Positions 1 to 64,000 of a stretch of 64,000 nucleotides of DNA are shown one piece after another. Position 1 is the first letter of the stretch, and every line of letters begins with the position of its first letter. The stretch covers positions 1,024,001 to 1,088,000 of the forward strand of contig OZ245365.1 of the NCBI GenBank assembly GCA_965226495.1, in the 5' to 3' direction. The position numbers were made by a program, and so were the translations under genes. Origin of the DNA: Candidatus Marinacidobacterales bacterium. Lineage in GTDB: Bacteria > Acidobacteriota > Vicinamibacteria > Marinacidobacterales > DATDRI01. Under the pieces are notes generated by a model. It saw only the letters and a list, made by a program, of their open reading frames with translations, was not told where the DNA came from and did not search any database.

Positions 1-231
1 CGATGAGTCCACGGCATCGGGTGTCTGCAATGCGGCAAGAACTTGGGCCCGCACATCAGGGTCGAGCTGTGGAAGGATGGCGGTCGCGATGGCTAGCCCG
101 GCGAGCTCGGGGTCATAGGTCTCGTAATGCGCAAGCGGTGTAGGGAGGGGGACTTCGGACGAGTGTGCAACCAAAGACGAAAAGAGAGAAACGCATGAAA
201 AGAAAACGGTGAGTTTTCGTCGCGACGGCAC
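1..231 (-). CDS. Secreted hypothetical protein, N-terminal part (runs off left edge)
   Basis: Own translation from GTG at 231: MPSRRKLTVFFSCVSLFSSLVAHSSEVPLPTPLAHYETYDPEL..., signal-peptide-like and open to position 1; co-oriented just downstream of the TPR gene. Confidence 0.55.
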   Translation of the reverse strand, partial: MPSRRKLTVFFSCVSLFSSLVAHSSEVPLPTPLAHYETYDPELAGLAIATAILPQLDPDVRAQVLAALQTPDAVDSS

Positions 232-250
232 TAGGACACTAAGGTGCGCG

Positions 251-2653
251 TCAGTCTTGGGAGATGGTAAACGAGGTCGATTCGGCGAGCGTCTTCAATG
301 CCGCGGCGTCTGGGTCGTCCTCGTTTTGATCGATTCCACCTCGGTATGCAGATCGGATCGAACGATTGATGTCGAAGCCACGCGGGACGGAGACGTACGG
401 AGCAGGAAGAACAACCGTCTCGGTGCCGCTCGGGCCGATCAATTGAATGGCTTTCAAGTACTCCGCCGACGCGCGAAGAGGATCTCTCGCCTGCGAATAT
501 GTAATCCCCAGGGAAAGCGGAATGGCCGCATCCTTCGATGCAAAGAGTCTCGCACGCTGGAGCTCGGTGGCGGCACCCGCAAAGTCCTTGGCGCGATACT
601 TGGCGTCCGCAAGGGTTAGCCGGGCCGGAAGCTCTTCGGCGCCGATTCCCAAGGACTGTTCCAAGAGGGTCACCGCTTCGCGAAGTTTGCCCTCCGCGAG
701 TGCGACCTGGCCCAGGACCATGACCCGTTCGGCTTCTGGGATTCCTTGCGCAGATTCCAAAATCTGCCGCGCCTTCGTTAGATCTCTTCTGTCTCCTCGA
801 TGCTTTCCGATCGCGAGCCAGGTTTGACCCAGTGAAACTTGGGCTCGCGGGTCGTTGGGCTGGGTTTGCAGTGCTTGGATCAACTCGACGCGGGCTGGCT
901 CGTATTGTTTTTGCTGAAGGAAGACGTCACCGAGCAACCTGTGCGAACGAGCGTCTCCGGTGTCGAAGCGAACGAACTCCCGTGCCACTTGCTCGGCTTC
1001 GTCGAGCTTGTCTTGCTTGAGGAGCGCGTATCCAAGCTCGGTGAAAAAGTCTCCGTCGGCGTCGATGTGCGCTCTCGCGGCACGTAGCTCGCGCTCGGCA
1101 AGCACGTGTCGTCCCTCCGCATTGAGGAGGGTTCCTAGCAACAACCGCGCCTCTCCGTCGGACGGATCGATCTCGAGCGCCGCCTCGAGATGGTCGAGTG
1201 CTTCGTCCGGCCGATTCAACTGAACCAAACTGGAGGCTAAGCGGTACCGGGCACCGGAATCCTGACTCCCGGAATCGACGGCCTGGAGATAGTACTCCGC
1301 CGCTTCTCTATACCTGCCCCGCACGTAAAGCACATCGCCTAGCTCTTCCGCAGACGTTGGGGCATCTGGCTCGAGCTCCACGGCCCGCGTCAGATCGGCA
1401 AGCCCTCCTGCCTCGTCACCCAACGCCAATCGGGCCCGACCCCGGCCCAGGTGCGCAGGAGCCACATCCTTCCAGTCGGTGAGAATCTTTGAATAGGCCT
1501 GCGTAGCCTCCGTGTACTGGCCGGCGTTGAAAGATGCCGATGCCTGGTCGAGAAGTTCGACCGGTACCCGTCTTCCAATCAGCGAAGACAACGAGAAAGC
1601 GACGAGCAGAAGTGCGACAACCGCGGCCGCCCCTCCGAGCAAAACGTTGGGCGGCAGCGGCAGCCGCCTGAAGTCAAGTGTCCGCAGGGGTGCGGATCCC
1701 GAAATGCCCAGGATCTCGTGGTCGATTTCAGGGGCTCCCGGTGAACGCGGATTAGTGTCGGGGGCCGCAGCGCCCCGATCCGTTTCTGGCTCTTGAAAAT
1801 CGAGGTCCTTCGCTAATTGCGATTCGGCCTGCACGGCCTGCACGGCCTGTGCGGCCTGTGCGGCTTGAATAGGCCTTGCAGATTCACCATGTTGTGCATG
1901 GGCTTGTTCAGCCAACCGGGTCTCGTTCTGCCTCATGACATCCGATTGCTCGACGGTCTGGGCGACCAGCAGCAGAGCGTGCGCCTCCTCGGCGAATCCT
2001 TCGCTGAGGAGCTGACCTCCAAGGGAGATGATCTCTTGGGCACATTTATCGCGCCGCTCCTGGGACTTGGTTGCGGCGAGGAGAATGAGGCACTGGTAAG
2101 TTCGGCTGGCGGGGTCGCTAGCGAGACAGATCTTCCAAAACTCGATCGCTCTTCTAGTGCTCCCTTTGGCGAAGGCTTGGGCTCCGGCCTTGAGCTTGCG
2201 GAGCGCGTTCGCTTCCGCAGCCTCGCCCGATTCACCGGCTCGCGCTACCTCCAAAAGCTCGCGGGCCTCTTGCATGTCTGGGAACTGGTCCGCCATCTCA
2301 CGCAACTCCCGCGCCGCTGCTGTGAAATCGTTAGCGGCCAGCGACGTTAGGGCGAGCTGCAGGCGAGCTTCGAGTGCCTCTTCACTCTGATGAGTAACCG
2401 TTTCGACGGAGAGGCTGCCCTCTCTCAGCCTTTCCACAACGGTTTCGTGCTGCGTGTCCACCCAGTGAGAGATTTCCACGCGGTGCTTGGATAGGGGCGC
2501 GAACTCATGCACGTCCGTCTTTGTCCGGTAAATTTCCTCGACGCCTTGCAAAACGCGGGTCTCGATGATGGGGATATCGTCGCCGAGTAGCTCGGTACGT
2601 ATACTGAAATCGTCCGAGCCCACGGTGAGCTCGGTCTTGCGGCTGACACTCAT
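251..2653 (-). CDS. Membrane-anchored tetratricopeptide-repeat protein (800 aa)
   Basis: Long ORF; central TM helix (VLLGGAAAVVALLLVAFSL); many TPR-like units (AHLGRGRARLALGDEAGGLADLTRAVELEPDA, ARYRLASSLVQLNRPDEALDHLEAALEIDPSD). Confidence 0.85.
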   Translation of the reverse strand: MSVSRKTELTVGSDDFSIRTELLGDDIPIIETRVLQGVEEIYRTKTDVHEFAPLSKHRVEISHWVDTQHETVVERLREGSLSVETVTHQSEEALEARLQLALTSLAANDFTAAARELREMADQFPDMQEARELLEVARAGESGEAAEANALRKLKAGAQAFAKGSTRRAIEFWKICLASDPASRTYQCLILLAATKSQERRDKCAQEIISLGGQLLSEGFAEEAHALLLVAQTVEQSDVMRQNETRLAEQAHAQHGESARPIQAAQAAQAVQAVQAESQLAKDLDFQEPETDRGAAAPDTNPRSPGAPEIDHEILGISGSAPLRTLDFRRLPLPPNVLLGGAAAVVALLLVAFSLSSLIGRRVPVELLDQASASFNAGQYTEATQAYSKILTDWKDVAPAHLGRGRARLALGDEAGGLADLTRAVELEPDAPTSAEELGDVLYVRGRYREAAEYYLQAVDSGSQDSGARYRLASSLVQLNRPDEALDHLEAALEIDPSDGEARLLLGTLLNAEGRHVLAERELRAARAHIDADGDFFTELGYALLKQDKLDEAEQVAREFVRFDTGDARSHRLLGDVFLQQKQYEPARVELIQALQTQPNDPRAQVSLGQTWLAIGKHRGDRRDLTKARQILESAQGIPEAERVMVLGQVALAEGKLREAVTLLEQSLGIGAEELPARLTLADAKYRAKDFAGAATELQRARLFASKDAAIPLSLGITYSQARDPLRASAEYLKAIQLIGPSGTETVVLPAPYVSVPRGFDINRSIRSAYRGGIDQNEDDPDAAALKTLAESTSFTISQD
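1825..1867. repeat. 9-bp tandem repeat encoding a QAA/QAV linker
   Basis: gcacggcct/gtgcggcct units give QAAQAAQAVQAVQA in the TPR protein. Confidence 0.7.
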
Positions 2654-2741
2654 GAGAATAGCTGTATTCTATTGGTCGGGTGATCTATATACAACGAACC
2701 GGTCCTGGTCTGCAATCGTCTTCCGGCTGGTTCTGGAGTCG

Positions 2742-3123
2742 CTAACGGTCACCGTGCAAGAGTGGCGACCAGGATGGATTCCCGTTGCCGGCGGCAGGGG
2801 CTCCATCGTTCGTGCGGGCTATGCCTCCTTCGAGGGTCGTCAGGCGCATCACGCCAGAACCATCCGCGTTCATGCGATAGATCTCAGCATGGCCGTCTCG
2901 GTAGGACTCGAAGACGATGAACTGACTGTCGGGAGACATGGACGGGTAGGTGTCCTGTTCCGGAGAGTCGGTCAGGCGGGTGTAGATCTCGGAATTGCCG
3001 TCGCGTTCGCCCTGAAATGCGATCTTGGTATTGGTGAGCGCCTGCGCGAGGACCGTGGCCGGTAAGGTCGAGGCGACGATACGCCGAGAGTCAAGCTGAA
3101 TAGAGTAGTCTGCTACGAGTCAT
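2742..3123 (-). pseudogene. TolB/PD40 (WD40-like beta-propeller) remnant
   Basis: Frame reads KIAFQGERDGNSEIY-TRLTDSPEQDTYPSMSPDSQFIVFESYRDGHAEIYRMNADGSGVMRLT...NPSWSP; only about two repeats, no in-frame start, and the first repeat lacks the usual xMNADGS segment. Confidence 0.7.
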
Positions 3124-3157
3124 CACCGGCTCCTTCTCAGGTAGTTGGTCCTTTGTC

Positions 3158-3616
3158 CTAACGTTCCGTCACTATTTGATCGGTGGTCCAGACCGTTCCT
3201 TTGGAAATCGAGAAGCTCGCTCCATCCACCTTGCCCTCGCGCTGGACGCCGACCGACAACTCGAACCCCCACGTGCCAGGGGAATAGTCGAACGGCCCAA
3301 AAGATGTCGTGGTGGCCGGAAACTCGTCGGAGTAACCCCACGTGTTGGTTATCCCGAGCTCGATGCCAGAGATAATAGATGTATCCGTGGGTTGCCACAA
3401 TTTCTCTATCTCGTCGTCGTAGCCGGTCATTTCCCACCGAATGAGTGACATCGGAATGGACCCCGAGTCGTAGAATTCATCCATAAACTCCTTCAGGACG
3501 AAATCGTCACCAAGCTGGTTTGCGCGGTCCCTAAACAGCTTCATGAACTGTGCATGCGTGTTGTGCCGACGCTCCGATGGGTCGACAGTACCGTAGCGAA
3601 TCCATATACTTACCAA
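3158..3616 (-). pseudogene. C-terminal fragment of a DUF885-like protein
   Basis: RDRANQLGDDFVLKEFMDEFYDSGSIPMSLIRWEMTG resembles the DUF885-family C-terminus; N-terminal body absent. Confidence 0.5.
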
Positions 3617-3693
3617 TCTAATGGTTCGCTTGTCTTGATCTTTCCCTTTTCGCTATTAATAATGAAGGATTCGTCGACCGAGGTACGGAAACC

Positions 3694-4746
3694 GTGAAGA
3701 GTTCACCGCCAGACGGCCTTACCCATGCCGGATTGATTTCTGACGAGACGTGGCGCGAAGCCGTCGCGGCGGGCAAATCATTGCTCGAGAGCGGACCGGA
3801 TGTCGGGACTCTGTTGCGAGAGACGCAAGGCTGGCTCGTAGCTCTCCTTAGGTCAGGAGCCCTGAGCAGTAGCGAGCGGGTCGAGGCAGGGAACATTCTT
3901 GCGGAGATCGGGGATCCGCGCTTTCGGGCCGATGCCTTCTATTTTCCCGACGAACCGCTCCTTGGATTCGTAGAGATTCCCGAAGGTTCTTTCATGATGG
4001 GCGAGGGTAAGCAGCGTCATGAAGTGACTCTGCCCACTTTCTATATCGGCCGCTATCACGTTACGGTGGCCCAGTTTCGCGCCTTCGTGGAAGAGTCCGG
4101 GGTAGAGCCTGGGACCCCCGACACTCTGCGAGGCCGGGCTAATCATCCTGTCGTGTGGGTGAGTTGGTACGAGGCCCGAAAGTATTGCGAATGGCTCACT
4201 CGAAAACTGACCGGGCTCTCTCTGAAAGACGACCTGACTGAGCGAGAGCGGTTGTTTTGGCAGCTATTGCGTCGTGGATCCGCTGTTGTGACGCTTCCCT
4301 CGGAGGCCGAATGGGAAAAGGCGGCACGAGGAGAAGATGGTAGCACCTACCCGTGGGGCGACGAGATCGATTCGGGCAGAGCGAACTACCGTGACACTGG
4401 AATCGGTACCACTAGCCCGGTCGGCTGTTTTCCCGCCGGGCTCAGTCCTTATGGTGTGGCGGATATGAGTGGCAACACCTGGAACTGGATGCGGAGTTTG
4501 ATGGGGAGAGACTTGAAGGAGTTGGAGTTCGGATATCCCTACGATCCGAGTGACGGTCGAGAGAACTTGGATGCCGCGCCCGAAGTTCTGCGAGGAATGC
4601 GCGGTGGTGCCTTCCCGGTCGAGCCAGAGCGCGCCCGGAGCACGTTCCGTGATGGTGTGCCACCATCGGGGCGCGACGTCGCGGACGGCTTTCGCCTAGT
4701 AGTCACGCCGGTCACGCCGGTTACGTCGAAGAGAGAGGAAGGTTAG
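3694..4746 (+). CDS. Formylglycine-generating-enzyme-like (SUMF1/FGE-sulfatase fold) protein
   Basis: Motifs FMMGE, FYIGRYHVTVAQF, HPVVWVSWYEA, LPSEAEWEKAARG, YPWG, SPYGVADMSGN, RGG, GFR. Confidence 0.9.
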   Translation: MKSSPPDGLTHAGLISDETWREAVAAGKSLLESGPDVGTLLRETQGWLVALLRSGALSSSERVEAGNILAEIGDPRFRADAFYFPDEPLLGFVEIPEGSFMMGEGKQRHEVTLPTFYIGRYHVTVAQFRAFVEESGVEPGTPDTLRGRANHPVVWVSWYEARKYCEWLTRKLTGLSLKDDLTERERLFWQLLRRGSAVVTLPSEAEWEKAARGEDGSTYPWGDEIDSGRANYRDTGIGTTSPVGCFPAGLSPYGVADMSGNTWNWMRSLMGRDLKELEFGYPYDPSDGRENLDAAPEVLRGMRGGAFPVEPERARSTFRDGVPPSGRDVADGFRLVVTPVTPVTSKREEG

Positions 4747-4969
4747 ATGTCAGTCATGCGGTGAAATGGTGTGGAGCTCGGCATCGGACAGATTGCGGTG
4801 TTCACCGAGGAAGGTTTGAAATACCTGGATCGGGCGCAACCTGGTGACCGATGGCACATCATTCGTTGAACTGGGCCTGGCCCTCAAGTACGACACAGAA
4901 TGACCGCTACTTACGCAGGGCTCCTTAGTACCCTTCGGTCTCTCCTGGGCCGGCGGAGGTAAGGAAATC

Positions 4970-6175
4970 ATGCCAGACAGCTATAAGCGCAGGCCGATGA
5001 CGGAGAACGTCCGCGTATTCGACGAATGGATCCGTACCCGATTCGTCGAGCTCAATACCGAGCTCGAAGAGCTGTACTTCGCGCAGTCGAACCGCGCCTC
5101 GGTGGAGGGAATCGGCGATACGCTCAAGGAAGAGCTGGTTGACGAGGGCCGAAGTTTCATTGTCCGGTTGCTAAAGGAGGGCAACACCGATGAAGGCTTC
5201 GATAGAGGTTTCGAGCTTCTCGGCAACGTGGGTTTTTACATGGGTGCCTGCCGTCGTCATGAGATCACCGAACCGTCCCGCGAGAGAACCTCGCCGCTCA
5301 TAGAAGCTTCCGCGCTCGCACTTCAGCTAGGAGCGTCTCTCGGCGTTACGCCTCGGTTCGCTACCAGCCATCTGGTGACCCATAATCAGGCCATTGATGG
5401 CGTCTACAAGAGCTTCACCAGCCTGGAGTCGGAGTATCTGTTTCTCGAATACAACGGTCGAGGAATCTTGGCATACAAACGTGCGGCGGATGCGCTGGTG
5501 CGAATCCTGCCCATGGGTATCTCGCACCCCCTGGCCTACGATCTGCTGCTCACAGCGGAACAGGCCCTTCAGGATGTCGCCCGCTCCAATGAAGAGCTGT
5601 ATCAAAATCTAGACACCGATCGGTTCTTTTATTGCGTACGACCCTACTACAAACCGTACCGCGTGGGTCTCCACGAGTACCGTGGCGCCAATGCCGGCGA
5701 TTTCGCCGGCATCAATGAAATCGATTTGTTGCTCGGGCTGTGCCAAGCAGACCATTCATCCTATTCCCAGCTGCTGGTGGACAAGTTTCTCTACATTGTG
5801 CCGGAAGACCAGGCACGGCTTCGTGATGCCATGCGGCAGCAAAGTTTGTTGGATAGCCTGCTGGAGCAGGCGGAAGCGTCGGGCGCGAGCATGTGGTTTA
5901 GGAAAAACGCCGCCGTCTTCCTCAGAGTCTGCGATGCGCACGGCGCCGCCGCCGCGCAACACCATGACAAGCTCGTAAAAAAATTCATCGAGCAGCCGGC
6001 GGAAACGCTTCCCGAGGAGAATCTCGAAGGCATTACCGCGAGCGGTCCCCCGTTGCCAGTCGTGGTGAGCGCGCTAGAGAAACTCCGTGATCTTCGCCGG
6101 GCTGCCGATCGGGACGACATCCCGAGTCGTTACAAAGATCTTGAGAAGATCAGGGCGATCGTGGGGACAAGCTAA
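4970..6175 (+). CDS. PrnB/DUF1864-family heme enzyme (tryptophan/indoleamine dioxygenase superfamily)
   Basis: FDEWIR..FVELNTELEELYF, EGNTDEGFD, RFFYCVRPYYKPYRVG, YRGANAGDFAGIN, TASGPPL, LRDLR match my recollection of DUF1864; RBS ggagg upstream. Confidence 0.8.
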   Translation: MPDSYKRRPMTENVRVFDEWIRTRFVELNTELEELYFAQSNRASVEGIGDTLKEELVDEGRSFIVRLLKEGNTDEGFDRGFELLGNVGFYMGACRRHEITEPSRERTSPLIEASALALQLGASLGVTPRFATSHLVTHNQAIDGVYKSFTSLESEYLFLEYNGRGILAYKRAADALVRILPMGISHPLAYDLLLTAEQALQDVARSNEELYQNLDTDRFFYCVRPYYKPYRVGLHEYRGANAGDFAGINEIDLLLGLCQADHSSYSQLLVDKFLYIVPEDQARLRDAMRQQSLLDSLLEQAEASGASMWFRKNAAVFLRVCDAHGAAAAQHHDKLVKKFIEQPAETLPEENLEGITASGPPLPVVVSALEKLRDLRRAADRDDIPSRYKDLEKIRAIVGTS

Positions 6176-6586
6176 TGAGGAGGCTGTTTGCGTCACTTTC
6201 CACGTGTATTCTGAGCGTTTGTCTGCCGAGTGTCGGCGCAGCTCAAAAAACGTACCCGGCGCCGGCCTGCGACCCTAACACGATAACGGAGCAAGTCGGT
6301 GCATACCAGTTCGACGGTGATTTGGACGCCAAATTTGTTGAGCATCTACTACGACGGCAGTAATCGGGTAGACACGCAACCCAGGCCAGTTTCCGATCTG
6401 AGGGAATTGGGGTCCTATCGCGAGATGCTCGAGGAGACGATTGGCATCGTGCGGCGAAAGAAAGAAGAGGGGATGAGCCTCGAGAAAATCAAGTCCGAAG
6501 GTTTCCCACCCAAGTACGACGACTGGGGCAAGGGTTACATGAACGCAGAGGGTTGGATCGAGAACATCTACCGGAGTCTGCCCTAG
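6175..6586 (+). pseudogene. Remnant: signal peptide plus C-terminus of an MBL-fold (cyclase-type) hydrolase
   Basis: N-terminal signal MRRLFASLSTCILSVCL in one frame; YREMLEETIGIVRRKKEEGMSLEKIKSEGFPPKYDDWGKGYMNAEGWIENIYRSL in another; catalytic HxHxDH core absent. Confidence 0.6.
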
Positions 6587-6615
6587 CTCGTACTCTACTC
6601 AATCCGCAACCTCGA

Positions 6616-8187
6616 TCAACGGAGGCTTTCGTCTTCAATTTCGGGAAAGCCTTCCGGTGGTCGTCGGTGACGGGTCGCCTGCTCGTAGGCGTAAGCCAGT
6701 CGAATCAAGGCTCCTTCCGAGTAGGGGCGGCCGAGGATCTGTAGCCCGGCGGGGAGGTTGCCGTAGGTGAAGCCCATCGACACCGTGACCGCTGGCATGC
6801 CGGTTGAAGGTGCGACCAGCTGGCTGTTGTCCCCCTTGTACTCTTCGATGGGTTTGTCGAGGTGCGCCGGCGGGTTGGTCCATGTTGGGTACAGGAGCGC
6901 GTCGACCCGCTCGTGATCCATGGCCGCGACCACGTCGGCGAGGTAGGCTTGCCGGACCGGGTGCTCCGCGTAAACGGCGCAGGGCGGATTCCGGTCCTCG
7001 GGCGCCACATCGAGCGGCGTGTTCTGGTGGCGCGCGAGGCGGCTCTCGACATAGGGCGAATAGGCTCCCGATTCGTACGCCTCCTTGACATCCTTAATGG
7101 GCGCCCCCGGTCCCAGCGATTGGAGGTAGACGTACATGTCGTAGCGAAAGCGACCACAATCGTTGTCTGCGTTCGAATGCTCTTCGAAGTCGTCCACGAT
7201 GATGGGATCGACGAGGGTCGCGCCCGCCGCTCTTAGGTCCGCCAGCGCTTTCTCGAAGAGCGCGGTCACCTCGGGATCGGCATCTTCGGTATCGACGAGC
7301 GCCCGTAAGACACCCAGGCGAGCTCCGTTCAGGCCGTCGGGGCCGAGAAACGCTCGGTAGTCCGGCTCGCGCTTTCCCCTCCCGAGGGCGGTGTAGGGAT
7401 CCGCCGGGTCGTAGCCGGCCAGGACGTCGAACAGACGGGCACCGTCCTCGACCGTCCGGGTCATGGGACCGGCGATATCGTGGTCGAACGCGAGCGGGAT
7501 GACCCCGTCCCTGCTTGTGAGACCGATGGTCGAGCGAATCCCGAAAAGCGCGAGGTGCGAAGAGGGGCCGCGAATAGAGTTTCCGGTATCGGAGCCGAGC
7601 CCGGCCACGCCGAAGCTCGAAGCAACTCCCGACGCCGTCCCGCCGCTCGAGCCTGCGGGTACGCGGTCGAGCGCGTAAGCGTTCGCTGTGGTTCCGTAGG
7701 ACGAGCTCACCGTTTGCCGCGCGCTGAAAGCCCACTCCGCCATGTTCGTCTTGGCGAGGACGATCGCATCCGCTTCTCGGAGCTTCCGGACCATGAAGGC
7801 ATCGTCGGGTGGAATGCTGTCTTTGAGAGCGATCGATCCTCCGGTCGTCGGCAAATCATGCGTGTCGAAGTTGTCTTTGACGAGGATGGGCGCGCAAAAG
7901 AGGGGTCCGAGCTGCCCCCCTCTCGCGACGGCCTGGTCGATTTCGTCCGCACGTGCGAGCGCGTTCGGATTCACCTCGGTGATGGCGTTCAGCCCCGTCG
8001 TTTTGTCGTAATCCTCGATGCGCGCGAGGTAGCCTCCGACGACCAGGCGACAGGTTGTGCGACCCGAGAGGATCGCCGCCTGGATGTCCGCAATTGTTGC
8101 TTCGACAAGTGCGATGGGGGCAGGCTCTTGCCGTTCGCACCCGATTAGTGCGAGGAAAGCGAGTAGGGTAGTGACCGCGAATCTCAT
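6616..8187 (-). CDS. Amidase signature family lipoprotein
   Basis: Lipobox LIGC; VKDN Lys, GSSGGTASG, GLGSDTGNSIRGPSS (Ser-cisSer-Lys triad). Confidence 0.93.
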   Translation of the reverse strand: MRFAVTTLLAFLALIGCERQEPAPIALVEATIADIQAAILSGRTTCRLVVGGYLARIEDYDKTTGLNAITEVNPNALARADEIDQAVARGGQLGPLFCAPILVKDNFDTHDLPTTGGSIALKDSIPPDDAFMVRKLREADAIVLAKTNMAEWAFSARQTVSSSYGTTANAYALDRVPAGSSGGTASGVASSFGVAGLGSDTGNSIRGPSSHLALFGIRSTIGLTSRDGVIPLAFDHDIAGPMTRTVEDGARLFDVLAGYDPADPYTALGRGKREPDYRAFLGPDGLNGARLGVLRALVDTEDADPEVTALFEKALADLRAAGATLVDPIIVDDFEEHSNADNDCGRFRYDMYVYLQSLGPGAPIKDVKEAYESGAYSPYVESRLARHQNTPLDVAPEDRNPPCAVYAEHPVRQAYLADVVAAMDHERVDALLYPTWTNPPAHLDKPIEEYKGDNSQLVAPSTGMPAVTVSMGFTYGNLPAGLQILGRPYSEGALIRLAYAYEQATRHRRPPEGFPEIEDESLR

Positions 8188-8207
8188 AGCCGCCGGGAGT
8201 CTAGTTC

Positions 8208-9275
8208 CTAGTCGTCGACCTTTCCCCAGATGTCACCGACGGTGAAGCCATTGGGAAAAGGATCTTCCGGATCCACAACGTACTGAGCGAACCCCGTAAT
8301 CCATGCCTGGCCACTCAAAGTGGGGACCACTGCCTTGTAGTCTCCAACTTTGGTCTCCCGCACCAACCGACCGGTAAAGATCGTGCCCAGTGGTCCCTCG
8401 TGGCGAAAATCTTGATCCAGCGGTAGCTCGCCCTTGGCGTGGAGCGCTGCCATCTTGGCGCAGGTCCCGGTACCGCACGGTGAACGATCCAGGGCTCCTG
8501 TCCAAGACGAGGGTTTGTCCCAGTCGAGGACGCCGGTCGAGACGATCACCGCATTTTTGACCGTTGCCTCGGGGTGGGCGGGAGGTCCCGATAGCTGGGC
8601 GATCGTGATGCCGTTGATCCCGGGGTTCTCGGGATGGACGACCTTGAATTTCTCTGCCGTCGCCGCCTTGATCATTTCGCCGATCCGAACGATGTCTCGT
8701 CCTTCGTCCGCAGTGAGTCGAAGCCCGAACTGTGTGGCATCGGCGATGACGTAGAACATTCCACCATACGAAATGTCCACCTTGACCGTGCCCAATTCAG
8801 GTACTTCGACCGGGGCATCCAAGTGAACGGCGAATCCGGGTAGGTTCTCGAACGTCACTCGCCTGACCTTACCGTTCTTGACTTCGGCGGTTACCGGCAC
8901 CAGGCCAGCCGGCGATTCCAGAAGCAGTTTGGTGATCGGCTCTTCCACCGGCACCATTCCTGTTTCGATGAGAGTCGTAGTGACGCAGATCGTGTTGGTG
9001 CCGGACATAACCGGGTATTCGGTCTGCTCCATGATGACGAATCCCGCATCCGCTTCCGGCAACGTCGGAGGCAGGATGAGGTTGCAGTTCGCCGCGGGAA
9101 ACCCCCGCGGTTCGCGAAGCATGCGCTTACGGAGGTCGTCCTGCTGCGTCTCGAGGTATTTCATTTTCTCGAACATCGTCTTGCCGGGGACGTCGCGCAC
9201 GCCCCCCACGATGACTCGACCGGGTTCACCGCCACAGTGGAGATCCACGGCGTTGATCATGCTCTGAAGTCGCAT
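8208..9275 (-). CDS. Proline racemase superfamily protein (Ser/Cys active-site pair)
   Basis: HCGGEPGR, EPRG, MSGTNTIC, DRSPCGTG; start moved to ATG 9275 behind aggag. Confidence 0.92.
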   Translation of the reverse strand: MRLQSMINAVDLHCGGEPGRVIVGGVRDVPGKTMFEKMKYLETQQDDLRKRMLREPRGFPAANCNLILPPTLPEADAGFVIMEQTEYPVMSGTNTICVTTTLIETGMVPVEEPITKLLLESPAGLVPVTAEVKNGKVRRVTFENLPGFAVHLDAPVEVPELGTVKVDISYGGMFYVIADATQFGLRLTADEGRDIVRIGEMIKAATAEKFKVVHPENPGINGITIAQLSGPPAHPEATVKNAVIVSTGVLDWDKPSSWTGALDRSPCGTGTCAKMAALHAKGELPLDQDFRHEGPLGTIFTGRLVRETKVGDYKAVVPTLSGQAWITGFAQYVVDPEDPFPNGFTVGDIWGKVDD

Positions 9276-9348
9276 CCGTCTTACTCCTGTTGTCGGGTTA
9301 AGACACGGCGTGCTCTGGATCAACGTAGCTGGGCGCCGATACTCGATG

Positions 9349-10710
9349 TCACCTCCGATTGACGGGTAGGTCCAACTTGGATCGGTCGATCACTTGACCA
9401 TCCTTCACCACCAGCGCGATGCGCTTCGCATTGTCGATATCTTCTGAGGGGTCGGCGTTCAGCAGGACGAGATCGGCGAGCTTACCCTCCTCGACCGAGC
9501 CCAGGTCGTCCGACTTGCCGAGGAATATAGCTGCATTGAGAGTGGCACAACGAATGACGGCGGAGGGGGAGAATCCCGCCGCAACTAGCAGTTCCATCTC
9601 ACGGTGCAGCGCGGGGCCGAGGGATTGATCGGTGCCGGTGACCACGATGCCGCCGTACTCGTGTACCATCCGAAGGTTTTCTTGCGCGATGGGGGTCATG
9701 ATTTTCATCCACCAAGTCCAAGGGCGCTCTTTCTGCCTGTTCCTTTCATCGGTTTTGAGGCGCTCGATTTCGGACGGCTCCAAAGTGGCCTCATAGAGGG
9801 GTTGATCTAGAAACTCCGGGCTGTCCACTAATCGACTGTAATTCTCTCCGATCGTCAACGTGGAGACGGTGGGAATTTTCTTGGCGCCCATGAGCCGAGC
9901 GAATTCTTCCGTAATTGGCCCGCGGATCGACATGGGGTGAGAAAGAGCATCCACCCCGGCGAAGATGGCCTCTCGCGTTCTAATCTCGTTTGAAGCATGG
10001 ACGGTCGCGCGGATGCCGTGGTCGTTGTAGTACTCGATGATGCGCTGCATTAGATCTAAGTCGAGCATGGGTATCTGGGGACGGCTTCCCCAGCCACGTT
10101 CTTCGTAAGTCAACTTGACCATGTCCGGTTTGCGCGCGATGTGCTCGTCCAACTGGGCGATCGCCTCCGGCCAGTCGTTCACCAATGTCGCTCCCTCGAA
10201 ACCGCCATGGCCTCCCGGGGCGGTTACGATGCCGCCGGCGGCGAAGAGGCGGGGGCTCGTGATCGCACCCGATCGCTCCTTCTCGCGTAGACCCATGATG
10301 AAGTCCGGATGATTACCGGAGTCGAAGACGGAGGTCACCCCTGAGTAGAGGTACGACTGGAGGACTTGGATTCCGACACGTTCGTAATCGCCTGTCTGCG
10401 ATCCAACGTACAGGTTTCCGTCTGGCACTCCTCGGATGTGGACGTGCATATCCATCAGACCCGGAATCAAATACTTTCCGGTGCCGTCGATACGTCGGGC
10501 GCCGGAAGGGGCCTTGATGGCGCCGTTTCGGATGCGCTCGATTCGACTACCTCGTACCAACACGGATGTGCCAGCCTGGGGAGACTTTCCGGTGCCGTCG
10601 ATCAGGGTCACGTTCCCGATCAAAAGGCTGGACTCTTGTCCCGCGAACACGGGCAGGCTGATCGAGCATGCGATTGCCATCACCAGGGCCATCTTCGAAC
10701 GCCTCTTCAT
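9349..10710 (-). CDS. Secreted amidohydrolase family protein
   Basis: Signal peptide; PGLMDMHVH, GTD, GSVEEGKLADLVLL. Confidence 0.9.
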   Translation of the reverse strand: MKRRSKMALVMAIACSISLPVFAGQESSLLIGNVTLIDGTGKSPQAGTSVLVRGSRIERIRNGAIKAPSGARRIDGTGKYLIPGLMDMHVHIRGVPDGNLYVGSQTGDYERVGIQVLQSYLYSGVTSVFDSGNHPDFIMGLREKERSGAITSPRLFAAGGIVTAPGGHGGFEGATLVNDWPEAIAQLDEHIARKPDMVKLTYEERGWGSRPQIPMLDLDLMQRIIEYYNDHGIRATVHASNEIRTREAIFAGVDALSHPMSIRGPITEEFARLMGAKKIPTVSTLTIGENYSRLVDSPEFLDQPLYEATLEPSEIERLKTDERNRQKERPWTWWMKIMTPIAQENLRMVHEYGGIVVTGTDQSLGPALHREMELLVAAGFSPSAVIRCATLNAAIFLGKSDDLGSVEEGKLADLVLLNADPSEDIDNAKRIALVVKDGQVIDRSKLDLPVNRR

Positions 10711-11012
10711 TTGCTGTCCCCTCTCATTTGACCAGGTAGTACTCGTCAAGCTCGTATTCCTGGGAGGCCGGCAGACGGTAGTCCTGGGGTTCGCCGCGCT
10801 TACTGCACGAGCGAGAAGATCGCAAGGTTTCTAGGAAGTTGAGATTCACGTCGACTGTCCTTTCGTCCAAGGCGATGAGCGTAGCACGAGTCGGTCTAGC
10901 GGCAAAAGAGATGGGCCGGCAATCTAGGCTCTTCTCACCGACCCCAAGTACAAAATGCCGACCGTGCTTCCCGATGGTAGCTACCGCGCGGGCGTCGAAT
11001 GACCCTAAGGAT

Positions 11013-11041
11013 TTGACAGCAGGACTAATTCTGCGTAGTCT
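11013..11041 (+). promoter_or_regulatory. Sigma70-type promoter for the cimA leader
   Basis: TTGACA (11013-11018), 17-bp spacer, TAGTCT (11036-11041); predicted +1 falls at about 11048. Confidence 0.7.
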
Positions 11042-11047
11042 TGCTCC

Positions 11048-11158
11048 ATGACGAGCCAGCGGCCCACTTCCAGCCCTGCGCCGACCGGTTTGCGCATTTT
11101 CGGTAGCCCGCACATCAGCATCATCGTCATTACCGACGGGTGCGGGCCACCCAAGTAG
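11048..11158 (+). CDS. Ile-rich attenuation leader peptide (36 aa) MTSQRPTSSPAPTGLRIFGSPHISIIVITDGCGPPK
   Basis: Own translation; Ile cluster atc agc atc atc gtc att acc lies just upstream of the antiterminator strand; too short for the ORF track. Confidence 0.8.
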   Translation: MTSQRPTSSPAPTGLRIFGSPHISIIVITDGCGPPK

Positions 11159-11169
11159 TTGGAATCAAA

Positions 11170-11209
11170 GGCCCCGCACCCCACGATGGGGTGCGGGGCC
11201 TTTTTTTTT
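11170..11209 (+). terminator. Attenuator intrinsic terminator
   Basis: ggccccgcacccca-cga-tggggtgcggggcc 14-bp stem followed by T9, ending 14 nt before the cimA ATG. Confidence 0.92.
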
Positions 11210-11223
11210 GCTCGGAGAACACA

Positions 11224-12828
11224 ATGAAGGACAACCAGGTCCATCTCTACGACACCACATTACGCGACGGCACGCAGGGCGAAGGGATCAGCCTCTCCGC
11301 TGACGACAAGCTGGCTATCGCGCGGCTGTTGGACGATTTCGGCATTCACTACATCGAGGGTGGCTGGCCCGGTTCGAACCCGAAAGACGTCGAGTTCTTC
11401 CGCCGGATGCGGGGGATCAGTCTCAATCAAGCCAAAGTCGTGGCCTTCGGGAGTACGCGACGGGCGGGGCTCAAGCCCGACGGAGACGCCAATCTTCAGG
11501 CCTTGCTCGCGGCCGCTACTTCGACGGTCGCACTCGTTGGCAAGTCGTCGACACTCCACGTAACAGATGTCTTGAGGACGACGTTAGACGAAAACCTGGC
11601 CATGATTGCCGATAGCGTCCGTTTGATGAAAGAGCACGGTCGTGAGGTCGTTTACGACGCCGAGCACTTCTTCGACGGTTACAAAGCCGACCCCGAGTAT
11701 GCCCTCGAGACCGTCAGGGTCGCGGCGGACGCGGGCGCCGACTGGATCGTCCTTTGCGACACCAACGGAGGCAGCCTCCCGAGCTGGATCGGCGAAGTCA
11801 TTGCCGCCGTGGGCGCGCAGGTTGTTGCTCCGCTCGGCATTCACACTCACAACGACGGTGAGCTTGCGGTGGCCAATGCCCTGGCAGCGGTCGAGGCCGG
11901 CTGTACTCAAGTTCAGGGGACCATCAACGGTTACGGCGAGCGCTGCGGTAACACCAATCTGGTTTCGATCCTGCCCACCCTGCAGCTCAAGATGGAACGA
12001 AGCTGCGTCCCCGAAGACAAACTGGCCGGTCTGACCGATCTCTCTCGCACGGTTGCCGAGATTGCGAACCAGAGTCCGGATCCTTATGCGCCCTACGTCG
12101 GTTATTCGGCCTTCGCTCACAAAGGCGGCATCCATGGTTCAGCGGTCGAGCGGGTTAAGTCGAGCTACGAACATCTCGCGCCCGAGCAGGTTGGGAACCG
12201 GCGTCGTTTCGTCGTGTCGGAGCTTTCGGGTCGCGCGAGTCTCCGCGTCGGCGCGGCGGATCTCGGGCTCCGGATCCAGGGAAACGAGCATGCCCTTTTG
12301 CAAAAGATCAAGGAGCTCGAGAGTCGGGGTTTTCAATTCGAGGCCGCTGAAGGTTCGCTCGAGCTGCTCATCCGGCGAAGCCAGGACGATTATACCCGCC
12401 CCTTCGAATTGCTCGACGTGATCGTGGTTGCCGCAGCCGAGAGCGGCAATGGAATGCGGACCGAGGTCACCGTGGCGCTTCGGGTGGACGAGGAGGTGAT
12501 GCTTACGTCGGCCGAGGCAGTAGGTCCCGTTCACGCCCTCGACGTTGCACTCCGCAAGGCGCTCGTCCCTCGTTATCCTGCGCTAGAGGAAATGAGATTG
12601 GTCGACTACAAGGTGCGCATTCTCGATCCGGAAAAAGCTACCCAGGCGACGACAAGGGTTCTCATCGAAGCGAGTCGAGGCATCGATCGTTGGAGCACCG
12701 TCGGTTGCTCGGAGAACATCATCGAAGCAAGCTCCCAGGCACTTCTCGATAGCTTCGAGCTTGCTCTCGTGCGTCCAGCGTTGCCGGAGCACAAAACATC
12801 TGAACTGGCCAAAGGAAAAGTCCGCTAA
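11224..12828 (+). CDS. cimA: Citramalate synthase (LeuA/CimA family, bacterial CimA type)
   Basis: [62 protein letters not shown], regulatory domain DYKVRI...WSTVG; ATG 11224 behind ggag. Confidence 0.92.
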
Positions 12829-12974
12829 CCCTGGACCCGCCCCGAGACGCTGGAAAGCTTGGACCTCGACGATTTGGGTTCGCGGTTTGCTTTTAGCACA
12901 CATTCAGAGGGACCGGGTCCGATCCCTTTGGTGGGGCGAATTTCGAACGGCCTTGGAGGGCGGAGTCGAACCCA

Positions 12975-13117
12975 GAAGCGGCCGAGTCGAAGGTGGACGG
13001 GCTTTCGCCTTCTATGACGAGAAGACGAAGACTTGGGTGGTCGAGCCGGGGACGTTCGAGATCATTTTGGGCAGTTCTTCCCGTGACATCCGAGCGTCGG
13101 CGAAGATAGACCTCTAA
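12975..13117 (+). pseudogene. C-terminal Fn3-like tail of a GH3 beta-glucosidase
   Basis: RAFAFYDEKTKTWVVEPGTFEIILGSSSRDIR; rest of the gene absent. Confidence 0.7.
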
Positions 13118-13136
13118 GGGCCCTAGCCGTCACTTG

Positions 13137-14789
13137 CTAGCCGGCAGCCGAGGACAGCATCCGGTTCAGTAGCTCGCCCCAAGAGGCCTTCGAATTCTGT
13201 TCTGCGGCTACTTGTTTGAGGGCCTCCGCGTGCCTCGGATCGATCCGGAGTGCAGTACGGAACTCGATCTCGGCGCGGGTCTTCAGTCGAAACGACTTGT
13301 AATAGAGTCCCAACGATACGTGAAGTTCCGCGTCCTGCGGCGCCAGCCGAAGTGCCTCGATGAAGTGCCGCTCCGCCCGTCTGCGTTGGAGCGGATGTTT
13401 GGACATCGTGTGGGCTAGCTTCGCCCGGTACGAAGCGTTTTGGGGAGCGAGCTCGACGAGCTCGAAAAGCAACGCGATGGCGCCCTGCCAATCCTGTGCT
13501 TTGGAGTGTCGCTCGACGTCCGCGAGGATCTGCTCCACCCGGCTCCGGATCTCGCCCCGGATCGCGTCCCCGAGGGCACGGTGGGAGATCACGGTCGGGC
13601 CCTCCCGCTTGGTGCGATCGGGCCTCGCGGCCGCCGCCTCGCGCGGAGCCGTCGATTCTTCGGGCACGGATCGAGTATTTGTTCGGACCTTCGAATTCAC
13701 GTCGTCTCCAGGCTGCGCCGACAATTTTCTTTGGGTCAGGACTCGCTGACAAGCCGTCTCCAAGCGAGTTTCTATCTCGTTGATCTTACCGGCAAGGGAG
13801 GGCTCGTCTTGAGCGAGGCTTCGTACCCACGACCATTCACTGCACCGTTCCCGGTAAGCCTCCTCGATCTCTTCGTCGGTGGAACGAGAATCGATCTGGA
13901 GAAGTTGGTCGTCTGAGGTTTGATCCAGGCTCTCGTGCATCACGCGGATCTCTTGTTGGATGCTCGTTGCCTGCGTCTTGCCTAGGCACCGTTCGAGCTC
14001 GGAGAGACGAAACGTCTTGGTCTCTTCCTGAACTTTGAGCAGGCACTCGTCTGCTTCACCGTCTCCGGACTCGAGGATTCCCGATGTATAGAGACCGTAA
14101 TAGGCAAGCAGGGCAAGGTCGCGATCCTCGGGGAACAGGCCAAGGACTTCGTCGAAAATCGAACCCGCTCCCACGCATCGCAGCACGTCCCGCTCCATCG
14201 GGGTCAGCTGGTCGACGTCGCAGGTGAAGGGAGGCCGCTCGGCGACTCGCACCGAAGTGTCGAGAGGAGGTAAGCACTCCAGAATACCATCGGGGTTGGG
14301 CATCGTTCGGATGCCGTCTAGTAGAATCCGGTGAATGGATAGGCTCACCATCAGATCGACCGGGATACTGCACGCCCTCTCATCGAAGCTGTAGATGCCC
14401 TGTTCGACCTCGAAAAGAGAAACGACGATCCCATTGACTTGCATGGCAACCTGATGACCGATGTCCTCCTCCCGCATGACACCGGCCTGCACCAAGGCCT
14501 GTCCTAGTCGCTGTTGGTCACGCCTCGCCATCTGGGCGGCAAGGGTGAAATCATCGCGCGAGATCTGACCGGAGTGGATCAAACGATAACCCAGGCGGTC
14601 CACTTCGAGACTGCTAGCGGCGAAGACGACGAACCCTCGGTCGAAATAGATCGTCTTCGCGGCTTGCCCGAAAATGACTTGCAGGTCTCCGGTCTGCTCT
14701 TCCGCCGCGATCCGCTTGATGACTTCCGCGAGCGGCACCGAAGATAATGAGCCGACCCATTCCTTCGACTCCCGATCCATATCTTCCAT
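13137..14789 (-). CDS. DUF4388 (PatA-N-like) / degenerate J-domain / TPR protein
   Basis: GSLSSVPLAEVIKRI..EEQTGDL..KTIYFDRGFVVFAASS..RLGYRLI; J-like LLQIDSRSTDEEIEEAYRE; C-terminal TPRs. Confidence 0.82.
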   Translation of the reverse strand: MEDMDRESKEWVGSLSSVPLAEVIKRIAAEEQTGDLQVIFGQAAKTIYFDRGFVVFAASSLEVDRLGYRLIHSGQISRDDFTLAAQMARRDQQRLGQALVQAGVMREEDIGHQVAMQVNGIVVSLFEVEQGIYSFDERACSIPVDLMVSLSIHRILLDGIRTMPNPDGILECLPPLDTSVRVAERPPFTCDVDQLTPMERDVLRCVGAGSIFDEVLGLFPEDRDLALLAYYGLYTSGILESGDGEADECLLKVQEETKTFRLSELERCLGKTQATSIQQEIRVMHESLDQTSDDQLLQIDSRSTDEEIEEAYRERCSEWSWVRSLAQDEPSLAGKINEIETRLETACQRVLTQRKLSAQPGDDVNSKVRTNTRSVPEESTAPREAAAARPDRTKREGPTVISHRALGDAIRGEIRSRVEQILADVERHSKAQDWQGAIALLFELVELAPQNASYRAKLAHTMSKHPLQRRRAERHFIEALRLAPQDAELHVSLGLYYKSFRLKTRAEIEFRTALRIDPRHAEALKQVAAEQNSKASWGELLNRMLSSAAG

Positions 14790-14853
14790 TTCGAGATCCC
14801 CAGTTCCTTCCGGCGTCGAAACGCACGAAGCTCCTGCTACTAGTGATATGGGG

Positions 14854-14870
14854 ATTCAAGTTGCGTGCCA
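14854..14870 (-). promoter_or_regulatory. Putative sigma54 promoter for the DUF4388 gene
   Basis: Minus strand TGGCACGCAACTTGAAT against consensus TGGCAC-N5-TTGCW. Confidence 0.45.
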
Positions 14871-15137
14871 GAGCGACGTGGAGGGGGTTTTCATCGATGG
14901 CGGGGCGCGCCACGCCCATATGCCGTTACTCTTGCGGTAACGGCGCTAGTTTCCCGGGTGGGTGTTTCCGGACCCCAGGTTTCCTTTGAGGGAGTGTTGC
15001 CATTTACCCCCACCACCCGGGTAAAACTCCCCGTGTCGTAGCGGAATCCATGCGGTCGGGTTTGAGACCGATGTCGGCAAAACCCAACGCATGAATAGGT
15101 TGCGTCCGTTCGCCGAGTGACTGTCGGTTGGGGTGTT

Positions 15138-15153
15138 CGGCATCGTTCTTGTA
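15138..15153 (+). promoter_or_regulatory. Putative sigma54 promoter for the diguanylate cyclase
   Basis: CGGCATCGTTCTTGTA with correct -24/-12 spacing, 22 nt before the start codon. Confidence 0.35.
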
Positions 15154-15175
15154 TCACTCCGAGGAGGAGTAGCCT

Positions 15176-16474
15176 TTGCCAGATCTAAGCGCCGTCATGA
15201 CTATCGCTGCGTGTCTAGCATTGTGCCTGCTAGTGCGCTCCAATCTTCGACTGCGCGACAAGCTCAAGCAGGCCGTCGGCGAGCTTGAAAGTGAACGCGA
15301 GTTTGGCTGCCTCCCTTCCGAAGTTCAACAAGGTCTACGGTCGGTCGAAGAGCACAAGCAATTTCTCAGCGGGTTCCTTCGCGACCTCCCCTCGCTCACC
15401 AAGGAGCTTCACAGCCAGGTCAGTACCCGTCGCTTGGCCGAGATTCTCCTGCACATCGTGCGGCAAGCTTTGAAGCCGCAGGAGGCAGTGGTCTTGCTAC
15501 GTCGAGGTGAGGGGGCATCGAAGGCCGGCGACTTGGTCGTGGCGGTCGTCCATCCAGAACAATCTCGAATCCAGAAGGGGAATGCCATCCCGATCGGTCG
15601 GGGCGAGATCGGATTGGTTGCGGAGACGCAGATCACCATGAGCCGCTACGACTTCGATCGAGAGAGGCATTTCGAACCAGCGACAATCACCGGCGAGCCG
15701 GTGGTCGATTTCAAGCCCGAGCTTGCGGCGCCGATGGTGATCGATGGTGAGACGGCCGGGGTCATCGCGCTATCGGGTTTGTCCTATGGACCCTACGAAG
15801 TCTCCGACGCCAAAGCGGCGCTCCGAGTCATCGCTCAAATCGGTGCTCTCACGGCTCGCAATGCCGCTGTCTATCGGCGCACGAAATTCTCTGCTGACGT
15901 GGACGGACTCACCAAAATTTTCAACAAAACTCATCTCATCCAAATTCTCGGGGATCTGATGCAGGACGCGCGCGAGCGTGTGTCGGGGTTCACTGTCTTT
16001 CTCTTCGACATCGACAACTTCAAGAACTACAACGACGTGAATGGGCACGTCGCCGGGGATCACCTGCTCCGGGAGCTGGCGCAACTCGTCGTGAAAAATA
16101 TTCGAGAGGATGACATCTTCGGGCGGTTTGGTGGAGAAGAATTCTTGTTGGTACTGCCGGAGACCGAACTGATGGAGGCGGTCGTGGTGGCGGAAAAAAT
16201 CCGAAACGCGATCGCGCAGGGGAACTTGCCATTCGCCGACCGCCAGCCCCTCGGTGTCTTGAGTGTCAGCGGTGGAGTGGCAGCCTACCCCGCGCATGGC
16301 CTCGACACCACCAATCTACTACAGGCCGCCGACGCGGCCCTTTATGCGGCTAAGGGCCAAGGCCGAAACCGAGTCTTGCCGGCTCGGCGGGAGTACCTGA
16401 GCGGCAACGAGCCTGAGCTTCTGGTCACCGACCAGGACTTGCTGACCGAGCAGGTTTCTGAACGCCGCCGGTAA
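15176..16474 (+). CDS. Membrane-anchored GAF-GGDEF diguanylate cyclase
   Basis: N-terminal TM; GAF-like IGRGEIGLVAE..LAAPMVIDGETAGVI; DGLTKIFN, DIDNFKNYND, I-site REDD, GGEEF; RBS gaggagg before TTG. Confidence 0.93.
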   Translation: MPDLSAVMTIAACLALCLLVRSNLRLRDKLKQAVGELESEREFGCLPSEVQQGLRSVEEHKQFLSGFLRDLPSLTKELHSQVSTRRLAEILLHIVRQALKPQEAVVLLRRGEGASKAGDLVVAVVHPEQSRIQKGNAIPIGRGEIGLVAETQITMSRYDFDRERHFEPATITGEPVVDFKPELAAPMVIDGETAGVIALSGLSYGPYEVSDAKAALRVIAQIGALTARNAAVYRRTKFSADVDGLTKIFNKTHLIQILGDLMQDARERVSGFTVFLFDIDNFKNYNDVNGHVAGDHLLRELAQLVVKNIREDDIFGRFGGEEFLLVLPETELMEAVVVAEKIRNAIAQGNLPFADRQPLGVLSVSGGVAAYPAHGLDTTNLLQAADAALYAAKGQGRNRVLPARREYLSGNEPELLVTDQDLLTEQVSERRR

Positions 16475-16587
16475 TAACACCTCCAACCGCCGCTACCAAC
16501 CGGTTTCACACCGTACGTTCTAGTGTCCTGTACTCGAGCCTTTCCCTCGCCAGTACGGGTGTGCTAGCGTCCTGACGTGAGGAAGAC

Positions 16588-17283
16588 ATGCACTCATTGG
16601 GGCTAGATATCGGAAGTTCTTCCGTCAAGGCATCCCTTCTGGATGTTTCGTCGGGGGCTTCGGTGGCATCTGCCTTCTCGCCGAAAACGGAGATGAAGAT
16701 CGATGCGCCCCAACCTGGTTGGGCGGAGCAAGATCCGGATCAATGGTGGAAGCACCTGAAGCTCGCGGTCAGTGAGGTTCTGACGAGCGCTCCCGTTCGT
16801 CCCGAAGACATCGGTTCGATCGGCATTTCCTATCAAATGCACGGCCTGGTGGTGGTGGACCGCGACCGAAACGTGCTGAGGCCCGCCATCATCTGATGTG
16901 ACAGCCGGGCAGTCGAGATCGGTGACAACGCTTTTGAGGAGATCGGCCCGGAAACGTGCCTCGAAAGTCTCCTCAATTCACCAGGAAACTTTACTGCTTC
17001 GAAGCTCCGGTGGGTCAAAGAGAATGGACCAGACACGTATGGCCTTATCCACAAGTTAATGCTTCCCGGTGACTACGTAGCGATGCGTCTGACCGGCGAC
17101 ATCAACACGACGTCGTCGGGGTTGTCCGAAGGGATACTCTGGGATTTTACTAACAACGAAGTCGCTGGATTTCTGCTCGAGCACTATGGAATCGATCCCG
17201 CACTCGTTCCCGATATCGTGCCGACCTTCTCCGTACATGGAGAGCTTACGAGAAGTGCAGCCTCAGAGCTCGGTTTGAGTGCT
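16588..17283 (+). pseudogene. xylB: Xylulokinase (FGGY) with an in-frame TGA and no C-terminal half
   Basis: LGLDIGSSSVK, GWAEQDP, ISYQMHGLV, RPAII*CDSR (TGA 16894-16896 at the conserved Trp), frame continues NSPGNFTASKLRWVKEN..MLPGDY; similarity ends near 17283. Confidence 0.85.
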
Positions 17284-17470
17284 CCCCGAGTTGCCGGTTT
17301 CGGTCCACCATCACAACCTGACTCAGTCGGGAATCCACAACATACAAAATGCGAATCTCGCCGAGCTAGCCAAGGATCAGGTATGGACTTCATGCACGAT
17401 CATCTTGCCATTGCGCTCGAAAGGCAGCTCCGGGTCTCCGGTACGACCCATTGCTATCGGCTCGCCATAA
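17279..17470 (+). pseudogene. C-terminal fragment of a cyclase/kynurenine-formamidase-like protein
   Basis: VHHHNLTQSGIHNIQNANLAELAKDQVWTSCTIILPLRSKGSSGSPVRPIAIG. Confidence 0.6.
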
Positions 17471-18362
17471 TTAGGCAGCGTGCCCAAGTGCGAAAAACCC
17501 AGGACGAATCCGAAGGGTACAGACTTTATTGATCTTCCAGAGAGTCGGGAAGAACTGCTCGATGATCCCATAGACCACCGGGTCGTTCTGCCTCAATTCC
17601 TCGCGTGTTCCGGAACGTTGCCCCCAGTCACCTATTTCGATGTCCACCCATGGCCCGGGCAGTGATTCGTTCAAATCATAGTACGCGTTCACGCTGTGGG
17701 TGAAGTACTCATCATCCCTAAATTCGTCGAAAGCGGTTGCTTCTTCCGGGGCGTCGTTCGGGGCTTTCATGAAACGCCCCTCTTCAACCGCGTTTAGATA
17801 TGCCGCATAGATTTCATCCACGATTTCAGGATCGGTTGTCGGCATGCCGAGATTGTGAACGACATGCACGAATTCGTGCAGGAGAAAGTTGGCAACATAC
17901 TCCGTGTTCCGCTCGTAGCGAATACCTTTTTCAGAAACGAGTGATGTAGGGTCTTCGGGCATCTGTCCAAGACCCCATTCACCGTCGCTCCCCGAGCCGA
18001 ACTCAGGAAGATCGGATGCGGTTTCGGAGAACGCCATGATCGAGATTCTCGCGTTATTCGCCACGATGGCCTGGTGGACGTCGGGACGCTTGCTGGTCAA
18101 AACGGAGGATGGTACTCCGGGCCGTAAGCAACGCGGCATCGGCTACGTTTTCCGAACCGACAATGACAATGCCATCTGCGTTGACGTATTTCCTATAAAA
18201 CGGATGAACCCCTTGGGGCGGCTCGATAACCGTGTCGCCGGTGTGGACGGTAGGAAAGGGTTCAAAGCTATTTTCACCTTCGTCATCCTGACTCTGTCCC
18301 GCGCAAGCAGACAGGAGCACGATGATCGCTAGAGCCATCAGCATCTCTAAGGAAACTTTCAT
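17471..18362 (-). pseudogene. Frameshifted zincin-like (HExxH) lipoprotein
   Basis: Lipobox LSAC and FYRKYVNADGIVIVGSENVADAALL in one frame; LLHEFVHVVH, DEYF, TREELRQNDP in another; frame switch near 18090-18110. Confidence 0.7.
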
Positions 18363-18409
18363 GGTGATGTCCGTTCACCCAATCGTGGGCCAAGTCGCAT
18401 CGGGGTCCC

Positions 18410-21400
18410 TCACTCTTTCAACAAACGCCCTTTCCAAACCGCAAAGACGGCGGGATAGACCGTGAGCTCTAACAGAAACGAGGTGGTGAGCCCACCGACC
18501 ATGGGCGCGGCGATGCGGCTCATCACGTCCGCACCCGTGCCGGTACTCCACATGAGGGGTAGTAGGCCAATAAACGTTGTGAGCACCGTCATGAGCTTTG
18601 GCCGAATGCGCCTCGCTGCACCGTCGACGATGGCCTCTTCAAGATCTCCTGCGGTGCGCAGGCGACCTTCCTTCCGCCGCTTCTCGTGAGCGAGCTTCAG
18701 GTAGAGGAGCATCACGATACCCGTCTCGGCATCCAGGCCTCCTAATGCGATCATGCCCATCCAGACCGCCACACTGAGGTTATAGTCGAGGAGGTACAGC
18801 AACCACACCGCGCCGATGAGCGAGAACGGAACGGCCAACAACACGATGCCCACCTCGGTGGCTGACTTGGTGTTGAAGTAGATGAGGAAGACGACGATGA
18901 GCAGCGTCACCGGCACAACGAGCTTGAGCCGAGCTTTGGCCCGCTCGAAGTATTGGAACTGTCCTGCCCACTCGAGTCGATATCCAGCGGGCAAAGTGAT
19001 CTGCTCGGCCACCACCGTTCTCGCGTCGTCCACGTAATCGGCAATGCCACGGCCCGCAACATCCACGAAGACGAAACCGACAAGCTGGCCATCTTCGCTA
19101 CGGATCATCGGCGGGCCGTTCGTCATCTCCAGATCTGCCACCTGGCTAATTGGAATCCGTGCGCCCGTCGGAGTGGAGACCAAGATCCGTTTGAGCATCT
19201 CGAGATCGTCACGAAACTCGCGGGCGTAGCGAACGTTGATGGGATAACGCTCACGGCCCTCAACGGTCTGATCGATGTTGGTGCCGCCGATGGCCAACAT
19301 GATAACGTCCCCCACATCGCCCACCGTCAGGCCGTGCCGTGCGGCTTCCAAGCGGTTGATGTGAAAGTCGATGAAGTACCCACCTGTTACCCGTTCGGCA
19401 AAGGCGCTGCGGGTATTCGGTTTCGTCCGCGGATCGTCCAGGAGGACCCGCTCGATCTGGACGCCAACTTCCTCAATCGTCGCCAGGTCGGGTCCGAATA
19501 CCTTGATACCGAGGGCGCTGCGAATTCCGGTGGAAAGCATCTCAGTGCGTGTTTGAATCGGCATCCACCAAATGTTGGGCATGCCGGGGTAGCGCAGTGT
19601 CTGGTCCATCTCGGCGATGATGCCGTCCCAGGTCATTCCCGGCCGCCACTCCGATTTGGGCTTGAGCACGATCACGGTTTCGACCATCGATAGAGGCGCG
19701 GGATCGGTGGCGGTGCGGGCTCGACCGATTTTGCCGAATACCGACTGGACCTCGGGGAACTTCCGCAGCTCGCGGTTCATGGATTGCAGGACCGAAGAGG
19801 CCTCGGTAATGGACATGCCGGGGAGCGCCGTGGGCATGTAGAGGATGGTCCCTTCGTTCAGCGGGGGCATGAACTCGCTGCCCAGGCGGAAAAAGATGGG
19901 AACCGTGGTAACCATTGCGAGAATCGCAGCGATAATGACGAGGAATCGATGTCGGACCACCTGACGTACCACCGGCGTGTAAGCGGCAATGAGCCAGCGG
20001 TTGAGCGGGTTGGCCTCCTCGGCTCGGATGCGGCCTCGGACAAGAAGCACCGCGAGCGCCGGCGTTAATGTCACCGCCAGGAGGGCGGCAAAACCTATAG
20101 AGTAGGTCTTGGTGAAAGCCAAGGGGCTAAAGAGCCGCCCCTCGGTTACTTGCAACGTGAAGACCGGCAGGAAAGAAACCGTAATAACCAAGAGCGAAAA
20201 AAAGATGCTTGGTCCGACCTCCTTCATAGCGCCAATCACCACGTCGGTACGCCCACCCTGGCGCCCTCCCTCTTCCCACGCCGCGAGTTGGCGGTGGACG
20301 TTCTCGATGATGATGATCGAGGCGTCGACCATTGCGCCGATGGCCACCGCGATGCCGCCGAGGGACATGATGTTGGCAGTCAGGTTCTGCCCGAGCATCG
20401 GGATAAAAGCCAGCAGCACAGCCACTGGCAAGGTAATGATGGCGACTAGCGCCGAGCGGGCATGGAGGAGAAAGAGCGAGATAACCAAGCTGACCACGAT
20501 CATCTCCTCGATCAGCGTTTTGCGAAGCGTGTCGATGGCCCGCAAAATAAACTCGGAGCGATCGTATGTGATGACGAGTTCCACGCCTTCGGGGAGCGAA
20601 TGTTCGATTTCGGCAATTCGCTTCTTCACCGCATTTATGACCGAGAGCGCATTCTCGCCGTAGCGCATCACGACGATTCCCCCGACGGCTTCTCCCTCAC
20701 CGTTGAGCTCAGCTAGACCCCGTCGCATGTCCGGGCCCAGCTGCACCGTCGCCACCTCCCTCAGGAGGACGGGTACACCGCGGCCGCTGACTCGCAGCGG
20801 AATGTTCTCCAGATCCTCCGTCGACTGGATGTAGCCGCGGCCGCGGATGAAGTGCTCGTGCCCGGCGATCTCCAGCACCCGCCCCCCGACGTCATTATTG
20901 GAGCGGCGAACCGCCTTTACGACCTGATTTACGGAAATCCCGAAGGCAAGGAGCTTGTTGGGATCGAGGTTGACTTGGTACTGCTTGACGAAACCGCCGA
21001 CCGAGGCGACCTCGGCCACGCCCTCTACGCTCTCCAACCAGTAGCGGACGTACCAATCCTGTAGGGTGCGCAGATCAGATAGGTCGTTCTCACCGGTCTT
21101 GTCGACTAGGGCGTACTGGAAAACCCACCCCACCCCGGTCGCGTCCGGACCCAAGGTCGACGTGACGCCCTCGGGTAGCCTCCCCTGCGCGGTGTTCAAA
21201 TATTCGAGTACGCGGGACCGTGCCCAATAGATGTCCGTACCGTCCTCGAAGATGACGAAGATAAAGGAAAGGCCCATGAACGATTGACCGCGAACGAACT
21301 TGACATTCGGAGCCGCCAGTAGGGTCGTCGAGAGGGGATAGGTGATTTGATCCTCGACGAGGTCGGGGCTGCGCCCAGGCCATTCGGTGAAGACGATGAC

Positions 21401-21568
21401 CTGGGGGTCGGAAAGATCGGGGATGGCATCGAGGGGGATTTGACGAAGTGAGTAGTAACCCCATAGCGCAGCGACGGCAACTAGGAGAATCGTCAGAAAC
21501 GGATTCTTTGCCGAGGCGCCGATGAGCCGCTGAATAGCGCCCTCTGGCGCAGCGGCATCGCCTACCAT
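18410..21568 (-). CDS. cusA: CusA/SilA-type heavy-metal efflux RND permease
   Basis: PLDAIPDLSDPQVIVFTEWPG, DIYWARSRVLEYL, GPDATGVGWV, NIMSLGGIAVAIGAMVDA, EGRLFSPLAFTKT, GSEFMPPLNEG, RIRPKLMT. Confidence 0.95.
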   Translation of the reverse strand: MVGDAAAPEGAIQRLIGASAKNPFLTILLVAVAALWGYYSLRQIPLDAIPDLSDPQVIVFTEWPGRSPDLVEDQITYPLSTTLLAAPNVKFVRGQSFMGLSFIFVIFEDGTDIYWARSRVLEYLNTAQGRLPEGVTSTLGPDATGVGWVFQYALVDKTGENDLSDLRTLQDWYVRYWLESVEGVAEVASVGGFVKQYQVNLDPNKLLAFGISVNQVVKAVRRSNNDVGGRVLEIAGHEHFIRGRGYIQSTEDLENIPLRVSGRGVPVLLREVATVQLGPDMRRGLAELNGEGEAVGGIVVMRYGENALSVINAVKKRIAEIEHSLPEGVELVITYDRSEFILRAIDTLRKTLIEEMIVVSLVISLFLLHARSALVAIITLPVAVLLAFIPMLGQNLTANIMSLGGIAVAIGAMVDASIIIIENVHRQLAAWEEGGRQGGRTDVVIGAMKEVGPSIFFSLLVITVSFLPVFTLQVTEGRLFSPLAFTKTYSIGFAALLAVTLTPALAVLLVRGRIRAEEANPLNRWLIAAYTPVVRQVVRHRFLVIIAAILAMVTTVPIFFRLGSEFMPPLNEGTILYMPTALPGMSITEASSVLQSMNRELRKFPEVQSVFGKIGRARTATDPAPLSMVETVIVLKPKSEWRPGMTWDGIIAEMDQTLRYPGMPNIWWMPIQTRTEMLSTGIRSALGIKVFGPDLATIEEVGVQIERVLLDDPRTKPNTRSAFAERVTGGYFIDFHINRLEAARHGLTVGDVGDVIMLAIGGTNIDQTVEGRERYPINVRYAREFRDDLEMLKRILVSTPTGARIPISQVADLEMTNGPPMIRSEDGQLVGFVFVDVAGRGIADYVDDARTVVAEQITLPAGYRLEWAGQFQYFERAKARLKLVVPVTLLIVVFLIYFNTKSATEVGIVLLAVPFSLIGAVWLLYLLDYNLSVAVWMGMIALGGLDAETGIVMLLYLKLAHEKRRKEGRLRTAGDLEEAIVDGAARRIRPKLMTVLTTFIGLLPLMWSTGTGADVMSRIAAPMVGGLTTSFLLELTVYPAVFAVWKGRLLKE

Positions 21569-22932
21569 TTATCTACGCCTGCCTTGAGCTTGCTCTCGGC
21601 GGCAATGAGGAAGTTTCCTGAGGTCACCACAATGTCTCCCTCCCGCAGGCCGTCGAGCACCACGAATCCTTCCGAACCCTTTCGACCGAGCGTGATTTTT
21701 TGCGGTTGCAGGCGTCCTTCGCCACGGTCGATAAAGACCAGATTCGTCTTACCGGACATGAGCACGGCCCCCTCGGGCACTATGAGATGTTCCCCCTGCG
21801 GGATCTGTAGCTCCGCATTGACGTACATGTCGGGCTTTAACTTGCCGGAGGGGTTAGGAACTTCTATACGAATCCTCGCGGTGCGGCTCGCCGCTTCGAG
21901 GTACGGGTAGACGTAAGAGACTCTGCCCGAGAACGTTTCCCCGGGGAGATAGGACAGGCTTATGTGCGCCGCTTGACCAACTCGGACCAGGGGAATGTCG
22001 GCCTCGTAGATGTCGGCCGCGACCCAAACGGTCGAGAGATCAGCAATCCGATAGAGCAGCATTCCCGGCTCGACCGCGCTCCCATCGACCACATGCTTCT
22101 CAATAACCGTTCCGGTTACCGGCGAAAGAATAGGGACATATTCAGCTGCTTCCGCCCTTTCCGCGAGCTCGGCGATCTGGCTGTCGCTGAAGTTCCACAG
22201 CTGTAGGCGGCGCCGGGCAGCCTCAAGCAATGAACCACCCCTCCCTTGACCTTCTCGCCTGGTCTCCTCCAGAAACTCTTCTTGCGCCGACAGCAGCTCG
22301 GGACTGTAAATGGTAAAGAGGGGATGATCCTTTTGGACCGTGATACCCGTGTAATCGGCCAGGACTTTACCTACCCAGCCGCGAAACCTTAGCGTGATAT
22401 CGGTAAGTCGGTTCTCGGCGTAGGTGACCGATCCGACAGCGCGAACTTCCAGGACGAGATTTTTCCGTACCACCGGAGCGGTCTTCACGCCGATCAGTTG
22501 CCGCCGTCCGACGTCGACCACCACCGTCCCGGTTTCCACCTCCGCCCGCGTAACCGGGACAAGATCCATGGAACAGATCGGGCAAGTACCGGCGTCGGCC
22601 GAGCGAACGGACGGGTGCATGGAACAGCTGTAGTGCTCGATGCCGTCGACATCTCCAGCCTCTGCGCTGTCGACCTTCTCCTGAGCAACCGGGACAAGAT
22701 CCATGGAGCAAATCGGACAAGTGCCGGGGTCGTGCAAGCGAACCGACGGGTGCATCGAGCACGTGTACTCAATACCGTCGACATCTCCATTGTTCGCGCG
22801 GTCTGCCTCATGGGATCCCCCTCCAACCGCTGCCAACCAACCGGTCAGCTCGTTTCGGCAGAGCCAGCCGGCTCCGAGAACGAGCAGAGCAGCAACGCCG
22901 ACAGTAACCGTACGAACCCGTAACGCCTTCAT
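21562..22932 (-). CDS. cusB: CusB-type periplasmic adaptor with two heavy-metal-binding domains
   Basis: Two YxCSMHPSV...GTCPICSMDLVPV repeats; IYSPELLSAQEE, LKPDMYV, SGNFLIAAES. Confidence 0.92.
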   Translation of the reverse strand: MKALRVRTVTVGVAALLVLGAGWLCRNELTGWLAAVGGGSHEADRANNGDVDGIEYTCSMHPSVRLHDPGTCPICSMDLVPVAQEKVDSAEAGDVDGIEHYSCSMHPSVRSADAGTCPICSMDLVPVTRAEVETGTVVVDVGRRQLIGVKTAPVVRKNLVLEVRAVGSVTYAENRLTDITLRFRGWVGKVLADYTGITVQKDHPLFTIYSPELLSAQEEFLEETRREGQGRGGSLLEAARRRLQLWNFSDSQIAELAERAEAAEYVPILSPVTGTVIEKHVVDGSAVEPGMLLYRIADLSTVWVAADIYEADIPLVRVGQAAHISLSYLPGETFSGRVSYVYPYLEAASRTARIRIEVPNPSGKLKPDMYVNAELQIPQGEHLIVPEGAVLMSGKTNLVFIDRGEGRLQPQKITLGRKGSEGFVVLDGLREGDIVVTSGNFLIAAESKLKAGVDKW

Positions 22933-24321
22933 GGCAACTCCTCCACCGCTTCGAGGGGGAGCCCAACGGCTCCCTTGAGGTTGGCCAAGCCCTTATGGTA
23001 CTCCGCGAGGGCCTGATGGTAACTGAGCTCTGCGAGCATGAGTGTTTTCTCTGCCGTGATCAGAGCTAAGAAATCAATCGTGCTTGCTTCGTAGCCGGAG
23101 TGCGCCGCAGCGAGATTATCTTCAGCCGCCGGCACGATCGACGAAGAGTAGAGTCGTACCACATGCTCACTCTCCCGAACCTCGTCAAAGGCGCTGCTTA
23201 CTTCAAATAGAATCTGGGCCCGCTGGACTTCGAGGCGCGATTTTGTCTGCTCCTTAGCTCCCAGGCCCGAGCCTCACTAAGAGTCAGCCACGTCGATCGA
23301 GGGGGACGTTAACGCCAACTCCGACAAACGGCCGCAGTTTCTCCTCGTGCCAGAGTGCTGTTATAGCCTCCTGAGATGGTCAGGTTGGGGTAATACTCAC
23401 CGACGGGCCAGCTCGATGGAGGCGGCGCGCGCCATGGACTCTTGCCGTCAAGGCATGAAGTTCGGGCCGAGATCCTTAACGCTGCGTTAGTACAAAGACT
23501 CACGGGACGGATTCTCAAGGGAACTACCTCGAAGCAAGCTCGTTGAAAAAGGGGTGGCGGAAGGAAGGTCTGTGGAGAGACGTTCGAGCAAGGTATTGCA
23601 ATCGCGCCGTCGGTGACGGCACGCTTCCGCTCCAAGACAATCCCGTGGTGGATCCAAGGTTCTGTTGCGTCGACTTCTGCTTGCAGGGCATCCTGCTTCG
23701 GGACGAGCCCCGCCCCGTAGCGAGAATTGCGTAATGCGCTTGAACTCTTGGAGCAACTCCTGGTTGGCGCGGTAGCGAAATGATTTCTATGGCACGGTGG
23801 AAAAAGTAGTAATCGTAGAACGCTTGTTCAGTTGTCTGGATTAGCTGTAGGCGCCCCGCCTCGGTATCCTCGCTGACGGCTCGTGCTTCGCTCTTGGCCG
23901 CCTCGCCTTTTAGGCGGAGCTTACCCGGCCAGGGGAAAGTCTGAGACAACTCAAACCTTTGACCGAGGTCCAGACGGTCCACTCCTATGGTGGCGGGAGC
24001 AAGGCCATAAGAGAACACGGGATCATCGAGGGCGGACACTTGGGGGTAGCGGGAGCTCGCCGCGCGACAGGCACTTTCCATCGCTGCTAAGGTTGGATTT
24101 CGTCGCAGTACTTCTCGACGAAGTGCGTCAATTTCTAACTCTGATTGCCCTTGGAAGGGAGTCGTCTGTTTTGCTGGAGCGCCCGAAGTGTTTGCGGGAA
24201 AAGACAGGGAGGGCGCTGACTGACTGTGGTAGTAGTGGGACGCTCCGAGGCCACCCGCACTGACCCCGTTCACGAAAAGAAAAGACAACAATAGTGCCAG
24301 TCGGTTCAAGGGGCTCCACAT
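22929..24321 (-). pseudogene. TolC/CusC-type outer-membrane efflux factor, multiply frameshifted
   Basis: Intact N-part (RNPTLAA, LDDPVFSYG, SQTFPWPGKLRLKG) and C-part (LYSSSIVPAAEDNLAAAHSGYEA); several frame changes in 23160-23800. Confidence 0.8.
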
Positions 24322-24746
24322 CCGATTTCTCCCTTTTCTCTCTGTTCGAAAAAACGGTCTAACAAGATCGCCCGTGCTCATGACTAGAAAGGACGCCGAA
24401 GAAGGCTCTCCAGCTGAGGCAGGAAGCGCGAGGGCGAGAAAAGTCGTGATCGCGTGCTGTTCGATGGTCGGACGGTGGGCAAACAAGAGGGATGAGAAAC
24501 ATCACGTTGCTTCTCCGAAGTCGGGGCATACCGTAGCAGTAGCGGCATGTGCCCCCGCTGGCGTAAAGGGGCTCTTACCCTTGAGAATGGGTTGGTGCAA
24601 CTATCTCAGGCCAGCGAGAGTGTCACTTTACCATGAATCCGGAGGCCGACCGCTGACCAACGGTGGGTAGGGACTTGGCGAAGGGCGATCCGGAGTCGGC
24701 TCTCGCTGGCGTCGCGCAGTACGCGCTATGCACCGGGACCGGGTTA

Positions 24747-25160
24747 TTAGTCTGTTTGACTTTCTTCCGGGAGCTCAGATATCCATGTGCGCAGTCGGGG
24801 GTTCTCCGAGCTCTCGAGTATCTTGCTCAAGCTTTGTTTTAGCTCGCCGTCCGACTCTTTCTCCAAAGTGTCGCGCACTTCATCGTAGTTCTCGTCGAGC
24901 AACCTAAAGGCGGCCGCTTCGGCCTCGTGCCTGAGTGCTGGATCGTCGAGATAAGGGGCAACCACGTTGATAGCCTCAACCGACCACAGGTCTCCCAGCC
25001 CGGCGAGCACCATCCTCTTCTCACTGGGTTCGGTGGCGAGATCCATGGCGGTTAAGAACATATCAATGGACTCTCGGCTCGGCCGGCGGCTACGGATTCT
25101 CACCAGGTTGATATAACCTCGAAGCGCTAGGACCCGATTGGTTATTTCACTTGAGTTAAC
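24747..25160 (-). pseudogene. HEAT-repeat protein C-terminal fragment
   Basis: RVLALRGYINLV...EKRMVLAGLGDL..VEAINVVAPYLDDPALRHEAEAA; no convincing start, abuts the apbE 3' end. Confidence 0.5.
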
Positions 25161-26052
25161 CAAATCGAAGGACCTTCTCCGCATCCAGAGCTTCTTTGCG
25201 AATGACGATGGCCTTTCTATCACGATGGTCCTCGCAATACTGAAGAATCTCTTCGGGGGACATGATCATGAATGCTGTCGAGAGGGCATCGCCCTCGGCG
25301 GCGGTCGAAGTCATCGCCCAGGACGCCTGGGTCTCGGTGACCGGATAGGCCGTTCGGGGATCGACGATATGACGCCCCTTACGGATTCCGGAGCTGCTTA
25401 GGCCCTGGTGCTGTAGCCTTACGCGTTTGATACCGCGTCCGTCGCCCGAAGGATGTCGCAGCGTTGCTTCACAGCCTCCTTCCCCGGGCGGACCACCGAG
25501 GGCCAAGATCGAGCTTTGTCCGCCGTGAATCACCGCACAACCGATCTCCCATTCCTTCAAAACCTCGGCCATGCGATCCAAGGCATATCCTTTTCCATAA
25601 CCTCCCAGGTCGATGCTCATCCCTTCCGACCTTAACGTCACTGTGTGTTGCGCCCGGTCCAAGTGCACAAGGTGCATCCCCGTCGTCTTGTGAATGCGCG
25701 AGAGCTCTTCGTCCGGCGAGGTGTGTCGACCCCAGTACTCCAACAGCGGGCCGATGGTGACGTCGAACGCTCCTTTTGTATCGCTGCTCAAACGCGCACA
25801 GTGTTCTAGCGATTCGAATGCATCCAGGCCCACTCGAACCGGCTGGTCCATGCCGGCACGATTGATGCGGGAGACATCGCTGTTCTCGATGAAACGGCTC
25901 AAGTTCTGTTCGACTCGGTCGAGCTCCCGAAACGCTTCATGGGCACACTGTTCCGCATAGCGGGCGTCCTCGTGGATCAACGCGATCTCGAAAGCGGTCG
26001 CCATCGCCGGATGGGAAAACCGAATGGCGTTTTGCGGCTTCAGCAACATCAT
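25156..26052 (-). CDS. apbE: FAD:protein FMN transferase
   Basis: AMAT, LSRFIENSDVSRIN, GAFDVTIGPL, IDLGGYGKGYALD, HIVDPRT, DALSTAF. Confidence 0.9.
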   Translation of the reverse strand: MMLLKPQNAIRFSHPAMATAFEIALIHEDARYAEQCAHEAFRELDRVEQNLSRFIENSDVSRINRAGMDQPVRVGLDAFESLEHCARLSSDTKGAFDVTIGPLLEYWGRHTSPDEELSRIHKTTGMHLVHLDRAQHTVTLRSEGMSIDLGGYGKGYALDRMAEVLKEWEIGCAVIHGGQSSILALGGPPGEGGCEATLRHPSGDGRGIKRVRLQHQGLSSSGIRKGRHIVDPRTAYPVTETQASWAMTSTAAEGDALSTAFMIMSPEEILQYCEDHRDRKAIVIRKEALDAEKVLRFG

Positions 26053-26600
26053 CAGTTGATCCCTTCCGAGTGCGGCGGCAGACTTCGCTGATACCTATCC
26101 CAGAGCTCGGTGATAACGTAGCCGCGGACTTCTACCGTCGGTCGCAATGCGGTGTAGGAGTCGAAGAGCGGTACGTATAGATGTCTTTCACCGGGCGGCG
26201 GGAGCTCATGGAGCTTTGCTACGACGTCTGGCTCAACGCTCGCCGAGGCGATGATAACCGGGGCCGCCGGTACATCCATACTGACTTCACTCCACCATCC
26301 GGTGTTCGGAAAGGACCTCAAATACCAGGGCAGGGGCCAGTATTCGTGTTCCGGAGCAATCACTTCAATAAAGATGTTGTTTCCGTTCGGATGGGATTCC
26401 GCTACGCTTTGGACCCTCCGAGCAATCCGTATGACATCTTCGTTGGGATGGGCGTAGACATACGGATTGCCCGGGTCGGCGTAGTACTCATAGTTGGACA
26501 GGTAGGACTGTCGGGTGAGATGGATGCCGGCCGGGACGAGCACGACGACTACCGCAGCCTGAACGAACCGGCGTGAAGACAAGTGGAATGCGGCCGTCAC
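26052..26600 (-). pseudogene. C-terminal fragment of a TIGR03663/Agl23-like membrane glycosyltransferase-family protein
   Basis: DPGNPYVYAH and EYWPLPWYLR motifs; multi-TM N-terminal body absent. Confidence 0.6.
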
Positions 26601-26604
26601 ACCT

Positions 26605-26727
26605 ACGACGGACCGGCTCGAAGGGAGGGTCGAAAAACTTGTTCACGTGGCGCCAGGCGTTGCTGTGGGCACGGCCCATGAACTGGTAACTCATCATTGC
26701 AATGTTGAGCTTCTTCGTCATAGCCAT
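26605..26727 (-). pseudogene. N-terminal fragment of a Gfo/Idh/MocA oxidoreductase
   Basis: MTKKLNIAMMSYQFMGRAHSNAWRHVNKFFDPPFEPV, then similarity stops. Confidence 0.7.
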
Positions 26728-26870
26728 CCTCGCCGAATGAGGTCCAAAATATGTGGGTCGAGCGTCCTCGAGTCTAAGCCTATTGGCGAAGCTTCAATAA
26801 GCACTAGGATCGGCGACTGGATCTTCCCTGGCGAACGGCATAAAGTTATCCCAGCGAAAAATGGATCGAC

Positions 26871-28013
26871 ATGCCAAGGTTCTATATCGATAAGCTGTTT
26901 GTCTCCCTCGCGCCCGCTTTATTGCTTGGGTTCGCCGAACCCGCGACGGAAGGCGACAAGCTGAGCAAGAACGACAAGAAGTGGCTCGAGCAAGAGGTCG
27001 CCGCCTTCATAACCGTCGAGGAGGTCGAGATCTTCCATGACCTTTCTTCGAAAGACCGAGAGCTCTTTAGGGAGCTCTTCTGGGCCCGCCGGGATCCGGA
27101 TCCCAGGACACCCGACAACGAGTTCCGGGAGGAGCTGAAGAGGAGGATCAAGCGAGCGGACGAGGAGGGTCGCCTGCTGGAGCCTAACTACCGGTCCTAC
27201 ATAGGCGGTCGCACCAAGACGCTGCTCGGCGAGTTGCTCGACACCAAAATCGAAAACCCAGCGATACCCTTCGAAACGTGGGAATGCTTCTTCCAAGCAG
27301 AAGAGGGGAGTGTCTACGTCCCCACCCTGTTCGAGATTCAGGCGGACGCGTTGAGCTGGAACGAGGACACGGCCCAGGTGACGCTATTTGGGGCCGTCCA
27401 GAATTCCGAAGGTCTCGTCCTTCACCCCTTCGAGCAGGCAGTGGATCTCGTGAAGAACGAAGATGGGACCGTGAGCTATGAGTTGCCGCTCCAAGTAGCC
27501 TCGGGCGAGTACACATTCCACTTTGGAGTCCTCGACGACAAATCCAACGCTGTAGGGACCAAGGTCTTTCCCGTCGTTGTTCCAGCCTTTGGAGATACGC
27601 TGGGGCTGTCATCGGTGATCGTTTACAGTGAAGCCCGTCAGGTTGCGGATGTGGCCGGAACGCCGGGACACGCCTTTCAGTTCGGATCGACGCATCTGGT
27701 CCCCATCACGAGTGATACGCTCACGTACAAGACGAGCGACAACCTGGGGCTTTTTTACTTCGTTTACGGATATGGCGTCGATCAAGAGACTAGCCAGCCG
27801 GCCCTAACGGAACAATACGTCTTCTTCAAGGATGGGAAGCGATTGACTCAAACCGCGGTGCAGCCGCTTCCGGCTGACGACCGGAACGCCGTCGGCAACG
27901 TCGACATCGCCCTTTCCCATTTCGAGCCCGGAAATTACCGAGTCCAAATCAAAGTGATCGATCGGGTTAAGGAGGAAACGCTCACCCAGGAGCTCGAGTT
28001 CGCCCTAAACTAA
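26871..28013 (+). CDS. GWxTD-family protein lacking the GWxTD motif (apparent in-frame internal deletion)
   Basis: KWLEQEVAAFIT..E...F...FWARRDPDPRTPDNEFREE..RRIKRAD is the GWxTD domain N-half; the expected GWxTDRGR segment is missing; C-terminal Ig-like domains present. Confidence 0.7.
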   Translation: MPRFYIDKLFVSLAPALLLGFAEPATEGDKLSKNDKKWLEQEVAAFITVEEVEIFHDLSSKDRELFRELFWARRDPDPRTPDNEFREELKRRIKRADEEGRLLEPNYRSYIGGRTKTLLGELLDTKIENPAIPFETWECFFQAEEGSVYVPTLFEIQADALSWNEDTAQVTLFGAVQNSEGLVLHPFEQAVDLVKNEDGTVSYELPLQVASGEYTFHFGVLDDKSNAVGTKVFPVVVPAFGDTLGLSSVIVYSEARQVADVAGTPGHAFQFGSTHLVPITSDTLTYKTSDNLGLFYFVYGYGVDQETSQPALTEQYVFFKDGKRLTQTAVQPLPADDRNAVGNVDIALSHFEPGNYRVQIKVIDRVKEETLTQELEFALN

Positions 28014-28038
28014 TCGAACTCGACCGCAACGAGCAGCC

Positions 28039-30291
28039 GTGCGTAACCTGATCACTCCTCTCATCGCCCTATCGCTTTCGGTACCGGCCCTAGAAGCCCA
28101 GGATCCCGCCACCGCAAAGCAAGCCGGGGTACCAGTGGGCTCGGCCGCGTTGGTGGCGGAGCCGCCGGTCATCGACGGACGTCTCAACGACGCCGCCTGG
28201 AACGAGGCGCCGATCCTTGCCAACTTCGTGCAGCGGGAGCCGCACGAGGGAGAACCGGTCTCACAGCGGACCGAGATCCGTCTGCTATATGACGACTCGG
28301 CGCTATACGTCGGCGCGTGGATGTTCGTCGACGACCCGTCCACGATTATCGTAGGGGAGACCCGTCGCGATGCGTCGCTCGAGAACACCGACGCCTTCTT
28401 GATGGTGATCGACACCTATTTGGACCGGCAGAACGCGTTCGCGTTCGGCACCACACCCGCGGGCATCGAGTACGACGGCCAGGTTACCCGCGACGGTCGG
28501 GGCGGCGGCGGGAGAGGCGGCCGTCAGCAGGGTGGGTCCGGCGGCGGATTCAACCTGAATTGGGATGGCGCCTGGGACGTCGCAACCTCCACCGACGCCG
28601 ACGGCTGGTATGCCGAGCTTCGCATCCCCTTCGATACTCTGCGCTACCGCAAAGGAGGTGAGCAGACCTGGGGTGTCAACTTTGCACGAAACATCCGCAT
28701 CCGCAATGAAGAGGCGGTATGGTCGCCAATCCCGCGAAATTTCAATCTGTACCGAGTATCGCTTGCGGGAACCCTCACCGAGTTCGAGGCGCCCCACCGG
28801 AAGATCTTCACCATAACACCTTATGTCCTCGGTGATGTTTCTCGGGACTATACGCTCGACTCTTCGGCGACGGCCGACGGTGCAATCGGCGGAGAGGCCA
28901 AGATCGGACTGACGCAGAGCCTGGCGCTGGATTTGACGATCAACACCGACTTCGCTCAGGTCGAGGTGGATGATCTACAGATCAACCTCACCCGATTCCC
29001 ATTGTTCTTTCCGGAGAAGCGGTTGTTCTTTCTCGAGAACGCGGGGTCGTTCTCAGTGGGTACGCCGCGATCCGCTGAGCTATTTTTCAGTAGGCGCATC
29101 GGCCTCTTCGAAGGCGAATCGGTTCCGATACAGGGAGGTGCCCGCTTGACCGGAAAGATGGCCGGGATGCAGGTTGCACTCTTGGCCATCCAGGCCGATT
29201 TCCTCGATGTCTTCGACGACGCAATCGGTGAGGATCTTCACGAGCCACCCAACAACTTCGGTGTGGTGCGACTGTTCCAGGAGTTCGAGAACCGCACCCG
29301 TGTCGGCGGAATCTTCGTTTCGCGAGTGAACACCGACAATTCGAGCGACTACAACCTTACCTACGCCGTCGATGGTACGTACGGAATCGGTGAGGCCGTC
29401 AATTTCACCGGCTGGGCCGCGGGGACGACGACGCCAGGGGTGGAGAGCGGACAATACGGGTTCAACTTCAACAGCGCGTACGACACTCGCGACTGGCGTC
29501 TGTCCGCGCGCTATCGGGAGATCGGAGCGGGGTTCAACCCCGAGGTCGGGTTCCTGACCCGGGAAGACTACCGCCACGTCAATGCCAGTGTCCGGCGCAA
29601 TTACCGTTTTCCGAACGTCGAATGGTTCAGGGAGATGAGGCCGCATGCTTCGTGGTCCCATTTCTGGGACCTCGAGGGGTTCACCGAGACCTACATGGTC
29701 CATATCGACAGCCACTTCGAGTTCTCGAACGGGGCCTTCTTCCAGCTCCCGGCGTTGAACTTCGTCGGCGAAGGACTCAAGGAGCCGTTCGAGATCAGAG
29801 AAGGAATCTTCATTCCACCCGGAAGGTACGATAACTTCAATTGGGGATTCCGGGCCAAGACCAACGAGAGCGCCCCGTTTTCGCTGGAGAGCAGCATCGA
29901 CGCGGGCAGCTTCTTCTCGGGTCGACGGGTCGGAACCACCACCACGCTCAACTACCGCTACCAGGATAAGTTCATCACCTCGCTGCGGGTGAGCTACTTC
30001 GACGTGAACCTGAAGGAGGGTGACTTTGCGACGTCGCTCGTGGCCCTCAAGGCATCGTACACGTTCACGCCACGGATCTTTCTTCAGGCCACGATTCAGT
30101 ACGACAACGAGAGCGAGGATGTGGGCAGCAATATCCGCTTCGGATGGCTGAACACCGCCGGCACCGGCCTGTACGTCGTGTACAACGACATCCAACACTT
30201 CGGCGTTTTCGATCGCACCGGATTCGATAGAGGCCCGAAGGGCCGGCAGCTCATCATCAAGTACACGAAGCAGTTCGACATCGGCCGCTAG
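28039..30291 (+). CDS. CBM9-like (DOMON) plus DUF5916 outer-membrane protein
   Basis: PVIDGRLNDAAW, FVQREP, LYDDSALYVG, WYAELRIPF..LRY, LDLTINTDFAQVEVD, NLTRFPLFFPEKRLFFLEN. Confidence 0.88.
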   Translation: MRNLITPLIALSLSVPALEAQDPATAKQAGVPVGSAALVAEPPVIDGRLNDAAWNEAPILANFVQREPHEGEPVSQRTEIRLLYDDSALYVGAWMFVDDPSTIIVGETRRDASLENTDAFLMVIDTYLDRQNAFAFGTTPAGIEYDGQVTRDGRGGGGRGGRQQGGSGGGFNLNWDGAWDVATSTDADGWYAELRIPFDTLRYRKGGEQTWGVNFARNIRIRNEEAVWSPIPRNFNLYRVSLAGTLTEFEAPHRKIFTITPYVLGDVSRDYTLDSSATADGAIGGEAKIGLTQSLALDLTINTDFAQVEVDDLQINLTRFPLFFPEKRLFFLENAGSFSVGTPRSAELFFSRRIGLFEGESVPIQGGARLTGKMAGMQVALLAIQADFLDVFDDAIGEDLHEPPNNFGVVRLFQEFENRTRVGGIFVSRVNTDNSSDYNLTYAVDGTYGIGEAVNFTGWAAGTTTPGVESGQYGFNFNSAYDTRDWRLSARYREIGAGFNPEVGFLTREDYRHVNASVRRNYRFPNVEWFREMRPHASWSHFWDLEGFTETYMVHIDSHFEFSNGAFFQLPALNFVGEGLKEPFEIREGIFIPPGRYDNFNWGFRAKTNESAPFSLESSIDAGSFFSGRRVGTTTTLNYRYQDKFITSLRVSYFDVNLKEGDFATSLVALKASYTFTPRIFLQATIQYDNESEDVGSNIRFGWLNTAGTGLYVVYNDIQHFGVFDRTGFDRGPKGRQLIIKYTKQFDIGR

Positions 30292-30328
30292 AACGTCAAT
30301 TTGATCGAGACCTGCGGAGGAGCGAAAG

Positions 30329-31067
30329 ATGTTTCGTAGATGGAAATGGCTCGCGGCAGCACCATTGCTTTTCTACGCGTGTCAGCTGCCGGCTCGACGC
30401 CAACGATCAGATCTATCTCGACTACACCGGCGGGGGACTCTACGCGGAGTTTCAGCTTCGGCGCCCCTGGTTCGCAGGGGGAACCATTACCGTGGCGTCG
30501 GTCCAGGCGGACCGGTACAACCTGGCGGAGGGGGAAGCCGCTTTCGAAGACGGGACGGTGAACTACCTCTCCCTTCCCGCCGTAGACATCGGGCTCCAAC
30601 ACCTGTCTTCCATCGGACTCGATACCATCCACCAACGGGTGCGTTGTCTGACGGCTTGGCTCATCGATAGCCTCGTGGCCCTGCGGCACGGAAACGGCGC
30701 CTCACCGATTCGCCTCTACGGCGCGCCGTCGACCGAATGGAGGGGTGGTACGGTCACCATGAACTTCTACCATGCCGACGGGCAGGTCATCGACCATCTC
30801 GTCATCGAGGCCGAAGCGGCCAAGGAAGGGATCTCGCTCCGCACTGGCTGCTTCTGCAATCCGGGGGCGGGGGAGACGGCGCTCGAGCTTTCGAAGCCGG
30901 AGCTGACCGCCTGCTTCGCGGAACACACCAACCTCACGCTCAACGACTTTCGCTTGTGTATCGATGGCAAGAGCACCGGAGCGGTGAGAGTGTCGACCGG
31001 GCTGGTGACGAACTTCGCCGACGTCTATCGCTTCCCTCAATTCGCCGCGAAATTCATCGAAGCGTAA
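30329..31067 (+). pseudogene. Class V aminotransferase (Moco-sulfurase-like) with a large internal deletion, preceded by an unrelated lipoprotein signal
   Basis: ARLDANDQIYLDYTGGGLYAEFQL joined directly to RRPWFAGGTI..FEDGTVNYL..ISLRTGCFCNPG..GAVRVS; PLP-lysine region absent. Confidence 0.8.
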
Positions 31068-31076
31068 ACTGCTTCC

Positions 31077-32126
31077 TCACTGAACCTTGTTCGTGAGGGT
31101 GCCAATACCCTCAATCCAGCTGACCGCGACGTCGCCCTTCTTCATGAAGACCGGAGGATTGCGACCCGCTCCCACTCCCGAGGGGCTTCCGGTGGCGATC
31201 ACGTCACCCGGCCGCAACATTAGTATGTTGGAGGCGTAGTGGACTAACTCGTAGACGTTATGCCACATGTAGGACGTATTCGAGTCCTGCATTACCTGGC
31301 CGTTCAAGGTGAACTTGATCGCTAGGTTCATCGGATCCTTAGTGAACTCCTTGGGAACGATGAAGGGACCCATGGGGGCATAGGTGTCACGTCCTTTTCC
31401 GATCAGCCAATCGGAGCCATACCGGTCATCTCCACGACCCGCTCGATCGGAGACGTCGTTCTCGATGGTGTAGCCGAAGATGTAGTCGTTGGCATCTTCG
31501 ATGCTCACGCGGCTAGCCGGGCGGCCGATAACGATGGCGAGCTCGCACTCCCAGTCCAGCTCGTCGCGCCCCGGAGCCATGCGGATGGCCTCGCCATCGG
31601 CGATGATGGCCGTTCTCGGCTTCGGGAATAAATAAGGATTGTGTCGTATGTCTCCGGGCTTCCGTTCCCAGATATACGGAATGGATTCAGGCGGCTCAGC
31701 GGTTTCGGCAGCCTCTCTCTCGGCGGGCGAAGACATTTCTTCCTGATGCGCCTTGTAGTTCTGGGCAGCGTTGAGCATGGTCTCCGGATACACGATCGGT
31801 GGCCGAATCACGAGTGACTGGAGATCGTGGACATAGACCGGCGCGTCCCCGGCTCGGGAAGCCCGATCGACCTCGTTTACGATCTGGTAAACTCGCTGCT
31901 TCAAGCCGTCGAGCTCGTAGCGTCCGATCAACTCCTTCATGTCGAGGGCCATGAAGAGTTCGTTGGCTTTCGAGAGATCGACGACCGTTGAGTCCTGAAC
32001 CACCGCACCCACGAACTGACGACCGTCGAGCTCGAAGGTACCGAGCTTGAAAGGAATCTGATCGGGAGGCGTCTGCGCGGAGAGGACTTCCGCGACTACA
32101 AACAGTGCGAGCCAAGCTCTCTTCAT
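31077..32126 (-). CDS. Fumarylacetoacetate-hydrolase family protein with signal peptide
   Basis: MKRAWLALFVVAEVLSAQ; LDWECELAIVIG, GYTIENDVSDR, GKGRDTYAPMGP, LRPGDVIATGSPSGVG. Confidence 0.9.
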   Translation of the reverse strand: MKRAWLALFVVAEVLSAQTPPDQIPFKLGTFELDGRQFVGAVVQDSTVVDLSKANELFMALDMKELIGRYELDGLKQRVYQIVNEVDRASRAGDAPVYVHDLQSLVIRPPIVYPETMLNAAQNYKAHQEEMSSPAEREAAETAEPPESIPYIWERKPGDIRHNPYLFPKPRTAIIADGEAIRMAPGRDELDWECELAIVIGRPASRVSIEDANDYIFGYTIENDVSDRAGRGDDRYGSDWLIGKGRDTYAPMGPFIVPKEFTKDPMNLAIKFTLNGQVMQDSNTSYMWHNVYELVHYASNILMLRPGDVIATGSPSGVGAGRNPPVFMKKGDVAVSWIEGIGTLTNKVQ

Positions 32127-32203
32127 TTTCGTTTCCTCACGAGACTGTCTCGAAACGGGACGGCAGTGTAACATAGGCCACCAGCAGAGGAGGTCTTGGG
32201 CCC

Positions 32204-32485
32204 GTGATTGCCAAACGTTGGGCATTCGGGCGTTCCTCGTCATTCTCGTCCTCCCGCCCGAACGGGCAGACGCGCAGAAATCAAAACAGCTCTACGAGAT
32301 CATGCGACTCATCCGCCATTAAAAAATGGATCTCATTTCTTCCCGGCGCCATGCGGGACAACAACGTCGACATGTGGATTCATATGGTGCAGAGCGGAAA
32401 CCGCGATCCTCTCGCTCTGGACCTGGGCGGGTGGTTCGAGTACAGAGTATGGGAGCGTTATGGCTATCATATTTTTACGGACCGG
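32204..32485 (+). pseudogene. N-terminal remnant of a secreted M24/Xaa-Pro aminopeptidase-like protein
   Basis: YEIMRLIRH*KMDLI / LPGAMRDNNVDMWIH...DPLALDLGG...GYHIFTDR, with a stop and frameshifts. Confidence 0.55.
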
Positions 32486-32486
32486 G

Positions 32487-32895
32487 CGCCTCTATCGAAC
32501 AGTTCGAAAGCCCCGAAAACAGGGTCAGTCTCGGCGCTGATACGGGCAAGTTTGGGCTGCGGGGTACGGAAATAGACTTTGGCCTCAACGAAACAACTGA
32601 AAGGACCCACCAATCCTATGCACAGAACCTGGTCGAGATTCTGAAAGCGGCGGGCTGCAAAGAAGACAGCATCAGCGTCGAAATTGACGGGCCAACCGGT
32701 GCCCACGCCGCATCGGCCTGTCGCATGAGCAGTTCGGACACCGACGGTGTGGTCGACGGGAACTTACGGGTACATGGTACGGATAATCTTTATGTCTGCT
32801 CGAACGCCGTCTATCCTAACGTTACTGCCACGAACCCGACGCTGACCGTGGGCGCTCTTGCGGTGCGGTTGGCGGAGCATATTGGCACCGCATGA
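32487..32895 (+). pseudogene. GMC oxidoreductase C-terminal fragment (copy 1)
   Basis: ASIEQFESPENRVSL, HAASACRM, GVVDGNLRVHGTDNLYVCSNAVYP, NPTLTVGALAVRLAEH. Confidence 0.8.
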
Positions 32896-32933
32896 GGCAG
32901 CTAGAGATCGCGTCATGAAATCCATCCTTAATA

Positions 32934-33860
32934 ATGGTGTCCGGCGTGGTCGGTGCGTTATTGGCGAGACGGCTCCTCGAAACGAAGAAGGATGGCAAGA
33001 AGAGAGCCAGAGGGGTCAGCTTCTTGAATCGCAAGACCGGCGTCACGGAATCGATGGAGGGGGACTGCGTCGCGGTTTGCAGCGGCACGGTTGAATCCAC
33101 CAAGCTCCTCCTGGCCTCCGCTAGTACGGATTGGAAGGAGGGCATTGGTAACGATTCAGGGCACCTCGGCAGGCACCTGGTAGGCCATCCGCTTGTTTAT
33201 GTCGAAGGTATCCGGCCTGGCAATCCGGAAAAAATGGCGCGGGAGCTCGGCTTCATCACGTTGGCAAGCCGGCATTTCGATACACCGGAGTACCAGAGGG
33301 AAGGCAAGATGTTGATTGCCGGGGTTGGGGGTGGCACCCTGACCTCTCTAAAAAGCGAGATATTGGGCAACACCTCGAGATCGGATATCGAGGCGAAGAT
33401 GGCGTCAGGTATTCATCTAGCCCTGGAGGCCTCGATCGAACAGTTTGAGAGCCCAGAGAACAGGGTGGGCCTCGGCGCGGACACCGACCGGTTTGGATTA
33501 CGTAGCACGGAGTTGGATTTCGGTATGAACGAAATTACCAAGAAAGCCAACCAAACCCATGCGCAGAACATGGTTGAGATTTTGAAAGCGGCAGGCTGCA
33601 AAGAGGACAGCATCAACGTCGAGTTCATCAAACCCGATGGTGCTCACGCTACCTCAACTTGTCGTATGAGCGGCTCCGACGCGGACGGTGTAGTCGACAG
33701 AGAGCTACGGGTTCACGGCACCGACAACCTGTATGTGTGCTCGAATGCCGTTTATCCCAACGTCACGGGAGTGAACCCGACGTTGACGCTAGGCGCTCTC
33801 GCGGTGCGGTTGGCGGAACACATTGATGCCGCGGCGAGAGGGGTTACGCCGGACCCATGA
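32934..33860 (+). pseudogene. GMC oxidoreductase C-terminal half (copy 2), lacking the FAD-binding N-terminus
   Basis: VCSGTVESTKLLLAS, GIGNDSGHLGRHLVGH, HATSTCRM, NPTLTLGALAVRLAEH; no GxGxxG N-terminus. Confidence 0.8.
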
Positions 33861-33870
33861 CTATGGCGGA

Positions 33871-35109
33871 CTAGTTCGGTTTGGCGACCGCCGCTTGCTC
33901 CCCGAGATGGCGAATGTAAGCCATGAGCGGCTGGTAGTGCTCGTCTTGGATGACGCCGCGCCACGTCGGCATCTTCGTCCCCGGTTTGACCGCAGATGGA
34001 TCCTCGATCCATCGCCTCAACTCTGCATCCGTAGGATACTTCGTTGATGCCTTGCGCAGGTCCGCAATGCCGAGTCCATCGTCGCCGTGACAGGCGTAGC
34101 AACCATAATGGTAGTACTGCTCCTGGCCCTCATTTCTTGCTGCTAGGCTCGGCCGCTCTCGTCGCGGTACGGCGCGGTCGATCTCGGGGACGGTTCGAAG
34201 GTAAGCGTACATGGCGCCGACCTCCGCCTCACTGAGCTCGGGCATGGGCGCCATCGGATACAGAACCGGCGTATCGTCCGGGCGGAATCCTTCGCGTACT
34301 GCGCGCACGAATTCGTCTCTCGTCCAAAGGCCAATGCCGGTGTTCTTATGCGGCGTTAGATTCGCCGAATAAACGTTCTCCCCGGTGAGGCCAATCAACC
34401 GGTTGCCGCCGCCCAGGTAGCCTGGCGTCTTTTCCGGCTCAGCCACATTCTGCGTCTTGAAGTCTTCGGAATGGCAGCCGTAGCAGTCGAGGGTCACCAA
34501 TAGATATCGGCCCAAGGCAACCTCGTCGCCAGCCGGAGGGCCCGTGACAGGCTCGTCCGGGTAGGGAAGTGGCGCGAAGACGAAACGAGTAAGGAGCTTG
34601 GTAAGAAGAGTCGGCTCGGTGACTCCCGGCGGATCGACCGCTTCCGCCGCTACCAGAGGATCGTCCGAGCGCAGGAAAGCGATGATCGACGCGAGGTCTT
34701 CATCCGACATGTGAGGCAGCTTGATCATGTATGGCGGGATGTATGAGCCGTCGCGAGTGATTCCGGTTCGAAGAAGGTAGGCGAGCTCTCCGTCCGACCA
34801 GCTACCGATTCCCTTTTCGGAGTGCCGGGTGATGTTCTTGGAAAAGATCGGGCCGAACTCCGGTGGGGCATCGGACATGTGCTTTCCAGTGACCTTCATG
34901 GTCACTGGATCCATGTGACAACCTACGCAGATCGCGGTGGCAAGTACCTTCCCTCTGGCGACTCTTTCTGGACTCGCTTCGATTCGGAGATCGAGCGCCG
35001 GCGGGTCGAAAGTGGGTGGGTGACCGAAGTGGACGAAGGCGACCAGTCCCGCGCCCACCATGAAGAGAAATGCAGCCAGTCGTCCAGTCCACCTCAGCAC
35101 TTTACTCAT
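33871..35109 (-). CDS. Membrane-anchored triheme c-type cytochrome
   Basis: Three CxxCH motifs (CVGCH, CYGCH, CYACH); NITRHSEKGIGSW and NLTPHKNTGIGLW repeats. Confidence 0.9.
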   Translation of the reverse strand: MSKVLRWTGRLAAFLFMVGAGLVAFVHFGHPPTFDPPALDLRIEASPERVARGKVLATAICVGCHMDPVTMKVTGKHMSDAPPEFGPIFSKNITRHSEKGIGSWSDGELAYLLRTGITRDGSYIPPYMIKLPHMSDEDLASIIAFLRSDDPLVAAEAVDPPGVTEPTLLTKLLTRFVFAPLPYPDEPVTGPPAGDEVALGRYLLVTLDCYGCHSEDFKTQNVAEPEKTPGYLGGGNRLIGLTGENVYSANLTPHKNTGIGLWTRDEFVRAVREGFRPDDTPVLYPMAPMPELSEAEVGAMYAYLRTVPEIDRAVPRRERPSLAARNEGQEQYYHYGCYACHGDDGLGIADLRKASTKYPTDAELRRWIEDPSAVKPGTKMPTWRGVIQDEHYQPLMAYIRHLGEQAAVAKPN

Positions 35110-35116
35110 GTCTACC

Positions 35117-36103
35117 TCAGTTCCAACTCAGCCCGCGGAGCTGCTCGACGTCGAGATTGCCACCGCTCAGAACGCAAACGACCTTGGTCCCGGCAGGGGC
35201 CTCGATCAATCCCTGGAGGAGTGCCCCGACCGGAGCCGCCGCTGCCCCCTCGGCGACCAGCTTCGTCCGGGACATCAACCAGAGCACCGCCTCGAAAATC
35301 TGGGCATCTGGTAGTGTAACGATCTCGTCCACAAACCGGGAGACCACCGACATTGTGTTCTCACCGACCGTCTTCACGCGCAGACCATCGATGATGCAAT
35401 CAACCTGGCTCAACGTGATGAGTTGGCCTGCTTCGACGCTCCGTTTCATGGCCGGTGCGCCGGACGACTCGACTCCGATCACGCGGACTTCCGGCTTGCT
35501 ACTCTTCAGTGCCATGGAAACGCCGGAGATCAAACCACCGCCGCCGATCGGGACGATCACGAGCTCCACGTCGGGAAAGTCCTCGAGGATCTCCAGCCCG
35601 ACCGTACCCTGCCCGGCAATCAAGTCCGGATCGTCGAAGGGGTGGATGTAGGTGAGGCCCCGCTCCGCGACCAGCTCGAGCGCCTTCTCGTTGGCCTCGT
35701 CCCATATGCTCCCATGGAGCACGACCTCGGCTCCGTACCCCTTGGTGGCCGCGATCTTGGAAGGAGTGGCGTTTTTCGCCATCACCACGATCGCCTTGAC
35801 GCCGTATTGCCGGGCCGCGATCGCGACCCCCTGCGAATGGTTGCCGGCCGAAGAACAAATGACGCCCCGTGTGCGCTCAGCCTCCGTGAGTAGGGCGATT
35901 TTGTGCGTCGGCCCTCGAACCTTGTACGACCCGCCCTTCTGGAACATCTCGGCCTTCAAGCGAATGTCGAATCCGGTGGCCTCGCTGAGCGAGCGAGAGG
36001 TGAGCAGCGGTGTGTGGTAAACGTGAGGTGCCACGTTCTCGCGGGCTTTGTCGAAGTCCGCGCGAGTGAGGGTGAGTTCAGCGTCTGCGTCCAGTCCTCT
36101 CAT
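35117..36103 (-). CDS. PLP-dependent threonine/serine dehydratase (no ACT domain)
   Basis: LKAEMFQKGGSYKVRG, SAGNHSQGVA, HPFDDP..IAGQGTVGLE, PIGGGGLISG, LSGGN. Confidence 0.92.
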   Translation of the reverse strand: MRGLDADAELTLTRADFDKARENVAPHVYHTPLLTSRSLSEATGFDIRLKAEMFQKGGSYKVRGPTHKIALLTEAERTRGVICSSAGNHSQGVAIAARQYGVKAIVVMAKNATPSKIAATKGYGAEVVLHGSIWDEANEKALELVAERGLTYIHPFDDPDLIAGQGTVGLEILEDFPDVELVIVPIGGGGLISGVSMALKSSKPEVRVIGVESSGAPAMKRSVEAGQLITLSQVDCIIDGLRVKTVGENTMSVVSRFVDEIVTLPDAQIFEAVLWLMSRTKLVAEGAAAAPVGALLQGLIEAPAGTKVVCVLSGGNLDVEQLRGLSWN

Positions 36104-36186
36104 GTTCCTTCTGCGCGAAAAACTCTACAACACCCGGCGAAGGTTAATCAAGAACCTGCTCCGTGTGGGCCACCGTCGCCGGTTAG

Positions 36187-36993
36187 CTGACGCGCGTCAA
36201 CCCATGGCTCGAGTCGGATATTGAGCTCGGTCAGAGTCGGGTCATTCGATGGACGAGCAGCGATGACCTCGAGATCGAAGGAATTCTTACCGTTCCGGCG
36301 GGCTACGAAGAGGACGAACGGGTGCCGCTGCTCGTGCTGATCCATGGTGACCCGCCCCAACAGTGGGGAAACGAGTTCTACTATGAATCTAACCTCTATG
36401 CCGGCCTAGGCTATGCGGTCTTGGCTCCCAATGTGAGGGGGAGCAGTGGATACGGCGATGATTTCGTAAGAGCGTTGATCGGTGATCTCGGAGGCGGTGA
36501 GTACGAGGATATCATGACCGGCGTGGATCATGTCATTGATATGGGCATCGCGGACCCGGAGCGTCTCGCAATCCGAGGCTGGAGCTGGGGCGGTGTCCTG
36601 TCGAGGTGGGCAATCACTCAGACCGATCGGTTCAAGGCTGCCTCCGTTGGCGCGGGGGTTATGAGCTTGCTCTCGGAAATGGGCCCTGGGTTCAACTGGG
36701 ATCTTACGGAATGGTACATGGAGAAGTCCCACTGGGACGACCCGGAAGCGTGGCGAAACGTGTCCTCGCTGACCTACGTTCAAAACGTGACTACGCCGAC
36801 ATTGATCTTTCATGGCGACCAGGACTGGTTCAGTAGCTACAACCAAAGCCTCATCTTCTTTACTGGCCTGCGCGACATCGGTAAGGCACCGGTTCGATTC
36901 ATCAGCTACCCGGGGCGAGGGCACGAGCGATTCGACCCCTGGGGGAGCGGGCCCGATACGTGGAAGAGATCCGTTGGATGCAAAAGTACGTGA
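36187..36993 (+). pseudogene. S9 prolyl oligopeptidase catalytic-domain fragment
   Basis: PLLVLIHGDP, PNVRGSSGYG, GWSWGG, PTLIFHGDQD, YPGRGH; preceded by an in-frame TAG; no beta-propeller; C-terminal frameshift. Confidence 0.8.
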
Positions 36994-37056
36994 ATAGTGT
37001 TGACTGGCGACCGCCGCCGAGGGATTAGCGGGGCGTGGCTAGGACTCTGGTAACCT

Positions 37057-38853
37057 TCAATCGGGTCGGGAGAAGAGATCGAAGGGAACCGGGTCGATAA
37101 CGGTACTCTGGCCAATGGCAGGGAGCTCAAACGGAACGTAGCGTCCGTCCTGGTAGCGCACCCACCTGAGAGCCTCAGCCTCGAGGACTTCTTCGAACGC
37201 GAAGTTCACTTTCTCGGGCCGACCGTCCGGGGTCACGGTTGCCACCTGGATCGAAACACCTGAGAGCCTGATTTGGTAGTCATCCGGTAGTTTGCGCGCT
37301 GGGTCGCGGTAGACGATGTCGAAGGGCGAGGCGAGCCAGCCATTCTCCGCCTCGATGGACAGCATGCGTTGGGAGATGCGGGCTACGGTTAGGGTAGTCG
37401 CTCCAGGCGCCATCAGCAGGATGCTCTCGGGGGTTGGCTTCGAATCGAACAGGCGGACGATCAACGTGTACTGCGCGTAGAAGGCATTGGGAGTGTTGAC
37501 GATGAGCAGTCTCTGGTTCTCGAGCTTGGGATCGTCTGGGAGACTTCGAGGCGCATCGGCGTAAAAGGGCTCTTGGGAAGCGACGGCCGTGTTCATCACT
37601 ATCTGGAACGGCGCCGCTATGAAGACGTGAACCACGACCAACACCCAGGCAAAGAGGCGGCGGCTGAAGCCGGGCGTTATCGAACGGTCGAAAAGCCGGA
37701 CCAGCAACATCGCGAGCAGGGCCATGGCTCCGATACCGACGAAGAACGAAAGCCGATCATGAGGGAATCCAGCCGTTATTGGAACGACCGCGAGCAGCAT
37801 TCCGAAGGCGAAAAAGCGCGCCGTCGGATCGTTTTTCAGGATGGGTCGCAAAAGCATGAAGACCAGTGTCAGGAACACGACTCCGAAGATCGAGACCGCG
37901 ATCGTTTGTTCCGGCGTCCATGAGAAGGCAAAGCTCGCCGGGGGCAGAAACCACTGGCCTAACAACAATAGCGGAGCCCGGATGAGAAACTGCGGGAACC
38001 ATTCCGTTGGTTGGCCGATGGGGTCCAGATAGAAGCCACTTCCGAAGGTTCCATACCCGCCTAACTTGTAGAAGACGAGCCAGGAGATTCCGACCACGGC
38101 GTGAGGGGCGATGCTCGCGAAGCGTGCCGAGCCGGTTTTTCGCTCCAGAAAGAGCGCGTACCCTAGCAAGTAGGGCGCGATACCGAGCCCACTCTCGCCA
38201 CCCAAAAGCGCCGCCAGGAAGGCGAGGGGGCTCAAGATGGCACCGGGAGTCCATCCGTCCCGCCGATGACGATCGTGCCACCAAAGGCTGAGCACCCCGA
38301 AGGTGGCCGCCACCATCGCGTTGCGGTTGGCGAGGAAGGCGGTTGGCATCCCATGTGCGTCGTCGAGCGCATAGAGGAGCGCGGCGAGTCCGGCCACTAG
38401 GGGAGCCACAATCAGGCGGCGGTAGAGCAGGGCGGTCGCGACGATGAGGCTCACCAGCCACGCAAGGCTGTGTAGGTGCATCCAGGCACCGCTGCTCGGC
38501 CAAAGGTGATAATCGACGACGTGCGTGAACGAAGAGAGGGGCCGCCAGAAGCGGATCCTCAGTTGGTCTTCGGCCCACCAGGGCAAGACACCCAGGTCCT
38601 TGTACGCCAAGATTTCCTCGGGCTCACCGGACAGGAAGTCGAACATACCGTTGGTCATATCCGATGAATCGGACAGGGGGCCGACTTCTAGAAAATTGGC
38701 TCGATGTACGAGATCGTCTAGGTACCAACCGGTAGGAATTGCGGGGAGGTTCAGAACGACCGCGATGCCTGCTGCGATCATTACGATTCGCGGCGATGCG
38801 ATGAACGCCGCGACGCGATCCTTGATCTGGCGCATCGACGTTATCTTTGCCAA
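37057..38853 (-). CDS. Multi-pass membrane protein (GT-C-like, uncharacterised)
   Basis: YLDD, FWRPLSS, ANRN, GES motifs with many hydrophobic helices. Confidence 0.7.
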   Translation of the reverse strand: MAKITSMRQIKDRVAAFIASPRIVMIAAGIAVVLNLPAIPTGWYLDDLVHRANFLEVGPLSDSSDMTNGMFDFLSGEPEEILAYKDLGVLPWWAEDQLRIRFWRPLSSFTHVVDYHLWPSSGAWMHLHSLAWLVSLIVATALLYRRLIVAPLVAGLAALLYALDDAHGMPTAFLANRNAMVAATFGVLSLWWHDRHRRDGWTPGAILSPLAFLAALLGGESGLGIAPYLLGYALFLERKTGSARFASIAPHAVVGISWLVFYKLGGYGTFGSGFYLDPIGQPTEWFPQFLIRAPLLLLGQWFLPPASFAFSWTPEQTIAVSIFGVVFLTLVFMLLRPILKNDPTARFFAFGMLLAVVPITAGFPHDRLSFFVGIGAMALLAMLLVRLFDRSITPGFSRRLFAWVLVVVHVFIAAPFQIVMNTAVASQEPFYADAPRSLPDDPKLENQRLLIVNTPNAFYAQYTLIVRLFDSKPTPESILLMAPGATTLTVARISQRMLSIEAENGWLASPFDIVYRDPARKLPDDYQIRLSGVSIQVATVTPDGRPEKVNFAFEEVLEAEALRWVRYQDGRYVPFELPAIGQSTVIDPVPFDLFSRPD

Positions 38854-38869
38854 TTAGTTAATTATGTAC

Positions 38870-39091
38870 GTCTTCCCTTTTGGAGAGAGGTTCATGATTA
38901 AGGTCCACCCCTCACCCGGCCGCCTGCGGCTCTGACCTCTCCGACTTTTATTGAAGGGGGGGAGAGGTACATAATTACCCCTCACCCGGCCGCCGGTGGC
39001 GGTCGCTGGTGGTTCTTTTTGAAGGGGGGGAGAGGTACAAGCTCAAGTTTCACCGGCCACTCTCCCCGAAAGGGAGAGGTACAAGCTCAAG
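38870..39091. repeat. Cluster of REP-like CCCTCACCCGGCC...GGGAGAGGTAC elements
   Basis: Three related copies (about 38908-38970, 38978-39047, 39048-39091) plus a partial copy at 38870-38891; the third copy has the hairpin ctctccc-cgaaa-gggagag. Confidence 0.75.
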
Positions 39092-40448
39092 TCTGTTCCG
39101 CTTTCTTCAGCAGGTCCTTTCGCTGCAGATGGATCTTGTCGAAGCTGTCGGAGGCGATCACGTAGTACCAAGGGGCGAAACGCTTCGAGAGCGCTTCCGC
39201 CTTCTCTTTCCCTTTGGCTACGTCCTCTTCCCACCTTTTATGATCGTCGGCCAGCTTCTTGTTCTCCTTGTCGGCGTCGGTGAGCTCGCTTTCTTCCTTG
39301 TCTTCGAAGTCCGTACTGGACGGCTTCGGTGGTTCGGGAACGGCGGTGGAATCGAAATCCGCCGTGATGAATAAGTAGCGGTTCTCGCCCGGCCCGCTCG
39401 CCTCCTCCGACGAGCTCTCCGCTCCGGCACTGATGGCTTCGCCGCTTCCGAAGAGAACCTCCCCGAACCTGAGCGTGTAAAGAAGCCCCTCGTTGGTGCG
39501 CGCCTGAAGCTCGCCCTCGTTCGATAGGAGCTCACCACTCCGGGTCAAGTAGTATCCGCGACTCTGAAGAGACAGAGCGTCCGTGCGAGAGATCGTGAGG
39601 CCGGATAGACGCTCGTCGATTCCCTCCGGCTTCGGTCGCACGCCGACGATCTCGAGGTTGTCGACTCCTCCCAACAGGGAGTTCATCTTTGTCGTGTCTA
39701 GCTCCTGACCTCCCGGCGTGCGGGCCATGGTCCAGTCACCGTCTTTGGCGAGATCGACCGTGTCATTCGTGTCGACCATAAGCGTGCGCTCGTTGATGGA
39801 GTAGTCTTTGAGAACTACTTTATCGATCTGGCCCTGATCGACCTGCAAGAGATCCTTTTCGATCCAGTCCTCGAACCTCGTCGAGATCTCGGTGTCGATC
39901 TTCGCGGCATAGACGCGCTTCTGATCGGGGACGCGGACGAAGTGAAAGCCTTCGCGTCCTTCGAGAGCGTTGCCGACGATCAGATCGGCTAGGACGACTT
40001 CGTTGTCTCCCTTGATGGTGATGCGTTTTCCACGGCCCTGAAGGCCGGCCGTTGTCTCGTCGAGAGGATCGACGACTCCCAATGCCTCGTGATCCGACAC
40101 GTTGTCGGAGCGGAAGTCGTCCTTCACGATGCTGATGACGCCGGCGGCCGTCTCCGCCAGCCGGTCCTCACCGTCCGCGGGGTAGTCGTGATGCGACGGG
40201 ATCGTCCACAGACCGTTCTGGTTCGTGACTTTGAAGGGCCGCGCCGCAGCGGTCGCATCGTCGAACTCGATGACCTCCAGCGTGCGCGCCGTGTTGGGGT
40301 CTTGGAAAGCGGGGAAAAACGGCTCACCCTGATCGAGGAAGGCGTCGGGAGTGATGTTCTTTGGGGCGGTGATGACGGCCACGATGGCGAGAAGCACGGC
40401 AGCCCCCGCCAGATGCCTGGTAAGCTTTAGCTCACTCTTCATCGCCAT
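39087..40448 (-). CDS. DUF4340 domain protein
   Basis: N-terminal anchor; WTIPSHHDYPAD, LADLIVG, FVRVPDQKRVY, STRFEDWIEKDLL; follows a GldG-like gene. Confidence 0.8.
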   Translation of the reverse strand: MAMKSELKLTRHLAGAAVLLAIVAVITAPKNITPDAFLDQGEPFFPAFQDPNTARTLEVIEFDDATAAARPFKVTNQNGLWTIPSHHDYPADGEDRLAETAAGVISIVKDDFRSDNVSDHEALGVVDPLDETTAGLQGRGKRITIKGDNEVVLADLIVGNALEGREGFHFVRVPDQKRVYAAKIDTEISTRFEDWIEKDLLQVDQGQIDKVVLKDYSINERTLMVDTNDTVDLAKDGDWTMARTPGGQELDTTKMNSLLGGVDNLEIVGVRPKPEGIDERLSGLTISRTDALSLQSRGYYLTRSGELLSNEGELQARTNEGLLYTLRFGEVLFGSGEAISAGAESSSEEASGPGENRYLFITADFDSTAVPEPPKPSSTDFEDKEESELTDADKENKKLADDHKRWEEDVAKGKEKAEALSKRFAPWYYVIASDSFDKIHLQRKDLLKKAEQT

Positions 40449-43168
40449 TATGCTCCCTCCCTTAGCCTTCGGGCCGCCGCCGCTCCTTCGCGCGCGTTCC
40501 TCTGCCGGCGTACAAAAATGTAGACCCCAAGCAGGAATACGGGAATGGGCGGTAAGAGGACGGCGGACGTGCGAATGCCGCTCTGGATGCGGCGAATCTG
40601 GGATTCCATTCGCTCCTCGCTGGCTCGAATCTCGACTTCCTTTTCGGACTCGATATTGGTCTTCAAGACTTCGAATCGGCGGTTCTCTACCTCTTGTAGA
40701 TTGCGCGCCATGATCTGTTTCGTTTGCGCGTCGAGGTCGGCCCGATTCTGTACTTCCGCGATGCGTTCGTCGAGACGTCCCTGGGCCTCGGCGAGCGCCT
40801 GCTCGGCTTTTTGCTCCGCTTCGCCCTCTTCCTGGGTGCGCTGCTCGATGAACGCCTGCGTTTGATCCTCCACGCGCGCGAGTGTCCGGTGTCGGACGCG
40901 CCGGTTCCGAAGGGCGATGAACGACTCGTCGCCGACGAGCGTGTCAATGGCGTTCAGGAATAAAGTCACGTTGTCGAAGTTCAGGTTGGCCGGGCCCACA
41001 CGGCGGATCTCGAAGAACTGCTCGGAGATGAAGTCGAGATCGGTGATGGTGATGACGTGGAGCGGTGTCGCCTTCCCGGAACTTTCCTCACCTTCCGTGT
41101 CATCCTCTTTCTGTTCGGCGTTATTTTCCGTGCTCTTTGCGCCTTCTCGAATTTCCGCGGCGAGCGTATAAACCATCGAATCGGGACGGTGCGGCAGGTT
41201 GCGGTTCAAACTGGCCCCGAGAAAGTTTCGTTGCACTATCTGGGAGAAGTGAAAGCTTCCCGAGAACGTGCCGGATTGCAGGAGTGGGCTATAGGTGAGT
41301 CCCTCTTTGGAAGCCGAGTCGATTTGGCCCGGGTAGAGGAGGACGAGCTGCTGAAGCTCCGACGCCGCAGCGTGGCTCGAGCTGAACACTTCTTCGTTCT
41401 CGTTGCCCCTACCGAGGAAAACCACTTCGGGAGGTAGGTGTGCGAGATCGGGATGGGGATTGTAGCCGTCCCAAGTAATCATCGCGGGGTCCCAGCGGAA
41501 GCCGAGCTCGCTCATGAATGTCCGAATATCGCCCTTGGGTTGCGGCGGCGGCTGACCCTGGCGCATGAGGGGATTCATGGTGGCACCCGGCTGCTCCGAA
41601 GGTGCCAGACCCAGGTTCACGATCGGCAGAGGATCGACGAGGAGAAGTGTCGGTACTCCTTGCTTGATGAAGGCCAGGACGTTGTCCATCTCTCCTTGAG
41701 TAAGAGAGGAGGGGAGTGGGACGAGGAGGCCGTCGACTTCCTCCGCGATCGCGCTGGCGGGGGCGATCTGTACGACTTCGTACTGCTTCTTCAGCTCGTC
41801 GACGACAGACCAAGACGGTGACGGCCGCATCGTGTTGAAGTCGAGACCTCCAAAGAGACGGAGCTGAGTCGTGATGACTCCGACTTTCTTGCGTTCCGTG
41901 TCGGCGACAACCCGGATGCTGCGAGCGATCTCGTACTCCGCTGGCAAACCGCGGTCGAAGAACTGGATGACTTGTTCCTTGCCGCCACAAGTGAACGCGA
42001 GCCCAAGGAAGACTTCCTTGAAGCCCGCCCGCGCGCTCTGGAGGTTAGGGATTTCACGGGGCTGGATGCCGAATTTCTCGCGCGCTTCCCGAGACTCCTC
42101 ACTGAAAGGCTCTGTGTCATGGATGGCGACCTGCACGCGGCCGCCACTGGCAGAGGACATTTCCTTGAGAAGTCCGAGCACGTTGGCGCGGGTCTGGACA
42201 TATTGCTCGGGCACCTCTGGGCTGATGTAGGCCTGGACGAACACTGGCCTGTCTTCGTTGATTTGTCGTAAGAGGCCCTTCGTTTCTCGGCTGAGTGAGT
42301 GGAGCCTCTCCGCCGTCGTATCGGCACGAAGACCAAGACGACCGATGATGGCGATCGCGCTCACGAGGATGACGACGATGGAGACGACGCGAATGATCTG
42401 GTGCGTCGACATACGCATTCCCTCTGCCTCGCGCGGCCAGTGTCTCCGGCTCACCAGGAGCACGTTTAGATACAAGAAGAGGCCTGCGACCGAGAGAAAA
42501 TACAGGAGTCCTGTAAAACTCACGATTCCGCGGCCGAAGTCCTCGAAGTGCAGAAAGACACCCAAAGGCTCGAGGAGTCGCGCAAGACCCGTGCTCAGGA
42601 TTGCCGCCGCCGGCTCAATGAAGACGCCGATCCCGCAAAAGACGGCACCCAAGATGAAGGCGATCGTCACGTTCGACGAGAGTTGGGAAGCGAGCATGCC
42701 AACTGCGATGAGCGCCACACCAATAAGCCAGAAGCCAAAGTAGTTCGCGACCATCAGTCCGAGGTCGGGACTACCGAGAAACAGCAGGACCAGCACGTGG
42801 CTCAGCGAGAGGGCGAGCGACGCCGTGTAGATGGACAAGGTGGCGAAGTACTTTCCGAGAACGATCTCGAGGTCGGTGGCGGGTAGCGTGAATAGGAGCT
42901 CGTCCGTGCCTTGCTTCTTCTCCTCCGCCCAGACGGACATCGTCAGTGCCGGGACGAAGAAAACGAGGAGGTAGGGGAAGATCGCGTAGAGTTGGTCCAG
43001 GTTTGCGAGGTTGTTCAGGAAGAAGCGATCCTGCCAAAAGGCGGCAGCCGCGCTCAAGAAAATGAAGAGCGTGATGAAGACGTAGCCGGTAGGACTGCTG
43101 AAATACATTCGCAGGTCGCGTTTCGCGATGGCGCGCACGATGTTGAAGTTCACGTTCTTCGGCATCAC
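40448..43168 (-). CDS. Fused ABC-2 permease / GldG-like auxiliary component
   Basis: YFSSPTGYVFI, PALTMSVWAEEKKQGTDELL, DTTAERLHSLS, EYEIARSI. Confidence 0.88.
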   Translation of the reverse strand: MMPKNVNFNIVRAIAKRDLRMYFSSPTGYVFITLFIFLSAAAAFWQDRFFLNNLANLDQLYAIFPYLLVFFVPALTMSVWAEEKKQGTDELLFTLPATDLEIVLGKYFATLSIYTASLALSLSHVLVLLFLGSPDLGLMVANYFGFWLIGVALIAVGMLASQLSSNVTIAFILGAVFCGIGVFIEPAAAILSTGLARLLEPLGVFLHFEDFGRGIVSFTGLLYFLSVAGLFLYLNVLLVSRRHWPREAEGMRMSTHQIIRVVSIVVILVSAIAIIGRLGLRADTTAERLHSLSRETKGLLRQINEDRPVFVQAYISPEVPEQYVQTRANVLGLLKEMSSASGGRVQVAIHDTEPFSEESREAREKFGIQPREIPNLQSARAGFKEVFLGLAFTCGGKEQVIQFFDRGLPAEYEIARSIRVVADTERKKVGVITTQLRLFGGLDFNTMRPSPSWSVVDELKKQYEVVQIAPASAIAEEVDGLLVPLPSSLTQGEMDNVLAFIKQGVPTLLLVDPLPIVNLGLAPSEQPGATMNPLMRQGQPPPQPKGDIRTFMSELGFRWDPAMITWDGYNPHPDLAHLPPEVVFLGRGNENEEVFSSSHAAASELQQLVLLYPGQIDSASKEGLTYSPLLQSGTFSGSFHFSQIVQRNFLGASLNRNLPHRPDSMVYTLAAEIREGAKSTENNAEQKEDDTEGEESSGKATPLHVITITDLDFISEQFFEIRRVGPANLNFDNVTLFLNAIDTLVGDESFIALRNRRVRHRTLARVEDQTQAFIEQRTQEEGEAEQKAEQALAEAQGRLDERIAEVQNRADLDAQTKQIMARNLQEVENRRFEVLKTNIESEKEVEIRASEERMESQIRRIQSGIRTSAVLLPPIPVFLLGVYIFVRRQRNAREGAAAARRLREGA

Positions 43169-43941
43169 GACAGCTCTCCCGCGGCAGGCTCGGGACGTTC
43201 CGAAGGGGGCGCCATAGTGGAGGTCAGCCGGTAGAAGGGCTTCTCGAGAGATCCCCCTTCTTCGAGCTCTCGAGGCGTACCTTCGAACACGAGCCGTCCG
43301 TTGTGGACGAAAAGCACGTAGTCCGCGACTGCGTCTACTTCTTGCAGAATGTGGGTCGAGATGAGGATGGTCTTATTGCTGCCGAGATTGCGGATGTTCT
43401 CGCGGAACTGTCGGATCTGATTGGGGTCCAGACCGGCGGTGGGCTCATCCATGATGAGGACCTCCGGATCGTGGAGGAGCGCCTGCGCGAGCCCCACTCT
43501 CTGCTTGAGTCCTCTCGAGAGTTTGCCTATGGGCTTCTCCATCACTTGGTGGAGTGCACAAAAACTGCGAACGAAATCGAGGCGGTCTTTCAACTGCTGC
43601 GGACTCATCTCACGCGCTTCGCCGAAGAACTCGAGGAGCTCCTTCGGTGTCATGTCCGGGTAGAGCGGACCGTTCTCCGGAAGATAGCCGAGCTTCTTGG
43701 ACGCCTCGATGCGCTCCTTGTGTACATCGAGCCCGGCGATGCGCGCGGCCCCGGCGCTCGGGGCGAGATAGCCCGTTAGCATCTTCATCGTCGTGGTCTT
43801 GCCGGCACCATTTGGTCCCAGGAAAGCGACGATCTGCCCTTCCGGAATGGAAAAGCTGATGTTCTCTGTGGCGACGAAGGGCCCGTAGTACTTCGTCAGA
43901 CCCTGCGCCTCGATCATCGGTTTCGAGGAAGCGGTTTCCAT
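43165..43941 (-). CDS. ABC transporter ATP-binding protein (GldA-like)
   Basis: GPNGAGKTT, LSRGLKQR, IMDEPTAGLDP, STHIL. Confidence 0.95.
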   Translation of the reverse strand: METASSKPMIEAQGLTKYYGPFVATENISFSIPEGQIVAFLGPNGAGKTTTMKMLTGYLAPSAGAARIAGLDVHKERIEASKKLGYLPENGPLYPDMTPKELLEFFGEAREMSPQQLKDRLDFVRSFCALHQVMEKPIGKLSRGLKQRVGLAQALLHDPEVLIMDEPTAGLDPNQIRQFRENIRNLGSNKTILISTHILQEVDAVADYVLFVHNGRLVFEGTPRELEEGGSLEKPFYRLTSTMAPPSERPEPAAGELS

Positions 43942-44238
43942 GGAACGTGTACCTCCTTAATTAGTGTGAGTTTGCGGGGCTCTGTCGGCTGAGTTCGTTC
44001 CGAGCGCCCCCCAAGCCCAAATGGTAGGAACGTCCGATTCTACTCAAACGCTCTCATCAATACAAGTCTCGATAGCGTTATAACAGTTATGAACAAAGGG
44101 GTTAACTGGTTGGGGCACCGAGTGGTGCGTGAAAAAGGTAGGAACCCCTTTGAAGAGGCGAGATTGCGCCCCCCGGGAACGCCTCGTCCAGACGAAGCTA
44201 TCGCGAGGGGGGAGAAACCCAAGTGAGGCTAACAAGGG

Positions 44239-44263
44239 GCTTACCAGGTGGGTGGCACCTGGT
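44239..44263 (+). repeat. 25-bp palindromic element, left copy
   Basis: gcttaccaggtgggtggcacctggt; matches the reverse complement of 46683-46707 at 23/25 positions. Confidence 0.8.
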
Positions 44264-44323
44264 GGTCGACTGCAGCTGGTGGTCGACTGCAGCTGGTGGT
44301 CGACTGCACCTGGTGGTCGACTA
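44261..44323. repeat. 17-bp tandem repeat (about 3.7 copies)
   Basis: ggtggtcgactgcagct x2, ggtggtcgactgcacct, ggtggtcgacta; no spacers. Confidence 0.9.
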
Positions 44324-45154
44324 TTCGACGGCCTGGAAGATGCCTTCGCGAACCCAATCCCGGAACCAGCGAAAGAGCTGCTCCTCGCCCACCACCCCTC
44401 GTCCTCGCATTTTCCGAGTTGCAGCCACCGCATCGCCCAGGGCGGTCCCCTCGGCGAGAGCTTGGAGCAGGTCGTGCGCTGACCGGGATAGCTCGAGGCG
44501 CCAACAAGCGTAGTTGCGGCGGAAGACGGCGACCCTCGTGTCCTTCTTCCGGGCGTTCGGATGATCGTGGTCGTCTTCCTTCACCGATGTCAGGTAGGCG
44601 TTAACCGGGTACTGAAAGGACAGCAATTGAAAGGCTTCGATAGGCCGGAGCCGCGCGTCCGCCCAAGCCTCCGTCGGAACCTGAGCGATTTGTTCCGTGG
44701 TGAGAACAGGGGACTCGGGTGCATCGAAAACCTGACTCACGGCGAGCTCTAGTCGCGCCAGATCATGGAGAAACCCTCGTCGCGCGATCCCCGAGGCGGC
44801 ACGGATGTACTCCGGCAAATGATCTCCCAGACGATTGAGGGTATAGCTCCGCGAGGGGAAGGCCTCGACGTACGCGGCGACAAGCTCGTTGAACGCCTCG
44901 TCACCCAAGAAATGGGCGAGGGCGGGGTAGTCCGTCTCCAGGGCTTCCGCGAGGCGAACGAGATACATTCCGCGATAGACGTCCAGGCGCTCGAGCGATG
45001 TCAGCGTCGAGGAGGGCAGGATGATCCTCGTGACCTCGTCGGCGGGAATTCCTTCCGATGCCGCCGCGTCGAGCGCGTCCTCCTCGCTACCCGGGTGGAC
45101 GATGAACGTCTGCATCCACCGCTGGAATTGTTCCAGCTGGATCTCAGTTGCCAT
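44321..45154 (-). CDS. DUF2063 (BufC/HvfC-like) MNIO partner protein
   Basis: ERLDVYRGMYLVRLAEALETDYP, AYVEAFPSRSYTLNRLG, DLARLELA; overlaps the DUF692 stop. Confidence 0.88.
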   Translation of the reverse strand: MATEIQLEQFQRWMQTFIVHPGSEEDALDAAASEGIPADEVTRIILPSSTLTSLERLDVYRGMYLVRLAEALETDYPALAHFLGDEAFNELVAAYVEAFPSRSYTLNRLGDHLPEYIRAASGIARRGFLHDLARLELAVSQVFDAPESPVLTTEQIAQVPTEAWADARLRPIEAFQLLSFQYPVNAYLTSVKEDDHDHPNARKKDTRVAVFRRNYACWRLELSRSAHDLLQALAEGTALGDAVAATRKMRGRGVVGEEQLFRWFRDWVREGIFQAVE

Positions 45155-46007
45155 GGGTGTTCGCCGCCAATGGTTTGATCACGGTCTCACGATAGGCGCT
45201 GGCTTTCAAGACTTCGTCGTGCACGACGCCGAACTCCGGAATGTCGGCGTCCCATTCGAGAAGCGTAGCCACACCGCCTGTTCGCTGACAGCTCTGTCGG
45301 TAGAGCTCCCAGACCTCGTCGATCACATGGTCATTGTGCGTGTCGATGATGTGAGTCCCCTTGTTGGTGTGTCCCGCGAGGTGATATTGGACCACGCGAT
45401 CGGCGGGGATGGCATCGATGTAGACGCGCGAGTCGAATCCGTGGTTGAAAGAGCTGACGTAGACGTTGTTCACGTCGAACAAGATCCCGCAGTCAGCCTC
45501 TTCGAGGAGCCGCACGAGAAAGTCCCACTCCGTCATCGCGGAGGACTCAAACTCCAGGTAAGTCGACGCGTTCTCCAAAATCAGCGGTCGTTCCAAAAAG
45601 TCCGAGACTTCTTTGACCCGCGATACTGTGTGCCGGAGCGCCTCTTCTGTATACGGCATCGGCAGGAGATCGTGGACGTTCTGGCCCGCGACTCCCGTCC
45701 AACACAGGTGATCGGAGATCCAATGCGCCTTGGCGCGCGCCGCCAGCTCCTTCAGCTTGCGCAGGTAATCCCAGTCGAGAGGGTCGCCGCTGCCGATATT
45801 CATGGACACGCCGTGCATGGCGATGGGATAGCGCTCCGCCACCTGGTCGAGGATGTAGAGCGGCCTTCCTCCCGTGTCCATGAAATTCTCGGATAGGATC
45901 TCGAACCAATCCACGTCGGGATGATTGGCGAGGATGTGCCCAAAGTGGACAGTACGCAGGCCAACCCCCAGCCCGAGATCGGGGAAGTTCCAACGATTGG
46001 CAGTCAT
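45144..46007 (-). CDS. bufB: DUF692 multinuclear non-heme iron oxidative enzyme (MNIO; bufferin-maturase type)
   Basis: GVGLR, WFEILSENF, HGVSM, SDHLCW, DLLP, LEN, DVNNVYVS, HLAGH, IDTH, LLEWD; start placed at ATG 46007. Confidence 0.93.
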   Translation of the reverse strand: MTANRWNFPDLGLGVGLRTVHFGHILANHPDVDWFEILSENFMDTGGRPLYILDQVAERYPIAMHGVSMNIGSGDPLDWDYLRKLKELAARAKAHWISDHLCWTGVAGQNVHDLLPMPYTEEALRHTVSRVKEVSDFLERPLILENASTYLEFESSAMTEWDFLVRLLEEADCGILFDVNNVYVSSFNHGFDSRVYIDAIPADRVVQYHLAGHTNKGTHIIDTHNDHVIDEVWELYRQSCQRTGGVATLLEWDADIPEFGVVHDEVLKASAYRETVIKPLAANTHGN

Positions 46008-46046
46008 AGGAAGGACGTTCGTGTAGCCACACCAACAGGGAACGAG

Positions 46047-46074
46047 GGAGGTCACGGGGACGCCCGTGACCTCC
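46047..46074 (-). promoter_or_regulatory. Intercistronic 12-bp hairpin between the precursor and MNIO genes
   Basis: ggaggtcacggg-N4-cccgtgacctcc perfect stem without a U-tract. Confidence 0.7.
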
Positions 46075-46090
46075 TATCAGAACACAGCGA

Positions 46091-46450
46091 CTACTTTTTC
46101 TTCTGGTGCTCGGGCTTCAGAGGAACTTCGCAACCGCCCTGACCCTTGCAGTCGTTCTTGCCTTCTTTGCCACCGCAACCGCCCTGGCCCTTGCACTCGT
46201 TCTTGCCCTTGCAATCGTGCTTGGCGGCGGCAGAGGCGCAGCCGCCCTTGCCTTTACAGTCGTTCTTCCCCGCGCACTCGTTGTTATCGGTTTTGCAGCC
46301 ACCTTGCCCCTTACACTCGTTGTGGCCCTTACAGATATGCTTGGCCTCTTTCTCCTCCTCGGCCTTCTTTTCCTGCCCAAAGGCCTTGGAGCCGACGAGC
46401 ATGCCCGCAACCGTGGCGCCCATCAGCTTGTTAAAATCTCTCCTATCCAT
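46091..46450 (-). CDS. Cys-rich RiPP precursor (BufA2-like repeats) with twin-arginine signal
   Basis: MDRRDFNK..AFG signal; four (C)xGxNxCKGxGGC repeats, 11 Cys; RBS ggaggagg; first gene of the DUF692-DUF2063 run. Confidence 0.88.
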   Translation of the reverse strand: MDRRDFNKLMGATVAGMLVGSKAFGQEKKAEEEKEAKHICKGHNECKGQGGCKTDNNECAGKNDCKGKGGCASAAAKHDCKGKNECKGQGGCGGKEGKNDCKGQGGCEVPLKPEHQKKK

Positions 46451-46578
46451 CAGTCCTCCTCCCCCGGCTCAACGCTCACATCCGGGCCCTCACACCTTGT
46501 AGTACGTCGTGGCCGGCATAACGGATTACATCTCTCGAAGGCGAGAAGCCCGGTCCGCTGTCGCGCCGGTAGGCGACT

Positions 46579-46606
46579 AATATACGGCGCCCCGCGTTAA
46601 AGTCAA
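46579..46606 (-). promoter_or_regulatory. Putative sigma70 promoter for the precursor operon
   Basis: Minus strand TTGACT-N16-TATATT. Confidence 0.5.
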
Positions 46607-46682
46607 TGACTAACTTCTTGGGTCCGTTACAACTGGACAAGGCTATGTTTTACAATGGGTTGTAGCCGTTCGCCACGGATCT

Positions 46683-46707
46683 ACCAGGTGCCACCCATTT
46701 GGTAAGC
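46683..46707 (-). repeat. 25-bp palindromic element, right copy (inverted relative to 44239)
   Basis: accaggtgccacccatttggtaagc is the reverse complement of gcttaccaaatgggtggcacctggt. Confidence 0.8.
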
Positions 46708-46880
46708 ATGCCAATCGTGGTCGGCAACGCACCTGATTACGACCTGCTGCCCCCGCAGGTCGGTGCCGCCTGGAAGACTGATCATCAATAAGAATGGCCG
46801 GCCAGGCGTCCTACAGAAACGAGCAAACGACGAAGGCAGGTCCGCGCCGTGCTAACTCGCCCGATGAGAACGGCACGGAA

Positions 46881-47366
46881 TCACATGCGAATCTCCCGGT
46901 TTTTGATGAGCAGGTTTCCCGCGGCGTCGAAAGCGTTCTTGAGAGTGAAGGCTCGCGGAGACGGTCCAGCCTCCCACAGCCGGTCAAACCGTCCCAAAGC
47001 CTGCTCTACCGTCGGAAGCTGGCCCGCTTCGATCCACCACAGCACCAGCGATGGGCGCTCGGCCGAATGAAACCACTCGCGTCGCTTGCGAAAGAAATCT
47101 CCATGCAGCTCTCGGTACGTGTAGCGCTTGAGGTCTTCAATGGATTGCCACACCGACATGTTGAAGAGAACAAGCGGATCGCCGAGCACCCGCACGTCGG
47201 TGGCGTCCCCCACTTCGGTTTGAAACCTCCAGACGAAGCCCGGGGCCTGCTCCGCGGTGGCATTCACCCGCGCGAGGCCTTCCCGAAATTCGAACATGCT
47301 TGCATCTTGAAGTGGATGAAGCATCCAGGCCAGGTTGGCTTGCGCCAGATGTTTCGCTCGAGCCAT
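46881..47366 (-). CDS. DUF3291 domain protein
   Basis: HLAQAN, VNATAEQAPGFVWR, NMSVWQSIEDL..YTY...H..FFRKRREWF, VLWWI, GPSPRAFT. Confidence 0.88.
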   Translation of the reverse strand: MARAKHLAQANLAWMLHPLQDASMFEFREGLARVNATAEQAPGFVWRFQTEVGDATDVRVLGDPLVLFNMSVWQSIEDLKRYTYRELHGDFFRKRREWFHSAERPSLVLWWIEAGQLPTVEQALGRFDRLWEAGPSPRAFTLKNAFDAAGNLLIKNREIRM

Positions 47367-47403
47367 GCCTCCATTTTGTCAACGGCAAGAACGGAAGTAT
47401 AGG

Positions 47404-48210
47404 ATGGGGCTGAGGATGGGACAGGATTTGCTTCAACTGACGCGATTTCGAATCGACGATCAGACGCATGGGGCGGGGCAAGTGCTTCCATGGCACACCC
47501 ACGATGCGCCGCTGTTGAGCCTCGTTCTGGAAGGTCGGTACGAGGAGGTGTACCCCCACCGTCACTTCAACTGCGGGCCGTTCGACCTGGTGTTGAAGCC
47601 GGGAGGCGAACGCCACTCCGATCAGGTGGGTGACGGGGGTGCACGTTCCCTGTTGGTCGCTCTATCGACCGGTCACGACCTGGAGATGGAGAGATTCGTG
47701 AGCTCTCTCTCCGAGCCGCGGGTTGTCTCCGACCCGCGTGTGCGCCATCTCGTGCGGCGCACTGCCCGCGAGTGGCGGATGAGGGACGAGCTGACGTCCC
47801 TTGCGCTCGAAGCGGGATTGCTCGAGCTCGTCGTGAGTCTCGCACGTGGATCCCGGCCACGAAACCGTTCGCGCGGCAGGCCACCGAGATGGTTGACGCG
47901 AGCCGACGAACTCATCAGCGACACCTACCGAGGAACCGTCGTCCTCGACGAGGTGGCGAAGGAATGCGGCGTCCATCCCGCGCATCTCGCTCGCGCGTTT
48001 CGCAAGTGGCGCGGGTGTTCGATTGGCGAGTACGTTCGCGCGCTGCGAATCGAAACGGCGGTGCGGGCGCTCACCGACACCGATCTGCCGCTTACGGAGA
48101 TTGCGCTCTCTTCGGGGTTCTACGACCAGAGCCACATGGGACGCGCACTGCGGCGAAGCCTCGGGGCGACGCCCCTCGAGATCCGGAGTCGGCGTGGAAG
48201 GTGCGAGTAA
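47404..48210 (+). CDS. AraC family transcriptional regulator
   Basis: Cupin PWHTHD; VAKECGVHPAHLARAFR, LTEIALSSGFYDQSH. Confidence 0.92.
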   Translation: MGLRMGQDLLQLTRFRIDDQTHGAGQVLPWHTHDAPLLSLVLEGRYEEVYPHRHFNCGPFDLVLKPGGERHSDQVGDGGARSLLVALSTGHDLEMERFVSSLSEPRVVSDPRVRHLVRRTAREWRMRDELTSLALEAGLLELVVSLARGSRPRNRSRGRPPRWLTRADELISDTYRGTVVLDEVAKECGVHPAHLARAFRKWRGCSIGEYVRALRIETAVRALTDTDLPLTEIALSSGFYDQSHMGRALRRSLGATPLEIRSRRGRCE

Positions 48211-48249
48211 GCCGCCGTTTCGACTCAAACCAGCGGGCCGTGGGCGCGA

Positions 48250-49023
48250 TCAGCAACCTCGCGTGAAGTACCACACCCAGGGACCCTTGTCCTGCGAGCG
48301 CCAGCGTATCCACCCTTCGGTAACTTTCGTCTCGATCGCCTCGCCGGCGCAGTAATCCGAAGGCTGGGTGACGCGAGCCTTCATCCAGTCACCTCGAAAC
48401 TCGATGGGCTCGAGATGGTGGTCGCCAGCGATCCAATGAAGGCGTTCAGCGGTCTCGTCGGGACCGGATCGCAGAGCGTGGGGCACCTCGGTCCGGAAAT
48501 GGAGCGGCGAGATTTCGCCACTCGTGAAGCGCTCCTCCCAGCCCTCGAGCCGCAGTCTTTGATCCTGTAAGTGACAAGTGTGGAGCCACGCCGTTCCGTC
48601 CTGATCGCCCGCTGGCTTCCCGTACCTAAACCGTATCCATCCGTCGCTTTGCTCCAGGACGACAAAGCTCATCGACTCGTAGCCGGTCTCGACCATTCCG
48701 GCGGTGCCTGCTGCGACGGACTCAGTCGACTCATCTGCATCCACGAGCCACCCGTTGATGAACCAAGCAAAAGGCTCACCTCTCGGGTTCTCGTAGAGGG
48801 GGAGGGCGACCTTCAACCACCAGTCCCAGATGTCCTCGCGGCCATTTAGAGTCAAATGGCCGATACCCAACGGCGACTCGGTGTAGCCGCCGGCCCAATC
48901 GTAAAGCGAGCCGAAGGAGGTGTTGGCGTCGAGTGGCGGAGGAACTCGGGGCGCTTCGTCAGAATGCCCGTCATCACAGGGTGAGGGAGCCACGAGCAAA
49001 AGGGCGAAGAGAATTCCGCTCAC
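48250..49023 (-). CDS. Secreted hypothetical protein (possible SH3-like repeats)
   Basis: Signal-like N-terminus; VLEQSDGWIRF and PIEFRGDWMKAR..EGWIRW. Confidence 0.6.
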   Translation of the reverse strand: MSGILFALLLVAPSPCDDGHSDEAPRVPPPLDANTSFGSLYDWAGGYTESPLGIGHLTLNGREDIWDWWLKVALPLYENPRGEPFAWFINGWLVDADESTESVAAGTAGMVETGYESMSFVVLEQSDGWIRFRYGKPAGDQDGTAWLHTCHLQDQRLRLEGWEERFTSGEISPLHFRTEVPHALRSGPDETAERLHWIAGDHHLEPIEFRGDWMKARVTQPSDYCAGEAIETKVTEGWIRWRSQDKGPWVWYFTRGC

Positions 49024-49032
49024 GCGACGCGT

Positions 49033-49359
49033 TCAGCCCTTAGGAACGATCTTCCCGGCAAGCGTTTGGGTGACGATCTTGCCGTCGCGAATGACGAACG
49101 TGTCGGTGGCGAGCTCGTAGACATTGTCTGCGGTCTCGCCGTCGACGATTTGGGTCTTCATCTCGAACGAAGCTCCCGGTTTTGCGAACTCCGCAAAGAA
49201 AGCTTCGAACAACGATCGCATCTCGCCCGGACCCCGCAAGATTCCGTCGGACGTAAAGAGAACGGACTCTTCGGTATAGTCTTCGAGAATGCCGTCCAAG
49301 TCGCCTTCTCCGAAGGACTTCAAATGGTGCTCGAGTATTTGCTGCGTGGTTGCTGGCAT
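49033..49359 (-). CDS. SnoaL/NTF2-like protein (apparent short internal deletion)
   Basis: ILEHHLKSFGEGDLDGILEDYTEESVL, ATDTFVIRDGKIVTQT. Confidence 0.8.
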   Translation of the reverse strand: MPATTQQILEHHLKSFGEGDLDGILEDYTEESVLFTSDGILRGPGEMRSLFEAFFAEFAKPGASFEMKTQIVDGETADNVYELATDTFVIRDGKIVTQTLAGKIVPKG

Positions 49360-49464
49360 ACCGTCATCGAAACCGTAGTTAAATAAATGTTACGAGGTCG
49401 GTGGAAGTGTCAAGCGTGCGCTTGGCCGTTCGGCTGAGGTGTAGATGCTCCGTCGTCGATATCC

Positions 49465-50364
49465 TTAGCGTTCCGACACTAACCCCGAGCCCAGAAGCTC
49501 GAGGGCAGCATCACGAACGAGAGGCCAGGTCGATGAAGCTGGATCGATCAGCTCGAAGTGCCCGGACTCCGGCGCTTCGATGAGTCGCACGTCATCGCCG
49601 GCCGCTTTCGCTGCCTCGAAGTAGCGAACGCCGATGGGGGCCCAGTCGTAGTCGTACTTACCGTTGATGAGGATCTGAGGCAAGCCGAGGGGCACGAGCT
49701 CCACGAGGGAAGCCTGGGCATAGTGGTCCGGAACGTCTTCTGGTGATCCTCCCACCAGTCTGTCGACCGCTCCTTCACAGGGACGTTTCTCATGAAGGTA
49801 GGCAAGGTCGGGAACCGAGGCAAGCGCAAGGACTCCCTTCAGCGGGATCGGATTTCCGAAACGGATGGGGCTATCGTCGGTCAGGCGGTGTCGAGCCGCG
49901 ACCCACAACGCGAGGTGGCCGCCCGCCGAATGGCCGATCGAAATGACGTGCTCGAGGTCGAGCGGGTAGTCCTTCGCTAGGATCCGGAGATGGTCGGCGC
50001 CGCGTGCAATGTCCTCGAAGGTCCCCGGCCACCCGCCGCCCTCGTTGCCGACTCTGCGGTACTCGAGGTTCCAGACGGCGATGCCGCTGTCAGCAAGGGC
50101 CTCGGCGAATCGCGCGTTGTGCTCGATGTTGTACATCGAGAGGAAGCAGCCGCCGTGGATCAAGATTGCGACCGGATAGGGTCCCGGTCCTTCGGGAAGT
50201 CTCAGATCGCCGAACTGGAGCTCGTCGTCACCATAGGGGATCCGCACATCGGCGGGCGGGGAATCCCATTTCGAGATGTCGTCCACCGTCAAGATTCGAG
50301 GTTGGGCAGCCGCCGCGGCGTTCCACCCCAGGATGATCCCGATGATAGTGACAGTAGTTTTCAT
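49465..50364 (-). CDS. Secreted alpha/beta hydrolase (esterase)
   Basis: IHGGC, NLEYRRVG..GGGWPGTFED, GHSAGG, GHFELIDP. Confidence 0.9.
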   Translation of the reverse strand: MKTTVTIIGIILGWNAAAAAQPRILTVDDISKWDSPPADVRIPYGDDELQFGDLRLPEGPGPYPVAILIHGGCFLSMYNIEHNARFAEALADSGIAVWNLEYRRVGNEGGGWPGTFEDIARGADHLRILAKDYPLDLEHVISIGHSAGGHLALWVAARHRLTDDSPIRFGNPIPLKGVLALASVPDLAYLHEKRPCEGAVDRLVGGSPEDVPDHYAQASLVELVPLGLPQILINGKYDYDWAPIGVRYFEAAKAAGDDVRLIEAPESGHFELIDPASSTWPLVRDAALELLGSGLVSER

Positions 50365-50505
50365 GGGCTTGGATCCTAGCCTGTCTCCATCAGTTCAATC
50401 AAATCCCAGCGAAGGGCCCGTTCGGAAATCCCGACCAGGTACTATCAATACTTTCGTTTTTGCTTTATCTTGCGAACCGCGCGCACAAAGCGGCAGGAGG
50501 CGATT

Positions 50506-52335
50506 ATGAAACTGAGGTTCGTGGAGTCGAAATGGCGAACGCGGGTAGCGGTCGGCTTGATTTTGGTGCCGCTGCTATCGTGCGCGCCGTCGGCGGATCC
50601 TGCGCCGGATCTCATTCTGTTCAACGGCAAGATTCTCACCGTGAACGAAACGTTCGCGATTGCCGAGGCGGTTGCGATCGCCGGTGGACGGTTCGTTGCC
50701 GTCGGCGCATCCGAGGAGGTGCGCGCACTAGCCGGGGCTCGGACTAGGCAAGTCGATCTCGGCGATCTGACCGTCGTACCGGGCCTCTGGGATTCGCACA
50801 ATCACCAGTACAGCCGAGTGGCTCGCGAGCTTTCGAACGCGTCGCACGTGCGACATGTGGATCTCTCGCAGGTTCAGTCCGTCAAGGAGATCCAGGCGGC
50901 TATCGCCGAGCGGGCGCGGGACACCGAACCCGGTGTGTGGATCTACGGCTCACGGGGATGGTGGGAATACCGTTTGGCCGAGCAGCGCCTTCCGAATCGT
51001 CTGGATCTCGACGAAGCCGCTCCGCGCAATCCGGTGGTGATCCCGGGGCCGTCTCACTACGTCATTGCTAACACGATGGCGCTGACTCTCTCTGAAATAG
51101 ACCGGGATACTCCAGACCCGTACGGCGGGATTATCGAACGAGACGAAAAGACCGGAGAACCGACCGGCGTGCTCTTCGATCGTGCCGGAGCGTTGGTTCA
51201 GGGCGAGCCGCCGCCTTCGCTTAGCGCAGAAGAAGAGCTCGAAGGGCTTCGCCAAATCATCGATCGCCAGCACTCCCATGGCATTACATCCATTCGCGAG
51301 GCCGGTGTGGGCCCGGTCGCGGTCGACGCTTACAGGGCCCTCCTCGACGCAGGACGATTAACGCAGCGCGTCGATCTCTGGTATCGGCTCGACCCCTTGA
51401 GCAAGAAACCGGGAAGCGATGGCCATGTGCCCGGACTGCCGACCCTCGAACCGGCCGACCCGAGCGCCCTAAAGACGATGGGCGAAATAGAGGAAGAAGC
51501 TAACTCGCTACTGAGCCCGGGGACGATCTTCGGCGACGGCATGATCCGTATCGGCGGCATCAAAATGATCCTCGACGGCGCCGAGCGTAAGGCTTTCTTG
51601 AGAGAGGAATATCCGGGCCAGCCGGGCTATCACGGTGTCCTGTTTATTCCCGAGGAACAACTCACACGAGTTTCCATCCGGCTCAATCGCATGGGCTGGC
51701 CGGTCACAGCCCACGCAGTCGGGGATGCGGCCATCGACGTGCTTCTGAACGCCTACGAAGCGGCGAACGAAGACTCCAGCATTGTGGGCAAGCGCTGGGG
51801 CATCGAACATGCGTTTCTGGTCAGGCCGGAGCACTTCGATCGTGCGAGTCGGTTGAGGCTGACGGTCAACTCACAGTACCCGCACAACGCCCAGCTCGGT
51901 TCCATGATGATTCGCTCCTGGGGCGAGCGGATGGCGAATATGTGCTTACCGTTCAAGAGCTGGATGGAGCACGGCATCACATTGGCTGGCGGCTCCGACG
52001 GTCCGATCTCCTACCATTCCGATCCGATGCTGATTCTCTGGGGGTCGGTGACGCGTGGGACGTTGTGGGGTGGGGTGTTGGGGCCAGAGGAAGGGTTGGA
52101 TCGGGAACAGGCGCTCCGCACACTGACCATCAATGCTGCCTATGCTTCATTCTGGGAAGAGGAGCTCGGCTCGATTGAACCGGGCAAGTACGCGGATCTC
52201 GTGGTCCTCTCGGATGATTACCTGAATGTGCCCGAAGATGCGATCAGGGACATCGAGGTTTTGGTTACCGTGGTCGGAGGCGAACCTGTCCACGGTACGT
52301 TCGACAGACTTTCCGTAGCAGAAACCGAACCATAG
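50506..52335 (+). CDS. Amidohydrolase 3 (YtcJ-like) lipoprotein
   Basis: Lipobox LLSC; PGLWDSHNH, KMILDG, HAVGDAA, IEHA, GGSD, GSIEPGKYADLVVL. Confidence 0.92.
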   Translation: MKLRFVESKWRTRVAVGLILVPLLSCAPSADPAPDLILFNGKILTVNETFAIAEAVAIAGGRFVAVGASEEVRALAGARTRQVDLGDLTVVPGLWDSHNHQYSRVARELSNASHVRHVDLSQVQSVKEIQAAIAERARDTEPGVWIYGSRGWWEYRLAEQRLPNRLDLDEAAPRNPVVIPGPSHYVIANTMALTLSEIDRDTPDPYGGIIERDEKTGEPTGVLFDRAGALVQGEPPPSLSAEEELEGLRQIIDRQHSHGITSIREAGVGPVAVDAYRALLDAGRLTQRVDLWYRLDPLSKKPGSDGHVPGLPTLEPADPSALKTMGEIEEEANSLLSPGTIFGDGMIRIGGIKMILDGAERKAFLREEYPGQPGYHGVLFIPEEQLTRVSIRLNRMGWPVTAHAVGDAAIDVLLNAYEAANEDSSIVGKRWGIEHAFLVRPEHFDRASRLRLTVNSQYPHNAQLGSMMIRSWGERMANMCLPFKSWMEHGITLAGGSDGPISYHSDPMLILWGSVTRGTLWGGVLGPEEGLDREQALRTLTINAAYASFWEEELGSIEPGKYADLVVLSDDYLNVPEDAIRDIEVLVTVVGGEPVHGTFDRLSVAETEP

Positions 52336-52348
52336 GAGGTAGTTTGCG

Positions 52349-53344
52349 ATGTTGAAGAGCAAATACGCGCGGGTAACGATTTGCTTCAGTTTCGTTCTTG
52401 CACTCATGTCAACTTCATTCGTTGCGGCCCAAGACGGCGAGGAGCATCGAGGACCCGCTGGGGACGCCGAGGAACTGCAGTTCACTCGCGTCAATGGCGT
52501 CAGACTTGCTTACCGTATCGAAGGGGCTGGCGTTCCGGTCATTTTTCTCCATGCCGAGCCCGGGTCGCATGAGCAGTGGAGCTCCCAGATGGAGGCCTTT
52601 AGTCAAGAGTACCTCTTCATCAGCTATGACCGCCGCGGCAACGGTTCGTCCGAAGCGCCGGTCTACAGTTATTCGCCCCGTGCTCACGCCGAGGACCTAA
52701 ATCAGCTGATGAATTTTCTCGGCCTCCGCGACGCACACTTCGTCGCGACTTCCCGGAGCGGAATGATCATCCTCATATTCCTCAAGCACTACCCGGAGAA
52801 GGTGCGAAGCATTATTTTTGCAGACGCGATGACACCTCTCGTGAAGCTCCCACCGCTCTGGCAACACATCATCGACCGGCGATTGACGGAACCGGTTCCG
52901 TCTCTGGAAGAGGTTCTGAAGCGACGCGAGGCTCGGAAGCATCTACCGGGGTTGAAAGTGGCAAGGTCTATGCCGCATGTGCGAGAAATCTTGGATCGAA
53001 TGGTAGATCAGTACAGTCCTCGCATCTACCTCACACCGCAGAGGTCCGACATTACGTCTACTCTAGACATCGGTCCTTGGAACCATCGCGACTTTCCGGA
53101 GATGACGAAGATGTATCAGCCAATGCTCTTGCTGGTTGGCGAGCTGACCGATCCTCTCTTTGCAGAAGGCTCCAAGGAGGCGCACAAGCTTTGGCCGAAC
53201 TCTCGTTACCACGTGATTCCCGGAACGGATCATCTGCTGATGCTCGAGGCGCCCGAAGAGTTTAATCGTCTTTCTCTGGAATTCCTGGCCGGCGTGGACG
53301 AGCGTAGGAGACAGAGGGACGAGTGGGTGGGACAGGTCCCGTAA
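52349..53344 (+). CDS. Secreted alpha/beta hydrolase with atypical nucleophile elbow
   Basis: YDRRGNGSS, ATSRSG, LLVGELTD, HLLMLEAPEEFN. Confidence 0.8.
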   Translation: MLKSKYARVTICFSFVLALMSTSFVAAQDGEEHRGPAGDAEELQFTRVNGVRLAYRIEGAGVPVIFLHAEPGSHEQWSSQMEAFSQEYLFISYDRRGNGSSEAPVYSYSPRAHAEDLNQLMNFLGLRDAHFVATSRSGMIILIFLKHYPEKVRSIIFADAMTPLVKLPPLWQHIIDRRLTEPVPSLEEVLKRREARKHLPGLKVARSMPHVREILDRMVDQYSPRIYLTPQRSDITSTLDIGPWNHRDFPEMTKMYQPMLLLVGELTDPLFAEGSKEAHKLWPNSRYHVIPGTDHLLMLEAPEEFNRLSLEFLAGVDERRRQRDEWVGQVP

Positions 53345-53366
53345 CGGCCCGTATGGAGAAAACGTC

Positions 53367-54437
53367 GTGAACAAACAATCAATAATCCACTCGCTCTCCT
53401 TCCTTTTTCTGGCGGTGACGGGTTTCGCTCAAGAACCGGCGGAATGGAGCGATGGACTGTACTTCCACACTTTCTCCATCGCTGCCGTGGATCCCATCAC
53501 GGGAGAATCAGGTGTTGCCGTTACTACCCGCGTGCCATGTGTGGGAAACGGTGTTCCTTGGGTGAGAGCTGGAGTCGGTGCGGTCGCCACCCAGGCCAAC
53601 ACTAGAGTGGAGTACGGTATCGAGCTTCTGGATTCGCTGGCCGCCGGTATGAGCGCGAAAGAAGCGTTGGCCAAGGCCGTCGCCGCGGATGAAGAGGCCG
53701 CCCATCGACAGGTTGGGGTCATCGGTCTTCAAGGAGGTGGCGCGCAACACACTGGAGACGAGACTTACGATTGGGCGGGGCATCGCGCGGGATCGAATTA
53801 TGTCGCGCAGGGGAACCTTCTCGTCGGTCCCCAAGTCGTGGAAGCGGTTGCCGCGTCGTTCGAAAGCACGGAAGGGAGCGGTCGTCATCTGGCCGACCGG
53901 CTGGTTGAAGCGCTCGCCGCCGGCCAGCTCGCGGGAGGGGATGCTCGAAAGGGTCGCTTGCAATCCGCCGCTGTCATCGTCGCCGATCCCAGGCCGGGGC
54001 GTTCGAGGCGACCCGACGGACAGACAACCAACATTAATGTATGCGAGAACCCCGAGCCGGTGGCGGAGCTCCGCCGGATCTACGACTCCATTTCCCGGAC
54101 GCTCGGCTATCGTACTCTGGAGCAATTCTCGGGAAACGACGTCTGGCAACTCAAGCTGATCCTGCACGCTCTAGGCCGTTACCGGGCCGACGAGCCGATG
54201 CCGGAGCCTGGGCCTGGGCGTGGGCCTGGGAACGAAGCGAACGTCTATACCCTCGAAGCGGTGGAGGCAGTCGACGCCTTTAGGGAAGCGGAGGGACTTT
54301 CGACTTCCGACCTCGGCTCACCGCCGGGCTTAGTCGATGAGGAGACCGTCGAGCGATTGTGGGCGGCGCTGGAGCGGGCGGGAAAGGCCGAGGCAGTTCG
54401 CGCGCGGATCCGAGAGCTGACGGCCGTCCGCCGATAG
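53367..54437 (+). CDS. DUF1028 (Ntn-hydrolase-like) protein
   Basis: HTFSIAAVDP.TGESGVAV, GVGAVATQA, RQVGV, QGNLL, GGDARKGRLQSAA. Confidence 0.9.
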   Translation: MNKQSIIHSLSFLFLAVTGFAQEPAEWSDGLYFHTFSIAAVDPITGESGVAVTTRVPCVGNGVPWVRAGVGAVATQANTRVEYGIELLDSLAAGMSAKEALAKAVAADEEAAHRQVGVIGLQGGGAQHTGDETYDWAGHRAGSNYVAQGNLLVGPQVVEAVAASFESTEGSGRHLADRLVEALAAGQLAGGDARKGRLQSAAVIVADPRPGRSRRPDGQTTNINVCENPEPVAELRRIYDSISRTLGYRTLEQFSGNDVWQLKLILHALGRYRADEPMPEPGPGRGPGNEANVYTLEAVEAVDAFREAEGLSTSDLGSPPGLVDEETVERLWAALERAGKAEAVRARIRELTAVRR

Positions 54438-54454
54438 CGCGTTCCAAGAAGCTC

Positions 54455-55105
54455 TTATGGCTGGTGGGTATAGGGCTCTATCGTGAGCTTCGTTCCTGTG
54501 TAGTTCCCATCTGGAGCCACGGAGGGAAATTTGTACTCAGGTCGACTTAGTATCTCAAACACGGCGGGGTCTCTTTCCTTCAGAAGCTCTCTCGTATTGA
54601 GTTTCCATTCGTGCCCAATCTGCTCCAAACGTCCGGGAATGTCCTGCGCCCCGAGGAAGGAAGTAAAATAGGCACCTCCCCATCCGTAGTCCGAGACCAT
54701 GTGCAAGATCTCCTCGAGCGCCGTATCGAAAACGCCCTTTGCTTTTGCATTGGGACGTGTTTCCTCGTCATACAGGCCCTGTCCATTTGGACGCGAGTCT
54801 CTGGGTATGTTCCTACGTTCTTCCTGCGTCTTCGTCATGACGATGGCGCCCTTTGCCTCGATGATAGCTTCCAGGATCTTCGGGTTGTCGGGCTTCCCAT
54901 CCTCGTCGTTATCGATGTACTGAGCGAGAACACCAGCCGCATGCATCAGTTTGTCGTCGCCCGTCGTGTTGGTTGCATAGATCGGCACGCCCAATACATT
55001 CACTTTCTTAGTGAATGCCACTTGCTGCGCAAGTAGAACCGAACCGTCGACAGACAGCACCACAACACAGGCGAGCGTCGCGATTACGCCAATCCGCGAT
55101 CTCAT
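54455..55105 (-). CDS. Secreted zincin-like hypothetical protein (apparent internal deletion)
   Basis: FTKKVNVLGV, HAAGVLAQYIDNDEDGKPDNP, EEILHMV, EWKLNTRELLKERDP. Confidence 0.6.
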   Translation of the reverse strand: MRSRIGVIATLACVVVLSVDGSVLLAQQVAFTKKVNVLGVPIYATNTTGDDKLMHAAGVLAQYIDNDEDGKPDNPKILEAIIEAKGAIVMTKTQEERRNIPRDSRPNGQGLYDEETRPNAKAKGVFDTALEEILHMVSDYGWGGAYFTSFLGAQDIPGRLEQIGHEWKLNTRELLKERDPAVFEILSRPEYKFPSVAPDGNYTGTKLTIEPYTHQP

Positions 55106-55955
55106 AGTCCCCAGCCTTCTCTGAACGCGGGTTTGATGGACTGGTCGGCTTCCGGTGCATCGGTGGCCTTCATGTTCGGGCCATCCCAGTAGATCTTCTT
55201 GCCCGTCCGCAGCGCGACATTGCCTAGCAAGATTGTTTCGGTCATGGGCCCGGAGTAGTCGAAGTTGCCGTGCACGGGATCGCCGCTCTTGCAGGCGTCT
55301 ATCCAGCCTCGATGGTGGCCGGGAACCCGGAGGATCGTTTTGGGTGGTCGCTGGTAGGCCTTCATCTTGGACTCAGGAATAATCCGGGGGGAGCCAGCCC
55401 AACCACCGCACATAATGACGCCGTGGTCGCCTACAAAATAGATTCCGTTCTCTCCCATTCTGCGACCCTCTCCAACTCGCTGGGGCGTGGGGGCATCAAG
55501 CCGCCGTCGTACCATTTCATAGTTACCGGCGACATGTTGCCGCGGGCCGGGAACTCATAATGATAGAGCGCGCCAGCGGGCACGGTGTCATCACTGAATC
55601 GGGTGGAGGTTGCTTCTACATTAGTAGGAGGACTCAAGTCCAGGGCCCAAAAGGCGGGATCCAGATTGTGACAGGCCATGTCGCCGATCGCGCTGGTGCC
55701 GAACTCCCACCAACCGCGCCAATTGTACGGTGCGTAGGCAGAGTGATAGGGCCGTTCCGAGGCGGGGCCGAGCCAGAGATCCCAGTTCATCCCCTCCGGT
55801 ACCGGTTCCGCCTCCCGCGGTCTCCGGTCCGTTTCCAGCCAAGAGAGTCCTCCCGAGCTACTCCAACCGTGGACTTCCCGTACCGGCCCAATCGCGCCGT
55901 CTCGTATCCACTCTCGCGTCAAGCGGATCCCCTCCTCAGAGTGACCATGACCTTG
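55102..55955 (-). pseudogene. Gfo/Idh/MocA oxidoreductase lacking the NAD-binding N-terminus, frameshifted
   Basis: QGHS, GAIGPVREV, WDLWLGPA, WRGWWEFGTSAIGDMACH, WYDGG; frame switch near 55470; TETILLGNVALR. Confidence 0.85.
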
Positions 55956-56009
55956 CGATCTATCGGTTCCTCACCGTCGGGGATTTACGACAATAGTGAA
56001 CGAAACCGA

Positions 56010-57461
56010 CTATGCAGTCGCGGATGCTCGAGCGATCTCGGCCGCGGCTTCCAATGAGCCGACAGACCAGCAGAGGGAGATGAGCTTCTCCGTCTGTTTG
56101 GAGCTCAAGATTCCCTCGGCTTGACCTCGAAACTTGGCCTCCAAGTCGGCGTCCGTCATGGGGCGTTTCAGACTTCCGATGGCGTGTTCGATATGCTCTG
56201 TCAGCTTGCGTCCGTCGCTGAGCACGATCGTCACGTAAGCTTCGTCCTCGCGTATGCCACTTTCAGTCACGGCAGTGACGCGATCGCGCAAGGCGATGAC
56301 CTCGGGAGCCTGGACGGTGGCGTCGGTGAATTCCTTTTGTCCGGCGGCGCCGCGAAGGATGGCCACGGCGCTCGAGTGGTAGACGCTGAACTTTCCCTCT
56401 AGACCAGTAGAGGGGGACTTCTTGCCAGTAAGCTCCAAAACCAAAGGGTGTACACGGAGCTCCACCCGCTCGATACTCTCGGCCACGAGTTGGTGCTCGC
56501 GACGCAATTGAATGCAGCCGTCGATCACGGGATGTATCACGATGCCGCAGGCGAACGGCTTGTAGGTGTTGCGGGTGATCTCGAAGTTTTCTCCCAAGCC
56601 TTCGGTGATTGCTGAGAAATCACGTTCCTCGGATAGAACATAGGCGAAACCACGAGGCGCTTCGAGAACTCGTTCGGAGCTGGTGAAGTCCTTGGACGCC
56701 AGCAAGGCCGAGGTGAGTCCGTTCTGGGCAGCCCGGCCAGGGTGGAAGGATTTGCACATCGTGCCGAACATCTCCCGAAGTCCCGCCGATTGAGTGCCCG
56801 CAATCCCGAGAGCCCAAGTCATCTGCCGCTCATCGAGCCCGATTAGCTTGCCTGCCGCGGCGGCCGCTCCGAACACACCCGCGGTTCCAGTGATGTGGTA
56901 CCCCCGGTCGTAGTGCCATGGATAAACGGATCGACCGATGCGGCACTCTACATCCACGCCGAGGGTGAAGGCGTGAAGGAACTGTTCGCCGCTCACCGGT
57001 CGTTTTTCCGCGAGGGCTAGGATCGCCGAAGCCACCGGTCCAGCCGGGTGAATGATTGTTTCGAGATCGGTGTCGTCGAAGTCCAGGACGTGCGAGCTGA
57101 TCCCATTCACGAGGGAGGCGTGCAAGACGTCGAGGCGCTCCCCCCGGCCGATGACGGTCGCCACCCGGGGCCCGGAGAACTCCGACAAAGCTGCCAAGGC
57201 TCGCTCGACCGTCTCTTGGTGAGAGCCGCCCACGGCGCAGCCGACCCAGTTCAGGACGGATCGGGTCGCCTCCTTTCGCGCCGGTTCGGGAACGTCGGAC
57301 CATTTCGAGGCCACCACATATCGGGCGAGCTGGCGGGTCACGTCGCCATCTGGTGTGGGACGGCTTGATTTCGCCATGCCCATCGGAGCGGCCTGGGAAA
57401 CACCGAGTACAGCGGATGTCTTAAGGAACGTTCGTCTCGAGATATTTCTCTCTTGGTTCAT
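56010..57461 (-). CDS. MmgE/PrpD family protein with Tat signal
   Basis: SRRTFLK; NGISSHVLDFDDT, HPAGP, GTMCKSFHPG, KPFACG..IHP, KFS. Confidence 0.92.
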   Translation of the reverse strand: MNQERNISRRTFLKTSAVLGVSQAAPMGMAKSSRPTPDGDVTRQLARYVVASKWSDVPEPARKEATRSVLNWVGCAVGGSHQETVERALAALSEFSGPRVATVIGRGERLDVLHASLVNGISSHVLDFDDTDLETIIHPAGPVASAILALAEKRPVSGEQFLHAFTLGVDVECRIGRSVYPWHYDRGYHITGTAGVFGAAAAAGKLIGLDERQMTWALGIAGTQSAGLREMFGTMCKSFHPGRAAQNGLTSALLASKDFTSSERVLEAPRGFAYVLSEERDFSAITEGLGENFEITRNTYKPFACGIVIHPVIDGCIQLRREHQLVAESIERVELRVHPLVLELTGKKSPSTGLEGKFSVYHSSAVAILRGAAGQKEFTDATVQAPEVIALRDRVTAVTESGIREDEAYVTIVLSDGRKLTEHIEHAIGSLKRPMTDADLEAKFRGQAEGILSSKQTEKLISLCWSVGSLEAAAEIARASATA

Positions 57462-57657
57462 GAGTCTCCCCAGCTTTGTGTCGTGGCCGCCATATCGGCG
57501 TTGGCACGATCGTTGCCGTTTCCCGGTGGCAGGTCAAGTGCGCGATGAGGGTTGAGAAGCTGCGGCGTGTCGCGCCCCCACCGTGGTAACATCTGCTGCC
57601 ACCCCTGAGTGGCGTACCTCGAGAACCAACGTTCTTCCACGGATTCAAGGAGACATC

Positions 57658-60135
57658 ATGCGGATCCTCTTAGCATCGCCCGCGCTCTTTATGATCACGG
57701 CGGGTTTGGCTAGTTTGACAAGCTTGGCAGGGGCCCAAGTGCGGCCGACCGACCCGGGTGCTGGCAGAAGCATTACCATCGCCGTCGTTCGCGACGGGCC
57801 GATGCCAGAAGACTTCTCGACGCGCGTCGAAAGCGAGCTACGGGAAGTGGCGGCTCCCGACACCGAGCTCCATTTCGTGAGGACTCCGGAGCTCGACGGG
57901 CAGTGGGATCCCGCGAGCGCTCGAGAAGCGCTTCGCGCCGCACTCGATAACCCGGACATTGACTTCGTCCTGGCACTTGGAGCCGGTGTTAGCGCCGCGG
58001 CCGCCGAAGTGCCCCTGTCGAAGCCGGTCGTCGCGACGTGGGCCCAGCGGCCCGACTTTGGCGTCATCCATGAGCACGAAAACAATCGCTCGCAAACCGA
58101 GAACCTCGCGTTCATGGCGATACCGCAACTACTAGAAACCGATTTAGGCTCGCTGCGGAGTATCTTCCCGTTTCCCGAAGCGGCTCACCTGCTCTTGCCG
58201 GAATCGTATATCGGTGCCAACGAGAATCTCAGCTCGGAAATACAGGCCCTCGAAGAGGGTGTCGGAGTTCGAATCCAGCTGGTCCCTCTCGGGGCGAGCG
58301 TCTCCGAATCGATGGCGACAATGCCAGCTGATGCCGTCGTCGCATTCGTTGGACGCACTCCAGAGTGGGCGGCCTCCGATCGACGCGCGCTCTTCGAGGC
58401 GCTGACCGCCCGCGGTATCCCAACCTATGGTCTCGTCGGCCACGCCGACGTCGAGATAGGCGCTCTCGCCGGAAGGACGCCCGATATTTCTCAGCTCGTC
58501 GCGCGGCGCGCAGCACTCAACTTGAACGAGCTCATTCGAGGTAGCTCCACCGACGTTCTCCCGGTCATGCTCGACGTCGATCCGGTGCTCTTGGTCAATG
58601 GAAAAACGGCGACGGCACTAGACTATGTGCCGACCTATGAAGCACTCGTCACCGCTCGGTTTCTTTTCGAGGACGTGATGCGCAAGGATGAACAGCCCCT
58701 GAGTTTCCCGGAAGCACTCACCCAAGCGAACGAAGGCAACCCGTTCCTCCGAGCTTCCGAGCAAGCAGTGCAAACGTCCTATCACTCGTGGAAGCTCGCC
58801 AAGAGCCCGCTTCTCCCTCAAGCATTTGCCGGACTGGCAGCGTCCGGTCGTAACGTCCGCGGACTCGAGGGGTTGATTCCGGACAAAATCTTGAATGGCG
58901 GCTTTAGCGTGCGCCAGATGATCTACGATGACGCCCGCGTCACCGACTACAAGTCCGAGGGCCGCCTCTATGAGGGGAGTCAGGAAGGGTTCGAAGTCGA
59001 TCGGCTGGATGTATTGGCGGACGCGGGTAACGCATTTCTGAGCTTGGTGCTCTCGGAGATTCTGTTCCGTGTCGACGCCGACAACCTCCGGCTCACCCGC
59101 GACAATCTCGAGCTTTCAAAGGTTCGACTGGACGCAGGCTATTCGGGGCTCGACGAAGTGTATCGGTGGGAGTCGGAGCTCAACTCGCGCCAGAGCATCC
59201 TCTTTAGGAGCCGATCGAATATCGAACAGGAGCGGATCGCGCTCAACCAGATTCTCGGGCTCCACCAGTACCTACGCTGGCGGCCCGAGGAGATCGACGT
59301 CGATCCGAAAGTGTTTCCCTTTCTGGGCGGCGGCCTGAGCGGTTACCTGAAGGATCCGCAAAAATTGGACAGCTTTCGTCAGTTCTTGGTACAGTTCGCG
59401 TTCGAGAACACGCCGGAGCTTTCCGTGCTGCAGAAAGCCCTCGAAGCTCGGCAGCTTCAGCGCGACCAGCGTGGGCGGCGGTGGTGGCTGCCCGTCTTCG
59501 ACACCGGCTTCCAGTGGGGCTACGACATCGCTCGCACTCCAGATCTGCCTGACTTGGATCGGAGCGACTGGATGTGGGACATTCAGGCCGCCTATCCCAT
59601 TTTCGAAGGGGGCGCGCGTGCTGAAGACGAGAAGCTCAATGTCTCCGAGGTAGCGCGGCTCGAGAAGGAGATCATCGATGCCCGTCAGATCGTCGAGCGT
59701 CGGGTGCGCACTTCGGTGCGCGCCATCGAGGGTTCCTTTCCCAGTATCGGCTATCTGAACGCGGCGGCGGAGGCGGCGCGGCGGAACTTCGAGATCGTCC
59801 AAGACCGGTACACTGAGGGGCTGGTCAACGTGACCGACCTCCTGGACGCTCAGAACGATCGTTTCATTACCGAGCGGACCGCACGCGGTGCGCAGTACGC
59901 GTTCCTGCTCGATTTGGTCGCGCTCCAGCGAGCCATCGCGTGGTTCGAAGATATGAAAACCAAAGAAGAACGGGATCAACTTCTGGAACAGGCACGAGCC
60001 TATGTCGACAGTCCGACGCCTCCGCCTCCAGAGGGCGATGCGGCTAGGGTTTTCGACCTGGTAGCGCCTAGTGGGCCCGCACCGAATCGAGCGCGGGCCG
60101 GAGTTGAGAGCGTTTTCTCGGGGAGGAAGCCATGA
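57658..60135 (+). CDS. TolC-family outer-membrane factor with an N-terminal periplasmic substrate-binding-like domain
   Basis: N-half ITIAVVRDGP...IPTYGLVGHADVEIGAL...LLVNGKTATAL; C-half outer-membrane efflux helices (ARRNFEIVQDRYTEGLVNVTDLLDAQ). Confidence 0.85.
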   Translation: MRILLASPALFMITAGLASLTSLAGAQVRPTDPGAGRSITIAVVRDGPMPEDFSTRVESELREVAAPDTELHFVRTPELDGQWDPASAREALRAALDNPDIDFVLALGAGVSAAAAEVPLSKPVVATWAQRPDFGVIHEHENNRSQTENLAFMAIPQLLETDLGSLRSIFPFPEAAHLLLPESYIGANENLSSEIQALEEGVGVRIQLVPLGASVSESMATMPADAVVAFVGRTPEWAASDRRALFEALTARGIPTYGLVGHADVEIGALAGRTPDISQLVARRAALNLNELIRGSSTDVLPVMLDVDPVLLVNGKTATALDYVPTYEALVTARFLFEDVMRKDEQPLSFPEALTQANEGNPFLRASEQAVQTSYHSWKLAKSPLLPQAFAGLAASGRNVRGLEGLIPDKILNGGFSVRQMIYDDARVTDYKSEGRLYEGSQEGFEVDRLDVLADAGNAFLSLVLSEILFRVDADNLRLTRDNLELSKVRLDAGYSGLDEVYRWESELNSRQSILFRSRSNIEQERIALNQILGLHQYLRWRPEEIDVDPKVFPFLGGGLSGYLKDPQKLDSFRQFLVQFAFENTPELSVLQKALEARQLQRDQRGRRWWLPVFDTGFQWGYDIARTPDLPDLDRSDWMWDIQAAYPIFEGGARAEDEKLNVSEVARLEKEIIDARQIVERRVRTSVRAIEGSFPSIGYLNAAAEAARRNFEIVQDRYTEGLVNVTDLLDAQNDRFITERTARGAQYAFLLDLVALQRAIAWFEDMKTKEERDQLLEQARAYVDSPTPPPPEGDAARVFDLVAPSGPAPNRARAGVESVFSGRKP

Positions 60136-61283
60136 AGGGGTTCAGAACGAACAGCACAATTTGGGTCTCGCTGTTTGCCGCGGCATTGACACTGCCCGGC
60201 TGCGGTTCCGACCAGATCGTCGAGCGCGAGCCGGTGGTAAGACCTGTCAAAACGATGGTAGTGGGAGGGGGACAAGGTGAAAGTCTTTCCTTCCCGGGTA
60301 CCGTAAGACCTGTCAAAACGATGGTAGTGGGAGGGGGACAAGGTGAAAGTCTTTCCTTCCCGGGTACCGTTCAAGCTGCCGACCGGGCCGAGCTCTCGTT
60401 TCGCGTCGCGGGGCCGCTCGTCGAGCTCCCGGTGAACGAGGGCGACGAGGTTCGCCGAGGACAACTTCTGGCTCGCATCGATCCTCGCGATTTCGAGATT
60501 GCGCTGGCAGAATCACGAGCCGCTTTCGAGAAAGGCGAAGCCGATTACAATCGCTACAAGAACCTCTACGAACGGAATGCGGTGCCTCTGGCGGAACTAG
60601 AGCTTCGCCGGGCGCAGCGCGACGTTTCGGCGGCTGGGTTCGATCAGGCGCAGGCGAACCTTCGCGATACGAGGTTGTTGGCACCCTTCAGCGGCCGCGT
60701 GGGCCGGAAGTTCGTCGAGAACTTCGAAGACGTGGTCGCGAAGGAACGAATTCTCACGCTTCATGACATCAACCGGGTCGAGGCCGTCATCGATGTTCCC
60801 GAGTACGTGATGGCCACCTTCCGAGATCGTAGCGACCGGCGGTTCACCGCGAGCTTTACCTCCGCACCCGGAGTCGAGTTCGAACTCAGCTTCAAGGAGG
60901 CCGCCGCCGAGGCCGACATTCAGACCCAGACGTTCCGGGTGACGTTCTCGATGCCGCAACCCGAAGAGCTTCGTGTGCTCCCGGGGATGACCGCGGAAGT
61001 GAACGCCTACGTTGAAGCCCCCGTCGACGAGGCCGGCGGTCCTGCGGAGTTCCTCATCCCCGCCGAGGCGCTTTTCGCTTCCCCGGGCGGCGATCCTCAA
61101 GTGTGGGTGGTAGACACGGGCGATCTCACTGTTCACCAACGAGAGGTACGGGTGGGTCCGGTAACCGGAGAAAACTCCATCCGCGTCCTCGAGGGGTTGG
61201 AACGGGGAGAAACGATTGCAGTCGCGGCCGTGCACCAGCTACAAAATGGCTCAAAGATCCGGCTGATGGCGCGCCGCAATTAG
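60132..61283 (+). CDS. RND efflux periplasmic adaptor (lipoprotein)
   Basis: Lipobox LPGC; LSFRVAGPLVELPVNEGDEV..GQLLARIDPRDF, LLAPFSG, LPGMTAEV. Confidence 0.93.
   Translation: MKGFRTNSTIWVSLFAAALTLPGCGSDQIVEREPVVRPVKTMVVGGGQGESLSFPGTVRPVKTMVVGGGQGESLSFPGTVQAADRAELSFRVAGPLVELPVNEGDEVRRGQLLARIDPRDFEIALAESRAAFEKGEADYNRYKNLYERNAVPLAELELRRAQRDVSAAGFDQAQANLRDTRLLAPFSGRVGRKFVENFEDVVAKERILTLHDINRVEAVIDVPEYVMATFRDRSDRRFTASFTSAPGVEFELSFKEAAAEADIQTQTFRVTFSMPQPEELRVLPGMTAEVNAYVEAPVDEAGGPAEFLIPAEALFASPGGDPQVWVVDTGDLTVHQREVRVGPVTGENSIRVLEGLERGETIAVAAVHQLQNGSKIRLMARRN
60237..60368. repeat. Perfect 66-bp tandem duplication inside the adaptor gene
   Basis: 60237-60302 equals 60303-60368; VRPVKTMVVGGGQGESLSFPGT twice. 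Confidence 0.95.
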
Positions 61284-61295
61284 CGGGGGACGCTG

Positions 61296-64000
61296 ATGCT
61301 TGCTAAGTTCGCCATAGAAAAGAGCGTTATCACGTGGACGTTCACGCTCGTACTTCTCGTCGCAGGTTGGATTTCGTTCCAAAACCTCGCGCGACTAGAA
61401 GACCCCGAGTTCACGATCAAGAACGCCATCATTACGACACCCTATCCCGGTGCCTCGGCGGTCGAAGTCGAACAGGAAGTCACCGACGTCATCGAGCGGG
61501 CCGTCCAGGAGCTCGGCCAGCTCCTTCGGGTCGAGTCGACTTCCTCCCGCGGCGTGTCCAGCGTCAAGGTCACTATCAAAGATCAGTACGACAAGAACGG
61601 GTTGCCTCAGGTGTGGGACGAGCTGCGAAGAAAGGTCAACGATTACCAGAGCCGGCTTCCACCCGGCGCTGGGCCGTCGACCGTCAATGACGACTTCGGC
61701 GATGTCTACGGCATCTACCTGGTACTGACCGGTCCGGGCTACTCCTACGCGGAGCTCAACGAGACCGCGAAACTTATGAGGCGCGATCTGCTACAGGCGG
61801 AAGATGTGAAGCGCATCGTCCTCTGGGGCGTGTGGCAAGAGGCCGTCTACGTCGAGATGTCACGACCGAAAATGGCGGCTCTCGGCATCTCGCAAGAAGA
61901 GATTTACAACAAACTCAGCGCCAAGAACCTTCCCGCTGATGCGGGAAGGGTGCGGTTGCCGCCCGAGTATATTCCCATCAACCCGACCGGAGAGTTCACC
62001 TCGGAACAGCAGTTCGGAGACCTCCTACTCACCACCCGCGAAGGAGGGCAGCAGGTTTTCCTTCGGGACGTCGCGACGATCCGGCGCGGCTACGTCGAGC
62101 CGCCGCGGAACATCGTGCGGTTCAACGGAGAACGAGGCATCGGTCTCGGCATCTCCACGGTGCAAGGAGGCAACGTGGTGGTGATGGGCCAGGCGATTGA
62201 AGACAAGCTCTACCAGCTCGAGACCCAAATTCCTCTCGGGATGAAGCTGAACGTCATGTCCCTGCAATCGCAATCGGTGACCGACTCCATCAACAGCTTT
62301 CTCGTCAACCTGGTCGAGGCGATCATCATCGTCCTGGTGGTGCTCTTTCTGTTCATGGGCGTGAAGAGTGGATTGATCATCGGCGGCATTCTCGTTCTTA
62401 CTATATTCGGGACGTTTCTCTTCATGGGCCTCTACGAGGTCACGCTGGAACGCATCTCACTCGGAGCACTGATCATCGCGCTCGGCATGCTGGTCGACAA
62501 TGCGATTGTGATCGTCGAGGGTATGAAGGTACGCATCGAGGCCGGCATGGAGCGTCTCAAGGCCGCTACGGAGGTTGTCAATCAAAACGCCATACCACTT
62601 CTCGGTGGCACCGCGGTGGCCATCACCGCTTTCGCCGCCATCGGAACGTCGGATGACAGTACGGGCGAGTATTGCCGATCGCTCTTCACCGTTATTCTGA
62701 TCTCACTTGGCTTGAGTTGGCTCACCGCCGTAACCGTTACACCGCTCGTCTCCTACTTGTTGTTCAAACCGAAGGAAGGTGGCGGCGGTGATGCGGAAGA
62801 CGCCTACAGCGGCGGGATGTTCCGGCTTTACAAAACCGGTCTCATGACGGCGATTCGCTTCCGCGGCGTGACTATGGCAATCGTTTTGGGTATCTTTGTC
62901 GCTTCTCTCGTCGGCTTTGGATCGGTGAAGCAGCTGTTCTTCCCAGACTCCACACGGCCGCAGTTCTTCGTCGAGTTCTATTTTCCCGAGGGAACCCACA
63001 TCTTCGATACCGAGAAGCGCATGGGGCGGGTCGAGGAATACCTGAAGGCTTTGGAAGGTGTGACCGACGTGACCACCGCGATTGGCGGAGGCGACCTGCG
63101 CTTCCTTCTAACCTACGAGCCGTTAGGCGCGTCGAGCGCCAACGCCAGTGTTTTCGCGTCGGTGGAGGAGTACGGGATGATCGCAGCGCTTGCCCCGCAG
63201 GTGCAGGCCGACATCGAGGAGCTCGTGCCCGAGGCGGTGGTGAACGTACGCCAATTCCGCCTGGGACCGGGCGAAGGCGGCCGGATTCAACTCCGTGTCA
63301 GCGGAACGGATCCGGCGCTGTTGCGCGAGATGTCCGAGAGGGTCAAGGACATCATCAAGGAAGAGGGTGGGCAAGGTGTTCGTGACGAATGGCGAGAGCA
63401 GGTCAAAGTGGTGCGGCCCCAGCTTGCCGAAGCCCAGGCACGGCAGCTCGGTATCGACCGACCGCAGCTCGCCCGGGCACTTCAAAGCGCCTTTGACGGC
63501 ACCCAGACCAGCGTCTATCGCGAGGGGGATGAGCTGTTGCCTATTGTTGCCCGCTCTCCCGAGTTCGAGCGCGACAACGTGGACAACATCCGGGCGCTCC
63601 AGATCTGGAGCGATGCCGCTGGCCAGATGGTTCCGATGCGTCAGGTGCTGACCGGGTTCGAGACCGTGTACGAGGACGCCAATATTTGGCGCCGCGACCG
63701 CCGGACCACGGTGCGAATCCATGCCGACGCGGCGCAGGAGCTTCCGAGTGAGCTCATGGTGCGGATCAAACCGCGGATCGAAGAGGCATTGAACGTGGAT
63801 CTGGACGCCTACTTCGGGCGCTCGCTCGGCGAGGATCCGTTTGCCAATCACACCGCGAGCACCATCCCCATCCGCTTTTCGGACCTGATCCCGATCAAGA
63901 ACTTGCCTGGTTACTACATGGCCTGGGGCGGTGAGGACGAGGATTCCGCGAAGGCGCTGAGCTATCTCGCGACCTCGTTCCCGATCTTCATCGCCATCAT
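61296..64000 (+). CDS. RND efflux permease (AcrB/AcrD/AcrF family), runs off right edge
   Basis: Own translation MLAKFAIEKSVITWTFTLVLLVAG..RLEDPEFTIK..TPYPGASA..VNDDFGDVYG..LERISLGALIIALGMLVDNAIV; absent from the ORF track because there is no stop in the window. Confidence 0.93.
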   Translation, partial: MLAKFAIEKSVITWTFTLVLLVAGWISFQNLARLEDPEFTIKNAIITTPYPGASAVEVEQEVTDVIERAVQELGQLLRVESTSSRGVSSVKVTIKDQYDKNGLPQVWDELRRKVNDYQSRLPPGAGPSTVNDDFGDVYGIYLVLTGPGYSYAELNETAKLMRRDLLQAEDVKRIVLWGVWQEAVYVEMSRPKMAALGISQEEIYNKLSAKNLPADAGRVRLPPEYIPINPTGEFTSEQQFGDLLLTTREGGQQVFLRDVATIRRGYVEPPRNIVRFNGERGIGLGISTVQGGNVVVMGQAIEDKLYQLETQIPLGMKLNVMSLQSQSVTDSINSFLVNLVEAIIIVLVVLFLFMGVKSGLIIGGILVLTIFGTFLFMGLYEVTLERISLGALIIALGMLVDNAIVIVEGMKVRIEAGMERLKAATEVVNQNAIPLLGGTAVAITAFAAIGTSDDSTGEYCRSLFTVILISLGLSWLTAVTVTPLVSYLLFKPKEGGGGDAEDAYSGGMFRLYKTGLMTAIRFRGVTMAIVLGIFVASLVGFGSVKQLFFPDSTRPQFFVEFYFPEGTHIFDTEKRMGRVEEYLKALEGVTDVTTAIGGGDLRFLLTYEPLGASSANASVFASVEEYGMIAALAPQVQADIEELVPEAVVNVRQFRLGPGEGGRIQLRVSGTDPALLREMSERVKDIIKEEGGQGVRDEWREQVKVVRPQLAEAQARQLGIDRPQLARALQSAFDGTQTSVYREGDELLPIVARSPEFERDNVDNIRALQIWSDAAGQMVPMRQVLTGFETVYEDANIWRRDRRTTVRIHADAAQELPSELMVRIKPRIEEALNVDLDAYFGRSLGEDPFANHTASTIPIRFSDLIPIKNLPGYYMAWGGEDEDSAKALSYLATSFPIFIAI

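Follow-up and report, generated by a model that had tools for sequence, protein, structure and literature searches.

The window, a 64,000-nt stretch of contig OZ245365.1 from a Candidatus Marinacidobacterales bacterium, encodes what by sequence is a bufA2-bufB2-bufC2-type operon of the Buf2 (bufferin 2 or 'Cys-Lys' captophorin) kind, and the product of this operon is most likely an exported, Cys-modified and metal-binding peptide. The conserved twin-arginine signal of the precursor is the one unusual trait of the locus, as only Sec signals are described in the literature; in all other respects, the locus is typical of a known class. The best explanation taken as a whole, at a probability of about 0.65, is that of a Buf2-type operon in which the precursor is modified and then exported by Tat, the signal is put to dual use, and a hairpin sets the stoichiometry of precursor and enzyme.

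Operon, enzymes and precursor

The genes of the operon and the parts of the precursor are as follows.

46091..46450, minus strand: bufA-like precursor gene (ORF), 119 aa, 11 Cys, two C-x5-C-type units
46376..46450, minus strand: signal peptide, residues 1-25, assigned from the D-R-R-D-F-N-K n-region and motif conservation, with likely cleavage after A-F-G
46094..46375, minus strand: core peptide, residues 26-119, consisting of a charged linker, unit 1, an Ala-rich spacer, unit 2 and a V-P-x-K tail
45144..46055, minus strand: bufB, MNIO (DUF692) maturase, from NF050167 and PF05114 matches
44321..45154, minus strand: bufC, DUF2063 partner with an RRE-like C-terminal half, from a PF09836 match

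The preliminary description had recognized three co-oriented genes (precursor, DUF692 and DUF2063) and placed them as an MNIO/DUF2063 RiPP cluster of the bufferin/oxazolin class. Both points are borne out, the first by the ORFs, which all lie on the minus strand, and the second by profile matches, in which BufB passes NF050167 (359.1 bits, cut-off 310) and BufC passes PF09836 (DUF2063; 76.1 bits, cut-off 27.2). BufB also matches PF05114 with 358 bits, and its family profile matches solved MNIOs, including 3bww (228 bits), TglH (8hci) and MbnB. The residue after the invariant Asp of BufB is Phe in 0 of 68 sequences and Asp or Glu in 31 of 68, although the mapping of this position onto the published Phe-to-Asp site (PMC13097082) is uncertain. 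The AlphaFold model of BufC (pLDDT 93.7) matches TglI (8hi7_A, E 1.9e-7) and NGO1945 (3dee, E 1.4e-5) and, more weakly, the leader-binding TbiB1 (5v1u_A, probability 0.82, E 0.95) and MbnC, while a sequence search of the BufC family profile against solved structures returned no match. From PF09836 and the model matches, BufC qualifies as a PME-type 1 partner, that is, a DUF2063 protein with an RRE-like domain. Prediction of a complex of BufB, BufC and the precursor yields neither support nor evidence against.

The family matches go well beyond what chance would give, and the precursor has 2071 homologues at E <= 0.001. The A-B-C gene order is retained in 68 of 80 related loci across three phyla, and at least four of the 12 loci that depart from it are interrupted by contig ends. 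DoxX comes after bufC in just 1 of 55 loci. The lack of DoxX and of an ECF sigma/anti-sigma pair, which had been presented as a distinguishing feature, is actually the usual Buf2 layout and already in print. Apart from the bufB and bufC clusters, no cluster of neighboring ORFs is common to more than 7 of the 80 loci, a comparison based on crude longest-ORF calls that took antisense shadows of bufB and bufC. No copper gene adjoins the operon, the closest metal system being a Cus-like RND pump 20 kb away. Two metatranscriptome runs contain 0.23 and 0.18 of the sampled words, shares that carry no weight as expression evidence.

That the precursor is an unmodified, metallothionein-like Cys-rich protein of the periplasm, which lies beside the enzyme genes incidentally, is barely credible. 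While its 11 Cys form a regular lattice that could bind metal via thiolates, and a survey of bufferins reports precursor genes apart from any MNIO gene (PMC12452194), the conservation of A-B-C order in three phyla, the 11-nt overlap of bufB and bufC (from the ORF coordinates) and a BufB score beyond the curated bufferin-maturase cut-off all speak for a precursor that belongs to its enzymes.

The Cys residues of the precursor are at positions 40, 46, 52, 59, 65, 71, 80, 86, 92, 101 and 107, with a spacing of x5, x5, x6, x5, x5 / x8 / x5, x5, x8, x5. The family consensus is of 12 Cys in two 6-Cys units; the window precursor has six in unit 1 and five in unit 2, the missing unit-2 Cys being a loss common to its nearest relatives (P0001-P0003, L006, L007 and L018). 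The 119 residues, 11 Cys and four repeats of the preliminary description are confirmed by the translation; however, the repeats do not amount to a novel architecture, as they represent a duplicated 6-Cys unit and the 12-Cys form has been published. In alignment A1, all 11 Cys, H38/H78 and N44/N84/N99 are invariant or at least 90% conserved. Lys directly follows 7 of the 11 Cys, and the alignment consensus is C-K-G.

Comparison of the precursor with the BufA2 model, a check suggested at the outset, gives a clear match to NF050166 (E 1e-14), yet the score of 54.5 bits is below the cut-off of 60. The match covers residues 12-71 of the precursor and positions 5-64 of the 79 in the profile, and a second, weaker stretch is detected in unit 2 (22.2 bits). 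The relatives P0011 (65.6 bits), P0059 (67.7 bits) and P0090 (66.7 bits) pass the same cut-off; thus, the window precursor is part of a BufA2-related subfamily that straddles it. The first five Cys are spaced as in the canonical BufA2 paralogue of the same genome, and Cys VI is placed differently. Two other assignments are rejected. The precursor is not of the Buf1 type (DUF2282, PF10048), as Pfam matches at E <= 10 are limited to one chance match of 7.8 bits. The cluster is not of the oxazolin (HvfABC) type, as the precursor is without K-C-G and the enzymes score under the cut-offs of HvfB (263.2 vs 360 bits) and, by far, HvfC (BufC, 45.9 vs 142 bits).

The twin-arginine signal

In the precursor signal, the D-R-R-D-F-N-K n-region is followed by a 13-residue uncharged core and by K22 in the c-region. 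The Tat consensus combines S/T-R-R-x-F-L-K with a core of low hydrophobicity and a basic c-region residue; the residue after F in the window signal is N, which is not hydrophobic, at the Leu position of this consensus. The N-terminus itself (M-D-R-R-D-F-N-K) is well supported, since the ATG at 46450 is preceded by a strong Shine-Dalgarno sequence (46455-46462) that is kept in 4 of 4 aligned relatives.

The reading of this segment as a twin-arginine signal, made in the preliminary description, is strengthened by homologues. RR is present in 116 of the best 120 homologues (of 2071), and among the 112 caught by the RR pattern, F is at +2 in 102, K is at +4 in 86, and K or R is in the c-region in 77, with RRxFxK conserved. 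Within the signal core, G16 and G20 are at least 90% conserved in the alignment. At greater distance, the twin-arginine pattern is detected in 79 of 150 representatives clustered at 50% identity, and a hand reading of 80 species-level loci finds RRxF in 53 and no RR in 27; Tat is thus not obligatory for the family. Signals of the RRxF type span Acidobacteriota, Planctomycetota and Gammaproteobacteria. Among related loci, loss of RR is accompanied by loss of F at +2, and the uncharged core of RR-type signals is shorter (median 16 vs 22 residues) and less hydrophobic (2.10 vs 2.51) than that of non-RR signals, with the p-value of the hydrophobicity contrast being inflated because one clade supplies 9 of the 13 non-RR rows. 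Like signal types group together on the BufB tree (6 changes vs a shuffled mean of 18.7; 0 of 500 shuffles as low), and the family appears from its sequences to switch between Tat and non-Tat signals.

The host genome encodes TatC (PF00902, 229.4 bits, C1:3463529-3464164). Only 14 ORFs of the genome, precursor included, share such an N-terminal RR pattern, and 11 of the 12 others that were scanned match Pfam enzyme or DUF families (FAD oxidoreductases, sulfatase, amidohydrolases, PLP enzyme, MsrB and DUF1501). The Tat-signal models PF10518 and TIGR01409 do not match the window precursor, and none of nine relatives tested is over threshold (the best, P0034, scores 13.9 bits vs a cut-off of 16.7), in a test that is low-powered here because even the textbook RRxFLK proteins of this genome score 20-22.4 vs a Pfam threshold of 22.7.

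Published accounts of bufferins and MNIOs describe precursor signals as Sec (PMC11626156, PMC12452194). Tat is not mentioned for bufferins in this literature, though supplementary SignalP classes could already list Tat calls; the words 'Tat' and 'twin' are absent from the accessible portion of the supplementary files of PMC12452194, and the main text of PMC13097082 uses 'signal peptide', 'Tat' and 'periplasm' 0 times each. Such accounts would favor an alternative in which the same bufferin-type operon relies on Sec export and the RRxF is a positively charged n-region or a BufC contact as opposed to a Tat determinant. The sub-threshold scores on the Tat-signal models, the short signal (25 residues) and the 27 related loci that keep the same enzymes without RR point in the same direction. 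In addition, of 120 relatives of the canonical 6-Cys paralogue, 58 carry RR, with K, S and P as alternatives at these positions; thus, RR alone is not diagnostic in bufferins. By contrast, a Sec n-region tolerates K/R exchange and needs no Phe, which is at odds with the conserved RR, F and K of the closest homologues and with the extension of RRxF conservation over three phyla. Further points against the Sec alternative are that F disappears together with RR while the core becomes longer and more hydrophobic, and that the same pattern marks cofactor- or metal-bearing enzyme families elsewhere in the genome. Sec export is considered unlikely on this evidence, and export of the precursor by Tat is judged likely from the sequence pattern.

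Candidate regulatory elements and proposed maturation

The following elements are located within and around the operon.

46047..46074, minus strand: stem-loop with a perfect stem of 12 bp, between precursor gene and bufB, from folding
46579..46606, minus strand: sigma-70-like promoter candidate, TTGACT, 16 nt, TATATT (10/12 matches)
46683..46707, minus strand: 25-nt motif, upstream copy, one arm of an inverted pair flanking the operon
44239..44263, plus strand: 25-nt motif, downstream copy, inverted, about 60 nt beyond the bufC stop
44255..44322, no strand: 17-bp tandem repeat, 4 copies (TRF score 122, 96% matches), abutting the bufC stop codon

The centroid structure of a 66-nt stretch at the first of these elements is the stem alone (-25.1 kcal/mol); for the entire stretch, z = -3.3, and 0 of 200 shuffles are as stable. 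Hairpins of -25 kcal/mol or lower are at the same place in 48 of 72 related loci; among shuffles the count is 8 of 360, and among controls placed inside bufB it is 1 of 72. The hairpin is probably an attenuator or a transcript-stabilizing element 3' of bufA; it has no T-run, and a terminator scan of 43900-47000 returned 0 sites. The GTG at 46055 sits within the hairpin, which suggests that the true start of bufB may be the ATG at 46007. A scan of 43000-48000 against Rfam (E <= 0.1) returned nothing. The promoter candidate is weakly indicated, as it is near chance level (0.9 sites expected); both hexamers are kept, with a different spacer, in the nearest relative (L006). The 17-bp repeat pattern is found nowhere else in the genome, and its region folds with z = -4.6.

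The core 14-mer of the 25-nt motif has five copies in 6.34 Mb, where about 0.05 are expected by estimate. In addition to the pair that flanks the operon, of which the downstream copy forms a hairpin in the predicted fold, copies are located upstream of msrA (two in tandem) and of a Phd/PIN toxin-antitoxin pair. The motif does not fit, by eye, the Caulobacter sigma-F promoter GTAACC-N16-CGAA given in PMC3511200, and no NrsF gene is above cut-off in the genome.

This distribution would agree with a product that acts mainly in oxidative or chlorine stress, or that binds a non-copper metal, as part of a regulon common with methionine sulfoxide reductase. An ECF sigma of N. gonorrhoeae controls msrAB, and the DUF2063 protein NGO1945 is linked to its regulation (cited in PMC3511200), while MerC-bufferin fusions suggest that further metals are handled (PMC12452194). 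One of the motif copies adjoins a toxin-antitoxin pair, however, the functional data on Buf2 all concern copper, and the msrA homologues of Caulobacter did not respond alongside the buf genes (PMC3511200). A stress-related or other-metal role is thus rated as quite improbable, and copper buffering is considered the most likely role of the exported peptide by analogy with Buf2.

In the preferred reading, BufB and BufC would act in the cytoplasm on the newly made 119-aa precursor and oxidize most of its Cys to 5-thiooxazoles. If Caulobacter Buf2 is a guide, conversion would affect the inner Cys of each unit, giving up to seven heterocycles, while the outer Cys of a unit would pair in a disulfide. 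As the N-terminal 25 residues are a twin-arginine signal, Tat rather than Sec probably takes the finished peptide across the membrane after translation, the motif being seen and the route deduced from it. Cleavage after A-F-G would then free into the periplasm a chelator of 94 residues that is rich in Gly and Lys and offers several metal sites. Export after folding, as put forward in the preliminary description, is unsupported because the precursor modeled alone is without a confident fold (mean pLDDT 47.9; below 50 over residues 38-111), with just the signal helix predicted. The strong hairpin after bufA would probably shift the balance between precursor and enzyme in favor of the precursor.

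The unusually strong conservation of the signal core suggests that it may also serve as the recognition sequence of BufBC. TorD and DmsD are Tat proofreading chaperones and would provide an analogy for BufC. A possible, if doubtful, extension is that the twin-arginine signal is the RiPP leader and that BufC holds it in the manner of such a chaperone until all target Cys are converted, after which the peptide would be exported by Tat, possibly metal-loaded. If this extension is true, these peptides would be the first natural RiPPs exported by Tat, and there would be an answer to a question posed in PMC12452194, namely how bufferin precursors escape being exported too early.

Among MNIO-made peptides, bufferins and captophorins form the largest group, and published accounts leave unexplained what keeps the precursor in the cytoplasm until an iron- and oxygen-dependent enzyme has modified it. 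The conservation of a twin-arginine signal in a large subfamily that crosses phyla suggests that there is a second export route, one that is post-translational by design. If so, Tat would join the export routes of natural modified peptides, and the 'Sec' annotation of these precursors would need correcting.

Comparison with known systems

Csp1 and CueO are periplasmic copper proteins that are exported by Tat. Unlike the window precursor, these are folded proteins in which ordinary side chains bind the metal, not ribosomal peptides modified by enzymes.

The closest described counterpart is the bufferin 2 system of Caulobacter vibrioides (bufA2-bufB2-bufC2, BUF_6/12Cys, NF050166/NF050167; Leprevost et al. 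PNAS 2024, PMC11626156; Microb Genom 2025, PMC12452194), in which 12-Cys forms account for about 10% of Buf2 (PMC12452194). Similarly to Caulobacter Buf2, the window locus is an A-B-C cluster without DoxX or sigma/anti-sigma genes that encodes a BufB-type MNIO and a DUF2063/RRE partner, and its precursor combines the C-x5-C-x5-C-x6-C-x5-C lattice of Buf2 precursors with a signal peptide at the N-terminus. The window system differs from Buf2 in that (i) the signal is twin-arginine in type, whereas Sec is reported in the papers, (ii) the sixth Cys of each unit comes after x5, (iii) the precursor lacks a counterpart to the hydrophobic C-terminal segment of the BufA2 profile, the match stopping at position 64 of 79, and (iv) the core is Gly/Lys-rich without a confident predicted fold, one unit-2 Cys having been lost.

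The product chemistry, which the preliminary description had left blank for this repeat type, is available in print for both Buf2 and the PME1-dependent MNIOs. In Caulobacter Buf2, the four central Cys show a shift of -4 Da, absorption is near 305 nm, and the peptide provides protection from copper (10.1101/2024.03.18.585515); PMC13097082 reports that PME1-dependent MNIOs install 5-thiooxazoles. The 'Cys-Lys' captophorins of the latter study (ACS Chem Biol 2026) resemble the window precursor in the Lys that follows so many of its Cys; motifs of the xNxCK and NxCKG kind are among the common repeat 5-mers listed there for this group, and the dependence of the window BufB on a PME1-type partner is a further likeness to the captophorin enzymes.

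The HvfA-HvfB-HvfC oxazolin system of Haemophilus influenzae and the fontiphorin system likewise combine an MNIO and a DUF2063 partner with an exported precursor that has repeated Cys motifs, and the product has several sites. By contrast, the oxazolin/fontiphorin precursors are of the 'Lys-Cys' group (EGKCG), with K-C-G in place of the C-K-G motif of the window precursor, and DoxX is usual in their clusters.

The genome also encodes a second, canonical 6-Cys bufferin cluster (L001, C1:5964409-5968191), which combines an MNIO and a DUF2063 protein with a precursor that scores 63.7 bits on BufA2. This cluster differs from the window operon in its B-C-A gene order and in its 92-aa precursor, which has 6 Cys, retains the C-terminal folded segment and starts with a more hydrophobic, Sec-like signal without RR. 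The two BufB proteins are 49% identical, that of L001 forming a long branch outside the window BufB family. Newly seen in this analysis are this Sec-like 6-Cys paralogous cluster in the same genome, the apparent switches between Tat and non-Tat signals, the conserved hairpin and the 25-nt motif in common with msrA.

Operon and precursor assignment

The three genes of the operon lie on the minus strand, in the order A-B-C:

46091-46450, minus strand, ORF of the precursor (bufA-like, 119 aa)
45144-46055, minus strand, ORF of the MNIO/DUF692 enzyme (bufB)
44321-45154, minus strand, ORF of the DUF2063 protein (bufC)

These ORFs and a count of 11 Cys in the precursor agree with the preliminary description, which had proposed three co-oriented genes and an 11-Cys precursor. 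The DUF2063 and MNIO genes overlap by 11 nt. The precursor N-terminus, M-D-R-R-D-F-N-K, is reliable because its ATG is preceded by a strong Shine-Dalgarno site that is kept in 4/4 aligned relatives. The MNIO passes the NCBIfam 'MNIO family bufferin maturase' model (359.1 bits against a cut-off of 310) and matches PF05114 with 358 bits; the DUF2063 protein scores 76.1 bits on PF09836. The AlphaFold model of this partner (pLDDT 93.7) resembles TglI (8hi7_A, E 1.9e-7), which partners the MNIO TglH, and the DUF2063 structure NGO1945 (3dee), with a weak match to a leader-peptide-binding RRE protein.

BufA2 (bufferin 2 class) is the only model matched by the precursor (54.5 bits, E 1e-14, below the cut-off of 60, which 3/9 relatives tested pass). 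The match spans residues 12-71, equivalent to profile positions 5-64 of 79, and the second half of the precursor gives an additional weak match. An alignment of 43 family members reveals a ground plan of two 6-Cys units (12 Cys in total), each starting with K-H-x-C and made of C-K-G-type motifs; one Cys of the second unit is lost in the window precursor and its nearest relatives. The Cys spacings of the window precursor are x5, x5, x6, x5, x5 / x8 / x5, x5, x8, x5. The cluster is a Buf2 operon of the 'Cys-Lys' captophorin group, and by homology its chemistry is likely the formation of 5-thiooxazoles.

The host genome encodes a second MNIO cluster:

C1:5964409-5968191, host genome coordinates, locus L001, order bufB-bufC-bufA

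At L001 the precursor is of canonical form, with 6 Cys in 92 aa, a BufA2 score of 63.7 bits and a more hydrophobic, Sec-like signal devoid of RR. Both signal types thus occur in one organism, where the two clusters can usefully be contrasted and lend themselves to paired experiments.

The twin-arginine signal

Conservation supports the twin-arginine motif of the preliminary description: RR is found in the n-region of 116 of the best 120 of 2071 precursor homologues (E <= 0.001), a count that includes 112 caught by pattern and four of the eight that the pattern missed. Among the 112, F is at +2 in 102, K is at +4 in 86, and the c-region carries K or R in 77. An automatic rule detects a twin-arginine pattern in 79 of the 150 top-ranking representatives (50% identity). 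The 80 top species-level loci belong to Acidobacteriota, Planctomycetota and Steroidobacteraceae/Woeseiaceae, and a Ca. Marinacidobacterales MAG is the closest (88%); after hand correction they divide into 53 RRxF, 15 non-RR, 11 non-RR with a lipobox and 1 unclear. The Phe is absent wherever RR is absent. The uncharged core has a median of 22 residues in non-RR vs 16 in RR signals and is more hydrophobic in the former, a hydrophobicity statistic that is inflated because most non-RR rows represent one clade. Seven loci (L027, L059, L068, L072, L076, L083 and L084) pair an RRxF signal with a terminal lipobox-like Cys, which would point to lipoprotein forms of the precursor that are exported by Tat.

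Signal type follows descent on a BufB tree of 67/80 loci, the window and the paralogue (13 loci with no B match spanning > 230 residues were left out), changing 6 times compared to a shuffled mean of 18.7, with 0/500 shuffles as low. Nine members form a well-supported non-RR clade amid RR clades; thus, the family switched signal type while its enzymes were unchanged. The host genome encodes TatC and has only 14 ORFs that start with this twin-arginine pattern; of 12 others scanned, 11 match enzyme or DUF families of Pfam that typify exported proteins bearing cofactors or metals. Elsewhere in the window, an MmgE/PrpD-family protein (56010-57461, minus strand) has a textbook twin-arginine signal, S-R-R-T-F-L-K, with a Pfam TAT_signal score of 20 bits, slightly below cut-off.

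Weighing against Tat export, the window signal is short, its Phe is followed by Asn, and it reaches threshold with none of the curated Tat-signal models, which also narrowly miss the textbook cases of the host genome. Among 120 relatives of the second-cluster precursor (P0121-P0240), many of which match Pfam DUF2282, RR is found in 58, mostly as S-R-R-x-L, and K, S and P take its place at these positions in others; thus, RR alone is no proof of Tat in bufferins. Twin-arginine-like signals may extend more widely among bufferins than the subfamily of the window. Overall, Tat export of the window precursor is favored, with a probability of roughly 0.7.

The signal may also serve maturation. Gly16 and Gly20 of its core are each at least 90% conserved, apparently beyond the needs of export, which would fit the hint in the discussion of PMC12452194 that the signal peptide belongs to what BufBC recognizes.

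Flanking elements and neighboring genes

A perfect 12-bp hairpin separates bufA from bufB, and its centroid fold is the stem alone (-25.1 kcal/mol). Hairpins of -25 kcal/mol or stronger occur at this site in 48/72 related loci, with differing sequences, compared to 8/360 shuffles and 1/72 controls inside bufB. In the usual reading of such operons, the hairpin would raise precursor over enzyme by partial termination or transcript stabilization. Other elements are:

46579-46606, sigma-70-like site, of a kind counted no more often than by chance
46683-46707, minus strand, and 44239-44263, plus strand, 25-nt motif, an inverted pair flanking bufABC
C1:1400407, 1400463 and 1237411, host genome coordinates, other copies of the 25-nt motif
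44255-44322, tandem repeat of a 17-bp unit in 4 copies (96% matches), directly next to the bufC stop codon

The hexamers of the sigma-70-like site are kept in the nearest relative. The core 14-mer of the 25-nt motif has only 5 occurrences in the 6.34-Mb genome; an msrA gene is preceded by two tandem copies of the motif, at distances of 54 and 110 nt, and a Phd/YefM-PIN pair by one. The motif may be a shared regulatory element. The 17-bp repeat is unique to this site in the genome and includes several 6-bp palindromes.

Some 20 kb from bufABC, a Cus-like RND efflux set for heavy metals (18410-24486, minus strand) comprises an AcrB/CusA-type pump (775 bits), an outer-membrane factor and a membrane-fusion protein that carries two heavy-metal-binding (HMBD) domains. 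On the plus strand, a full-length PrnB-like gene (4970-6175; monodechloroaminopyrrolnitrin synthase family, 608 bits) adjoins an FGE-sulfatase-domain gene (3694-4746). Adjoining ORFs at 32326-32895 and 32934-33860 (plus strand) each match the C-terminal GMC-oxidoreductase domain only, and a 191-aa ORF (30492-31067, plus strand) matches only the C-terminal part of class-V aminotransferases; these three may be split or truncated genes.

Comparison with published bufferin and captophorin clusters

Tandem repeats and the lack of DoxX (BufD) and sigma/anti-sigma genes, which the preliminary description had listed with Tat targeting as differences from known clusters, are ordinary for the class. Caulobacter buf2ABC likewise is devoid of bufD (PMC11626156), genes for sigma and NrsF are 'found in Buf1 but not in Buf2 BGCs' (PMC12452194), and 90% of Buf2 precursors carry 6 Cys, the remainder being 12-Cys forms with duplicated domains (PMC12452194). 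The 2026 captophorin paper defines the 'Cys-Lys' group and includes xNxCK-type 5-mers among common repeat motifs (PMC13097082). The three-gene layout is the rule in related DNA: the A-B-C order is found in 68/80 loci, contig ends cut at least 4 of the remaining 12, and DoxX accounts for 1/55 ORFs downstream of bufC. In the host genome, no DoxX gene is near either MNIO cluster, five are above cut-off elsewhere, and no NrsF is above cut-off.

The terms 'Tat' and 'twin-arginine' have 0 occurrences in the main text of PMC12452194, PMC11626156 (and its preprint), PMC13097082 and PMC8692599, and in the examined text of two supplementary files of PMC12452194. Searches pairing DUF692 with twin-arginine returned nothing, and those with MNIO returned unrelated work only. 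Judged by titles and abstract starts, matches listed for bufferin with 'Tat signal' included no study of bufferin or MNIO biosynthesis, and those for RiPP, twin-arginine and precursor peptide were lanthipeptide and bacteriocin studies. Within this literature, the twin-arginine signal of the window cluster is an unpublished trait. Published inventories probably include such proteins already, labelled Sec; survey PMC12452194 lists Buf_6-12Cys matches in Planctomycetota genomes. Compared to the published clusters, the single notable trait of the locus is a probable Tat export route, one that is conserved, phylogenetically structured and testable.
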